A DNA stretch of 56,221 nt from Guillardia theta CCMP2712. Taxonomy: Eukaryota; Protista; Cryptophyta. The stretch is from contig NW_005434598.1 in assembly GCF_000315625.1 (NCBI RefSeq), forward strand, positions 353,647 through 409,867. Reading direction: 5' to 3'. The position numbers and the translations under genes were made by a program. The stretch's first letter is position 1. Every line of letters starts with the position of its first letter. Under the pieces are notes generated by a model. That model was not told the DNA's origin. It saw nothing but the letters and a program-made list of their open reading frames with translations, and did not search any database. Positions 1-56,221 of this stretch are shown here, piece by piece.

Positions 1-419
1 TCCTCCGTTCATTTCTTTTCTTTTTTAACTTGATCGGATATGTCTCCCTCCTTCTTCATACCTACCTTCCACGTCCAGGTTCCTCCGTACCTGACTCACT
101 CATGTCTCCATCATCTGCTCCATCGCTCCCCTCTCTCTACTTCAATATGCTACCCTCCTCCCCTCCTCTCTCCCTCCCTCCTGCTCACTCCCTCCCCTCC
201 TCTCTCCCTCCCTCCTGCTTCCCTCCCTCCCCTCCTCTCTCCCTCCCTCCCCTCCCTCTCCTCCCTCCTGCTTCCCTTCCGCCTGTCCTGGTCTGTCGCT
301 ACGAGTAACTGTTTCACTCTGTGATCGGCATTTTCAAACGGTTACACGGGAGTAACTGACCGTTACATTTCCTCAATTGTACGAGACCGTTGGGTACTCC
401 GCCGTTGCGAGGGGCCTAA

Positions 420-640
420 CCGATGAGTGGGATCGTGGTGAGGCAGGGGTGGGGTGGGGTTAGGGGGTGGTATGATAGAGAGACGGGTAGGGTAATATTA
501 ATAAGTTGGGTTGATGGTAAAAGAGAGGGTCATATAGTTGAAATTATGGGGTAGGGGTAGTAATGTGACTCAGGAGGTGGTGACCGGTGGGTATCATGGT
601 AACAGGGAAAGAGTGAGTGGGGTATCTGTTGGTCCGAACG
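420..640 (+). promoter_or_regulatory. GGGT-motif-dense block directly upstream of the dynein start
   Basis: Repeated GGGGT/GGGT motifs. Similar blocks precede other gene starts in the window. Confidence 0.35.
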
Positions 641-644
641 CGGC

Positions 645-3600
645 ATGGCGGACGGAGGGCATAAGCCGCCCGACAAGCGGCTGGAATGGTTCCAAGACCG
701 CATCCTTACAGCGTGAGTAGAGCGAAAGCATGCTCTTGTTGCTGAATCCTCGCGTATTCCCTGATGTGACGCTTGCCTGAAGAATCCTCTTGCCCTTCGT
801 TTGTCCTTTGAAATCCAGCAACTAGTCTCATTTTTTACTCCAGATGGGGACGGCTTACAAAACCTGACAAGGCGCAGAAATTGATTGAGACTGAAACAAC
901 ATCAAAAGCCTTGCAAACATATTGCGATTCTGACAGCAGAAGTATCTTCATCTATGAGCAAGAAGGTGATTTTGTAGCAAGTCAACTTGCTCCACAAAAC
1001 AGCAAATCGAAAAAGATTGTCTCTTTCATCAAGGAAGATGTTCCCATTCAAGACGCGAAAGTGATTTTATCTCGAACTCGATGCTCGTTACTCACCATCG
1101 TTGCAGGAAATGAACGAGAAGATTCAAATGATTGAATATCTTCCTGCTGATGGCATCCGTCAAATCATGTCCTTTTCTCAGTCAGTGTACTATCCACTCT
1201 TGACAAACCCTGCGAATCAAGAAGGATGGCCAGATGTCATTGCAAAGGAACTCACTGACAACTTGCACAACTTTCTTACGAACACGTACGTCACCTTGGG
1301 TCATATTTCTGGAGAGATACTCCTGCCTCTGCCTCCTGAAGAGGTCAACACTGTCTGCCTTTCTTTTTAGTAGCAATGAGCTTACACTCGTTGATGTTGC
1401 AGGTGTATGCAAACATGGAAAAGAACCAGCACGACAAGGATAGCGTGCACGTTCTCGAGACTTCTGTTGTGGCATGGACAAGGCAGATCAAGGACGTATT
1501 GCGCCAAGATTCAGAAACGGTTCTTTCAAGTGGAACACATCCGGGTCCATCGGCAGAGCTTGAGTTCTGGAACAAGAAGTCACAGAATTTGAATTCTATA
1601 CATGAGCAACTGAGCAGTGAGAAAGTCAAAAAGGTCTTGAAGATTCTAGAAGTCACAAAATCCACCTACTTCCCAGCATTCAACAGGCTATGCAAGGAAG
1701 TCGCTCAAGCGAGGATGGAGGCGAATGACAACAAACTCTTTTTGTCCTCGCTTGAACAATTCATCACCACGTATGACATGCGATATGTTCCCTGTTGCTC
1801 ACTGACACGTGTTTCAGTCTCAGCAACGAGGCTTTTGGGGAGATCAAAGATGTGTTCAAGCCCCTCATGCATACGATTTTATTGATTTGGAAGAATTCAA
1901 AGTTCTACAACACTCCTGCTCGACTTGTAGTCTTGATGCGGGAAATCTGCAACGATCTGATTCGCCAAGCTGGCATCTTTGTGAGTGGCGAACAGATTTT
2001 TGAAATGGAACCACAAGAGGCTGTGGAAGCGCTCAAGCTTTGCTTGAAAGTGTGCGTCACCTTCAAGAGCAACTACTTTGATTACAAAGCTCGAGCTAGT
2101 ACTGAATGCCCTTCGAATCCATGGAGATTCCAAAACAGTGCATTGTTTGCAAGGCTTGACAGCTTCCTGGAAAGGTGTCATGACGTCTTGGATCTGATGC
2201 AAACAATCGTTCAGGTAAAGCATTGTTATGCACACATATAGCAGTAACACTGTTGTTAGTTCAACAAATTGGAGAAGATAGAAGTTGGAGGTACGAAAGG
2301 AAAGTCATTGACAACGAGCGTCCAACAAATCTATGAGGAGTTTCTCCAGGCGACAACAACCTTCAAATCGGCGCAATATGATATCATGGATGTGGAGCAC
2401 AAGGAGTTTGACAATGACTTTTACAAATTTCGATCCATCATTAATGAGCTCGAAAGAAGACTTGGCGCTGTGATTGTTCAAGCATTCGATGACAGTAGTA
2501 CAATTCTCTGGTGCTTCAAATTGTTTGACTCGTTCGAGGTATTCCTGCCTTCATTTTGAAACTTGATGAATTATTGAAACTCCTTGTAGGGTCTGCTGGA
2601 GCGTGAGATTATCCTAACAGATTTGGAGAAGAAAAACACCGATCTGCTCAATGCGTATGCACAAGACTTGAAAGAAGTCCAAGAAATTTTCATCGCAGGA
2701 CGTGATGATCCCCCCATTCCGGACAATGCTCCACCCCACGCAGGTGCAGTTGCCTGGTGCAGAGGACTGGTGGAGCGTGTAGAAGAGCCTATGAACCGTC
2801 TCAAGGGACTGGGCAAGTCCATACTCGAGAGCGAGGAAGGTAAAGAAGTCGTTCGAGCCAACGCGGCTATCCTAGCAAGCCTCAGGGAATTTGAGAAAAT
2901 GCATGTAGATACGTGGTGTCAGGAGCAAGAAAGCACCGGCGCTGAAAAGTTGAAACACAACCTTCTCAGAAGAGAAGAAAATGGACCTTTTCCATTCCTG
3001 CGGGTCAATTTCGATCCTGGCCTGGTTTGCCTCTTGAGAGAAGTGAAGTACTTTCTGATGCTCAAGATTGATGTGCCAGAATCTGCCATGAACATCTTTG
3101 TGAAGCATGAAACCTACAGGCAGCAGACAGGAAATCTGGACTTGATCGTCAACATATACAATCAAATGCTTTCTACCTTTTTGGATGTTGAACGGCCATT
3201 GTTACAAGCTAAGATGGATGATATAGACAAATTTCTGCAGAAGGGCCTCAAGCATTTGAATTGGAAAAGTCATGCGATCAACGAATTCATTTCAAATACA
3301 ATGACGAAGGTCAAGGAAGCCAACACGATTTTGCAGACAATCAAAGGAAATGTCAAAAAGACGCAAGCTGTGCTAAAGTCGTTCACGGACCCTTTGATGA
3401 TCGATAGGAACCCGACGAAAACCTACTCGATTGAGCAGTGCCAAGAGATGTTCAAGAAGACAATACATTCTCGGTACACAGTAGTACAAAAAGGTGGTGA
3501 GTCAATCCATGAGCACCTTGATAATAGCAACAAAATCTTGAAGGTCACAAAGGCCAATGACAATTGGAGAAGATATGTCGATTATGTCAATCAGATCGTC

Positions 3601-6600
3601 ATTGAAGGGTTATGCCAAGTCTCCCTCGCATCTGCAAGGTATCTTCGGAGTCAGATTGATGAAGTGTATGTAATCAACAACGAAATCAATCCCTTGCTTG
3701 AAATTCAACTGAAATTAGCCCCTCCAAATGCTATTTTCACTCCCATGATGGGTAGAACGTCAAATGGTGATGGACTGAGAGACGTCGTTGAGGGGTGGCT
3801 GACGTCATTCGTGAATGTCTCAACACTGGTCAATCGTATCGACACCACGGACGAGGACGGAGATTATCTGGCCGACATGCAAGAGGACATTGCTGTCAAG
3901 CATATTGTCGCGTCGATAAATAGATTGATAACTCACGGTGAGAAAAAATGTGAAGAATTCAGACAACAATTCATGGCTTATTCCTATCTCTGGACCGACG
4001 ACATCGTTGAATCTTTTAACCAGTGGAAAGCTCAGAATTCGAATGAAGATCCCGAAGCTCTAGATAAGGACCCGAGCCTTTCCACGTTTGATGAGCAGAT
4101 TTTAAAGTACAAAGCACTTGAAGAGGAAATCAGAGAGCTGCCGGCAACCAAAGTCATCGGATGGTTGAAGATAGATTCAAAGCCCATCAAGAACGCCTTG
4201 GGAACTTGGGTTTCCAAATGGACCTATCAATATCAAAATTATCTGTTGGACAAGGTGAACAAGAGTATCCACGACTTGGACACTTTTGTGCATCAAACTG
4301 ATGCAGCCCTGGACACAGAGGTGTCGGACACTGATAGAGAAGCTATGTTGGCTGTGATGGGATATCTGAGAGACGTGAGAAAGCGAACAGAAGGGACTGA
4401 TGCCATGTTTGATCCCTTGAAACAGACTGTCTCTCTGCTGGCAAAGCATTCCATTCAAACTCCCGAAGAAACACTCAAATTGCTGGAAGAGACACCGCTC
4501 TCATGGAATAACCTCAAGAAGAAGGCTGTTGTCACAAAGGAAAAACAAGCAAAGAATCAGAGTCGTGAAGCTGACAAGTTGAAGAAAGAAGGAAAGGAAT
4601 TTGAGGACAGGGTTCAGTCGTTCTTTCAGGCGTTCCGTAAGCACATGCCGTTTGAATATCAAGACAATTACAATGCAGCGTACGCAATGATAGATGCTGT
4701 TCACCATGGGCCGAATGATTTGACCATCACTTACGAAGATGGGCGAACAGCACCGCTTACATCTGTCTCCGAGATGAGAGGACTTGCTAAATCGTTGAAT
4801 GAGTTGCAGGAACTCTTTGAGCTCTACGTGATTGAATACCGAGAGATCAATCAATGTGAAAAGGATTCCGTTCAACTGAAGCGAGTTTGGGATGTCATTT
4901 GTATGGTACAGACAATCTATTCGGAATGGAGGAAAACAAAATGGGACGATATCAACGTGGAAAATTTGCAGGAAGAGAACAAAAAGCTTCAAAAGGAGGT
5001 CAAAGCCTGTGACAAGATGGTCAAGAATTGGCCTTGTTACAAGGGGCTGGAAGATGCTGTGAAGAATATGGGGACCTCACTTCCTCTCGTGGAAGAGTTG
5101 CACCATCCAGCAATGAGGGAGCGACACTGGAATCAATTGATGAAGACGTGTGGGGTTCAATTCAAGATGGATGACTCTTTCACTTTCGGTGGTATGCTTG
5201 ACCTCGAGCTGCATAGATTCGAAGATGACGTACTCGAAATAGTCGATCGCGCTCAAAAGGAGTTGACAATTGAAAAACAGTTGCAAAAGCTGTCTGAAAC
5301 ATGGAAAAACCAGAATTTGTCGTTTCCACCGGATAGTGAAAATGCGGATTTGTTCTTGCTTTCAGTTGATGAGACTGTCATGGAAGCACTTGAAGATAAT
5401 TCGCTACAACTTCAAAATCTTCAGAGCTCTAAGTATGTACAGGGCAATCCAGAATTCAAGGAAAAGGTTAGTAATTGGCAAAAGAAACTTGGAATGGTCG
5501 ACGTAGTTCTATCAACATGGAAAGAAGTTCAGGGCAAATGGCAAAATCTTCAATCAATCTTCATTGGATCTGCAGACATTCGTGTTCAGCTACCTGAAGA
5601 TTCCAAAAGATTTGATAGCGTTGATGCGCAATGGAAGGATCTCATGAAGGAAGCAGTGAATGAGGTAAATGCTGTGAACGCTTGCAACATCGAAGGCAGA
5701 TTGGAAAACATAGAGGGAATGCTTTCTAACTTGGAAAAATGTGAGAAATCTCTTGCAGATTATCTGGAAACAAAGAGGGTAGCATACCCAAGATTTTACT
5801 TTGTTGCATCTGCAGATCTTCTTGATATTTTGAGTAAGGGAAGCAACCCTCAACTGATCCTGAAACATCTTCCGAAGTGTTTTGATAACATCAAGACCCT
5901 AGAATTTCAAAAGGACAAGGAAGGAGTTCCAACAAAAACTGCGATTGGAATGTATTCGGGAGAGGGAGAGTATGTGCCATGGAATAATAGCTTCGTCTGT
6001 GAGGGAGCTGTCGAGATCTGGCTGTTCAACCTCACCAACCATACGCACGATGCGTTGAAGTTGAGAATGCAAGAATGCGTCAGCGCGTTCGATGAGAAAC
6101 CGAGACACGAATTCATCTTTGACTGGTGTGCAGAGCTTGTCCAAGTGGTCTGCCGTATCGTCTATACCGAAGACGTTAACTGGAGTTTTGATCAGCTGGA
6201 AGAAGGCAATGAAAATGCTCTCAGAGACTACAACAAAAAACAGATTGACATTTTGACTAAGTATGCTGAACTTATCTTGACTGATTTGACATCGAATGAT
6301 CGCAAGAAGATTATCATGCTCATGACCTTGGATGTGCATGCACGTGATGTGGTTATTGGTTTGATTGATTCCAAAGCTGAAACCAAAGAAGCATTTGCGT
6401 GGATGTCGCAGCTGAAGTTCCACATGGATGAAAAAATCAATGTGGTGAGGATTGAGATCTGTGACTATGTCACTTATTTCGGCTACGAGTATACCGGAAA
6501 TTGTGGTTGCCTCGTTGTCACTCCTCTGACGGACAGATGTTACATCACTCTGACTCAAGCAATGCGCCTCATCTTGGGTGGCGCTCCAGCTGGTCCTGCA

Positions 6601-9600
6601 GGAACAGGAAAGACAGAGACTACCAAGGATTTGGGAAGAGCCTTGGGAGTTATGGTCTACGTCTTTAACTGTTCGGATCAAATGGACTACAAGTCCATGG
6701 GTCAAATCTTCAAAGGCTTGTCACAAGCTGGAGCATGGGGATGCTTCGATGAGTTCAACAGGTATGGTAGCAGAGGGTTGTAGGGAGAATGACTTCTTGA
6801 TGCAGGATCGACATTTCCGTTTTGTCAGTCGTTTCTACTCAGTACAAGACGATACTCGATGCGATCAGATCCAAGAAACCTCGATTCATTTTTGAAGAGG
6901 AAGATATCGTCTTGAATGACTCGCCCTACTGCTGTGCATTCATTACCATGGTGAGTCACAGGAATTACATCCCGTTTTATATCATCTACGCTTCTCTCTC
7001 TCACCAAAACTGACTTTCTTTTTTCAGAATCCAGGTTATGCGGGAAGAACTGAGTTGCCAGAAAGCGTCAAGGCATTGTTTAGACCTTGTGCCATGATCG
7101 TTCCCGATATGGACTTAATTTGCGAAATCATGTTAATGTCTGAAGGATATTCTGAGGGCAAAATTTTGGCCAGAAAGTTCATGATGTTATACAGGTTAAG
7201 TGAGGCATTACTTTCCGCTCAAATGCATTATGACTGGAAGTTGAGGGCTGTCAAAACCACTCTCAACGTTGCTGGTGGAATGCGAAGAGCTGACAGGAAC
7301 AATTCGGAAGATCGTGTTCTACTTCGCGCGTTGAGGGACTTCAACTTGGGGAAACTTGTCGCAGACGATGTTGGGATATTCGTGGGTATGATCGACGATC
7401 TGTTCCCCAAACAAAGAGAGCACGTTGTGAGAGCAAGGGAGATGGACTTTGAAGAGAAGATCGTAGAGGCTGCAAAGGCATTGATGCTGCAGGCCGAGAA
7501 TGTTTTCGTGCTCAAAGTTTCGCAGCTCCGAGAAATCGCTTTTGTTCGTTGGTCTGTCTTTGTGCTGGGTCCAGCTGGTTGTGGAAAGTCTGAAATGATC
7601 AAGACGTTAGCTAAAGCCCAAAACTTATTCGGAGAGAAGGCCACTATCAATGTCTTGAACCCGAAGTCTGTTACCCGAAACGAGTTGTATGGATACATTC
7701 ATCCTGTTACGAGAGAATGGAAAGACGGGTTGCTTTCGCAAATTTTTCGAGATTTAGCGAACACGTTCACCTGCAAATCTGAGTATCTTGTGCTTGATGG
7801 AGACATAGATGCGGAATGGATCGAATCAATGAACACTGTGATGGATGACAACAAGACCTTGACTCTGGCTAGCAATGAAAGGATTCCTTTGACCCCACCC
7901 ATGCGTCTCCTGCTTGAGATTGAAAACATGAGGGAAGCTTCTCCAGCCACAGTCTCTCGAGGTGGAGTCATCTTCATGAACGACACTGACGTAGGATGGA
8001 ATCCTTTCGTCGCCAGTTGGATAGCAAACCGTGAGTATGAAACAGAGAGGACCATGTTGCAAAAGTTGTTTGATACCTACGTTGCGAAATGCTTCGAGTG
8101 GATGCGTAAGAATTGCTCAACGATAGTTCCATTACCTGAGATTTGCCGGGTGCAACATCTCTGTTATATCTTGGAAGGAATCCTTGGAAACGGAGACACG
8201 TTTGCTGGACAATGCAAATCTATGGGTCAGGAGTCAGCGTTTCAACTCCTTGAGTCCTACTTTGTTTTCGGAGCCATGTGGGCGATAGGAGGAGCAACTT
8301 TCACTGACAAGCAAGTGGACCACAGGAAGAATTTCGACAGATGGTGGAGGGATGAGTTCAAGACCATTCGATTTCCAGAGGATGGAAGCATCTTTGACTA
8401 CTGTGTTAGTGAGGAACTTTTTCCTTTGAAGCTTGAGAACGAGATATACACAAGCCCATTCATTCAATGGACTTCCAAGGTAACAGAATACAATCATGAC
8501 CCTACACTTGTCTTCGGCAACATTTATGTTGCCACGATGGAGACGCAGCGACTTAGTTACTTGCTGCAGCTGCTGCTTCCGAACAGACACGCTTGTATGT
8601 TTGTAGGTGGAGCAGGAACAGGCAAGACAACGATAATGAATGACTATCTGCGAGGAATGGACACGGAAAATTATACGTATATGAACATTAACCTGAATTG
8701 TTTCACAGATTCGATGTTATTGCAGAGCGCAATGGAATCTGTGCTTGAAAAGAAGACTGGACGTACCTTTGGTCCAGTTGGAACCAAGAAGATGGTGTAT
8801 TTCATTGATGATATCAACATGCCTCAAGTAGACAAATATGGCACACAGCAGCCTATTGCTCTTCTACGCCAGTTGTTCGATTATGATGGATGGTATTCTC
8901 GTGACAAATTGACCTGGCGAGACATTCAAAACGTTCAATTCGTGTCCTGCCTGAACCCCACTGCTGGTTCGTTTTACATCGATCCACGTCTACAGAGATC
9001 CTACTGCACCTACTCGGTGCAGATGCCTTCAGCAGAAAGCCTTCAGTACATCTTTAGCAGCATTCTGTCGGGACATTTCAAGTCATTTTCACCAGACGTT
9101 CAATCCAAATGCAATGATATCACGAAAGCATCCATCGAGTTGCTGACATTGGTTGCCAACACGTTCTTTCCCACAGCCGTCAAGTTCCATTACATCTTCA
9201 ATCTTCGTGATGTTGGCAACATCTTCGAAGGCTTACTACGATCAGACGCTAAGTACATGAACAATGCCTTTCAGGTAGTCAGACTGTGGCTTCATGAATC
9301 GGAGCGTGTTTTTGCCGACCGCATGATTGTGGAGGAGGATGTGAACAAGTTCTTTGAAATGCAAAGTAATGTCACCAAGAAGTATTTTGAAAGTCTCGGA
9401 ATGGAGAAGCTGATGGCAAAGCCCAACATCTTCACCACGTTTACAACCCCTGGAGAAAGTGATGATTATCGGCCCTATTGCCCCATCGACAATGAAGACA
9501 AGTTATCAAGCATTATGCAGGACAAGCTCAAGGAGTACAATGAAACAAACGCCGTCATGGATCTCGTTCTCTTCACCATGGCTATCGAACATGTTTGCAG

Positions 9601-12600
9601 AACCACAAGAGTGATTGATAAGCCAAGAGGAAACGCTCTGTTGGTTGGCGTTGGCGGCAGCGGAAAGCAGAGTCTTTCCAAACTGAGCGCATTCATTTGC
9701 GGATACGAATTCTTTCAGATAACGGTTACCGCAGCATACGGAATGAACGACTTTCGTGACAACCTGATCTACCTTTATACTCGAGCTGCCTGCAAGTCGA
9801 TAGGAACTTGCTTCATCCTCACAGATGGACAGATCGTGAACGAAAGGATGATGGTTTTTCTCAACGACATGTTGGCTTCAGGGAATATTCCCGACGTTTT
9901 CACCAAGGATGTGAAAGACGAATTCATCAACTCTGTCCGTAATGACGCAAAGCAAGCTGGAGTAATGGAAACGCCTGAAAATTTGTGGGAATTTTTTATC
10001 GAGAAGAGTCGCAAGTATTTACATCTATGCCTATGTTTCTCACCGGTAAGTTTTCATTTGCAACTTTCTTGTCTAATATAACACTGTTGACAGGTTGGAG
10101 ACAAGTTCCGTGTAAGAGCGCGACAATTCCCGGCGTTGATTAATTGCACGACCTTTGACTACTTTCATCCATGGCCAGAGGAAGCCCTTGTGTCAGTTGC
10201 AAATCGATTTGTGAAGGGTGTCGATGGTATCCAACCCGAGGATACAGACAAGGTCGCCAAGCACATGGCATATGTCCACCTCAATGTCAACATCAAGTCA
10301 GAAGAATACTTGGCAAGTGAGCGGAGGTACAACTACACTACACCCAAAAGCTTCCTTGACCTCATCTCGCTGTATAAATTCATGCTGAACGACAAGAAAG
10401 AAAAGATTCACGTCTTGAAAGATCGCTTGGAGAATGGCCTTGAGAAGATGAATTCAGCTGCAGAGCAAGTGGCTGAGCTGCAAGAGAACCTGATCAAGGA
10501 CATGGCTTTGGTGGAAGAAAAGAAGACGTCTACGAACGAACTGCTGCAAGTAGTGGCTCAAGAAACGAACTCAGCGGGTGAGCAAAAGGCTATCGCAACC
10601 GAGGAGGAGAAGAAGTGTGCCAAGATCGCAGAAGAAGTGACAGCATTTCAAGCCGAATGCGAGAAAGACATGGCAGCTGCTGAGCCCATCATTCAAGCCG
10701 CCATCGAGGCTCTCAACTCGTTGGACAAGAAGTCTCTCACTGAACTGAAGGCCCTGGCATCTCCTCCAGCAGGAGTCGACGACGTGACAGCAGGTGATAT
10801 GCCTTGAGATGTGTTGCTTGATGGTAGTGACGTGGCTTCCAGGTGTGATGGTCTTGATGGGTGGGGGTAAGATCCCTAAAGATGTCTCCTGGGGTGCAGC
10901 GAAGAAGTTGATGGGCAACGTCGATCAGTTCTTGTCGGCCTTGATCAACTTTGACAAAGACAACACCCCTGTCGTTGCCTGTGAGTGGATCGAGAAGAAT
11001 CTGTTCTCAAAACCTACCTTCAACGTGGAGACTATGAAATCGAAATCGTCTGCTGCTGCTGGAATGTGTGGATGGGTGATCAACATTGTGAAATATTACA
11101 GGATCTACGAAGTTGTTGAACCAAAAAGACAACTGCTGAGTGAGGCCAATACCAAGCTCGAAGATGCAAATACAAAACTCGCTGCCGTCCGCGAGCATGT
11201 CGCTGGCCTGGAAGCAAAACTTCAAGAACTGAACGATCAATTCGAGGCTGCGACTCAAGAAAAGAATGAAGCCATTGCTGCTGCTGAGAAGACTCAGCGA
11301 AAAGCTGACTTGGCTACCAGGCTCGTGAATGGTCTGGCTGATGAAAATGTCAGGTGGACTGAGGCAGTAAAGTCTTTCGATCAACAAGAAGCGCAGTTTG
11401 TTGGAGATGTGCTCATTGCGTCTGCATTTGTTTCATACATTGGAGCATTCAACGCTAAGTTTCGAAGTGCGCTAGTGGACGATATATGGCTGCCTGACAT
11501 GATAGCCAAGGAGATTCCGATGACAGCAGGCATTCACCCACTCAACATATTGTGTGATGACTCAGATGTAGCTCGGTGGAACGGTGAAGGGCTTCCGGCA
11601 GACACGATCTCTATCCAGAACGGCGCAATCATAGCCAACTGCAAGCGCTGGCCGCTGCTCATCGACCCACAGATCCAGGGAATCAAGTGGATCAAACGGA
11701 AGCACACCGAAGTCATCCATGAGCAGAAGCCAGAGGACTGGGACGAGGAGAAAGAGTTCGTTCCTGATCCTGCCAAGTCCACAGTGAGGGAGATGAAATG
11801 CATTCAACTGACGCAGGCCAAATATCTGAGTCAGGTAGAGGTCGCCATTCAGAATGGAGAGGCCATCATGATTGAGAACATCCGCGAGGAGATCGATGCT
11901 GTGCTGGACCCTGTCTTGATGAGAGCTACCATCCGCCGTGGCCGTGCTCTGCTCATCAAACTTGGAGACAAGGAGGTGGAGTACGACCCTAACTTCAAGT
12001 TGTACATCCAGACAAAGCTGAGCAACCCGCATTACAAACCAGAAATCGCTGCTCAAACGACTTTGATCAATTTCATGATAACATCGGATGGATTAGAGGA
12101 GCAGCTGCTTGGAATGGTTGTGAACAAAGAAAGGCCTGACTTGGAAGAGCAGAAGACGATGTTGATCGAGCAGCAGAACAGCTTCAAGCTCATGCTGAAG
12201 GAGTTGGAGGACGAGTTGCTCTATCGTCTCAGCACTTCACAAGGGGACATCCTGGAGGACATCGAGTTGATTGAGGGCCTTGAGAAGGCTAAAGTCACGG
12301 CCACTGAGATTCAAGCCAAACAGAAGGTGGCGAAAGAGACAGAGGTGGTGATAGCGAATGCGCGCAAGGCATACATTCCTGTGGCTGTACGGGGTGCCTT
12401 GACCTATTTCCTGATAGACCAGCTGTGGGTGCTCGATCACATGTATCGCTTCTCTATGGCCAATTTCGTTACCATCTTCAAGAAAGGGATGGATGCTGCA
12501 GACCAAGAAGGCGCATCAGAAGAGAATGCCGAAGGCAATGAAGAATCAGCCAAGACCAACCTGACTGACAGGGTCAACAAGTTGATAGACTCCTCCTGCT

Positions 12601-14952
12601 ATCAATGCTTCTCTTATGTATCTCAGGTAAGAGATGACTTGAGAGGGGTTCGAGAGATTGATTTGTTTGCAGGGCCTCTTTGAGCGTCATAAGTTGGTGT
12701 TTGCATGCCAGCTTTGCTTCCAGATCCTTGCAAGATCAGGAGATCTGATCCCAGAGATGTTTGAGTTTCTCATCAAGGCGCCAAGAGCGTCGGGGATAGA
12801 CAACCCCCTCAACGAGTGGCTCGATGATGCGTCGTGGCTGACTTGCAACTCGTTGAAAAACTTTGAGGTGTTCGAGAAGTTTCCGGACGACCTGGTGGGA
12901 TCGTCAAAGCGATTTCGGGAATGGTTTGAGCTGGAGAGGCCGGAGGAGCAGGCGCTGCCGGGAGACTGGCGCAAACTGCCAGAATTCGAGAAGCTGCTGA
13001 TCATCAGGGCTCTGAGAACAGATCGAATGAGCGAGGCTCTCACGTCGTTTGTCAAGAACATCATGGGAGCCAAGTATGTGACATCGCAAGCCTTCAGCCT
13101 GGAGAAGTCCTACTCGGACGTGTCACCCCAAACCCCTGTAAGAGAGTGCTCTCTTCGCCTGCTTCCCCCTTGTCAGCTGAAGGCATTCGTCTGATGTTTT
13201 GTGCAGGTATTCTTCATCCTCTCTCCTGGGGTAGATCCCGTCAAAGACACGGAGAAGCTGGGAAAGCAATACGGGATCGCGTTTGACAACGGGAACTTCT
13301 CCTTGGTCTCGCTGGGTCAGGGGCAAGAGCCCGTGGCAGAGAGGGCCGTTGAGAGCTCCTTCAAGAATGGAGGATGGGCGTTCTTGCAGAACATTCACCT
13401 GACTCCCAAGTGGACGGGAGGATACTTGGAGAAGAGATGCGACGACCTCGAAGGTGCTCATGACGACTTCAGGATGTTTCTATCCGCTGAGCCAGCCAAA
13501 CTCCCTATCAACATTCTGCAAGTGTGTGTGAAGTTGACCAACGAGCCACCGGAGGGGTTGGGTCCCAACCTCAGGAAGAACTGGCTTCCGTTCTCTGACG
13601 ACTTCTTTGAGTCCAGCGCAAAACCTGGTGAACTGAAGTCGATCACCTTTGCGCTTTGCTTGTTTCATGCGGTCGCCATTGAGCGCAAGAAGTTTGGACC
13701 GCAAGGCTGGAACAGAGTTTATCCGTTCAACTTCGGTGACTTGACGAGCTGTGCACAAGTAGCGATGAACTACCTTGAAACCAACACCAAGGTTCCCTGG
13801 GACGACTTGAGGTACATCTTCGGTGAGATCATGTACGGCGGGCACGTCACAGATCACTTTGACCGCCGCCTGGTCACCACCTACCTCATGGGCTACATGC
13901 ACGACGACTTGCTCGAAGGCTTCCAGATCTTCCCAGGGTTTCAGACGCCTCAGAACTCAGGGAACGCCAAGGACATCCTGGAGCACATCGACACGACGTT
14001 CCCTCAAGAGTCGCCGACAGCCTTCGGCCTTCATCCCAACGCAGAGATCGGGTTCCGGCTGATGCAGGCGGAGACCATGTTCAGGAACGTGCAGGAGCTG
14101 CAGCCTCGCGGGTCCGCCGGGATGGGCGGACTGTCTCTGACTGAGAAAGCCAAGATGCAGCTGGACGACATCGTGGAGAAGCTGCCCGACTCCTTTGAGA
14201 TCGTGGAGATCTTGGAGCGAGTAGAGGAGCGGACCCCGTACGTGAACGTGTTCCTGCAAGAGATCGAGAGGATGCAGACGTTGATCCAGAAGATGAAGAG
14301 CTCGCTGCAGGAGCTCGACCTCGGTCTGCGCGGGGACCTTCAAATCACTGAGAACATGGAGAGCTTGATGTCTGCGCTAGCCAACGGAGTGAGGCCCTCA
14401 GGTTGGGATAAATACGGCTACCCATCCAAGAGAGTCCTAGGGACGTGGATCCTTGACCTCCTTGCAAGACAGAAACAGTTGTCAGACTGGACTGGAGACA
14501 TGAGTCTGCCCAAGTCGACTTGGATCTCTGGACTGTTCAACCCTCAGTCATTCCTGACGTCAGTGATGCAAACGACCGCAAGAAAGAATGACTGGCCCCT
14601 CGACAAGACTGTCACTCAAACCGAAGTGACCAAGAAGACAGCTGAGGAAATCAACGCCGCCAGCAAAGACGGAGCGTTCGTGCATGGTCTCTTCATGGAA
14701 GGAGCACGATGGGACGATAAGTCAGGGACCATCGAAGAGTCTCGCCCCAAGGAGTTGTTCGCTAAGATGCCCGTCATCCTCATCAAAGCTGCCATGTTCA
14801 CGGGGGTAGAGCCCAAGGATACCTACCTCTGCCCTGTCTACAAGACTCAAGACAGAGGCCCCACCTTTGTCTTCAATGCCGGCCTGCGCACAAAGTCTCC
14901 TCCTTCCAAGTGGATCCTCGGAGGCGTCGGCCTGCTCATGGATGTTGCCTGA
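645..14952 (+). CDS. Axonemal dynein heavy chain, outer-arm beta-like (DNAH9/11/17, ODA4 class); multi-exon
   Basis: Consecutive + strand ORFs are joined by short GT-AG introns. All four P-loops are present: GPAGTGKTETTKDLGRALG (~6590), GPAGCGKS (~7570), GGAGTGKT (~8605), GVGGSGKQS (~9645). A stalk coiled coil with MTBD, RWPLLIDPQ and the C-terminal CPVYKT..R...W...GV end follow. The first exon MADGGHKPPDKRLEWFQDRILTA (645-712) splices in frame to 844. Confidence 0.97.
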
Positions 14953-15094
14953 GTCAAGTAGTCACGGTCTCCTTCCGAAGTCCTTTCATAGTCAGTCATT
15001 CATAAACGTTCAAGAAACTGACATCGTTAGTAGTCTTTGTCATACTCTCATTCTCACTTCCTTCTTGAGTTCCCCTTGTTCATGACCGCTGCTC

Positions 15095-16010
15095 GTGTCA
15101 TGCAATAGCTTGAGCGTCAGCCTCTGTCGGACGGTCGCCATGATCGTCCGACTCGGGCGTTGTCAGTGGCTCATAACCTTCCAAACAAGGGCTCCTCCCA
15201 TCAGGCCCTCATCCCCGCTCTTGTCCGTTAATTTGATGTTTTTTTTCAAACCCCGAGGCGTCATGTTCGGACCCTGCAGGAGTGAGGAAGGAGAGGAGAA
15301 GAGAACAAGGAGGAGGAGGAGCCGAAAGATGTTGAGGAACTAGATCGAAGAAGATCTCTGCGTTGTTCATCAAGGAGGTAGCTTTACATCTTGCTTCCTC
15401 CAAGATGAATCCATCGGTAAGCATGAAACCCTTCTCTGCTTCAAAGTTTGAGATTGAAACTCAACTGCCAACAGCTCTCTCGTGATGAAAACCTTCAAGT
15501 GCAGCAAAGAAAGCATACTCTACCTGTTGTGTTGTGGAATGGTAGTCCTACGAGTTCTAAGGGTACCGTCAACACCGCGCACGTCGAAAGCTCTATAACA
15601 CAACATAACGAGGAAATAGGCAGAGACAAGCCAAGCCATCGCCCTCAGAGGTGTATCATGTGTCACTGTGAAAATCTTGAGCGCTGATGAATGTCTTCAA
15701 GATCGGGCGCGGGCTCCTCTTCTTCGAACTCCATACCATGTCAGCACCTTGAACTTCTCTGCGATACCTGTGACGTTTGTTCAGTCATTGGTTTATTTGC
15801 GTGCGGCATGAGCAACGCACTTGACGTTCTCTTCACATCTGGTGCCCTGGACATCATGAAAGTTGCCTCTGATTTCTGACCGTTTCGTTCAAACCGAAAA
15901 GCTGTTTTCAACGTCTACTTCTTCGGGATCGAAGCTCAAGGTCTCCATAGTCGATCTCAGTTCTGCTCTGACCTGTCGTCTTTCTCCCGACAGAGTCAAC
16001 TCCACACCTG
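15095..16010 (-). CDS. Possible multi-exon hypothetical gene
   Basis: Coding-like minus-strand segments convergent with dynein. No recognisable domain and the structure is unresolved. Confidence 0.2.
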
Positions 16011-16141
16011 AGGTAGTTGAGTCGCCTTGTGATGCTCGCACTGGGTTCAATCCCTCACAGGGGCTTGTGGTGGGCCCACCTCACCCTTTCTGCTGTCGCT
16101 GTCTTGTCTGGTGAGCAGCCAGGGATCATGACGCGATATGC

Positions 16142-17875
16142 TTGCCTGACGTGCGTCAGGATTCCTCACCTTCGCATACCTTGCATGCAGACGGAGAACT
16201 CGCAAGGGTATGTTTTGATGTTGCGCTCTCACTAGCAGCTCCTCTGCCTCACTGGGGCTATGATCGGAAGATGCGTGTAACGATGCGTTCAGTGTGGTTT
16301 TGCTCTTTCTCCTGCGTCGTTCTCGCGTCTCTTGGACTTTTCGTGGTGAGACTTGCGGAGTTGAGGGACAAATCGACAACATTGAACAGGTCGAGCTGTT
16401 GATGTACTGGACGATCATCCATGCAAGTTTCGAAGGTGTTCTGAATCAGCTGATTCCAAGATTGATGACAAGCGGTTGACGTGCAGAAGTTCGTGCCACC
16501 CTCAGAGCGTTGACAATCTTCACGCGCCTGATGACGATGATCACTTGCGTCAAAGAAGTCGAAGTGAGCTCCAGAGATTCTTCTACTTGAGTCACCCGCA
16601 TTGCAGCTGCGCAGAGAGGCGTGTAAGCAAGACAGACCTCTTAGACCGTTTTCCACAGGTTCTCTGACAGATCGTGCTTCTCGCCACGCTCGAGTAACAA
16701 CTTTACAGCTGTCACCAACACTTCTCGCTTGAGGACGCCTTCTCCTCCTGCTTCCTCTCTTCCTCCCACAAGCAAGCTAGTGTACGAAATGATAACGTGT
16801 CATTGTTTCATGAGTTGTTGCTTCTCTTTCATCGGCTTTACTGACTATTGCTCTGCTTACAGAGAGCCAGTGAGACCGGCTGCAATGAGCGTGACTGCAA
16901 GGTACACGATAGGGAGACTGTGATGGAGAATGATACAACGGTCAGTGCAAAGTTGTTTCTCGACGGTCAGACGAAGGAACCGAAGGATTCGCTGGTGCTG
17001 CTTGAAACGTCTTGTATCTTCTTGACCCTGTCCCTTCTGCTGCCTCTCAGTCACCGGGAAAGATCCCCAGCCTGTGGCAACCTCCGTCAGAAGACCAATC
17101 GACAGGTCAGCCCGACTTGATCTCTTGACTTCCTCAGCTCTTCCCTTAGCAAAGTCGTCTCTCCTGCGCGAAGATGACTTGGCCAAGACTCTCAGTGATG
17201 AGACTCGCGCTGGTTCCCCATGGCTGACAAGTTGACAGACGTGACATCAACGATGCCCAGCAGAGTCAATGCGGCGCCGTCGACCAGGTCCTGCAGGCCC
17301 TTCACCATCGCCCCTCACTTTGTGAAGCAGAGGAACGAGCCCCTTGTACTCGGAATCCAAGGCGACAGATGGCGGGAGCTCAGTGCCTCTCGCCAGGGAT
17401 ATCAACTACATGGAAGGGATTCAGGCGTTCGACAACTACATCCAGTCGGCGAAGTTGGAGTACGAGCAGTACCAGACGGCACTGGAGAGAGACAAGGAGC
17501 TCAACATGTCGAGACAGATTGACTTGAACATCTACGACTCTCAGGAGGATCAGGTGACTCGCAACTTTCTCCTTCCTCCCCTCTCCCTTTCGTCTCATCC
17601 CCCCTCCTCCAGGGTTCCTTCTATTCCGAGCTTCCTCTTGCTCCAGCTACGAGCTCGTCGACTCCAGCTGCCAGGTGCTCGTCGGGTCAAGTCGTTTGTT
17701 TCATGTCAACCATCGTGACAGGCCGCAGCTTATGGAGCCCCAGCAGGGGATCACCAACAACGAAAACAACAGATCTTCGGCTGCCTCTGAGAGGCTCCAC
17801 TCGCACAGGATCAAGAGGAATCTCCGCATGGCCCATCAGTACGAGTTGCCAATCGACGCCATTTTCCAGCTCTGA
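16142..17875 (+). CDS. Hypothetical multi-exon protein
   Basis: Exon-like ORFs at 17344-17553 (DINYMEGIQAFDNYIQSAKLEYEQYQ..) and 17721-17875 (..RMAHQYELPIDAIFQL*) have plausible splice sites. The 5' end is uncertain. Confidence 0.4.
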
Positions 17876-17930
17876 GTGAGTGAAGCGAGACACGACAAAC
17901 GAGTCTCGTCTGATCGGGGACTCGGTGGGT

Positions 17931-20900
17931 TCAATACTTCATTTGATACTTCTTCCACAGACTCGAAAGGTCGTCGTTTGTCCTCTCTCCCGACTTGCTT
18001 CCCCCAGCTGCCGCTAGTGACGCGTGGAGTCCACTCCGAACTCTCTCCAGCTCGCTCAGAACGTCCGACGTGTTGGCATCCAACGCACGCGGCCTGCTCG
18101 AGTTTGCTCCCGTCATGTCCCGGGCAGCATCAAACGTTCGATCTCCGGGCTCAGCTCGTAAGACCCCCGGGGTCTGCTGCCCATACGTCATGCGCCGACT
18201 GGCCGAGTCGAAGGAGCTTCCGATGCGACTGCTGACGACGGGGCTTTGACTGTACGATGAGAAACGGTTTCGTTCAGACTCGAGGTTCGCCAGGATCGTT
18301 TGAAAGTCTGAAGGCATCGGCTGCTGCCCCTCAGTCTTGGCGCCGGTCATGGTCGACTTCAAGTACTCATAAGCAGGCGACGACCTCGCACTCTGCTGGG
18401 GCGTCCCAAAGTCATCTTTGACTTGATTCCTGACAAGGCGACAAGAGTCAGGAGGAGGAGGAGGAGGGAAAGAAACCTACGTTCTCTTCACGTCGTCGGC
18501 GAAGGATGGCGGCATAGGAGGTAAGGAGCTTCGGCTGCTGTATTCGACTTCATCTGCTCCGCCTCGGAAGCGAGTGGAGTGGTAGGAAGGGCTGAAGTTC
18601 ATCTGGGGGTACGGGGGCAGCACAGCCTCTCGCCTGCTCTCCTCCTGCTTGCTGGACTGCGAGAACTTCATGTCGTAGAGGTCTTCTTGAGTTCGAGTTG
18701 ACAACTCAGCGACACTGGGCACGTTGCTGTGCCCGTAGAGCAGACCAGAATAGTTGTGAGAGAGCAAGGAGAACGGCTTCTGCGCTGGAGGCGATGGCTC
18801 GTCCGCTGAGTCGGAGGCGCTCCTCGTGATTCTTCCTTCGGCAATGCCCTCCCATACACCCGTCACAACATTCTGGACTTTTTCGCGTTTGCCTCCGTCT
18901 TGTGTTTGTCTTTCGGAGACACTCGTCTTTGCAATCTGAGGGTTTGGTTGATTCTCTCCTATGTTCGTTGTGAAAGAGAAAATCGCCGCGTTGACATTTG
19001 GATTGTATGGTAGATCGTGATTGACTAGTGCACCTGAAACCGTCACGCTCACTCAATCACTAAGCAACTCGATGTTTTTAAAAAAAGATTGAAGGAAGAA
19101 AAGAAAAACATTTTACCTCTAGGAGATGCTTCATAAACGGCATCTCTGTGACCCCTTCTATCAGAAACCTGACTTCAGATTCGCAACTTTACCTTGTCCC
19201 GATCTCTTTTGAAATGTGCATCTATTGTAAACAAAAAATGAAGTCAGGATCAGAATGGCAGAAGAAACCTCAAGAAATTGATGTTGAGTACCCTGAATGG
19301 TATGTCCTTGGATGGTTGATTCGACAAGGTAGAGGGCTGTTCAACACGAGTGTGATACAACATGATGCCAACAACCAAGCTTACCAACTCTTGCTGCATC
19401 ATTGTATTGCTGTCGATTTTCTCAACCTTCTGAACGCTGTTGTCAACCAGCACCTGATTTGAATCAGTTCAAGAAAGTAACATCGCAAGCTGACCTTATA
19501 AGAAACATCAGTCTCTGGACTTTCTTTCCAGGCATTCGACAGAGAATCTTCTTGTCCGCTGCTCTGCCCTTGTTGATCTATTGCCGTTCCTTCGATATGT
19601 TTTCTTTCGACTTGTTCAACCTTGCTGCTAGCTTTGACCTTCTCCGTCTCCTCGACTTCATTTTGAGTTTCACCTTGCACATATTGTTGTATGCCTTGGT
19701 TTGTTGAATCGGACTGTCGTGCTGCAGTGGCTTCTGACGGCTGTTTGTGCACATTCTCATCACTTTGACCTTTGTCTGCATCAGGTCGCACATCAGGCTC
19801 TTTCTTCTGTTTTGTCTCTTCCTCCATCATCAGCTGCTGCCGCTTCTGCTCGTGGAACAAGAGCACGGGCTTGGTTGTGTCAGACCTGTCTTGACGCGTC
19901 TTGTCGTTAGGAGATCGTAAGGTAGTGGTGCTGGTGCTGGTGCTGGTGCTGGTGCTGGTGCTGGTGCTTTTGGGACTATCGAGCTTACTGCTATTTTCAA
20001 CGACATCCGGTGTGTTTTTGGCTTCAGCCACCGGTTTCGACGAGGCTGCTCTTGATGCTGCTTGAACTTTATCATCGTCTTTCAAAGGTTGTTCCATTGA
20101 TTTATCTGGTGGTTTGCTGCTTCGTGGCAATTCTTCTTTCAGACTTGTTTCTGATAGCTTCGAATCAGATGGTTGACTGTGACTGTCACTTTCCTTGGCT
20201 TTGAGTTTGGAAGGAGACAGTTCATGTGTGCTCGACTCTTGTCTAATGCCAGCATCGACTCCACCGTTGGGTTTCGGTTCGGCTGGGAGCTCAGAGGCTG
20301 GCGGTTGCTTGAGGTTGGACTTGAGCTCGGGTCTGCTTTCAGGCTGCCCTTGTTCATCCTCCATCCGCTTGTCGCTCTCCGATGTGTCTTCCACGTACTC
20401 GGGGATCGCAAAGTGCTCCAGCTCTTGTTGCTTCAGAGGCTCCTGCTGCCTGCAGGCAAGCAGCATCAGAGCGGTACCAGAGGCTTATCGTTACCTTGGT
20501 GTTTCAACTCTAGCAGGGTTGCTCTGACTCCTCCCTCGGTGATCTGCAAGGCGTTGGATCAGAGACTTGACATGCGTCAGCTCAGCAGGAACGCACCAGC
20601 ATTGGGAAGAAAGGTAGGAGGGGTGGAGATGACAAAGTTAGGGAAGAACTGTCGGATGCACATGCTTTGTTCTTCATATTGTTTGCGTGTCTCAGCCAGC
20701 CGTTTGTCATACCACTGAATGGCGTTGAAGAAGTCGTACTGTATGACTTGAGATGCTAGATATGGAGTAGCAAGCTTGACCTGATTGACAATGGTTAGAA
20801 GAAGAGCAGCAGCAACATCCAAAGTTTGTTGTCGTACAATCAAAGCTTGAGAAGAAGGCCTGTTAGAAGGATTTTCAGATAAGCAGGCTCGGCAGATGTC

Positions 20901-22297
20901 TTGTATATTTTTCGAATAGGATTGAGGAATCTGACGGTATACGTGTTAAGAATCGAATGAAACATGGTTAGCAGCGAAACTAGTGGGTAATTACCCATTC
21001 GAACCATATTCGTTTATCTTTCTCATAGGTCGGGTGATTCAAGGTGAGGAGCTCGAAAAGTACACATCCTAAAGACCATATGTCCGCCTTGTTTGAGTAG
21101 TCTTGCTTGTTATAAACTTCAGGAGCCATGTACCTGAGCAATCCAACGTTTTATCATAGAAATTCAACCATAGGTGTGAAAACCGTTTCGTGCCGACTCT
21201 TTTTTCAAGCTCTGGTGCCACAGTCTGTGTTGTTTGACCTGCAACTTGATTTGTTGTGAGTGAGATGTTTTGCTGAGCTCAAGGGCGACCATTACCAGCA
21301 TCCAATACTTTTGAGATGCCGAAATCGCCCACTTTCACCGTCCTGCCATCGGCCATGAGGAAGATGTTGGAGGGCTTGATGTCTCGGTGGATGACTTGCT
21401 CTTGGTGGGCGTAGTCGAGAGCCTCGCAGACCTGACGCACAAGACTGACGGCAAGCAGACACAAGACTGACGGCAAGCAGACACAAGACTGACGGCAAGC
21501 AGACACAAGACTGACGGCAAGCAGACACAAGACTGACGGCAAGCAGACACAAGACTGACGGCAAGCAGACACAAGACTGACGGCAAGCAGACACAAGACT
21601 GACGGCAAGCAGACACAAGACTGACGGCAAGCAGACACAAGACTGACGGCAAGCAGACACAAGACTGACGGCAAGCAGACACAAGACTGACGCCAAGCAG
21701 ACAGCCCTGCCAGCCATACCTGAATCAACCACAGCGTGATGATCTCCTCGTTAATGTGTTGCTTGGCACCCCTTGCCTTGATCTTTCCACGCCAAGCAAG
21801 CGTTAACGTATTGAATCATCCTCAACAGATCATGATCTTACAATTTCGTTTCGCAGATCTCCTCCATCAGCATAATCCATAACAATACACAGCTGATTGT
21901 TGCCTACGATAGTCATTAGAACTTCAATGCAGCCTTGGAAAATCACTCACTAGTGTAAAAATCGCACATCTCGATGATGTTACGATGTTTTAGATGCATC
22001 ATAACACGAATTTCTTGCACTTTCAGATTGTTTTCTCTTAGATTATCAACTACCTAAAATTCCAATGTCAACTGGACTTTGTTTTGGGCAATCACTCAGT
22101 CGTGAGATCAAGTAGGTCGTTAGAAGAGCGTCAGCCACAACGCACGGGCGAACAAGAGAGGACCATGATGTCTCTGGCATCTAGAGCTTCACCTTCACGA
22201 CGTAAGTCTTCTTGTCTCGTCGTCCTTCTGTCAGGTACACAGTCCCAAAGCTTCCCTTCCCCAGCTCCTGCTTCGCCCGGTACCGCTGCAGCACCAT
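17931..22297 (-). CDS. NIMA-related (NEK) Ser/Thr kinase with a long low-complexity C-terminal region; multi-exon
   Basis: Exon 1 reads [22 protein letters not shown]...YVVK. Later exons give [72 protein letters not shown]. Joining the downstream ORFs 19399-20466, 18477-19052 and 17931-18362 into the same gene is inferred. Confidence 0.85.
21439..21702. repeat. 22-bp tandem repeat (ACAAGACTGACGGCAAGCAGAC) x ~12 in a NEK intron
   Basis: Directly visible; gives a 22-aa periodicity in the translations. Confidence 0.95.
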
Positions 22298-22299
22298 CT

Positions 22300-22725
22300 T
22301 CACCGCCTACAATACACCCCCACCCTTTCAATGCTTACCCCCACCCCTCATATAAATCACAACCCCATGCAAAATTATCTTCTGACCCCCATTTTTCCCA
22401 TAATATCGGGTCAATTTACCACCCTACAATCCGAACCACCACTGCCGTCGACACCCCTAACCCCCTGGTTGCCAGGAATAACTATGACCCCTGGTGCCGA
22501 GCGCAAGACCGTGTCAATGGGTGGGGTGGGTGAACGGCTCGGCGTCGGGCGGACGTTCCGAACTCGGAAGTTCAGACCCGCGGGCCCGCCGGGCCATCCG
22601 GCAATGTGGTGGGAAATGGGTGGGTAGGATGAAGTAATTAGGTGGGTAGGGTAGTCATCAGGGGTCCTTTGAAGCTTGTATGACTGGTCGATATAGGGGT
22701 GGGGTGAGTAGGTCGGGAGGGCCGC
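22300..22725. promoter_or_regulatory. Putative bidirectional promoter region: ACCCC-rich left half, GGGGT-rich right half, GC-rich core
   Basis: Lies between divergent genes, and the strand skew of the motif flips at ~22510. Confidence 0.35.
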
Positions 22726-22789
22726 CTCAGAATGTTGCAACGGCAGAAGAGCATGAGAGAATCAGTGGATGATGAACGCGACAAGAAGA

Positions 22790-23127
22790 GATGAAGCGAG
22801 GAGAAGATGAAGCGAGGAGAAGATGAAGCGAGGAGGACATGAAGCGAGGAGGACATGAAGCGAGGAGAAGATGAAGCGAGGAGGACATGAAGCGAGGAGG
22901 ACATGAAGCGAGGAGGACATGAAGCGAGGAGGACATGAAGCGAGGAGGAGGAGAAGCGAGGAGGAGATGAAGCGAGGAGGAGATGAAGCGAGGAGGACAT
23001 GAAGCGAGGAGGAGGAGAAGCGAGGAGGAGATGAAGCGAGGAGGACATGAAGCGAGGAGGAGGAGAAGCGAGGAGGAGATGAAGCGAGGAGGAGATGAAG
23101 CGAGGAGGAGATGAAGCGAGGAGGAGG
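22790..23127. repeat. 16-bp tandem repeat (GAAGCGAGGAGGACAT variants) x ~21
   Basis: Directly visible. Confidence 0.95.
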
Positions 23128-23289
23128 CAAGAACGCTCAGGACAGGGCTCAGGAGACGCTTTGCTTGGTGAACTTGAGATTAGAAGGAAGATAACGAGTC
23201 GTAAAGCATGTAAAGCGAAGGTTGTGAAATCGCAGAGAGGCAGACGAGAGAGAGAGCGCAACTAACGGACAGATGTGTGGGATTATGGC

Positions 23290-26033
23290 ATGACAGGCTG
23301 CCCAGGGCCGCATGGAAAAGAGGCAGCTTCATCTCAGCCTAGTGTGATGCATCAGCATAGAATGTTTCAGGATCTATGATAGTGACCGATGATCGTCAAT
23401 TTGTTCTCCAAGAAAGCTAAGAGGTGGCTCAACCCTGGCAACGTGTACCCAACACTTAGCATGTGCTGCAGGCCCAAGAGCGGCTCGTCTGCTGGACGCT
23501 CAAGCTCAGGAAAGCGAGAGGAGGAGAGGTCAGGGCCCTCATTGCACGCATGGCTGCATGAGCGCAGAGGTTGCAGGCGGTCGAGGAGCTGCCGAGGGTC
23601 TCACATGCCCGACAGGCGTCGCTCTCCGCCCCTCCTCAGCCAGGCCTGCAAACACTGCCGGCCTTGACGAGCTGCCGTCCCTCCAGCCCAGTCACGGGCC
23701 CCGACAAGTTTCGAGCGTGACGAGCCGAGGAGAAGATTGGCGGCCGCAGAGCGCAAGTAGTGCGATGCTGTTGCTGTGGATGGAGGTGACCTCGGCTCCG
23801 TCTGACCTGCTTCTCCTTCTCATGTGCAGGAGCAAGACTGCAGGCGCACTTGGCGCTCGAGCACAAGACTAGAATCACTCTGAGCGGTCGCTTGCTCTGT
23901 CAAGGTTGCCTGAGAGCTCATGCAACGCCTGGCAGATGGGGTCTCGACGCAAGCACAGGGCTTGCCGTTGCAACACGAGGATGAAGAGAAGCTTTGCGAG
24001 AAAGATGGCGACCCAGCACCCGATTCCTCGTCGTCTCCTGACTTCCACGACGTTGCTGTAGACCATGATCAAACCATTCTGTTTGCCAAGAAATCAATCG
24101 TTGAGGCGCAGATTGCCATGAAGGTCCGTATAAGAGTTATGTCATTCCCGAAATTGAATCTTTTTGTTTCATTAGAAGTTCTCAGAAGAAATTTCAAAGG
24201 ACGAAACGGTACCACACTAGATCATGTGAACAATGTCAGGTTGATGATGACCATGCTTGATATCGCAGGTCAACCAAGTATCTGAAGACTCTCTCTACTG
24301 CAAGGTGAGACAGACCTCTACTCCTCACTCAATTTTTGACAGGCAACGCAGGAACTCACTTCACCGTCGAAGTTGAGCCCCACAAGAGGATGGACGTCTC
24401 CTTTTCCCTCCACCCCCACCTCGTTTCAAGCTGTCATGGCGCAGACGAACGTTGAGAAAGATGTAGTGCGGTTGCGGGACAAAGACAAGAAGGCCGGCAA
24501 GTTCAGTTCGTTGGAGAAGCTTGCGAGTAGGAAGAGCAACAAGATGAGAGTCGATGCTCTTCACAAGTGTATCAAAGCCATCGAGAAGCTGTCTGTCGCC
24601 TTGGATCGCGAGTCGGCTCAAAACAAGGTCAGGCATGACGCCTGCCCATGTCATCCCTATGACACTGTGAGCAAACAGACTCTTGTCAAAGTGTTGTCGT
24701 CATGCGGTCTCCCTAAGGAGAATGAGCCTCCCCGCCACTATCTTGACCAGTCAGCCTCATGGCGAGGTAGAAGTGCCGCAGCACGAGCGTCCTACGTGGC
24801 AAACATGGTGCCAGGAGCAGAGCTCAAGGTCCCGTCGCGAGTGCCATGTGCGAGCATGACCAGCGGCAGGTGCTCAAGACTATGCCGCAAGATTGGCTGC
24901 AATCGATGGAGAAGGTCATCGCACTGAAGCTTGTCAACGCTCAGGTGGTAGGAGAGGCTGCCATGGAGCCCTCACTGTTGCTTGTCACAAGCAGCTCACT
25001 GCCGAGCTTGCTGAGCTCGAGAACAAGAGAAGCGAATTTGACCCGCCTGGTGGAGAGGGAGGAGAAGACGGGAGAAGAATGCAGCACCAAGGGGCTTCGA
25101 TACACGCGGCTGCCAAGTGAGTGAAACTCGTGCTGTGCTGTCTCTCTAAGTTGCTTGCAGTCAAGCTTCTTCTCATGACCAAGTGACCTGCTCGGTGACT
25201 TGAACGAGCTGACGATGACGAGCAGGAGAGACGTCTGGATGTCACGAATGAATCAGAGCTCGCCAAGACCATCGCCATCTTTAACGAGAGGGTGAGAGAT
25301 CGCTCGAGAGTCGTCTCTGCTTCTTTTGCAACTGTGTCAAGTTGCTACCGTTGACTCTGGTGTCAGCTGCAAGCCAACTATTCCGAGTTGAGAAAACGAA
25401 TCTACGATCACCAGGCTCCATTGGGCGAGAAAGAGCAACTTGTGCTTGTGGACGAGGTTGAAGCCGTCCGCATGGGAAACTGTTTGACTCTGAGCCCTCT
25501 AGGTTCGCGGTCTCCAGCAGATTCTCTCAGAGGTGAACGCTGCCATGCGCAGCCTGCAGCTGGACAAGAGGTCTGCACCTCCCTTACTGAATCACGTGAC
25601 ATCCTTGCTCAAGGTCGAGAGCTTCAGCAGAGGAGGCGGTCAGCTTGCCTGCAGACGTGAACCGTCAGGTCAGCCATGAGCTGCTGGGGCCCTCGCGCCA
25701 TCTGACGGGCTGATTAGCGACCACATGCCGTGGATGTCAAGTCCTATGCCCTGGCGTACGTGGCTAAGGAGGACGAGGAGCTCAACACGCTGGAGGAGCA
25801 GATGGACGAGCTGCTGCAGCTGCTGGAAGAGAAGAGATGTCATGACGGCAGAGGAGAGGAGGCAAACAAGGTACACGAGGGTGGGAAGGAATGAGGGACC
25901 ATGCGTGAGTGTGAGACCGCAGGCGAAGAAAACTCGCAATAGCTTCTCGTCCAACCTTGAGGTGGTAAAGGAGATGGAGGCTCACGAACAGGAGGAGCAG
26001 GCGCCGCTGGCACTAGGGATGTACAATATATGA
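23290..26033 (+). CDS. Hypothetical multi-exon, coiled-coil-rich protein
   Basis: A series of short exon-like segments with GT-AG borders (e.g. DQTILFAKKSIVEAQIAMK, RVDALHKCIKAIEKLSVALDRE, QLTAELAELENKR, EDEELNTLEEQMDELLQLLEE). The start is uncertain. Confidence 0.5.
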
Positions 26034-26062
26034 TGCTACATGGCATGCCGGCTTAGGGCCCT

Positions 26063-26294
26063 TCACTTGAGAGCTCCCGCGTCACTGAGGAGCTGCTTGA
26101 GCTCTCCATTCTGATGCATCTCCATCATGATGTCGCAGCCTCCCACAAACTCGCCGTTGACAAACAGCTGAGGGATCGTTGGCCATGCACTGCAGGACAG
26201 AACGAATCAGCTGGAGAAAGAGAAAGAGGAAGCAAGTAGTGACAAAAGGAGGAACACAGTGGTGAGAAGAAGAGAGAGAGAGAAGAGGAGAGAG

Positions 26295-26331
<37 letters not shown>

Positions 26332-27471
26332 CTTACGAGAACTGCTTCACTCCTTCCCTCACTTCCATGTCTTCCAGCACGTTGAATGCGCCATATTGAG
26401 TCCTGTGAAAGTCGAGGATCTGCACAGCCTTATTGCTGAAGCCGCACATGGGGAAGTCGGGCGTTCCCTGCCACGAAGTCAAAAGAGAGGAGAGGAAACA
26501 GTCTAAGAGTGAGGAGAGGATGAGAAACGAAGTACAAGGAGAAGTTGATAGCAAACGATTGAGGTGAAGGAGAGGAGGAGAAAGGAGGTGATCGATCCGA
26601 GGGAGACTCAAAGAAGAGGAGCATGGGGATGAGCCAAGTGAGGAGCAGCAATTGAGGAGCAGTTCTTCCTCCCTCGCTACTCCCTCACATAGAGAGATCA
26701 GGGAGAGAAGAGAGCGGTTCACCTTCATGAAGAGAACCACTTTGCGCGACGAGACCAGGTTCTTGATCTCTGCCTGCACGTTTCTGCCCTCACTGGCTGC
26801 CGGAGCCTTGGCTTTAGGCGCAAAGTCCGAGTCGCTTCCTTCGCTCCCCACGGTAGCGAATGACCGAGCAATCGCAACAGACTTGGGCCCGGCAGCTGCT
26901 GGCCCCCAGGCCCTCAGCGCGGGATGGCGACCAGAGCGAAGCGGTCGAGCCCTGACAGCAGCCAGGGAGATTGATCTGGAGCACAAAAATAAGAAAAGAA
27001 GGGAGGACGGAGAGGATGAACACATATGGGGAGTAAGGAGGAGTTGAGGGGAAGGAGGACAATGAGGCGGAGACGGTTATGGCGATATGAAGAATGGTTT
27101 CAAGGAGAGGGTTGGAGGAATGCGAGGGGCATTAGAGGAAGAGGATTGGATAGTGGAGTATGAGAGGAGGGAGAAAAATGAATTAGAGGGAGTGGAAACA
27201 ACGAGAGGGGAGGAGGGGAGGAGGGAGAGCAGAGCAGAGCAGAGAAGAGAAGAGCAGAGCAGAGCAGAGAAGAGAATTGAAGAGAAGAGAAGAGAAAGGG
27301 GGAGAAGAGGAGAAGTGAACAGGGGAGGGGAGGGGAGAGAAACGGAGGGAGAGAGGAAGATAGAAAGAAGAGAACAGGGCGAGGAAAGGAGGGGGGAAGG
27401 AGGCAGCGGCGGGGGAGAGGAGGGAGATGAAGGAGGGGAGAGCAGCATTGTTACCTCCTCAAAGACAGCAT
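26063..27471 (-). CDS. GRX5: Mitochondrial monothiol (CGFS) glutaredoxin, Grx5/GRXS15 type
   Basis: VVLFMK|[43 protein letters not shown]. Micro-exon MLSLR at 27471 splices in frame to an Arg/Ala-rich transit peptide. An SDSDFAPK motif is present. Confidence 0.93.
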
Positions 27472-27779
27472 GGTGCGACTTAGAAGATGAGGGGAGGGGT
27501 TCGATCGTTCTTGTTCGTGACAGGGGGTGGTTTTTGCCCCAGGGGGTCCAACATAGATTGCTGATGGCAGGGGTACTTGTAGCATGTTTACAGGGTCTAT
27601 GGGGTAGTAGGGAATGTTTAGGGGTCGGTAGTCCCACCCCACCCATCCCTAATTCAGGTAAATCACACCCCTCCTGCTCGTCTCCTTCTTTGCGTCCTGC
27701 ACCTCCTTTCCTTTTCTGCGCCTCCGGCCAACCCTCCTTCCGACCCCCCCCCCCCCTGCCCACCCCCGGGTCTCCTTCT

Positions 27780-27864
27780 CCTCGTCCTCCTCGTCCTCCT
27801 CGTCCTCCTCGTCCTCCTCGTCCTCCTCGTCCTTCACCACGTCCTCGTCCTTCACCACGTCCTT

Positions 27865-27924
<60 letters not shown>

Positions 27925-27985
27925 CACCACTTCCAACTCCACCTTCTCGTCCTCGTCCTCGTCCTCGTCCACCTCGTCCTCATCC
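27780..27985. repeat. (CCT/CGT)n microsatellite
   Basis: Directly visible. Confidence 0.9.
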
Positions 27986-28324
27986 TTGTCAAAATCCAGT
28001 GTGGAGATTTGACGATTCAGGTGGACAACCGCAGAACCAGTGAAACAACTGAGGCAGGGAAGAGGTAAGGAAGACAAGAAGCAGATATGTAAGGGCCTGT
28101 TAGTGAACCAGGTCTCTTCCACTTATTTGCTTGCTCTTTCCCTCTTGTTCATGTTTCTAACTGAGTAATCGGTTTCTAACTAAGTATTCGGTGAGCCGCT
28201 CGTTTCCAAACTGGAGTTTCTCAAGATTAATGACCTCCCTAGCTTTCGCTGTCATGTGAAGCACGTAAGATGCAGTTCCGTTTAATCAAGCGCGAAATCA
28301 ATAACCTAGCAGCGTATCAAAGGC

Positions 28325-30408
28325 CTAGTTGCCCTCCTCCTCCTTCTTCTTGTTTGACTTCTTCTTCTTCTTGATGGACTGTTTGAGGACCTCGATGAGC
28401 TCCTCGTCCTCCACTTGCTTGTCAGACTTCGCGTTCAGCTCAGGCAAGTCGGAGCCAGTGATCTTGACGGGCCCGTTGGCCATGAGGAGGACGCAGAACT
28501 TGATCTGAGCCACGATCTCTCCGTCCTTCTCGTACAAAACTGGGTGTGGCTGAAGCAGCTCGTGCCTCACGCACTCGGTGATACCAAGTCTGGTGCGCGT
28601 GTCATCGATCTCACGGAGAGAGAAGGGCATCTTAGGATGAGATTTCTCGATCTTGAACAAGGCCTGTTAACCATAATGTCAAGCCACACATTCACAAGGA
28701 GAAGCCTGACGCACCTCACGGGCAGTCTTCATCTTGAGGTTGTACTTGGCATCAGGTGCACGCTTAAACACAGTGCACTTGGTGTCAAGCTCTCTGCACT
28801 TGCCCTCGCCGGTAGAAACAACGACGTCGACGGCATAGGCCTCATTCTGCTCGAAGGTGCACTCTTCGATGTTGTGACCAGGCACGTTCTTGTTGGTGAT
28901 CACCTTGGTGCCGTCAGTGGTGAAGCGCTTAATCTGATGAGACACAACGCCGTCGACAGCATGGCAGCCGAAGGAAGCGACCGCCTTCTCCACCATGGAA
29001 GTGATGGCGTGGTTCTTGTTTCCTGGTTTCAACATGCGAATGATGACGTCTCCTGCAGTCTTGGCCGCCATGATGGCATCCGCAGCACGTCCGGTCACCT
29101 CAGTCTGTCCAACAACGATAGTGGTGGCGACGAGAGCGACGTAGCCATCGACATGAACGCCGAGATCGCTGTCAAAGTGTGAGAAGCTTGTCTAGAGGCG
29201 TCAAGGACTCACATCTTGGCAACGTCGCCTTCCTTGAGCTCGATGCTATCTTCCTTGAGAGGAGAGTAGTGGCCACAGCAGTTGTTCAAGGAGATGCAGG
29301 TGGGGAAGGCGATTCCCTTCTCGATCTTCTTCCCCTTGTACACCGAGGCGAGCTTCTCGTTGATGATGTTGTCACCAAGCTCGCAGAGCTCTGCGATGCT
29401 CTTGCCAGCCTTGCACTCGGCGGCAACAGCACGGATAGCCGCTGCAAGCATCATCAGATCTTCAGAGTGGCAAGATGCAAAGAATAGAGGTCAAGCATGG
29501 GGTGTGGGCAGAAATTTGAGAGTGACTGAGTAACTACCCACCATTTGCCGTGTTCCCAGCAAACTGGTACTTGTTCAGGACATCCGGGTGGCTGCAAGAA
29601 AGAGGTGATGAGATGGGCCAGAATTCACAAGGAGAGAGGAAAAGAGGCGTTCACACCTGCAGTCGAGCTCCTCTTCCTCCTCCTCCTTCTCGGTGTCGAC
29701 CTTCTTGTCCTCTGCATCCAGAATATTAGGCCACATCAGTTCAAGGCATCGGTAGGAGCAAGGAGGGCGTGGGGATGGCGAGAACATGGAGAGTGCTGAT
29801 AGAATACGACACAACATAAAGCGGTATTGCAGAAGATGAGAGTATGGCAGAACAGATCCCATCGTTCTGTAGTAGTCTAAGCGCTGTAACCTGTCCTGAC
29901 CTGCTGTTCAAGGGCAACAGCTGTTACACCGGCTTCCCGTATCACTCAGATATCTCTAGCATGAATCCTTCTCTCACAACTTGCATCCAAGTCTCATGAC
30001 ATCACTGAAATCTTGATCTCAACCTCTACAAGACCTCCTCGTCTCTCCACCACCACTGCAACGTCATCAACAGATCATCACAGGGAAACTCTGCAACGTC
30101 GTCTCTCAAGCAAGGTTGAGATGAGTACAGGGGCTGATGGAGTAACTTTCAACTCTCTCAGCCTTCTCTCGTCCTCACTATCTCCTCCTTCACTTCCTCG
30201 TGCGTCGCCGTCACCAAACTTCCGTCCTTGTGACGCCTCACGAAACCCTGGAACCAGCAACGCAAGAGGCTGATGCGCATGGGATGGAGAAGAGCAATGC
30301 AGAGTCATGATGAGAGGAAGGATTTGAGCGGGAAGAGAGGGTTTGTGGCGCTGGTGAAGAGCGGGAGTGGGTAGCGGGAGGAGGAGGAGGCGACGAACCT
30401 TCCGACAT
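28325..30408 (-). CDS. PA2G4: Proliferation-associated protein 2G4 / Ebp1 (MetAP-fold, non-catalytic)
   Basis: ELCELGD..I, KGIAFPTCISLNNCCGHYSP, DLGVHVDGY, GVVSHQIKRF, EAYAVDVVVSTGEGK, ECVRHELLQPHPVLYEKDGE, and a Lys-rich C-terminus. The start micro-exon MSE at 30408 is inferred. Confidence 0.93.
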
Positions 30409-30449
30409 AGCGGCTGAGAGCTTCTCGCACGCGAGCGCCGAAAAAAACG

Positions 30450-30880
30450 AGTCGTGGATCACCCCTCCTTTTCCCTTGAAAAATCCGATTCCTGTGGGTA
30501 GGGTGTAGTACCCACCCTCCATTGTGTCTCCACAAAAATGTACAATCAGGGTGGGGTTAAAAGTCTACCCCACCTACAAAAATCCCCGGAACTAGGATGG
30601 TGGGGTGTATAACCCACCCCCGATCTCCATCACATTCTTAAGTGCAACAGGGGGTGAGTGTAGCACCTCTATTCAGTACCACAGAAATTCAGAAGGGGTG
30701 GACCAAATCACCCGTCCTTTTCCCACAGATTCTGTGGGGATCTGGGGGTAGTACACCACCTCTCGAATGATCAGATGTTGTACCCTACCCATCTTTTACT
30801 CAGGGACTCTCTGTACCCCTCCATACTCCTATTGATAGGTCAATCGGTCCAACAGGGGTATTCACCCCCACCCTACAACA
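30450..30880. repeat. Degenerate ~50-bp-period array of GGGGTG-N6-9-CACCCC palindromes upstream of PA2G4
   Basis: Cores at ~30500, 30552, 30602, 30651, 30695, 30744 and 30855. A secondary CCACARAAAT-like motif recurs. Confidence 0.6.
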
Positions 30881-31176
30881 CGAAATTTCAATTATTTTGT
30901 ACACTGGCAAGTTTGTTGGGAAATTTTGATATTCCGTTCTAAAATTTCAAGGTTAGAATCTTAGAATATTTGCTCCCGAAATAGAACATTTTCTGAAATA
31001 ATTTTCATTTAGCTATTTCTTTTTCTTTCAGCTAATTATGTTTCTCCCCGAAAATGCAGTGCGCAGTACGACCAGCTAGGAATGGAGGGAGAGAAGCAGG
31101 AAGATAACAAGAAGGATGCACTTGCTAAATGGAGAGCAAATTCTTCATTGACAAACCTTTGAATATTCGATTCTGA

Positions 31177-33035
31177 TCAGATGAAGAGCAAAGCTGACAT
31201 TCGCTTCCGCCCCTGCACGCAATCACAATCAGAGGTGTACACCGGCGATATTGAAAACCTCAATGACGTCAGGATGAGCATGACCCAGCGTGTCGAAGAA
31301 CCTTGCAAACAAAATCACAGAGCAACATGTGAAATTCAGGGACTCACTTGAAAAGAAGCTTTCTGCCATTACCTTCCGATTTGTTTTTGTCCTTCTTGAA
31401 AATCTTATCGCAAAAGGTCAGTGGAGCTTCAGAACAAATTTAACATCAAGACAACATGTAGAGCATGCTCGATTGCCTCAGCATAGTCCTAGATGATAAA
31501 AAAAATATCAGCAATCCTCGCGGCAAACAATTCTTCCCGACCTGATGACTGAACAGCAGGACTAGTGGTATGTCAGTAACTATCTTAGTCATCGATGTAG
31601 ACTGACCTGCAAGCTTCTCTCTTGCTTCCATGTCATCAGGCTGTAATATCAGGTCAACTTGGTTACTCATGATTCTCCAGGTTCATTCACATTGTTGGCT
31701 ACAAGCGCCTGGAACTCTTCAACTGACCCTCCCATCTTGCGCGCCTTTTGTCGCACGTCAGTCATCATCAAGGAACCTCCGAGTCCCTCCGTACCTCGAT
31801 TGACATGTTGACTCCTGTGACTGCCTGCTTCACCATCCGGTTCTCTAGCCTGCGGCAACTTTGAGGGCCCGGAAGGGAGTACGACGGTCGAACCAAGCCG
31901 AGTACTTGTCGTTGAGTTGTTCAACCAGCGAGGCCGCACCGCCTGATGCTTCTTCACTGGCACGCGTGCAGCACACACACACCCTTACTCGGGTCCTCCA
32001 GAGCCAACGCGCACATCGCCAACCCTGCGAGTCAGTCACGGGGACAAGCTGGACACGTACCACACTCGCCTGCAACGCACATAGCTCCATTCTCACTTCC
32101 TTCCTCCTCCTGCAGCCACTCAGCCTTCCCAAAGGATACGGAAGATACACAGACCTGCTGCAAAACATCCTTATACACTTCTAAGGCACCCACAAATTCG
32201 CCCTTGCTATACATCTTTGATTCGGTCCTTGTGTCAGACGAGATCTAGCTCGCAAACGAACCATCAGGACCTCATTTCCCATCTTGATCCTTTCCAAAAC
32301 TGAAACTTTTGTTTGGGCGCCTGAAAATATCTTTCACTTTCATTCGTTTTTCCAAAGGCATTGCTAACCAGCAAGTTTTGATAGCAGCTCGTTTACTTTT
32401 TCTGGACTCATATCGCCAGTGATCTGATTTGACGTGTTGGATTGAAAAATCTTTGAAAAGCGATTTCAGATACCTTGTCTGAAACTCGTTGGTTGCTGAA
32501 AACAAGAACTGTTGGAACAACTTCCAGCTGCATCGGAAAGCTTAGAGGATTTGCTGCCCATCATTTGCAAGTACTCTGAAAGCATCGATGAGCTCCCGGT
32601 TGGCTTCAACGTCGACGCGAGCCAGCTTGAGGGAAGGATATGACTTTATAGCTGACTCAAGCCTTGAGACAACGGCCTGTGTGAAAAATACGAATGACGA
32701 CTCATTCTGAGCATCGCAGGAAACTCACAGTCGAGATCTGATCTCCTGGCATATAACAAGCGATCACGAACGTGACCTTCTCTGCAAATACCTAGGGTTT
32801 GCGAATCAACTTCCGACCTTCCATCTCCAACCTCTGGTACCGTTTGGAAATTCTGCACTGTGACATCAACAACATTGCTTGGAGAGCTCTCAGTAGACAT
32901 AGATCGCTTCATGACTGTCATCGAGGCAGCACGTGACATGCCGCAGGAGATCTTCATTCTGTGAGCTTCAGAGGCTGCGACTGCTTGCGCTGACTGCAAT
33001 CGGCATCCAGCTGCCCTTAAGGCAATTGCTGCCAT
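31177..33035 (-). CDS. CnoX/YbbN-like thioredoxin + TPR chaperone, probably mitochondrial
   Basis: Arg/Ser-rich presequence, then NVVDVTVQNFQT, LKLARVDVEANRELIDAFR, VPTV (cis-Pro loop), TPR-like helices (ALEVYKDVLQ, QPDDMEAREKLA), and C-terminal GRKRMSALLFI* resembling the CnoX terminal helix. Confidence 0.75.
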
Positions 33036-33357
33036 ATTCGGCGCGTGCCGTTGGTTGAGAGTTGCCCTGCATACCGCAGCAAGTTGCCTCGTCCTCTGCA
33101 TTTCTTCCAGCAAGAACACCCTCGTACCTGAGACAAGAACGCATCAACACCATTGTAGTAGAACATCCCGCCATACAAGTTCTTTCCCTTTTTCTTCCTG
33201 TGCCCCTTCTTTCTCTTCCTCACCGTCCTAAATTCTTTCACTCCCTCCCTCCCTCCCTCCACAAATCCATCGCTGAATCCCATCGATACGTCCATATGTA
33301 ATGAGTCCTTCATCCTGCAAAAAAGTCTCCTTCATCCACTCACTAAAAGCCAAACCA

Positions 33358-33500
33358 TCTGCCTCCTGCCTCCTGCCTCCTGCCTCCTGCCTCCTGCCTC
33401 CTGCCTCCTGCCTCCTGCCTCCTGCCTCCTGCCTCCTGCCTCCTGCCTCCTGCCTCCTGCCTCCTGCCTCCTGCCTCCTGCCTCCTGCCTCCTGCCTCCT
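33358..33500. repeat. 7-bp tandem repeat (GCCTCCT) x ~20
   Basis: Directly visible. Confidence 0.95.
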
Positions 33501-33962
33501 CCCTCCCCCTCTTGTTCTTTCATTTTTCTTTGTGTCCCTCTTCTGCCTCATGTTCTTTTCGATCCTTCTGATGGAACATTATTATTTGAAATTACACCTG
33601 ATATTTTGAAATGTGAACAGAGCCTTCCTCAGTAAATTTTCTAATACTTTTCTGAGGAATGTGAATATTTAAAAAATTTGTAAAGTTTGCGATGCACCGA
33701 AGGGAAAGCGGAGGAGGAAGAGAGGGATGGCGAGGGCGAGGGCGAGACAAGACAAGACAAGGATGGGGGAGGGTCGAGAGGACTGAGGGAGAGATGAAGG
33801 CAGGGAGAAGACGGGCGGTCAGGGTTAGGGTGGTTGATCGAGGGATAGAGGTTGTTGAATAGAGTGACAGAATCAGCATTGGAGCGAGCGAGCGAGCGAG
33901 AGAGAGAGAGAGGGAGACGCAGTTCAAGCACACACCAACGTGAGAGACGGTTCAAAACCAAG

Positions 33963-36900
33963 ATGAACCTGAGGGAAGAAGCAAAATGCAGAGCAGGAAG
34001 CAAGAGGCTTAACGACGTTGTTGCTGTGCAAATGAGAAACAACAGCATTCAAATGATGGTTTTGGATTCTTCTGGCAATTCTTTCCCATATATCGATCAT
34101 GACTACCGTCAAACGCCTGCTTCTTCTGCTTCTTCTGTGTCTTTGACGGAAAGCCAACAGGATGGAAGATGGATCTCCGAGTGCTGGCAGCAAGAGGAAA
34201 GCGGTGCACCTGATCCTTGTTTGTTTTCAACTCACGTAAATCAGGAGGAGCTGGGACAAAATGAATTTCCGTCGCCCGAGCTGGTACTGGAGAGCTCCCT
34301 TGGCCCTGCTCCCTCCCCCTTTCATCACCTTCTACACTCACTAGCTGGTGTCTCAGAAGAATGCATGGATCTCGTGCCCTCGTCTCGGCCAGCCCATCGC
34401 GCGAGGTGACATGTTCGAATGCTTGTGCTCGACCTCAAAGTCTCCAGCGCCCTTCCTTCCTTGCAAACCTCCGCTCAAGGGAGCAGCAACGGAGCTGTTG
34501 GACGAGGGGGACCGGCGAGTGATGGTCGTGCTCTTTTCCAGCTGACAACCATCTCCCTCAGATTCGATGGCGGCATGTTCATGCAGCGACAGATTGAAGC
34601 CAGCCGAGACGTTGGCATGGTGCCGCTACTTATCCCTCCCTTTCCTCCCTCCCTCCCTTTCCTCCCTTTCCTCCCTCCCTTTCCTCCCTCCCTCCATTCT
34701 GTCGCTTGCCGTGTGCTGTTCTCAGCTTCACTTTTCTTTTCTCACATCTCACGCTTCACCTTTAATCTTACAAGCTCCCAGGTCATCTCGCTACTTGACC
34801 CTCAGCGCGGAATTCCCATCCCACAAGCGCAGGTGCTGATTTGCAGAAGGAGGAGGAGGAGGAGGAGGAAGATCATGAGACGAGCAGGAATGGGATGACT
34901 GGGACGTCGAGTATGTCGAGATCACTCCGTGAGCTCTTCTACTTGATGACCAGGTTGAGGCTGATGAGTTCGTTCGCTTCGCCTCGTTTCCCGCAGCAAG
35001 AGTGCGCAGCAAGTTGCAGCTGATGTTCAGGTCTCCTGGTGTGAGATTTGTTCGGGGTAACGAGAGATGACAGAAGTCAGTCTCAGCTTTCTTGAAGAAA
35101 AGATCCAACAGCATGGTCGCCATCTTCTGGTGATTCGCTGCTCTCCCTCGTCCTCATCACGTTCCTCTATACCTCCCCTGCAAGGGGTTCTCTCTTTTCC
35201 TTCCCGTCCTCGGACCTTGTCAATGCTCACATGCGACGTGATAGCGAGGATGGCTGCAACCTTACGGGGTATGCCATCTGCGCCTACTTACATCAGGTGA
35301 ACTCGTGCTTCCCTCCTCCCTCAGCCCAACTCCTTGCCTCCCCTCCTCCTCCCTCAGCCCAACTCCTTGCCTCCCCTCCTCCTCCCTCAGCCCAATCTCT
35401 TGCCTCTCCTCCTCATCTCTCGTCGTTCAGGTCCTCGGGATGTCGGTAAAGGATGCACTCGCTGAGTTCGCCAAGTCGCGTCCTCCTGGCATATTCCACC
35501 ACCCGTGAGCTGCTGCTTCTCCTCTGCTGCTGCTTCATCCCTCCCCCCCTGTCTTCTCCCTCCCTCACATTTCTTCGCTACTCTCATCCACCCTCGTCCT
35601 TGCCTCAGTCTTGTCTCTTCCATCAGGTACATCCAGGACTTGTGGGATCGCTTTGCCAAGAAGGAGGATGGAGCATGTCCTCAGGTGAAGGAGAAGCCGT
35701 CCTGGGCATCAGATACGGTGAAGCTTCGAACGTTCCTCGATTCCGTCCCCGTCCCTTCCTCTTGCGTCATCCTCTTTCTCCATCCTCCTCTTTCTTCTCT
35801 TCATCTTCGTGCAAGGACTTCTGATCTCTCTGCCCCTGCTCCAGCAAGCTCCTGTGCTCCTCTTTCCTTTTGTCTTCCGTTGAGCGCTCGCAGATCTTTG
35901 TGGCTGCACACGGGGAGTTTGCTCTTCCTGTTATCAAGCCCATCGCGTCAGACTCCAAGACAGGAGAGGAGCCTCTTCCTGCAGGCTGGTCCAAGCACTG
36001 GAGCAAGACTCACAACAAACCGTAAAACTTCCCTCCCTCCCTCCCTCCCTTCCCTTCCCTCCCTCCCTCCCTTCCCTCCCTCCCTCCCCTCCCTCTCATC
36101 GCCTTCACGAGCAGCTACTACTTCAATCGCTCCACCGGCAAGCAGAGCTGGGAGCTTCCCAGCAACGGAGACGTCAAGCCACCAGGCAAGATAGGAGTCG
36201 CACACATCCTTATCAAGCACAAAGGCTCTCGGCGCACCTGTGAGTCCTGCCCTTTCCTAATTGATACTCCTCCTCCTACTCCTACTCCTACTCCTACTCT
36301 ACTCTACTCTACTCCTACTCCTACTCTACACTTACTCCTACTCCACTCCTACTCCTACTCCTCATCATTCCATCCTCAGATCTCTTCTTCCCCCCTCCTC
36401 TTCTCTCCATCTTTCACCCTCCTCTTCCTTCAGCTAAGTTTGTGCAGCATCATGGAAGGACAAGGATGGCAGCACGATAAAGCAGCGCTCGATTGAAGAC
36501 GCGAAGCTCATTCTGCAAGGCATCCGCGACCTGCTGATGCAGCAGACTGCCTCGAACCTCCGCAAGAAGTTTCACGAGATCGCCAAGTAAGCGGGATGAG
36601 GCGACGAGAGGAGAGGAGGAGAGCGGTTGGAGGAGGCGACGAGAGGAGAGGAGGAGAGCGGGTGGAGGAGGCGACGAGAGGAGAGGAGGAGAGCGGGTGG
36701 AGGAGGCGTCAAGTGAGGAGGGAACTCACACGAGGAGGTAGGAAGGAGTCGGACTGCTCTTCTGCTGCCAAGCATGGAGATCTCGGTCTGGTGGCCAAGG
36801 GATCCCTTCAGCCTGCCTTTGAAGCTGCTTACAGCACCCTCCAGGTCCCCCTCCCCCTCCATGTTTCTTTTCTTCTCGTTCTGACTTGCCTCACCCTCTG

Positions 36901-37019
36901 CTCGTCCCTTCCCCTCACCCTCTGCTCGTCCCTTCCCCTCACCCTCTGGTCAGGTCGGTCAGCTCTCCGACATCGTCGAGACTGACTCAGGAGTTCATCT
37001 CATCTTGCGCACTTCGTGA
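33963..37019 (+). CDS. Fusion protein: capping-enzyme-type RNA 5'-triphosphatase/DSP-like domain (degenerate P-loop) + WW + parvulin PPIase (Pin1-like)
   Basis: Spliced exons give WISCPRLGQPIA, FLPCKPPL, MVAIFCEDGCNLTGYAICAYLHQ, ALAEFAKSRPPGIFHHPYIQDLWDRF, KPSW. These are followed by LPAGWSKHWSKTHNK..YYFNRSTGKQSWELP (WW) and HILIKHKGSRR, SDCSSAAKHGDLG, LQPAFEAA, SDIVETDSGVHLILRTS* (parvulin). The start codon is uncertain. Confidence 0.8.
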
Positions 37020-37126
37020 CTAGCTTCATGACTTGATGTACATGCCCAATATTACACTCCTAACCGTTAACCTCCTCCTTGTTCACAACCACTACCTCTC
37101 ACTTCTTCATCCTCCCACCGAGGCTT

Positions 37127-40100
37127 TCAGTCGTTGGTGTCCATGTCGGACGTTCTTCTTCCTCCGCCTTCCTCCATCAGTTGCTTGAGCTCCTCTCCCG
37201 AGAACATTCTCACCAGATGCATCGGCACGAACTCCGTCAGCCCATCGAGCACGTCCCCGGTCTCTGCTATCCCCCACTCCTCCTCCTTCGCCTCGTGCTT
37301 TCTCTCCGCTTGTCCACCTTGATCAACCCCAGGCCCCTCTGGCCTGTCCTGCTGCTCCTCCGATTCTGCGCTTCTCTCACAGGCGAGTCTCGTGAAATTG
37401 CTCCAGAAGGAGGTCGGGAGGAGACGCCAAAGCAACCTGCCGTCGTACTCCGACCAGAGCTGGCGAGCGAGTGAGGGGGAGCGAGTGAAGGAGAGCGAGT
37501 GAAGGAGAGCGAGTGAAGGAGGAGTCAGACTCAGACAAGAGAAAGAACAAGAGGACAGGTGCACACAGGAGCACACAGGGGGAACGAATGCAACAGTCAA
37601 GGCAAGAGCATGCCCACAAATTCTTCTCACCATCGCCATGGCGAGCAGCCTGCCGAGAAACCTCCTCCTGCTCCATGTCGAAGTCTTGCCAGCAGCCGAA
37701 GCAAGAGAAATTATTTGTTTGCGCATCTCCAGACAAACAAGTTCTGAGAGGGAGGGAGGGGAGGAGACAAGAGAAGTTTGATGTCAGGTGAGAAACGCTG
37801 AAATTCTCGACTCACCGAACCACAGGGATGTAGGAGAAGTTTCAACATGCTGCTACATCAGTCAGGATAGTATCACTCCTCTCCCCTCCCCTCCCCTTCC
37901 CTCCCCTCCTCTTCCTGACCCATTCCTCTACGGTTCCTCCTGCTCTTCTTCGTCCTCAATTCCCCCCCCCCTTTCCTGCCTCGCTCGTCTGCTCTCTCTG
38001 GGTTCCTTCTTGACTCCCCCAATTACTTCAGTCTGCTCGCGTTGCTTGTCAGGAGGCTCCTCGAGGGTTACGGTCAATCCCCCGCTCCTCATGATCGCTG
38101 CTGCTTGCAACCCTCCCACCCGCTCCTCCGACTCCCTCAGCAAGTCATCTTCCACCCAAGGGATAGAAACCTGCGTCAAAGCCATCAGAAGGTCTCCTCC
38201 TGCTCCTCCTCCCTCCTGCTCCTCCTCCCTCCTGCTCCTCCTCCCTCCTGCTCCTCCTCCCTCCTGCTCCTTTGCTCTCTTAGCTCATCTCTTGTTCTGA
38301 CTCTCAGCTATCGCTTGCTCCTCCCTGCTTTCTTCTCCCTCCCTCCCTCCCTCCCTCACCAGCAGGCGTCGGTCAGCAGGACCAGCAGGGACTTGAGCAA
38401 AGGAGCCCTCGACCAGCACGCGAGCGCGAGAGACCAGGGAGGAGGCTGAGAGCATGCGACGAGCGGGGGCACGACGCGAGAGACTGAGAAGGAGAGAGAA
38501 GTGGAGGAGAGGAGAAACCCAAGAAAGCAGAGTTACAAGAGAGGCTAGAGGAAGAGCGAAAAGTCGAGAATAAACGCAAAGCGAGAGACAGAAATGCGGA
38601 AGGAGATAAAGAGGTGGGAGGCAACCATGCAGAGGAAAGTGGATGGAGGCAGGAGGTACTGCAAGAAAGGAAAGGAGGAGAACATCAACCTGGCAAGAGG
38701 GCGATAAGAAGCCGCAGCGTGAGCCGCCGAAAGGTCGAGAAGGCGCCTGAAGAGAATCAAGAAGACGACAGATAAAAGTAGACAAGACAAACGAAATCAC
38801 AACAAGACAAACGAAATCACAACAAAACAAACGAAATCACAACAAGACAAACGAAATCACAACAAAACAAACGAAATCACAACAAAACAAACGAAATCAC
38901 AACAGCGCCTTGACAAGGAGCTGAACCCTTACGACTTGTCCAAGAGCATTACCGTGTCACTTCTGTCAACTCCTCTTCGCACAGCCTTGTCACTTCTTCC
39001 TCGCTGTCAAGAACTACTCCAAGCAGATAGGCAGCGTCAAGCATGGAGGAGGTTGAGGAGGAGGTGAGAAACAAGTCGACAGCTGCTCTTGCAACCGAAG
39101 CCTGCGAGTTCACCAGCAGATCCCTGCTGCTTCTGACATCCTCCAGCACCCTTCCTAGCACCACAGCCGCGTCTCCTCTCGAGATTGACAAGCGTTGTCT
39201 CAGCTCCTCGCCAGCAGCGTCGTCGTCTGCTCGCGTCTCCTCGACTTGTCCTTCCGACTGCTTCATCCTCAAGAGAAGCCAATGCAGGATCCTCGTCAGG
39301 TGCCTGACCAGCAGAATCAACAAAAAGCTTCTTCTCCCCCTCCCCCTCTCCCTCTCCCTCTCCCCTCCCCCCTCTCTCCGTCTCCGTCTCCGTCTCCTCC
39401 CCTTCCTTTCACTTCACTCCTTCACGTGCTTCACCTACCGTCTGGCAGCATCGAGCACGAGGAGGCTTTGCAAGGCGACAGCAGCATCCTGTAGGGAAAC
39501 CAGTGAGAATGGCAAAGGAGGGAGAGGGGCTGGCGGGCCTGGTTTTCGTCATCGGAGGAAGCAAGCATGACAACAAGCCGGATCAGAATGCTCCCCAGCG
39601 AGAGTGAAGCTGCCAATCGCTGCATCCCTCCAGCAGAGCTGACGATACCCACCTGCTCCTCTGATCAGCCTCTCCTTCCCTCTTTCTTCCCTCTTCCCCT
39701 CTCACTCTTTCAACCTCCTCGTCTGGCTCACCATGGCTCCTGCTGCCTCGTCCGATCCTTCGGCTCCACTTCCATCACTTCTCGCTCCTCCCGTCCTCCC
39801 ATTTCCATCACCGACCAGCTGCTCCCTCACTTGCTCCAGCAGCCCATCGAACAGCTCTTTCCCCTTGGCCGCCTCCTCACTCACTTCCGGATGCGACAGC
39901 AGGACCACGATAGCGTACTGAGCTCGCGTCCTTGCTCTCTTTCCTTCCGCAATCCTTACCAGCTCTATCAGAATCTCTTCCATCCTCCCGGTGAGTAGCA
40001 GCGCCATCGCTGCGCTTCTCTTCATGCTGATTCTCGCCACAGTCTCCGCTGCCTTTGCCGCAACAGCCTCCTGGAAGGAGGACGAGGACGAGGCACCGGG

Positions 40101-43100
40101 CGGTTGGAAGGCCGCGAGGGCAGCAAGGAGCGCGACGGTTATCCTTGAGCTGTCGGGATGATCGGAGAAGCACGAGTTCCTTCCCAGGCCATCCAACACT
40201 CGCAGGGCAAGGAGCTGCTGCTGCTGCTGCAACTCCACCGTCGCTTCCTCATCCTCCTCTAAGATTTCGTGCAAGAGTATGCCAGCAGGGATGTTGTCCA
40301 CTATCCTCCCCCTGCTTTGCACATCTTCGAGCATGCTGCCCAGCGCCTGCATGGAGACCTTCTTCACCTACACTAGGCGGTCAACTCCTCCCCTCCCTTT
40401 ATCATGCTGCCTCCCCACTTCTCATGTTCCCCCACACCCTTGGCTTTCCCCCTCATCCTCCACCACCGCCATGGCAGCAACTTGCCTCCTCCTCTTCGCT
40501 CCTCGTCACGATGGCACACAAGCTATAGGCGACCGCAAGCATCTCGTCATGACCCATCACCTCTCGCTGACTCCTGGCGTCACCTGCAAGCTTCTTAAGC
40601 CCCTCCAACTCCCACTCCCCTCGCCCCGGCTCTCCCTACACCTTGGTCTCTCTTTCTCCTGGTCTCTTTTATTCCTCCTCTTCCCTCTTCCCATCTTCTC
40701 ACAATTTCTCCTTCTCCTCTTCGCTCATATGCTCCCCTACTCTCTCTTGCTCGTGGTCTCGCCCTCTCCTATGCTCTTTCTTCCCCTCTCCCCTGCTCGT
40801 CCTCAAGCTCGCCGATACCAAGCAGGACAGCGAGGAGCGTCACGGCGTCCGCTGTCGCCTCCATGTCTTGACCGGCAAAGGCCTCCGACAATCGCCAGAG
40901 CGACAGCCGCGAGGCGATGCCTGCCAACCGTTAGGGATAAAAGCGAGCTAGAGGTGAGCTAGAGGAGAGGTAGAGGAGAGGTAGAGGAGAGGTAGAGGAG
41001 AGGTAGAGGTGAGGTAGAGGTGAGGTAGAGGTGAGGTAGAGGTGAGGTAGAGGTGAGGTAGAGGTGAGGTAGAGGTGAGGTAGAGGTGAGTGAGGTAGAG
41101 GTGAGGTAGAGGTGAGGTAGAGGTGAGGTAGAGGTGAGGTAGAGGTGAGGTAGAGGTGAGGTAGAGGAGAGGTAGAGGTGAGGTAGAGGAGAGGTAGCGG
41201 TGAGGTAGAGGTGAGGTAGAGGTGAGGTAGAGGTGAGGTAGAGGTGAGGTAGAGGTGAGGTAGAGGTGAGGTAGAGGAGAGGTAGAGGTGAGGTAGAGGT
41301 GAGGTAGAGGTGAGGTAGAGGAGAGGTAGAGGTGAGGTAGAGGTGAGGTAGAGGTGAGGTAGAGGAGAGGTAGAGGTGAGGTAGAGGTAGAGGTAGAGGT
41401 AGAGGTAGAGGTAGAGGTAGAGGTGAGGTAGAGGTAGAGGTAGAGGTAGAGGTAGAGGTGAGGTAGAGGTGAGGTAGAGGTGAGGTAGAGGTGAGGTAGA
41501 GGTGAGGTAGAGGTGAGGTAGAGGTGAGGTAGAGGTGAGGTAGAGGTGAGGTAGAGCCGAGGTAGAGGTGAGGTAGAGCCGCGGTAGAGCTGAGGTAGAG
41601 GTGAGGTAGAGGAGAGGTAGAGGTGAGGTAGAGGTGAGGTAGAGGTGAGGTAGAGGTGAGGTAGAGGTGAGGTAGAGGTGAGGTAGAGGTGAGGTAGAGG
41701 TGAGGTAGAGGTGAGGTAGAGGAGAGGTAGAGGTGAGGTAGAGGTGAGGTAGAGGTGAGGTAGAGGAGAGGTAGAGGAGAGGTAGAGGAGAGGTAGAGGT
41801 GAGGTAGAGGAGAGGTAGAGGAGAGGTAGAGGTGAGGTAGAGGTGAGGTAGAGGTGAGGTAGAGGGGAGGTAGAGGTGAGGTAGAGGTGAGGTAGAGGAG
41901 AAGCCCAAAGAGAAGGGAAAGGGAACAAACGACCCAACCGAAGAAAAGCAGGTCAAACGCATGGGGCATCTCCTCACCCGATATCATCGTCGTCACGCCT
42001 TCACATCCGCATACAATTCTTGCATTCTCGGAATCTCCAGCAAGGTTCACCAGCGCTGTCATCCCCTCTGCACTCCCTTGGTCGTGTGCACTATCAACCT
42101 GTTACCACGTTAGACCTTCCGAAAGGTTGGTTGATCCGTCTACGCTTTCCTACATCCCTGATCTTCTCCTCCTTCGCTATATCCAACTCAGGCATCCTTG
42201 CAATCCTAACCATGTCCACTTCTCTCTCAAGTCTCGCTCTCCTCGCTTGTCTCCTCCCTGGCTACGCACCATCTCAGCAAGAGTCGAGAGGATGCGCGAG
42301 CGCTGGTCCGAGATGAGGATACGCCGCCTTCCCTCTTCACGTCTCGCAATGTTTCCAACAGCCGTCGCCGCGCTCACGGCGGCATGTGACGGAAACTTGG
42401 AGAGGAGGAGGGAGAGGGAGGGGAGAAGGCAATACTGGCAGCGAGAAGCTTTCTGGACGTGAGGGTCCTGCTCCTCGAGCTGCAGGAACAGTTGGAAGAT
42501 CTTTCTGCTGCAGAGAAGATTCGAGAGCGCAAGCACGGCAGACGAAGAGACGTCAGTGACCTCCCATCCCTCCAGCTCATCTGAGAGCAGGAACGTCCTG
42601 TAGGATGTCAGTATCAAGTTCCAACGTCGAGGGTGTTACGGGAAACAAGCAGAGGAGACAAGGAGAGGAGACAAGGAGAGGAGACAAGGAGAGAAGACAA
42701 GGAGAGGAGACAAGGAGAGAAGACAAGGAGAGAAGACAAGGAGAGGAGACAAGGAGAGAAGACAAGGAGAGAAGACAAGGAGAGAAGACAAGGAGAGGAG
42801 ACAAGGAGAGAAGACAAGGAGAGGAGACAAGGAGAGAAGACAAGGAGAGAAGACAAGGAGAGGAGACAAGGAGAGGAGACAAGGAGAGGAGACAAGGAGA
42901 GGAGACAAGGAGAGGCGACAAGGAGAGGAGACAAGAAGAGAAGACAAGGAGAGGAGACAAGGAGAGGAGACAAGGAGAGAAGACAAGGAGAGGAGACAAG
43001 GAGAGGAGACAAGGAGAGAAGACAAGGAGAGGAGACAAGGAGAGAAGACAAGGAGAGGAGACAAGGAGAGGAGACGAGGAGAGGAGACAAGGAGAGAAGA

Positions 43101-44206
43101 CAAGGAGAGAAGACAAGGAGAGGAGACAAGGAGAGGAGACGAGGAGATGAGACAAGGGGAGAAGGGGAGAGGAAGGCAGAAAAGACATGTCACTTGTACA
43201 GCAAGCGCATGCGACGGGGACGAGGGTCTCACAAGTCCAGGAGAAGTTGACGAGGGTCTTGTAAGTTTGCAATCATCCAGGCCCTTCCTTGTCGAGTCAT
43301 CGAGGTGTTGCAAAGCGCATCGAGAGCGAATTGACAGCAATTTCTTCTCATGTTTCTCGTCCAACCATCCCCCTCTCCTTCTTCCGCCCCGTTCTTCCCT
43401 TGGGATATCTGATTATTCTGCCTGCTTGCCTCACCCTGCTTGCTCTCCTCTTCCTCCGAAGCCTTGGTGCGATGTCTCATCATCTCATCATCTGCCATGA
43501 CGCGAACGGCGCGACAGAGGGTGAGTAGCAGCTGCTGGCTGTGAGGATGTTGCAGCATACACTCAATTCCCTCCATTTCACTGGTCAGCTCCTCTATTGC
43601 CATCACAGTCTCCAGTATCTCAGAGATCTCCAAATCTTCTGCTCTTCGAAAATTTGTTCCAACACTCTGAATCTGCTCAACCTGCTTCTCCTTGTCATCA
43701 TCGCTGTCATCGTCGGCAGCAGCAGCATCTGCCTCGCTTTCCTCTTCAAGATGGTCTTCATCCTCCTCTACATGGAAATACGGAGACGCTTTGCATCCGG
43801 TCTCAAACGTTGTCGGAGGATAGAAGGCTTCCTCTGCCCCCGCAATCTCCTCATTCACTTTGTCAAACCTTGTCGAGCTGAGCGCAACCTCCGATACTAC
43901 ATCAGCTTGCCAGCTCGACACTCCGGCAGTCTCATCAGCTAATGCGGAAAGGTTGGCTGCAAGATGAGAAGAGTCGAAGGATATTGAGCTGCACAACTCC
44001 TCCTCATTTTCATGCTTGTCCAGCACATGGCAGAAGAGGTCGCTCCCCTCATATTGGAAGTTGTTTAGGTCAGCGATGTCTCCCAGAGATAGAGCCCCCT
44101 GATCGTCCTCCCTGTCCCTGTCCCTGTCCCTCTCCGTCTCCTCCTCCTCCTCCTCCTCCTCCTCCTCCTCCTCCTCCTCCTCCTCCTCCTCTTTGCACCT
44201 CATCAC
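37127..44206 (-). CDS. Armadillo/HEAT-repeat protein with an acidic N-terminal region; multi-exon
   Basis: ARM-like helices: SSAVLALSNL, SAATAVGNIA, TALVNLAGDSENARIVCGCEGVTTMI, KAAETVARIS, AAYLLGVV. Several introns are expanded by tandem repeats. Confidence 0.7.
38780..38905. repeat. 20-bp tandem repeat (ACAARACAAACGAAATCACA) x ~6, intronic
   Basis: Directly visible. Confidence 0.9.
40950..41900. repeat. 11-bp minisatellite (GAGGTAGAGGT) of ~950 bp, intronic
   Basis: Directly visible; gives an 11-aa periodicity in the shadow ORFs. Confidence 0.97.
42650..43157. repeat. 13-bp minisatellite (GAGAGGAGACAAG variants) x ~38, intronic
   Basis: Directly visible. Confidence 0.95.
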
Positions 44207-44534
44207 CTCATACTTTTACATGAAGGCTATACTTGGACTCCCTTCAACTTTGCCCTGTCCCTCCATTGATGGATCGTACCTGCCTCCCTCCTGGTCTTCT
44301 GCAACTTCTGTCTTGTTTTCCTCTATGTCTCTCCTCCTCCCCCTCCTCTCTCTCTCCCCCTCCTCTCTCTCTCTCTCCTCCTATCTCTCTCCTAGTTTCT
44401 TGCTCAAATCACATCATGCTGCACAAAGTGGACCCGCCTCAATGTACTCACTGTGCGTCAGGCGGGCTGTGTCAGCCGCTAGCAGCTTAATATCACTTGA
44501 CTTATTTGACCGTATTACGTTGCATGATTTTGGT

Positions 44535-44610
44535 CACATGACATCTCTCACGTTCTACTTATTTGACCACATGACATCTCTCACGTTCTACTTATTTGAC
44601 CACATGACAC
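44535..44610. repeat. 33-bp tandem repeat (CACATGACATCTCTCACGTTCTACTTATTTGAC) x ~2.3
   Basis: Directly visible; an additional CTTATTTGACC partial copy sits at ~44501. Confidence 0.85.
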
Positions 44611-45223
44611 TTTTCCTTCGTGACTTTTTTGACGTATTACACTTTTCCTTCGTGAACAAACCATGAACAACTGCCCTGATAACTCTCTCACTTTCCCTTA
44701 TCATTCTCGTCAGCCTTTCACATGATTTCAGCAAGGGGGCGGGAAGGCATGGCGCAGCCTTGCCGCGGGAGCTTGCTCCCCCCTTGGTGACCAATGGCCG
44801 TTCTCCCTGTTCTTCCGTTCTGCCGTTATGCGGAGCACCCTACCGATGACCTGAACCGAATAAAAAGAAAAACAATCATCATTGATGAAACTCTGCCGTT
44901 CTGCACTGTGTCATTGTCCACCCGTGGCAGGTGTGGAGGGTGGAGGGTTTGATTTTGCTCCTCCTAAATTTTTTTGATTTTCCCCAATTCAACTTTCAAC
45001 CCTCCACACCCTCCAAACCTTCCACACCCTCCACACACCCCCTTTCTCTATTACCATTTCACTCTTATAATATATGTGGAAGGTTTGTGGATAGTTCTCT
45101 TTATTGTGGAGGGTTCAGTATGCTTATGCATGCCAACTATTAATCTTTCTAATAGTCTAAGCTCCATCCGAGTTTTCAATCGCTGTGTGCCACATGTCAC
45201 CTTATACATCAACCACTGAATCC

Positions 45224-46256
45224 TTACCTGCTCTCATCATACCTCAGCCTCTGTCCTCCTTTCGAGGCAGAGCGCAACTGGCGAGAAGAAGTAGAGCCCG
45301 GCGTTGTAATCTGGCCTGTATCGACGCGGTTCTTAATCTCAACAAGAGCTCTTTCGAGGTCTAGAGAGCTGAGCGTGATGCCTTTGCTCTCCATCTCCTT
45401 CAAAGCAGAGCGACAGAGATGATGAAAGATGATGCCATTGGCTGTCACATAAGTAACAATCAAAGGGATGATGTCCTCGTCTTTGTAAATGATGGTTGAC
45501 ATGGTCGTCGGGATATAATTCTGATAATCATTCTTAGCAAGGAAGAGCATCAACTTGAGAAAGAAAGCTCTATGCTTTCTTGAATTCTCTCTTACAAACC
45601 AGTTCCTCAGCCATGTTGGATGAATTTGCTGGCTGAAGTTCTTGACATTCTGGTCAGAAACTTTTTTGTTTACCTCTTCAACAAAGCTGAGATTATTTTC
45701 AGGAGTAAAAACCTCAGTGAAGTTGTAGTCAATCATTAACATCTCTTCTGGCTCATCATAGGCTGCTACAGGCCCAATGTTTGTTTTCCTCCTGCGTGAC
45801 CCAGCAGCCATTTGCTCTTCACTTGGAAGCTCGATAGCCTCCAGTTCACCCACGATTTCATCGACTTTGACTATGCTCATATCCAGCACTTGAATGAGGA
45901 TGCTCTTGAACTGAAGGGTGCTTTGTTTCTGAGCAAGCAGCTTCTGAATGACATGTCGCAGAGCAACAGAAGGCGGCGTTGAGTTGATGATGCTAACCTG
46001 ATTCATGCTGTGAGTAAGAGCTGTGAGAGTTGATGATGCTAACCTGATTCATGCTGTGAGTAAGAGCCGTGATGTCGTCAATATCATCACTGGCCGAAGG
46101 AGGGGCAGCCTGTGAAACTCTTGAACCAAAAGCAAACACTGCCTGCGAAGAAGATTGCGGTCCTGTATTGCCGAATCCTATAATGCCAGACAAGGCAGGG
46201 TTTGGGGTCCCTGTTGATGCTGCACCGGTATTACCGAAACCAGACGGCGCGGCCAT
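45224..46256 (-). CDS. Orphan protein (~328 aa if the 46-nt segment 45998-46043 is spliced out)
   Basis: ORFs 45993-46349 and 45224-46006 overlap across a 46-bp tandem duplication. Removing one unit joins MAAPSGFGN...MNQ|VSIINSTPP.. in frame. No domain was recognised. Confidence 0.6.
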
Positions 46257-46316
46257 GGGCAAAGGGGTCTGTGCTGCTGCCGCGCTCGTGCGAGGGGAAT
46301 GACTATTTTTTTCTGG

Positions 46317-46426
46317 GACGGGGTCATGCGGACATGCTGACGGGGTCATGCGGACATGCTGACGGGGTCATGCGGACATGCTGACGGGGTCATGCGGACA
46401 TGCTGACGGGGTCATGCGGACATGCT
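46317..46426. repeat. 22-bp perfect tandem repeat (GACGGGGTCATGCGGACATGCT) x 5
   Basis: Directly visible; the units are contiguous with no spacers. Confidence 0.95.
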
Positions 46427-46459
46427 GGCTTACGAGTTGAATAAAAACAATTGTTTGAA

Positions 46460-46748
46460 CTCTCCGCTATCGGATGGTCGGCCTGTGAGAAAAGGGCCCT
46501 CGGACCCGCGGATGTATGCGTGGGTTCGAGTCCTACTGGAGACAGTCCGGTTAGGGAGGGCACCCCTGACCGGCTGTCGAAGGGGGGGCTGGGTCCGGGC
46601 CTGAAGAGGCTAGCGAGTGCCCCGCTAGTCTTGGACGGAACGGACATCAGTGGCCTTATCCGATTCGTCGTCTGACGAACTTGTCTCTTCTCCACCAAGC
46701 CCCAAGCATCGCCGCGCCGTCTCTACTTGCAATAAACGTCAAAATTTT
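46460..46748 (+). ncRNA. Putative Pol III-type structured RNA / tRNA-derived element
   Basis: A-box-like TATCGGATGG (46468), a T-arm/B-box GTGGG-TTCGAGT-CCTAC (46520-46536), several nested GC-rich helices, and a first T4 run at 46745. Confidence 0.5.
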
Positions 46749-48905
46749 CCCTTCCAGAGACGGCGATTAAAGGGAGGATTTTTATTTTATCAAAAAAGTC
46801 AAAAAAGTGATATAAAGAGAAAATAAGGTTAATAAGTTAAAAAATATCTCCTAAATAATAAATGGCAAGAGAAAGAAAACAAACTCAACAATACAAGCCT
46901 GAGAATTTTAACAAGGTTCAGCCGAAACCAAAAAAACCGCCAACAAAAACAAATGAGCTGCCCACTGATGAGCCGATGCCAGCAATTGATATAATTGAAC
47001 CACGCCTACCTGTGCCACAAGATAATAATATTAAGGTTTCATCATCATATTCTAAAAAATACAGGTCACCAAAGGACTATAAAAAATTAAAGACTTTCAA
47101 TGATGAAATCACACAAGAATATACTAATGCTTTAAAAACAGTCAAATTCAATCGTTATGATGATAAGAAATATGAATTTACCATATTTGAAAAAGCAGAG
47201 CGTCTTGAGATGTCTATCAATTCAGAGATTAATGATAAAAACACAATAACGAGCAAAGTATATGCTCTAGATTATACTCCTAAACAATATGATGAATTAA
47301 AATATATTGTTAAACCATCTCTAGCTGATGTGAGAAATAATAGATTTGTTGGTGAGAAGAAAGACGATAAGAAGCTTGTTTCTAGTTTAAATGTTATTCT
47401 AAAAGAAGCCAAAGATTTAGAACTTGACCCTATTGATTTAACAAGTGTTCTTAGACATCACCGCCATATCATGTTAATCATGCTTAGATATATTGAAAGC
47501 AAAAAAGGTTCTCCCTATACATATTGGGATTACATAAGAGCATTAGCAAGGCTTGCTAAAATATCTCTTGGAGATGATGATGAACTTTATAAGAAATTAA
47601 GCAAAATATCTGATGATTTTGATAAGGCAGTTAATAAGCTCAATGTTGATGAAAAGAGAGTATTTGTTCCCTATTCTGTACTATTGGATATGGTCGGTGA
47701 AATGAAAAAGCAATTTGAGGATGCTTTAGCTAAATATGGCTCTAACAAAGAAGCCACTTATAAATTACATATGAATACATTGATATTAATGAGCTATTTA
47801 TATACTCCACCTGTTAGGTCAGAGTTATCTAATGTGGTATTTACAAATACATTAGAGGGACTTGATAAAAAAACCAATTATGTTTATGTTAGTGATAATG
47901 AAAATGAGGTGGCTATGTACATTTTCAACACTATACACAAGAAGCATCCACCTATTAAATATTATGTAGGATATCCAAATGGGGATGAACAAAATGACCC
48001 TTTGGCTAAGTTATTAACTAGTTTCATTAGATTAAGCATGAGGCTTTACCCTAGGAAGTATTATATTACACAATATAGGGATAGAAACGAGCCAGCAGGT
48101 AAGAACCAGGCCAAGTATCTTGCTAATATGTTTAATAAACAGAACCTAAATGTTAATGGATTTAGGAGCTCTTATGTTAGTTGGTTATATAGCAATAATG
48201 TTTCCACTAAGATTCTTGAACAGGTGGCTTTAAAGATGAGGTCCTCTTTAAGGTCTCAACAGTATTCATATAAAAAGGATAATGCTGAACAGATAAGAAT
48301 TAAAAAAGAACCTGTTGATGATTCTGTTCCAGTTACTATAAGTGATGTTAATGAACCTATACCACAAGCTGTTATAGCAAATATCGAAGCACCAAGACCT
48401 AGAGAAGTCAAAAATTACAAGGATATTGTCGAAGCTAATCGCCAACATCAAAGAAAATATGTTGAAAAGATTGGTAAAGATACTTATGCGCAGAAACAAA
48501 AAGAATATAGAGCAAACAATAAAGAAATACTTGCTTTAAGAAGAGTCTTGAAAAAGTATAACAACACAAATTACAAGCCAACAGAAAAATTTATTAACAA
48601 ATGGAAACTTTATAAACAAGATGGTCAATGGAGGTCAGAATTAGAATAAATGATATAAGACAAATAATTATACATCCACAATATAAAGATGTTTGATTGG
48701 AATTTTTATAAGTTTGTCTTAGAGCTTATCAAAGGTTACTTAGAGGAACAACTTGAAATTGCTTATATTAAAAAAGGTTTGAAACTATCACCAGCATATA
48801 ACCCTGATTTAGCTTTGCGGGCAGGCCCGGCGTGCGGCCAGCCCGGCCAGCCTCTGACTGCCAGCCGGGCTGAGGCCCGGCGTCACCAGTGTACTACGCC
48901 GACGG
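46740..48905 (+). mobile_element. AT-rich foreign island carrying the tyrosine recombinase ORF, with hairpins at both edges
   Basis: Abrupt compositional shift relative to the GC-balanced flanks, no introns, and inverted repeats at 46741-46782 and 48835-48901. Confidence 0.6.
46862..48649 (+). CDS. Tyrosine recombinase/integrase-like protein (virophage/PLV/NCLDV-type), intronless
   Basis: 595-aa uninterrupted AT-rich ORF. Catalytic-domain motifs occur in the expected order: YLYTPPVRSE (Arg I), a beta region ending HKKH (Lys), NVNGFRSSYVSW (Arg II), VALKMRSS, QQYSY (Tyr). Confidence 0.75.
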   Translation: MARERKQTQQYKPENFNKVQPKPKKPPTKTNELPTDEPMPAIDIIEPRLPVPQDNNIKVSSSYSKKYRSPKDYKKLKTFNDEITQEYTNALKTVKFNRYDDKKYEFTIFEKAERLEMSINSEINDKNTITSKVYALDYTPKQYDELKYIVKPSLADVRNNRFVGEKKDDKKLVSSLNVILKEAKDLELDPIDLTSVLRHHRHIMLIMLRYIESKKGSPYTYWDYIRALARLAKISLGDDDELYKKLSKISDDFDKAVNKLNVDEKRVFVPYSVLLDMVGEMKKQFEDALAKYGSNKEATYKLHMNTLILMSYLYTPPVRSELSNVVFTNTLEGLDKKTNYVYVSDNENEVAMYIFNTIHKKHPPIKYYVGYPNGDEQNDPLAKLLTSFIRLSMRLYPRKYYITQYRDRNEPAGKNQAKYLANMFNKQNLNVNGFRSSYVSWLYSNNVSTKILEQVALKMRSSLRSQQYSYKKDNAEQIRIKKEPVDDSVPVTISDVNEPIPQAVIANIEAPRPREVKNYKDIVEANRQHQRKYVEKIGKDTYAQKQKEYRANNKEILALRRVLKKYNNTNYKPTEKFINKWKLYKQDGQWRSELE

Positions 48906-49199
48906 TAGGTCCGATTCCGAAGTTCCTACTTTATTCTGCTTGAGGCACTGGCTGGGCCTGCTTTGTTCTGCTTGAGGCACTTTCTGTCTTACAGGCTCCC
49001 TGCTTTACCGTAGTACTGCTTCCACTATCAAGTAATCGCCGAAGTTATCCGACACTGACTCTCAGAGGGAGGCTGGGCCTGCTTTGTTCTGCTTGAGGCA
49101 TTTTTTACCTTCTGCGAGTAAAACTTCATATCCTGGGCACAGGAGCACGGTACCGCTCGAGGTGACGCATCCAGTCCTCCGAGGCTCCTCACTAGCCTG

Positions 49200-51640
49200 A
49201 GCCGCAAGCAGCAGGAGCATGCAGGAGGAATAACATCCCTTAGACGCGATACCCGGAGGCAGCCGACTGACCACTGTCAGTCGAGACGTCCGCTGCCGCC
49301 ACAAAGCGGGCGCCCGCGGACGGAGAAAGGGCAGCCGCCGACAAGGAGCCGGCGTTGCCCGGGGGTCCGCCTGGGGCAGCGGACGGAGGGAGGCTGGACA
49401 CATGAACACGGTACCGCTCGAGGTAGTCCTCCTCGCTAGCCTCCGAGTCAGCGGTATAGCCGCCCGTGACGGCGGCGACGCCGCGGCAATGCCCAAGGAC
49501 CGGCGTGACCCGACCGATGCCGGGGAGGAAGCAGGCGAGCTCGGACCAGCAGCAAGCACCCCAGGGGTGTCGAGCTCTCCGGAGGCACCCGACGTCACAG
49601 TGAGGGACGGAGACGCCTCGCCAGCTCCGCGCCGATCGTCGGCGCCACTCGAAGGGTGTCCCCCATCGGAGTCGGAGACCTCCGGCGAAGACTCCTCGGG
49701 CGACTCGACAAAGTCCGAGGAGGAGCTGTCCTCTGGCTCGAGAAGTGCTTGCGCCCGCAAGGGCGTCATGCGCCTCGCACCAGACAAGAGCGCTTCCAGC
49801 GTCAGCTGCATGGTGAGGCGCTGATAGGTGGCGGCGCGTTTGCGAGCCAAGACCTCAGCAGCAGGGCCGTCATCAGGCACGAAGTGCCGACCAAACGCCG
49901 CATCCTCAAGAGGCATCGAGCGCTGAGCAATGATGTCCGCGAGATACCAGATGAAGCGGAGGGTGTCAGGATGCAGGGTACCGTCCGTCGAGATGGCAAG
50001 AGGGATGAACGCTCGAGGAGGAGTAGTCATGGCATATGCTGCGCGATGTTTGCGAATCTTCTCAGACGCTGCAACATGGAGGGCGTCGAGGTTGACCTCC
50101 CCCCACTTGGTCAGGTCGGCAGAGCTACCAATGTAAGGGTGGACCAACGTCACGTCCGCCATCAAGCCCTCGTACTGCTCGGACCCTCGATCGCGGATTC
50201 CAGGGATGTGGATATCGCCCTTCATCTTGCGGCCATGAGGATGGGAGGGTACCTGCCGTCGAGAACGAGGATCCCCGACTGTATCGATGACGCTCTGAAG
50301 ACCAGCTTCGTTCAGCATCGACCGAATCGTACGAGTAAGGTTGTCATGCGCCGTGGGAAGCTTGGAGGATCGGCGTTTGCAGGTCTGGAGATGATGTGCA
50401 GCAACGGAGGGATCGAGCTCGCGCTGACATCCATCACATTCCGTCGGACACTGGCAGGGGGAGAAATGAAGTGCTCATGAGACGAGTCGACGAGAGCGCG
50501 CAAACCAGGGATGTGTACCACAGATGCCGGGGGGCGTCCTGCATCATCAGGCACAGCAGCCGGGGCAGGTGGGATCGCCGCACCATCTGCAGCCGGTGCA
50601 GGAGCCTTGACACGACGGTAGAGGATCGCTCCAGCATTATGAACGAAGTCGTGCGCCTCAACGAAGAAGGTCGCCAGAGGGTGCTTCTGGGCACGGAGAG
50701 ATCTCGNNNNNNNNNNNNNNNNNNNNNNNNNNNNNNNNNNNNNNNNNNNNNNNNNNNNNNNNNNNNNNNNNNNNNNNNNNNNNNNNNNNNNNNNNNNNNN
50801 NNNNNNNNNNNNNNNNNNNNNNNNNNNNNNNNNNNNNNNNNNNNNNNNNNNNNNNNNNNNNNNNNNNNNNNNNNNNNNNNNNNNNNNNNNNNNNNNNNNN
50901 NNNNNNNNNNNNNNNNNNNNNNNNNNNNNNNNNNNNNNNNNNNNNNNNNNNNNNNNNNNNNNNNNNNNNNNNNNNNNNNNNNNNNNNNNNNNNNNNNNNN
51001 NNNNNNNNNNNNNNNNNNNNNNNNNNNNNNNNNNNNNNNNNNNNNNNNCCCTCACCAGCGTCTTGGACATGAAGCCATGCTGGACGAGCCCGAGCTTCGA
51101 GAGCTCTTCGTTGAGGGTAGGAACCTTCGCTCGGAGCTGACTAGCATGGAATCCATCCGTGCCGATAGGCAGGCCGCCAAGTGTAATCCCGCCAGTGACG
51201 ACCTCGAAGTGAAGAAGTTGAGTCTTGAGACGGCGCTTAAGGCTCTTCTTCAGCTGCGAGAGATCAGGGTGTTGATGCCAGGAGGGGATGTAAACTTTCG
51301 ACTCGCGAGGTTGAATCTCTAGCTTCAGATCAGCTAACATGTACTTCTTCATAGCGGACGTAGCTGCAACGGCATCCTCGACTGGACCGACAAGCACGAC
51401 GTTGTCAGCATAGGCCAAGACTCGAACAGAGGGAAAAAGCTCTGCGATATGGAGGAGCAGGGGGTGGATACTGTGGCAGAAAAACACGCTGGAGGGGACA
51501 TCGCCCTGACAGACGCCCGAGGTACACTGAACGGAGGCTGACTGACTTTTGTGAAAGAGTCGAAGGTCAGCAGAGTCTCCATAGTAGCTGGAGAGGTAGG
51601 AGGCGAACAATCGGAGATGCTCGCAAGAGGGCAAGCTTGC
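49200..51640 (-). mobile_element. Degenerate CRE-like non-LTR retrotransposon copy (RT + restriction-like endonuclease), internally deleted, spans a gap
   Basis: RT motifs GVCQGDVPS and LAYADNVVLVG, then GITLGGLPIG. The RLE region has KGD...ADVTLVHP...EKIRKH...FIPLAISTDG. About 280 bp is deleted at ~50457 relative to the 54.3-56.2 kb copy. Confidence 0.85.
50707..51048. other. Assembly gap
   Basis: Run of N. Confidence 1.
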
Positions 51641-51998
51641 GCCTCTAAGGGATTTTATTCCTCCTGCATGCTCCTGCTACTCGCAAACGCGCCGCCGGAC
51701 CGGCGTGACCCGAGCCTTGAAGCTTGTCTGGTGCGAGGCGCACTGCGGCATGACGCCCTTGCCGCGGGCGCAAGCACTTCTCGAGCCAGAGGACCGTGGC
51801 AGCTCCTCCTCGGACCCTGGTGACCGAGTCGCTCCCGGCCTTCCACTGCCCGGCCGCTGCTCCTCCTCCTCCTCCTCCTCCTTCTCCTCCTCCTGGTTCC
51901 CCTCCACACGATCGCCAAGCAGACACGAGATACGCACACGAAGCAGGACAACCACCAGCAGGACAGCCTCGCGCTTGTGCTGAAGAAACTTGAGGGGA

Positions 51999-52098
51999 NN
52001 NNNNNNNNNNNNNNNNNNNNNNNNNNNNNNNNNNNNNNNNNNNNNNNNNNNNNNNNNNNNNNNNNNNNNNNNNNNNNNNNNNNNNNNNNNNNNNNNNN
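51999..52098. other. Assembly gap (100 N, size probably unknown)
   Basis: Run of N. Confidence 1.
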
Positions 52099-52160
52099 TC
52101 AAGCTGTACAGGCTGGGGTGCCATTAATATAAAGCTAACGCTCGAGGAGGAGTCGTAGTC

Positions 52161-53156
52161 ATAGGATATAGGATTTACTGGCAGAAGGGAAAAAGTGCCT
52201 CAAGCAAAACAAGGCAGGAACAAGCTGAACCGGCAGGTACACAGTCCACAGCGAGAAGCTGCACAAACACACACAAAACACAAGCCCGAAAAGAACCAGC
52301 ACTGCTGGCACCCAGACGCGGCATCGCCAGCCCAAGCGAGAAGCCGCGCAGACAAGCAGCCTAAGGGTCAAGCAATCAAGCAACAAGCAGCAGGAGCACG
52401 CAGGAGGAATAACATCCCTTAGACGCGATACCCGGAGGCAGCCGACTGACCACTGTCAGTCGAGACGTCCGCTGCCGCCACAAAGCGGGCGGCCGCGGAC
52501 GGAGAAAGGGCAGCCGCCGACAAGGAGCCGGCGTTGCCCGGGGGTCCGCCTGGGGCAGCGGACGGAGGGAGGCTGGACACAGGAACACGGTACCGCTCGA
52601 GGTAGTCCTCCTCGCTAGCCTCCGAGTCAGCGGTAGCCAAGTCAGTGTTAGCCGCCCGTGACGGCGGCGACGCCGCGGCAATGCCCAAGGACCGGCGTGA
52701 CCCGACCGATGCCGGGGAGGAAGCAGGCGAGCTCGGACCAGCAGCAAGCACCCCAGGGGTGTCGAGCTCTCCGGAGGCACCCGACGTCACAGTGAGGGAC
52801 GGAGACGCCTCGCCAGCTCCGCGCCGATCGTCGGCGCCACTCGAAGGGTGTCCCCCATCGGAGTCGGAGACCTCCGGCGAAGACTCCTCGGGCGACTCGA
52901 CAAAGTCCGAGGAGGAGCTGTCCTCTGGCTCGAGAAGTGCTTGCGCCCGCAAGGGCGTCATGCGCCTCGCACCAGACAAGAGCGCTTCCAGCGTAAGCTG
53001 CATGGTGAGGCGCTGATAGGTGGCGGCGCGTTTGCGAGCCAAGACCTCAGCAGCAGGGCCGTCATCAGGCACGAAGTGCCGACCAAACGCCGCATCCTCA
53101 AGAGGCATCGAGCGCTGAGCAATGATGTCCGCGAGATACCAGATGAAGCGGAGGGC
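52161..53156 (-). mobile_element. 5'-truncated copy of the same retrotransposon
   Basis: Near-identical to the 3' ~1 kb of the other copies. On the + strand it begins with the shared terminus ATAGGATATAGGATTTACTGG. Confidence 0.9.
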
Positions 53157-53226
53157 GTTTCTTGAAGGGTGAATGGAAAGCTCTTTTCAAGCGCTATCTG
53201 CCTGCTGCAAAAACCCATGGGAAGAT

Positions 53227-54291
53227 ATAGGATATAGGATTTACTGGCAGAAGATAAAAAGTGCCTCAAGCAAAACAAAGCAGGAACAAGCTGAACCTCC
53301 AGGCACACAGTCCACAGCGAGAAGCTGCACAATCACACACAAAACACAAGCCCGAAAACAACCAGCACTGCTGGCACCCAGACGCGGCAGCGCCAGCCCA
53401 AGCGCGAAGCCGCGCAGACAAGCAGCCTAAGGGTCAAGCAATCAAGCAACAAGCAGCAGGAGCATGCAGGAGGAATAAAATCCCTTACACGCGATACCCG
53501 GAGGCAGCCGACTGACCACTGTCAGTCGAGACGTCCGCTGCCGCCACAAAGCGGGCGGCCGCGGACGGAGAAAGGGCAGCCGCCGACAAGGAGCCGGCGC
53601 TGCCCGGGTGTCCGCCTGGGGCAGCGGACGGAGGGAGGCTGGACACATGAACACGGTACCGCTCGAGGTAGTCCTCCTCGCTAGCCTCCGAGTCAGCGGT
53701 AGCCAAGTCAGTGGTAGCCGCCCGTGACGGCGGCGACGCCGCGGCAATGCCCAAGGACCGGCGTGACCCGACCGATGCCGGGGAGGAAGCAGGCGAGCTC
53801 GGACCAGCAGCAAGCACCCCAGTGGTGTCGAGCTCTCCGGAGGCACCCGACGTCACAGTGAGGGACGGAGACGCCTCGCCAGCTCCGCGCCGATCGTCGG
53901 CGCCACTCGACGTGTTTCCCCCATCGGAGTCGGAGACCTCCGGCGAAGACTCCCCCTCGGGCGACTCGACAAAGTCCGAGGAGGAGCTGTCCTCTGGCTC
54001 GAGAAGTGCTTGCGCCCGCAAGGGCGTCATGCGCCTCGCACCAGACAAGAGCGCTTCCAGCGTAAGCTGCATGGTGAGGCGCTGATAGGTGGCGGCGCGT
54101 TTGCGAGCCAAGACCTCAGCAGCAGGTCCGTCATCAGGCACGAAGTGCCGACCAAACGCCGCATCCTCAAGAGGCATTGAGCGCTGAGCAATGATGTCCG
54201 CCAGATACCAGATGAAGCGGAGGGTGTCAGGATGCAGGGTACCGTCCGTCGAGATGGCAAGAGGGATGAACGCTCGAGGAGGAGTCGTAGT
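53227..54291 (-). mobile_element. 5'-truncated copy of the same retrotransposon
   Basis: Same 3' terminus; truncated inside the endonuclease region (TTPPRAFIP). Confidence 0.9.
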
Positions 54292-56221
54292 CATAGGATA
54301 TAGGATTTACTGGCAGAAGGGAAAAAGTGCCTCAAGCAAAACAAGGCAGGAACAAGCTGAACCGGCAGGTACACAGTCCACAGCGAGAAGCTGCACAAAC
54401 ACACACAAAACACAAGCCCGAAAAGAACCAGCACTGCTGGCACCCAGACGCGGCATCGCCAGCCCAAGCGAGAAGCCGCGCAGACAAGCAGCCTAAGGGT
54501 CAAGCAATCAAGCAACAAGCAGCAGGAGCACGCAGGAGGAATAACATCCCTTAGACGCGATACCCGGAGGCAGCCGACTGACCACTGTCAGTCGAGACGT
54601 CCGCTGCCGCCACAAAGCGGGCGGCCGCGGACGGAGAAAGGGCAGCCGCCGACAAGGAGCCGGCGTTGCCCGGGGGTCCGCCTGGGGCAGCGGACGGAGG
54701 GAGGCTGGACACAGGAACACGGTACCGCTCGAGGTAGTCCTCCTCGCTAGCCTCCGAGTCAGCGGTAGCCAAGTCAGTGTTAGCCGCCGTGACGCAAGGA
54801 GCCGGCGTTGCCCGGGGGGTCCGCCTGGGGCAGCGGACGGAGGGAGGCTGGACACATGAACACGGTACCGCTCGAGGTAGTCCTCCTCGCTAGCCTCCGA
54901 GTCAGCGGTAGCCAAGTCAGTGGTAGCCGCCCGTGACGGCGGCGACGCCGCGGCAATGCCCAAGGACCGGCGTGACCCGGCGACCGATGCCGGGGAGGAA
55001 GCAGGCGAGCTCGGACCAGCAGCAAGCACCCCAGTGGTGTCGAGCTCTCCGGAGGCACCCGACGTCACAGTGAGGGACGGAGACGCTTCGCCAGCTCCGC
55101 GCCGATCGTCGGGGCCACTCGAAGGGTTTCCCCCATCGGAGTCGGAGACCTCCGGCGAAGACTCCCCCTCGGGCGACTCGACAAAGTCCGAGGAGGAGCT
55201 GTCCTCTGGCTCGAGAAGTGCTTGCGCCCGCAAGGGCGTCATGCGCCTCGCACCAGACAAGAGCGCCTCCAGCGTCAGCTGCATGGTGAGGCGCTGATAG
55301 GTGGCGGCGCGTTTGCGAGCCAAGACCTCAGCAGCAGGTCCGTCATCAGGCACGAAGTGCCGACCAAACGCCGCATCCTCAAGAGGCATCGAGCGCTGAG
55401 CAATGATGTCCGCAAGATACCAGATGAAGCGGAGGGTGTCAGGATGCAGGGTACCGTCCGTCGAGATGGCAAGAGGGATGAACGCTCGAGGAGGAGTAGT
55501 CATGGCATATGCAGCGCGATGTTTGCGAATCTTCTCAGACGCTGCAACATGGAGGGCGTCGAGGTTGACCTCCCCCCACTTGGTCAGGTCGGCAGAGCTA
55601 CCAATGTAAGGGTGGACCAACGTCACGTCCGCCATCAAGCCCTCGTACTGCTCGGACCCTCGATCGCGGATTCCAGGGATGTGGATATCGCCCTTCATCT
55701 TGCGGCCATGAGGATGGGAGGGTACCTGCCGTCGAGAACGAGGATCCCCGACTGTATCGATGACGCTCTGAAGACCAGCTTCGTTCAGCATCGACCGAAT
55801 CGTACGAGTAAGGTTGTCATGCGCCGTGGGAAGCTTGGAGGATCGGCGTTTGCAGGTCTGGAGATGATGTGCAGCAACGGAGGGATCGAGCTCGCGCTGA
55901 CATCCATCACATTCCGTCGGACACTGGCAGATCGGCATGCCATGGAGATAGCAGTCGAGCATCTGAGCATAGCGGTGCGGGAAGGCCTTGAGGGGGTAGT
56001 AGCTCGAGACTCGCATCGGAGAGTGGCTCAGGTCACGCTCAGGAAAATGAGCGAAGATGGTAGACTGCAAGACCCTATCCGGCGACTTGAGCGAGTGTGT
56101 CCTGCGGCTGTGCAAGGTGAGGATATCACGCTGCTGATCGGTCAGCGCAGCGCGCGCATGCACATGGCGAGGGAAGACGCGCATGACAAGAGGGGTCACA
56201 TTTCGCTGCGCAGGGGGAGGA
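54292..56221 (-). mobile_element. Longest CRE-like copy, continuing beyond the window; CCHC zinc knuckle + RLE, with an internal duplication at ~54.72-54.92 kb
   Basis: CDGC...HHLQTC, AHDNL, KGD, ADVTL, K..K, IPLAISTDG in ORF 54508-56199. Confidence 0.9.

What the first reader, a model, noticed from the sequence alone, without database searches (positions are those of the whole stretch)
34340..37019. Capping-enzyme RNA-triphosphatase-like pseudoenzyme fused to a Pin1 (WW + parvulin) module
Seen: splicing 35129 to 35245 (GT-AG) gives MVAIFC-EDGCN-L-TGYAIC. The flanking exons match, in order, hallmark segments of the cysteine-type RNA triphosphatase of animal/plant capping enzymes (W..CPR.GQP, FLP.K, HCTHGFNRTG, F...RPPGI....Y...L..R, P.W). 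The CX5R Arg is Leu and the preceding His is Phe. No guanylyltransferase domain follows; a full WW and parvulin domain do instead. Known: CX5R Arg is essential for phosphate binding, and both capping enzyme and Pin1/Ess1 engage the phosphorylated RNA Pol II CTD. Inference: an unusual architecture in which a probably dead triphosphatase acts as an RNA-end or CTD adaptor for a prolyl isomerase. The C-E-D-G-C spacing might also permit a disulfide.
Basis: partly seen in the sequence, partly recalled or inferred. Interest (0 to 1): 0.75.

Follow-up and report, generated by a model that had tools for sequence, protein, structure and literature searches.

The report
Dead capping-phosphatase domain fused to Pin1
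A cryptophyte alga makes one protein in which an intact Pin1-type prolyl isomerase carries, at its front end, a domain derived from the mRNA-capping RNA triphosphatase. That domain's catalytic pocket has been rebuilt so it almost certainly no longer binds phosphate, and the undescribed combination is conserved across cryptophytes, hinting at a link between Pin1 and the RNA 5'-end machinery.

Summary
The window is Guillardia theta CCMP2712. The stretch is the annotated gene GUITHDRAFT_164988 (XP_005826374, UniProt L1IU31, 404 aa). Its protein threads exactly onto 17 exons at 34162-37019 (+).

An independent MMETSP transcript ORF of 264 aa spans the P-loop exon, the WW domain and the parvulin domain. 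It confirms both the 35129|35245 junction and the 35717|35894 junction, so this is one gene and not two.

Residues 26-214 match the human and mouse capping-enzyme RNA triphosphatase domain by sequence (E 5e-19) and by fold (TM 0.81-0.84). The P-loop reads FCEDGCNLTG where the family has HCTHGFNRTG. No guanylyltransferase follows. Residues 236-404 are an intact Pin1.

The fusion and the F-C-E-D-G-x-N-L-[ST]-G loop recur in at least 14 diverged relatives. All the named ones are cryptophytes (Guillardia, Hanusia, Baffinella). These relatives form one clade with support 99.

Seven positions around the pocket have switched from basic or polar to acidic or neutral. The second Cys is not conserved, so the disulfide idea fails.

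G. theta keeps a separate canonical paralogue with HCTHGLNRSG.

My reading is a pseudo-triphosphatase that targets an active Pin1. Its partner is inferred to be the Pol II/Spt5 RNA-exit region and is untested.

No RNA reads could be laid. I found no paper describing this gene.

The parts
34162..34203 (+). Exon 1: start codon, MEDGSPSAGSKRKA. It holds a KRK cluster that is conserved in orthologues.
   Evidence: Exact threading of P0002. The N-terminus is conserved in P0003 and L031.
34245..34283 (+). Exon 2.
34357..34405 (+). Exon 3: KNAWISCPRLGQPIAR, the N-terminal W..CPR.GQP hallmark of capping-type triphosphatases.
34448..34514 (+). Exon 4: FLPCKPPLKG... followed by the only GC-AG intron.
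34562..34619 (+). Exon 5.
34782..34832 (+). Exon 6: VISLLDPQRG..., equivalent to the canonical DLTN strand, with Asn replaced by Asp91.
34888..34928 (+). Exon 7.
34997..35030 (+). Exon 8. The 43-nt intron after it (35031-35073) carries a TGA at 35068-35070 in frame with Met138.
35074..35129 (+). Exon 9: ...KKRSNSMVAIF + first 2 nt of the Cys146 codon (third nt is 35245, exon 10). Met138 here is the start of the MMETSP ORF.
35245..35296 (+). Exon 10: (C)EDGCNLTGYAICAYLHQ, the degenerate P-loop, with Leu152 in place of the catalytic Arg.
35431..35504 (+). Exon 11: VLGMSVKDALAEFAKSRPPGIFHH(P), the RPPGI motif.
35627..35717 (+). Exon 12: end of the phosphatase-like domain, ...KPSWASDT.
35894..36021 (+). 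Exon 13: linker and the first half of WW (LPAGWSKHWSKTHNKP). The 35717|35894 junction joins the two halves of the protein.
36115..36239 (+). Exon 14: second half of WW and the start of the parvulin domain (HILIKHKGSRR).
36448..36586 (+). Exon 15: parvulin helix region.
36742..36844 (+). Exon 16: parvulin core with SDCSSA (the Cys113 equivalent).
36954..37019 (+). Exon 17: TDSGVHLILRTS and the stop codon.

Best explanation
One 17-exon gene (34162-37019, + strand; GUITHDRAFT_164988) encodes a 404-residue protein with two parts. Residues 236-404 are a complete, probably active Pin1/Ess1-type isomerase. It has a WW domain that reads phospho-Ser/Thr-Pro and a parvulin domain that keeps the catalytic residues and the phosphate-selecting basic residues. 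Residues 26-214 are a paralogue of the cysteine-phosphatase-type RNA 5'-triphosphatase of capping enzymes. This domain keeps the fold and the nucleophile Cys. Its pocket, however, has been rebuilt: His to Phe, Thr-His to Glu-Asp, Arg to Leu, with neighbouring Asn to Asp and Lys to His. It should therefore no longer bind or hydrolyse a 5'-triphosphate. The rebuilt loop is invariant across a diverged cryptophyte clade, so the domain is kept for a non-catalytic job. My inferred reading is that it works as a docking module that places the isomerase on the early Pol II elongation complex, at the Spt5/RNA-exit region where capping triphosphatase domains sit, next to its Ser5-P-Pro6 CTD substrate. 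What is shown: the gene structure, a single transcript from the P-loop onward, homology and fold, the motif changes and their conservation, and an intact Pin1 module. What is inferred: loss of activity, and above all the identity of the docking partner.
For: P0002 threads exactly onto the window as 17 exons. The MMETSP transcript ORF P0001 runs from the P-loop exon to the parvulin stop. The relative P0003 is an uninterrupted 427-aa ORF with the same architecture (L029). The genomic contigs L030 and L054 show the same domain order. PDB sequence match to the RNGTT/Mce1 triphosphatase is E 4.8e-19. The AlphaFold2 model has pLDDT 91.4, and its best Foldseek hits are 2c46 and 1i9t with TM 0.81-0.84. 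The loop FCEDGxNL[ST]G is found in at least 14 relatives and Arg to Leu is 14/14 against 25/25 canonical. The clade has support 99. Pin1 aligns end to end at E 2.6e-29 with the H59, K63, R68, R69, C113 and H157 equivalents kept. A canonical paralogue with HCTHGLNRSG lies elsewhere in the genome. The RNGTT triphosphatase domain binds SPT5 on its own and lies at the RNA exit (PMC11139899). HCXXXXXR(S/T) is the defining catalytic motif (PMC5027499).
Against: No activity or binding data exist. The nucleophile Cys is invariant in the clade, which is unusual for a dead phosphatase and could mean residual or new chemistry. The Pol II/Spt5 docking idea rests only on analogy with mammalian RNGTT. In RNGTT the main Pol II anchor is the guanylyltransferase OB fold, which is absent here. 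The only G. theta transcript ORF on record starts at Met138, so expression of the N-terminal exons in this species is supported only indirectly. That support comes from the k-mer share seen in RNA-like runs, 0.26-0.29 against 0.259 expected for all exons, and from the orthologues. No reads could be laid.
Confidence: 0.6

Rival explanations
1. The N-terminal domain is still an enzyme or a sensor that uses its invariant Cys146 with a new specificity. The acidic pocket (Cys, Glu, Asp, Asp, His) could bind a metal or a cationic ligand, or it could act as a redox switch that controls the attached isomerase.
For: Cys146 is 14/14 conserved while the neighbours changed in a fixed, specific way: E147, D148, D91 and H186 are all invariant or nearly so. 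Pseudophosphatases usually lose the Cys first (my own knowledge).
Against: As far as I know, no cysteine phosphatase works without the P-loop Arg. The motif HCXXXXXR(S/T) is defining. A buried Cys can be kept for structural reasons alone. The second Cys needed for an in-loop disulfide is not conserved.
Confidence: 0.15
2. The dead domain acts within the molecule or as a decoy. It could mask the WW or PPIase surfaces until released, or it could compete with the genuine capping triphosphatase for a shared partner.
For: Known pseudophosphatases often act as competitors or scaffolds (my own knowledge). A canonical paralogue exists in the same genome.
Against: Nothing here tests it. The linker of about 25 residues between the domains is poorly conserved.
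Confidence: 0.1
3. The main product in G. theta is a 264-residue isoform that starts at Met138, and the upstream exons are a decaying relic or an untranslated leader.
For: The MMETSP ORF P0001 is typed 'complete' and starts at Met138. An in-frame TGA lies at 35068, inside the 43-nt intron 8.
Against: Half a phosphatase fold would not fold. The whole domain is predicted with pLDDT 91. Orthologues keep the full domain as an uninterrupted ORF, with no intron at that site. The N-terminal motifs are conserved. Retention of intron 8 in an assembled contig explains the ORF call.
Confidence: 0.05
4. These are two adjacent genes wrongly merged: a phosphatase-like gene and a separate Pin1 gene.
For: None was found.
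Against: A transcript ORF crosses the 35717|35894 junction. No ATG lies in exon 13 ahead of the WW domain. P0003 is one uninterrupted ORF.
Confidence: 0.02

Closest known systems
RNA triphosphatase domain of metazoan and plant capping enzyme (RNGTT/Mce1; PDB 2C46, 1I9S)
   Same: Homology over the full domain length (E 4.8e-19) and the same fold (TM 0.81-0.84). The N-terminal W..CPR.GQ, FLP.K, P-loop Cys-x2-Gly-x-Asn-x-[ST]-Gly, RPPGI and P.W motifs are all present.
   Different: The P-loop His and Arg are lost. The pocket is more acidic by about five charges. The domain is not linked to a guanylyltransferase and is fused to WW plus parvulin instead.
DUSP11/PIR1 and baculovirus BVP (stand-alone RNA 5'-phosphatases of the same family)
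   Same: The same subfamily fold, and no guanylyltransferase attached (ranks 8-16).
   Different: They keep HCTHGxNRTG and are active. They match less well than RNGTT (E about 1e-7 to 1e-8).
Pin1 (human) / Ess1 (yeast)
   Same: Residues 236-404 align with the whole of Pin1 (E 2.6e-29). The WW tryptophans, the loop Ser/Lys, the K-RR phosphate cluster and the catalytic His, Cys and His are all kept. This is the only locus in the genome where WW and Pin1-type PPIase hits lie next to each other.
   Different: It carries an extra N-terminal domain of about 225 residues, which I have not seen described for any Pin1 or Ess1.
Pseudophosphatases of the PTP/DSP fold (STYX, MK-STYX, myotubularin-related)
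   Same: A phosphatase fold with a disabled catalytic motif, retained under selection and presumed to act by binding.
   Different: STYX-type proteins lose the Cys and keep the Arg, so they still bind phospho-ligands (my own knowledge). Here the Cys is kept, the Arg is lost and acidic residues are added, so phosphate binding itself is probably gone.
G. theta MKP-FHA-Pin1 protein on contig C5 (earlier scan note s1-432800)
   Same: The same genome holds another Pin1-type parvulin fused downstream of a cysteine-phosphatase-fold domain.
   Different: That phosphatase is MKP-like with an intact HCGAGISR loop. It uses FHA instead of WW and is not related to capping triphosphatases.

Membership tests
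Cysteine-phosphatase-type RNA 5'-triphosphatase (capping enzyme TPase / PIR1 / BVP) | PTP/DSP alpha-beta fold of the capping-TPase subtype | tested here: met
   The AlphaFold2 model has pLDDT 91.4 and pTM 0.87. The Foldseek top hits are 2c46, 1i9t and 1i9s, with TM by target 0.81-0.84 and rmsd 2.4-2.7.
Cysteine-phosphatase-type RNA 5'-triphosphatase (capping enzyme TPase / PIR1 / BVP) | Sequence homology across the whole domain | tested here: met
   phmmer against PDB gives E 4.8e-19, residues 26-214 against 27-214 of human RNGTT. Pfam DSPc scores only 22.8 bits, below the cut-off of 33.5.
Cysteine-phosphatase-type RNA 5'-triphosphatase (capping enzyme TPase / PIR1 / BVP) | Catalytic P-loop HCxxxxxR(S/T) | tested here: not met
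   The loop reads FCEDGCNLT. The Cys and Thr are kept, the His is Phe and the Arg is Leu. Leu is found in 14/14 clade members against Arg in 25/25 canonical sequences. The motif definition is from PMC5027499.
Cysteine-phosphatase-type RNA 5'-triphosphatase (capping enzyme TPase / PIR1 / BVP) | Physical linkage to a guanylyltransferase (bifunctional capping enzymes only) | tested here: not met
   Pfam finds WW and Rotamase after the domain and no mRNA_cap_enzyme domain.
Cysteine-phosphatase-type RNA 5'-triphosphatase (capping enzyme TPase / PIR1 / BVP) | Metal-independent gamma-phosphate hydrolysis of 5'-triphosphate RNA | not testable with these tools
   This needs a biochemical assay.
Pin1/Ess1 (WW + phospho-specific parvulin) | N-terminal WW domain with both Trp and the phosphate-binding loop Ser-Arg/Lys | tested here: met
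   Pfam WW scores 40 bits at residues 246-276. The alignment to Pin1 residues 5-39 shows W, S-K, YYF and W kept.
Pin1/Ess1 (WW + phospho-specific parvulin) | Parvulin PPIase domain with the catalytic His59, Cys113 and His157 equivalents | tested here: met
   Pfam Rotamase scores 63.9 bits. AHILIKH, SDCSSA and TDSGVHLILR align with Pin1.
Pin1/Ess1 (WW + phospho-specific parvulin) | Basic cluster Lys63/Arg68/Arg69 that selects pSer/pThr-Pro | tested here: met
   IKHKGSRRTSSW aligns with VKHSQSRRPSSW of Pin1.
Pin1/Ess1 (WW + phospho-specific parvulin) | Phospho-dependent prolyl isomerase activity | not testable with these tools
   This needs an enzyme assay or complementation of yeast ess1.
Pseudophosphatase (PTP fold, catalytically disabled, conserved) | Loss of an essential catalytic residue together with evidence of purifying selection | tested here: met
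   The Arg is lost, and the substituted loop is invariant in 14 sequences down to about 35% identity. Actual inactivity was not tested.

The most novel reading that the evidence does not exclude
The rebuilt pocket (invariant Cys146, Glu147, Asp148, Asp91, His186 and an aromatic residue at 145) may be a new ligand-binding site for a positively charged group. Candidates are a metal ion, a basic or methylated side chain, or the N7-methylguanine of a finished cap. The domain would then be a new kind of reader that ties Pin1 action on the Pol II CTD to the state of the RNA 5' end, working as a capping checkpoint in cryptophytes.
Probability: 0.1. Interest if true: 0.85.

Novelty: new variant of a known kind. 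Interest (0 to 1): 0.58.

Why it matters
Natural gene fusions often mark proteins that work together. Pin1/Ess1 is known to reshape the Pol II CTD, and capping enzymes act at the same early step of transcription. I know of no Pin1 that carries a capping-derived domain, and no pseudoenzyme member of the RNA-triphosphatase branch of the phosphatase superfamily appears in the papers I could search.

If the dead domain does dock at the RNA exit or on Spt5, it gives a testable model for how prolyl isomerisation is aimed at promoter-proximal Pol II.

The locus is also a clean case of a phosphatase pocket being converted from cationic to anionic while the nucleophile is kept.

Together with the MKP-FHA-Pin1 gene in the same genome, it shows that cryptophytes have diversified Pin1 by swapping its targeting modules.

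Tried and rejected
- **RNA reads.** Read laying failed three times. One search hit a repeat at 33359-33500.
- **Exon-by-exon Pfam.** It gave WW and Rotamase hits only. The phosphatase exons are too short to score, and one of them (35627-35717) I sent one base out of frame.
- **Looking up P0001 on contigs.** The protein was not on record.
- **Searching for a G. theta transcript ORF of the N-terminal exons.** None was found; the only hits were Hanusia and environmental fragments.
- **Host guanylyltransferase.** The only strong hit is a giant-virus-like ORF on C267. No GTase was detected downstream of the canonical C22 triphosphatase paralogue.
- **Two-gene hypothesis.** Rejected.
- **In-loop disulfide C146-C150.** Rejected as a general feature.
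- **Neighbouring ORFs on both strands.** They gave no Pfam hits.
- **Self-joined spliced model.** I never sent one to any search tool. Searches used single exons by reference or the database proteins P0001 and P0002.
Full report
**What is there**

The assembly has 87.1 Mb in 669 contigs. A protein look-up identifies it as Guillardia theta CCMP2712.

The two WW halves and the last two parvulin exons scored. The phosphatase exons were too short to score.

A word search used a stop-free reference (window:35505-36191) restricted to the exon YIQDLWDRF...SWASDT. It returned P0001, a 264-residue ORF from an MMETSP transcriptome assembly. Its 90%-identity cluster also holds P0002. P0002 is XP_005826374 / EKX39394, GUITHDRAFT_164988, UniProt L1IU31, 404 aa, named only 'hypothetical protein' or 'peptidylprolyl isomerase'.

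All later searches used these database proteins. I sent no self-joined spliced model to any search tool.

**Gene structure**

P0002 threads exactly onto the window as 17 exons from 34162 to 37019 on the + strand. Of the 16 introns (41-208 nt), 15 are GT-AG and one is GC-AG.

So is the 35717|35894 junction that links the phosphatase-like half to the WW domain. Both junctions are present in the transcript-derived P0001. Exon 13 has no ATG ahead of the WW domain. The two-gene alternative is therefore excluded.

**One caveat on isoforms**

P0001 is typed 'complete' and begins at Met138. An in-frame TGA sits at 35068, inside the 43-nt intron 8. The simplest explanation is that intron 8 was retained in that assembled contig.

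I could not lay reads. One search was stopped by a repeat.

Two lines of indirect support exist for the full-length mRNA:
- Eleven RNA-like runs from five studies hold 0.26-0.29 of the sampled words. A fully spliced mRNA predicts 0.259, and exons 9-17 alone predict 0.215.
- Orthologues carry the whole domain without interruption (below).

**The N-terminal domain**

- **Sequence.** Residues 26-214 align over their full length with the triphosphatase domain of human and mouse capping enzyme (2C46, 1I9S; E 4.8e-19 and 1.7e-18). They align more weakly with BVP and PIR1/DUSP11.
- **Fold.** An AlphaFold2 model built on 42 homologues is confident (pLDDT 91.4, pTM 0.87). Its best structural matches are the same triphosphatase domains (TM 0.81-0.84), followed by PIR1 and BVP.
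- **P-loop.** The defining motif of this enzyme class is HCXXXXXR(S/T) (PMC5027499). Here it reads FCEDGCNLT.
- **Pfam.** DSPc scores only 22.8 bits, below its cut-off, and no guanylyltransferase domain is present.

**Conservation**

An exhaustive profile-free search found 933 relatives. Most carry HCTHGxNRTG. At least 14 representatives carry F/Y/L-C-E-D-G-x-N-L-[ST]-G instead.

These 14 fall on one side of a branch with SH-aLRT support 99, and they include several deep sub-branches.

Evidence that the fusion is shared:
- P0003 is an uninterrupted 427-residue ORF with the same three domains.
- The genomic contigs L030 and L054 show phosphatase-like, WW and parvulin exons in the same order.

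All the named members are cryptophytes: Guillardia theta, Hanusia phi and Baffinella frigidus CCMP2293.

Comparing the clade with 25 canonical sequences gives fixed switches:

| Position in P0002 | Canonical residue | Clade residue |
|---|---|---|
| 91 | Asn | Asp |
| 147 | Thr | Glu |
| 148 | His | Asp |
| 152 | Arg | Leu (14/14 against 25/25) |
| 185 | Tyr | Phe |
| 186 | Lys | His |

In addition, the canonical His at position 145 is replaced by an aromatic or Leu residue. The pocket therefore loses about five positive charges, while Cys146, Gly149, Asn151 and Gly154 stay invariant.

The disulfide idea is therefore not general.

**The C-terminal module**

Residues 236-404 align end to end with human Pin1 (E 2.6e-29). 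They keep the WW tryptophans and loop Ser/Lys, the Lys-Arg-Arg phosphate cluster, and the His, Cys and His of the active site.

In the G. theta genome this is the only place where a WW hit and a Pin1-type parvulin hit lie next to each other. Other Pin1-type parvulins sit on C99, C164 and C5.

**Genomic context**

- G. theta has a separate canonical paralogue of the triphosphatase domain, with HCTHGLNRSG, on contig C22. I found no guanylyltransferase after it.
- The only strong guanylyltransferase hit in the assembly is an intron-less 956-residue GTase plus N7-methyltransferase ORF next to an Rpb7-like ORF. This looks like a giant-virus-like insert.
- Neighbouring ORFs in the window gave no family hits.

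**How it probably works**

What is shown: one protein that joins an intact Pin1 to a capping-type triphosphatase fold, whose phosphate-binding pocket has been specifically and stably remodelled.

What is inferred: the domain is catalytically dead as a phosphatase and serves as a targeting or regulatory module.

Published structures and binding data say that the triphosphatase domain binds SPT5 on its own and sits at the RNA exit tunnel (PMC11139899). That makes docking on the early elongation complex the most economical guess, but nothing here tests it.

The invariant Cys and the acidic pocket leave room for a new ligand or a redox role.

**Comparison and novelty**

The closest relatives are the RNGTT/Mce1 triphosphatase domain and Pin1/Ess1. 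The N-terminal domain fails the catalytic-motif test for the first family, so it should be called triphosphatase-like and not a triphosphatase. The C-terminal module passes every sequence test for the second family.

The protein is in public databases without a functional description. Searches for its accessions and for the domain combination found no paper.

I saw that locus independently in six-frame translation.

**Verdict**

This is a real and conserved but undescribed variant of known parts. The biology is moderately surprising and the mechanism is open.

Noticed in passing
L026 (G000:C5:1196000-1204500, minus strand, about 6090-3490): A second Pin1-type parvulin lies downstream of a cysteine-phosphatase-fold domain. 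The order is rhodanese-like, DSPc with an intact HCGAGISR loop, FHA, then parvulin with no WW. An earlier scan note (s1-432800) calls it one expressed 608-aa protein.
   Followed up: partly
L043 / L048 (G000:C22, about 471640-472400, + strand): A canonical capping-type triphosphatase paralogue with an intact HCTHGLNRSG loop, split by introns. tblastn detected no guanylyltransferase downstream.
   Followed up: partly
L027 (G000:C267:26500-34500, minus strand, 4674-1807 and 6637-5891): An intron-less, AT-rich 956-aa ORF with guanylyltransferase plus cap N7-methyltransferase domains lies beside an Rpb7-like ORF. It looks like a giant-virus-derived insert or contaminant, and it is the only strong GTase hit in the assembly.
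   Followed up: partly
Proteins P0027, P0073, P0116 (also P0032, P0046, P0055, P0111 and others) from the big search: These are capping-enzyme-like proteins of unknown eukaryotes. Their triphosphatase P-loop has lost the Arg (for example HCVTGINTAG, HCTNGYNLTG, HCTYGFNLTG), and three of them still carry a real guanylyltransferase domain. They sit at separate places in the tree, so the Arg appears to have been lost more than once.
   Followed up: partly
L008 (G000:C164, about 91079-91465): A Pin1-type parvulin (HILLKHSRSRRLSS...) lies inside a 974-codon open frame, which suggests yet another large Pin1 fusion protein.
   Followed up: no
L006 (G000:C99:158052-158372): A Pin1-type parvulin 46% identical to the one studied here. 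No WW domain was detected in the 1.4 kb upstream, which resembles plant Pin1.
   Followed up: partly
window 33228-33609: A tandem repeat encodes (GGRRQEA)n on one strand and (LLPPASC)n on the other. It is the repeat that stopped the first read-laying run (33359-33500).
   Followed up: no
window 34630-34700, 35300-35420, 36025-36090, 36260-36340, 36600-36700: Nearly every longer intron of this gene is filled with short CT-rich or GA-rich tandem repeats.
   Followed up: no
window 34514/34515: Intron 4 has a GC-AG splice site (donor gcgagt). The other 15 introns are GT-AG.
   Followed up: yes

What the first reader, a model, noticed from the sequence alone, without database searches (positions are those of the whole stretch)
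46317..48905. Compact cassette: foreign-looking tyrosine recombinase with an upstream structured RNA, iteron-like repeats and terminal hairpins
Seen: an intronless, strongly AT-rich 595-aa ORF sits in an intron-rich, GC-balanced genome. It is preceded on the same strand by a ~290-nt structured element and 5 x 22-bp direct repeats, and followed by a GC-rich hairpin cluster. Known: the Y..PP.R / N..R.SY / A..M..S / Y motif order resembles the tyrosine recombinases of Polinton-like viruses, virophages and NCLDVs. Those elements also carry capsid or replication genes, and DIRS elements carry RT; no such gene is in this cassette. Both His positions of the canonical R-K-H-R-H/W-Y set appear replaced (NGFR; MRSS for MGHS), while both Arg and the Tyr remain. 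Inference: this is a minimal, possibly undescribed eukaryotic YR mobile element in which the recombinase travels with a noncoding RNA (regulatory, attachment-site or conceivably guide-like), or a relic of an endogenous virus.
Basis: partly seen in the sequence, partly recalled or inferred. Interest (0 to 1): 0.85.

Follow-up and report, generated by a model that had tools for sequence, protein, structure and literature searches.

The report
Orphan algal-virus integrase gene fragment
A 2-kb AT-rich insert in an algal-type nuclear genome carries one intact tyrosine-recombinase (integrase) gene of a known Polinton-like-virus lineage and nothing else of the virus; the repeats and hairpins beside it are not found in any of its five closest sequenced relatives, so it is an ordinary viral relic and not a new RNA-linked mobile element.

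Summary
The ORF at 46862-48649 (595 aa) is real. It lies in a sharply bounded AT-rich block, 46777-48810 (GC 0.31; flanks 0.58). A model built on a 79-sequence alignment (pLDDT 84.5) matches only tyrosine recombinases in the PDB: XerA, Cre, TelA and lambda Int.

The closest relatives are the recombinases of Guillardia theta Polinton-like viruses (PLVs), described by Yutin et al. in 2015. There the gene lies next to a primase-helicase and other shared genes. None of those genes is present in this 56-kb window, and the next PLV gene stops after about 40 codons. The nearest copy (82% nt identity) shares only 46778-48710.

The 22-bp x5 array and the hairpin-rich 350 nt have no match in any relative or in Rfam. 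The window holds about 30 tandem arrays in all, and the 22-bp array lies in the upstream region of a divergent host gene. The downstream "hairpin cluster" folds no better than shuffled sequence.

Verdict: a solitary, recently acquired PLV fragment with an intact integrase gene. It is a new member of a known kind. The RNA-linked cassette idea is not supported.

The parts
46777..48810 (+). AT-rich block of Polinton-like-virus origin (GC 0.307), treated as the whole inserted fragment
   Evidence: Composition steps at about 46770 and about 48810. Nucleotide homology to metagenome contig L002 runs from 46778 to 48710 at 81.8%. No N runs at the junctions.
46777..46861 (+). Conserved upstream region of the recombinase gene, carrying the promoter-like motif TGATATAAA at 46808-46816
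   Evidence: Aligns with L002:531-621. The motif occurs 3 times in the window against 0.24 expected. In PLV-like relatives, 6 of 13 occurrences lie within 70 nt upstream of an ORF start, against 7% of random positions.
46862..48649 (+). Intact tyrosine recombinase gene, 595 aa plus stop. Residues 1-60 are disordered and K/P-rich; an N-terminal domain covers about 65-170; helical core-binding-like and catalytic domains cover about 170-475; a C-terminal domain covers about 517-595.
   Evidence: dN/dS against the L002 copy is 0.10.
47816..48271 (+). Span holding the catalytic-signature codons: R319 (47816-47818), K360 (47939-47941), N432 in place of His I (48155-48157), R435 (48164-48166), S461 in place of His/Trp II (48242-48244), Y470 (48269-48271)
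   Evidence: Column counts in the 79-sequence alignment A2: R319 79/79, R435 79/79, Y470 77/79. Position 432 is N37/D24/S10 and never His; position 461 is T28/H28/N14/S8. Register against XerA 4a8e; codons.
48650..48810 (+). Short intergenic stretch with a second TGATATAAG motif (48651-48659), followed by the first ~40 codons of the next PLV gene (ATG at 48689). The viral sequence ends at the composition boundary, so this gene is truncated once at the element's edge.
   Evidence: The start of this ORF and its upstream motif are conserved in L002. AT-rich sequence stops at about 48810. The open frame then runs on by chance into GC-rich DNA as far as 48943.
46428..46776 (.). GC-rich (0.567) hairpin-rich segment that abuts the block. 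Most likely host intergenic DNA; origin not settled.
   Evidence: z = -4.5 (+) and -2.7 (-). Local hairpins at 46493-46533, 46538-46582, 46586-46652 and 46708-46770. No Rfam or tRNA match. No copy elsewhere in the window or in related loci.
46715..46765 (.). 10-bp perfect inverted repeat (CGCCGTCTCT / AGAGACGGCG) with a 31-nt spacer, ending about 12 nt before the left edge of the AT-rich block. Meaning unknown.
46317..46427 (.). Perfect 22-bp x5 tandem array. It is a host minisatellite lying 60-170 bp upstream of a divergent host gene, and is not part of the viral fragment.
   Evidence: There are many comparable arrays in the window. No match in relatives.
45993..46256 (-). Probable first exon of a host gene: ATG at 46256-46254, FG/GFGNTG-rich N-terminus, transcribed away from the block
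   Evidence: Translation, ORF list. No Pfam hit for the adjacent ORF.
48811..49200 (.). GC-rich host flank. Its 48922-49163 part is related to the ~1066-bp tandem repeat that fills 49200-56000.
   Evidence: Folding is not above chance.

Best explanation
The block 46777-48810 is a solitary fragment of a Polinton-like virus (PLV) of the lineage first seen integrated in Guillardia theta. It lies in the nuclear genome of an unidentified flagellate alga; the nearest named relatives of both the virus gene and a host dynein are cryptophytes.

The fragment keeps two things. One is the PLV's integrase gene, a divergent tyrosine recombinase, together with its own short promoter-like region. The other is the first ~40 codons of the following PLV gene. 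The replication genes and the other genes shared by the related elements (the presumed virion genes among them) are absent.

Shown:
- The tyrosine-recombinase fold.
- Invariant Arg-Arg and a near-invariant Tyr, with a Lys in the beta-hairpin turn.
- Homology to PLV-borne genes.
- The limits of that homology.
- An intact frame.
- Purifying selection between this copy and the nearest one.

Inferred:
- In a complete PLV this enzyme would join a circular viral genome to a target site by Tyr470 attack, through a Holliday-junction pathway, as other tyrosine recombinases do.
- Here the gene is an orphan. The unchanged viral base composition and the open frame suggest recent acquisition.
- The rest of the element was then lost by deletion, or only a piece was ever inserted, by a route that left no recognisable att sites, inverted repeats or target duplication.
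- The 22-mer array and the hairpin-rich GC segment are host intergenic or promoter DNA of the neighbouring divergent gene, and are not cargo of the element.
For: Fold:
- The AlphaFold2 model on 79 sequences has pLDDT 84.5.
- The Foldseek PDB list is led by tyrosine recombinases: XerA, Cre (TM to target 0.45-0.58), TelA, Tn1549 Int and lambda Int, with probability 0.9-1.0.
- A profile of A2 finds XerA 4a8e as the best PDB sequence (E = 0.0036) with the catalytic boxes in register.

Lineage:
- 83% aa identity to P0001.
- 43% to G. theta GUITHDRAFT_145933, and 48-54% to the two halves of a second G. theta copy.
- 42-49% to three Hanusia phi sequences listed in EukProt.

Context in relatives:
- The order is recombinase, then primase-helicase (Prim-Pol/D5_N/DUF5906), then DUF5754, plus four further ORFs of L004 that match L001, in L001 and L004.
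- This matches the description of G. theta PLVs in PMC4642659, which places a distinct recombinase subgroup near the element ends.
- YREC-type recombinases are common in cryptophyte PLVs (PMC12220804).

Fragment status:
- tblastn with all ORFs of L001-L004 and L006 finds only the recombinase in the 56-kb window.
- Homology to L002 is limited to 46778-48710.
- The window has no palindrome of the size seen 400-1050 bp upstream of the gene in L001-L004.
- There are no TIRs or flanking repeats.

Integrity: dN/dS is 0.10, and there are no stops in 595 codons of 31% GC DNA.

Flanks are host-like and unshared.
Against: - An intact 595-codon frame in a 'relic' is not what long decay would leave. The insertion must be young, or the gene is being kept.
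- The origin of 46428-46776 is not settled. It is unusually rich in hairpins, and their wobble pairs all favour the + strand. A perfect 10-bp inverted repeat lies about 12 nt before the left junction.
- That the related elements are capsid-encoding PLVs rests on the literature and on one weak Pfam hit (Capsid_N, E = 0.069). My own searches did not confirm a capsid protein.
- No reads, other strains or the rest of the genome could be examined. A misjoin in the assembly, or further copies elsewhere, cannot be excluded.
- The host species was not identified.
Confidence: 0.75

Rival explanations
1. The GC-rich hairpin segment 46428-46776 belongs to the viral element. It would be its terminal or attachment region, so the locus would be the true left end of a PLV whose right part was lost.
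For: The four closest PLV-like relatives all carry a long palindrome 400-1050 bp upstream of the recombinase gene. In L002 that palindrome lies where GC-richer sequence meets AT-rich sequence. PMC4642659 notes that these recombinase genes lie next to the element ends and their putative attachment sites. The window has a 10-bp inverted repeat ending about 12 nt before the junction.
Against: There is no sequence similarity between 46257-46777 and any relative, although the adjacent 85 bp and the gene are 82% identical to L002. Its GC content (0.57) equals that of the host flank. The window's stems are 10-11 bp, against 19-39 nt arms in the relatives. No inverted partner exists anywhere in the window.
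Confidence: 0.15
2. The recombinase has been taken over by the host, or serves in trans for integrase-less PLV copies, and is kept by selection as a single gene.
For: The frame is intact and dN/dS is 0.10 against the nearest copy. Its own promoter-like motif is retained. Three Hanusia phi homologues are listed in EukProt; I take that dataset to be transcriptome-derived from my own knowledge and did not check it here. PMC4642659 suggests that integrase-less PLVs may use integrases supplied in trans.
Against: The dN/dS value reflects divergence between two viral lineages, not time spent in this genome. Base composition and GC3 (0.25) show no adaptation to the host. There is no evidence of orthologues at the same site in other species. 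The sequences could equally come from active PLVs.
Confidence: 0.08
3. One reading: a minimal autonomous YR-only (Crypton-like) mobile cassette, 46317-48905, that carries a noncoding RNA and iteron-like repeats.
For: There is a single recombinase gene with no capsid or replication gene nearby. The upstream segment folds better than shuffles, more so on the gene's strand.
Against: The nearest copy shares neither flank. The next viral gene is cut off inside the block. The array is one of many in this genome and lies in front of a host gene. The downstream hairpins are not above chance. There is no Rfam family. There are no terminal or target-site repeats. No named Crypton, DIRS or Ngaro protein came back in any search.
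Confidence: 0.04
4. An assembly artefact: a PLV read or contig fragment joined wrongly into a repeat-rich scaffold, or contaminating viral DNA.
For: The scaffold has gaps at 50707-51048 and 51999-52098. The block lies between minisatellites and a 1066-bp satellite. Both composition steps are abrupt.
Against: Both junctions lie in continuous sequence, 1.9 kb or more from the nearest gap. Integrated PLVs and PLV fragments are common in such genomes (PMC12220804, PMC10120064).
Confidence: 0.06

Closest known systems
Tyrosine recombinases of the Guillardia theta integrated Polinton-like viruses (Yutin et al. 2015, PMC4642659), e.g. GUITHDRAFT_145933
   Same: Full-length homology: 43% identity, E = 1.7e-129. 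The domain order is the same, with the same R...K...(N/D)xxR...MR(x)S...Y...K signature. The gene is AT-richer than the host genome.
   Different: In G. theta the gene lies at the end of an element that also carries a primase-helicase, DUF5754 and further shared genes. Here it stands alone, with the next gene truncated. The window's protein has Ser where 28 of 79 relatives keep His.
YREC-type integrases of cryptophyte PLVs (PMC12220804, 2025)
   Same: They are recombinases of PLVs integrated in cryptophyte genomes, with no regular target-site duplications and no tRNA gene at insertion sites. Both points agree.
   Different: I could not compare sequences directly, because those genomes are not in the tools. 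Those elements are complete, 14-40 kb long, and have TIRs; this locus is 2 kb with none.
Cre, XerA/XerC/D and lambda Int (classical tyrosine recombinases)
   Same: The two-domain fold and the Arg-Lys-Arg-Tyr catalytic set are shared.
   Different: Sequence identity is 9-14%. His I is never present in this family (Asn or Asp instead). The His/Trp II position is variable, and a conserved extra Arg (R460, 73/79) precedes it. Extra N-terminal (~65-170) and C-terminal (~517-595) domains have no match in PDB sequences.
Cryptons (YR-only DNA transposons of fungi, oomycetes and animals)
   Same: A eukaryotic element whose only gene is a tyrosine recombinase, without long terminal repeats. This description is from my own knowledge and from PMC12220804.
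   Different: No Crypton protein was returned by any search. The nearest relatives are virus-borne. A truncated neighbouring viral gene shows that this is a piece of a larger element.
Uncharacterised proteins of algal giant viruses and 'Virus NIOZ-UU159' (BFVD)
   Same: The predicted structures match over nearly the full length: NIOZ-UU159 E = 1.4e-23, then Tetraselmis virus 1, Hokovirus, AaV and Pyramimonas orientalis virus, and HaV01 annotated 'Tyr recombinase domain'. Relatives at 25-33% identity lie on giant-virus-like contigs.
   Different: These are distant in sequence and sit in a different genomic setting.

Membership tests
Tyrosine recombinase superfamily | Catalytic-domain fold shared with Cre, Xer and lambda Int | tested here: met
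   Model pLDDT is 84.5. The top PDB matches are tyrosine recombinases at probability 0.9-1.0, with TM to target up to 0.58.
Tyrosine recombinase superfamily | Conserved Arg I, Arg II and the nucleophilic Tyr, with a beta-hairpin Lys | tested here: met
   R319 79/79, R435 79/79, Y470 77/79. Lys is present at 359 or 360 in most members; the window has K360.
Tyrosine recombinase superfamily | The two His (or His and Trp) of the R-K-H-R-H/W-Y set | tested here: not met
   Position 432 is Asn in the window and is never His in 79 relatives. Position 461 is Ser in the window and His in 28 of 79. From my own knowledge these two positions are the least strictly kept in the superfamily, so this lowers the case for membership only slightly.
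Tyrosine recombinase superfamily | Sequence-profile membership (Pfam Phage_integrase PF00589) | tested here: inconclusive
   The window protein has no hit. Two of 79 relatives hit weakly, best E = 0.0014.
Tyrosine recombinase superfamily | DNA cleavage and strand exchange through a 3'-phosphotyrosine | not testable with these tools
   No biochemical data are available.
G. theta-type PLV recombinase family | Full-length homology to the recombinases of G. theta PLVs | tested here: met
   P0003 E = 1.7e-129 at 95% coverage.
Complete Polinton-like virus (integrated) | Capsid genes, packaging ATPase and replication gene in one 14-40 kb element | tested here: not met
   tblastn with all ORFs of five related loci finds only the recombinase in the window. 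The AT-rich block is 2.03 kb.
Complete Polinton-like virus (integrated) | Terminal inverted repeats, with or without target-site duplication | tested here: not met
Crypton / YR-only transposon | Several copies with shared ends that contain only the recombinase | tested here: not met
   The only near copy (L002) shares 46778-48710 and differs on both sides. A neighbouring gene start is included and truncated. Genome-wide copy number could not be tested.
DIRS/Ngaro retroelements | Reverse transcriptase and RNase H alongside the recombinase | tested here: not met
   Adjacent ORFs have no Pfam hit, and the block holds no other gene.
Iterons of a replication origin | Direct repeats bound by a Rep protein encoded nearby, specific to the element | tested here: not met
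   There is no Rep gene. The array is absent from relatives and is one of many arrays in this window.
Known structured RNA families (Rfam 15), tRNA or tRNA-derived SINE | A match to a covariance model or a tRNA | tested here: not met
   The best E-values are 2.5-8.8, far below the gathering scores.

The most novel reading that the evidence does not exclude
The intact orphan recombinase, still carrying its own PLV promoter motif, is kept by the host or by resident integrase-less PLVs as a supplier of integrase in trans. The hairpin-rich GC segment with the inverted repeat next to the junction would then be what remains of its recombination site. That would make the locus a minimal PLV-derived YR module, not dead DNA.
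Probability: 0.07. Interest if true: 0.6.

Novelty: new member of a known kind. Interest (0 to 1): 0.25.

Why it matters
- It adds one more case of PLV DNA in an algal-type nuclear genome. A single PLV gene can persist with an open frame after the rest of the element is gone.
- It shows that this PLV and giant-virus recombinase family has given up the first catalytic His altogether. The second His is kept in only about a third of members, and a conserved Arg lies next to it.
- The family also has conserved N- and C-terminal domains of unknown role. These points are of interest to people who study recombinase mechanism.
- It does not open a new class of element, and it gives no evidence for an RNA partner.

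Tried and rejected
Searches that found nothing:
- Single-sequence searches of the ORF against Pfam, PHROGs and PDB sequences. A profile and a deeper alignment were needed.
- The first AlphaFold2 model, on 7 sequences, was poor (pLDDT 62.6) and was not used.
- tRNA and Rfam searches of the window and of 46200-49200.
- PDB sequence searches with the N- and C-terminal domains alone.
- NCBIfam scan of the family.
- The exact-protein look-up for the window's ORF. It is not on record.

Leads that did not hold:
- A TIR or att-like repeat around the block.
- Confirming a capsid gene in the related elements by PDB profile, PHROGs and a protein search. None returned a named hit.
- TGATATAAR as a giant-virus promoter. 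It shows no enrichment upstream of ORFs in giant-virus-like loci.
- The metagenome and viral-contig scans returned only distant relatives (25-33% identity), so no further close copies with flanks were gained.

Other:
- Host identification with one dynein exon-sized ORF gave only Hanusia phi at 61% as the best named hit, and a look-up of the best unnamed hit did not help. The dynein exons were searched singly. I did not make or search a joined spliced model.
- My first hairpin script missed known palindromes and was replaced.

Slip: the script printed tblastn rows that give the bounds of the two pieces of the broken recombinase gene of the G. theta locus L006. I did not use them further and do not repeat them here.
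Full report
**1. What is in the sequence**

The ORF at 46862-48649 (+) is open for 595 codons. It lies in a block, 46777-48810, with GC 0.307. The flanks are 0.585 (left) and 0.577 (right), and the rest of the window averages 0.52. GC3 of the ORF is 0.25, against 0.52-0.73 for two dynein exon-sized ORFs of the same window. The other five frames of the block carry 7-112 stops, so the open frame is not chance.

The window is eukaryotic and intron-rich. A dynein heavy-chain gene is spread over at least five ORF pieces at 2623-14952.

The 22-bp x5 array at 46317-46427 is perfect. The window, however, holds about 30 tandem arrays with periods of roughly 2-143 bp. These include a second 22-bp-period array at 21438-21703, 11- and 13-bp arrays close to 1 kb long, and a ~1066-bp satellite from 49200 to the end.

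**2. The protein**

Single-sequence searches found no family. A word-indexed search gave six relatives, and an exhaustive HMMER search gave 107. That second search has no length filter, so it also answers the operators' caution about shorter and longer kin. It returned fragments and local matches but no fusion to another enzyme.

- **Conserved residues.** In a 79-sequence alignment (A2), R319 and R435 are invariant. Y470 is present in 77 of 79, K472 in 72 and R460 in 73. Lys is found at 359 or 360 in most members.
- **Profile match.** A profile of A2 finds the archaeal XerA (4a8e) as its best PDB sequence, E = 0.0036. The family's R-S-S-Y box aligns with R-H-S-F, M-R-x-S with L-G-H-S, and Y-x-K with Y-T-K.
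- **Fold.** The AlphaFold2 model built on A2 has mean pLDDT 84.5. Its PDB matches are led by tyrosine recombinases: XerA, Cre, TelA, Tn1549 Int and lambda Int, with XerH, TelK and type IB topoisomerases lower down; a few unrelated chains appear only at low probability.
- **Viral matches.** Among predicted viral structures the best match is an unclassified 'Virus NIOZ-UU159' protein (E = 1.4e-23, nearly full length). Proteins of algal giant viruses follow, one of them annotated as a Tyr recombinase domain.
- **The two His.** Position 432 is Asn here and is never His in the family (N 37, D 24, S 10). Position 461 is Ser here and is His in 28 of 79.

The N-terminal 60 residues are disordered and Lys/Pro-rich. 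The domains at about 65-170 and about 517-595 are modelled confidently but have no PDB sequence match.

**3. Where its relatives live**

| Relative | Identity to window protein | Source and context |
|---|---|---|
| P0001 (L002) | 83% aa | 2.6-kb metagenome contig |
| Guillardia theta proteins | 43-54% | Nuclear genome; loci L001 and L006 |
| Three Hanusia phi sequences | 42-49% | EukProt listing |
| L003, L004 | ~40% | Metagenome contigs |
| Distant relatives | 25-33% | Giant-virus MAGs and 40-115 kb contigs; one carries SET, dUTPase, patatin and glycosyltransferase genes |

In L001 (G. theta) and L004 (a 12-kb contig) the gene is followed by a primase-helicase (D5_N or Prim-Pol with PriCT_2 and DUF5906) and then a DUF5754 gene. 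Four further ORFs of L004 match L001. Two of them are paralogues of ~470-500 aa, and both hit one 482-aa ORF of L001.

This fits the published account. [quoted passage not shown] In L006 the recombinase is indeed annotated as two gene models. YREC-type recombinases are frequent in cryptophyte PLVs, which show no regular target duplications and no tRNA genes at insertion sites (PMC12220804).

I could not confirm a capsid protein in L001 or L004 with the tools. There was one weak Capsid_N hit (E = 0.069), and nothing. That these elements are capsid-encoding PLVs therefore rests on the literature.

**4. Why this copy is a fragment**

- tblastn with every ORF of at least 60 aa from L001-L004 and L006 finds only the recombinase in the whole 56-kb window.
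- Nucleotide homology to L002 (81.8%) starts at 46778, 84 bp before the ATG, and ends at 48710.
- Beyond the stop codon both sequences share a short spacer and the first eight codons of a second ORF. In the window the AT-rich sequence ends about 40 codons into that ORF. The second gene is thus truncated once, at the edge of the block.
- Both ORF starts in the window are preceded, 30-55 nt upstream, by TGATATAAR (46808 and 48651). The window has 3 matches against 0.24 expected.
- In the PLV-like relatives, 6 of 13 occurrences of that motif lie within 70 nt upstream of an ORF start, against 7% of random positions. Giant-virus-like loci show no such enrichment. I read the motif as the lineage's own promoter element; this is an inference.
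- L001-L004 each carry a long palindrome (arms 19-39 nt) 400-1050 bp upstream of the recombinase gene. The window has nothing of that size within 5 kb.
- No inverted or direct repeats bracket the block.

**5. The flanking features**

- **Host gene.** On the minus strand a probable host exon starts with ATG at 46256 and encodes an FG-rich N-terminus. The 22-mer array lies 60-170 bp upstream of it.
- **Hairpin-rich segment.** The GC-rich segment 46428-46776 holds four hairpins that fold better than shuffles (z from -3.3 to -5.6). As a whole it gives z = -4.5 on the + strand and -2.7 on the - strand. By my reading of the printed folds, several of the stems contain G-U pairs that would form only on the + strand.
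- **Lack of conservation.** That segment has no Rfam or tRNA match, no second copy in the window on either strand and no similarity to any related locus. With no homologue, covariation cannot be tested. 'Structured RNA' therefore remains a thermodynamic observation only.
- **Downstream flank.** The segment 48810-48900 folds no better than shuffles (z = +0.19). The stretch 48922-49163 is related to the 1066-bp satellite.

**6. Mechanism**

Shown: the fold, the catalytic Arg-Arg-Tyr with Lys, the intact frame, and dN/dS = 0.10 against the L002 copy.

Inferred from the established chemistry of the superfamily: in a complete PLV the enzyme would integrate a circularised genome by Tyr470-mediated cleavage and strand exchange. 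Asn432, and Arg460 with Ser461, would stand in for the two His.

At this locus the gene is an orphan. The viral base composition is unchanged and the frame is open, so acquisition was probably recent. Either only a piece was inserted or the rest was deleted. The dN/dS value measures selection between two viral lineages. It does not show selection in this host.

**7. Rivals**

- The GC segment could be the PLV's own terminal or attachment region (0.15). This would sit within the main reading and would not replace it.
- The gene could be kept by the host, or by integrase-less PLVs (0.08).
- The join could be an assembly error (0.06).

**8. Limits**

- The source organism was not identified. One dynein exon-sized ORF gave Hanusia phi (61%) as its best named hit.
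- The rest of the genome, reads, other strains and expression data were not available.
The exhaustive HMMER search covers local matches.
- One slip: the script output shows the bounds of the two pieces of the broken recombinase gene in L006. They are not used or repeated here.

**9. Verdict**

This is a real feature that was partly misread. It is a solitary fragment of a known kind of algal virus-like element, and it carries an intact member of an already described recombinase family. The adjacent repeats and hairpins are not shown to belong to it. Interest is low to moderate (0.25).

Noticed in passing
L001:9302-9425, L002:107-213, L003:3006-3086, L004:750-870: Each of the four closest PLV-like relatives has a long imperfect palindrome (arms 19-39 nt, spacer 29-75 nt) 400-1050 bp upstream of the recombinase gene. 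L001 has a second one between the helicase and DUF5754 genes. These may be recombination or replication sites. The window's copy lacks one.
   Followed up: partly
window 46808-46816 and 48651-48659; L002, L004, L001, L006: The motif TGATATAAR recurs 30-60 nt upstream of ORF starts in this PLV lineage, and looks like a lineage-specific promoter element. It is not enriched upstream of ORFs in the giant-virus-like contigs that encode distant relatives.
   Followed up: partly
window 46242-46257 and 46707-46722: A 16-nt inverted copy (15 of 16 matched) of the host gene's start codon and first codons lies 450 bp upstream of that gene. It adjoins the 10-bp inverted repeat at 46715-46765 next to the left junction of the AT-rich block. 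It could be chance (rough expectation about 0.07 in 3.5 kb) or a trace of rearrangement.
   Followed up: no
window 49200-56221: A ~1066-bp unit is repeated in tandem at 84-100% identity, with GC 0.6-0.7. It is interrupted by assembly gaps at 50707-51048 and 51999-52098. Long minus-strand ORFs inside it have no Pfam hit.
   Followed up: no
window 40945-41898 and 42641-43161: Very long short-period arrays: 11 bp x86 and 13 bp x40, with extreme strand skew. Many other minisatellites are spread over the window.
   Followed up: no
window 2623-14952 (+): A dynein heavy-chain gene in at least five exon-sized ORFs. The best named relative is Hanusia phi (61%). Unnamed metagenome proteins reach 77%.
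   Followed up: partly
L005, L007-L016: Distant relatives of the recombinase (25-33% identity) lie on 40-115 kb contigs. L007 and L008 come from giant-virus MAGs, and L005 carries giant-virus-type genes (SET, dUTPase, patatin, glycosyltransferase 25, D5 helicase). The family is therefore shared between PLVs and algal giant viruses.
   Followed up: partly
alignment A2, column of residue 460: An Arg directly before the canonical His/Trp II position is kept in 73 of 79 family members. It is not part of the classical catalytic set, and it might compensate for the missing His residues.
   Followed up: no
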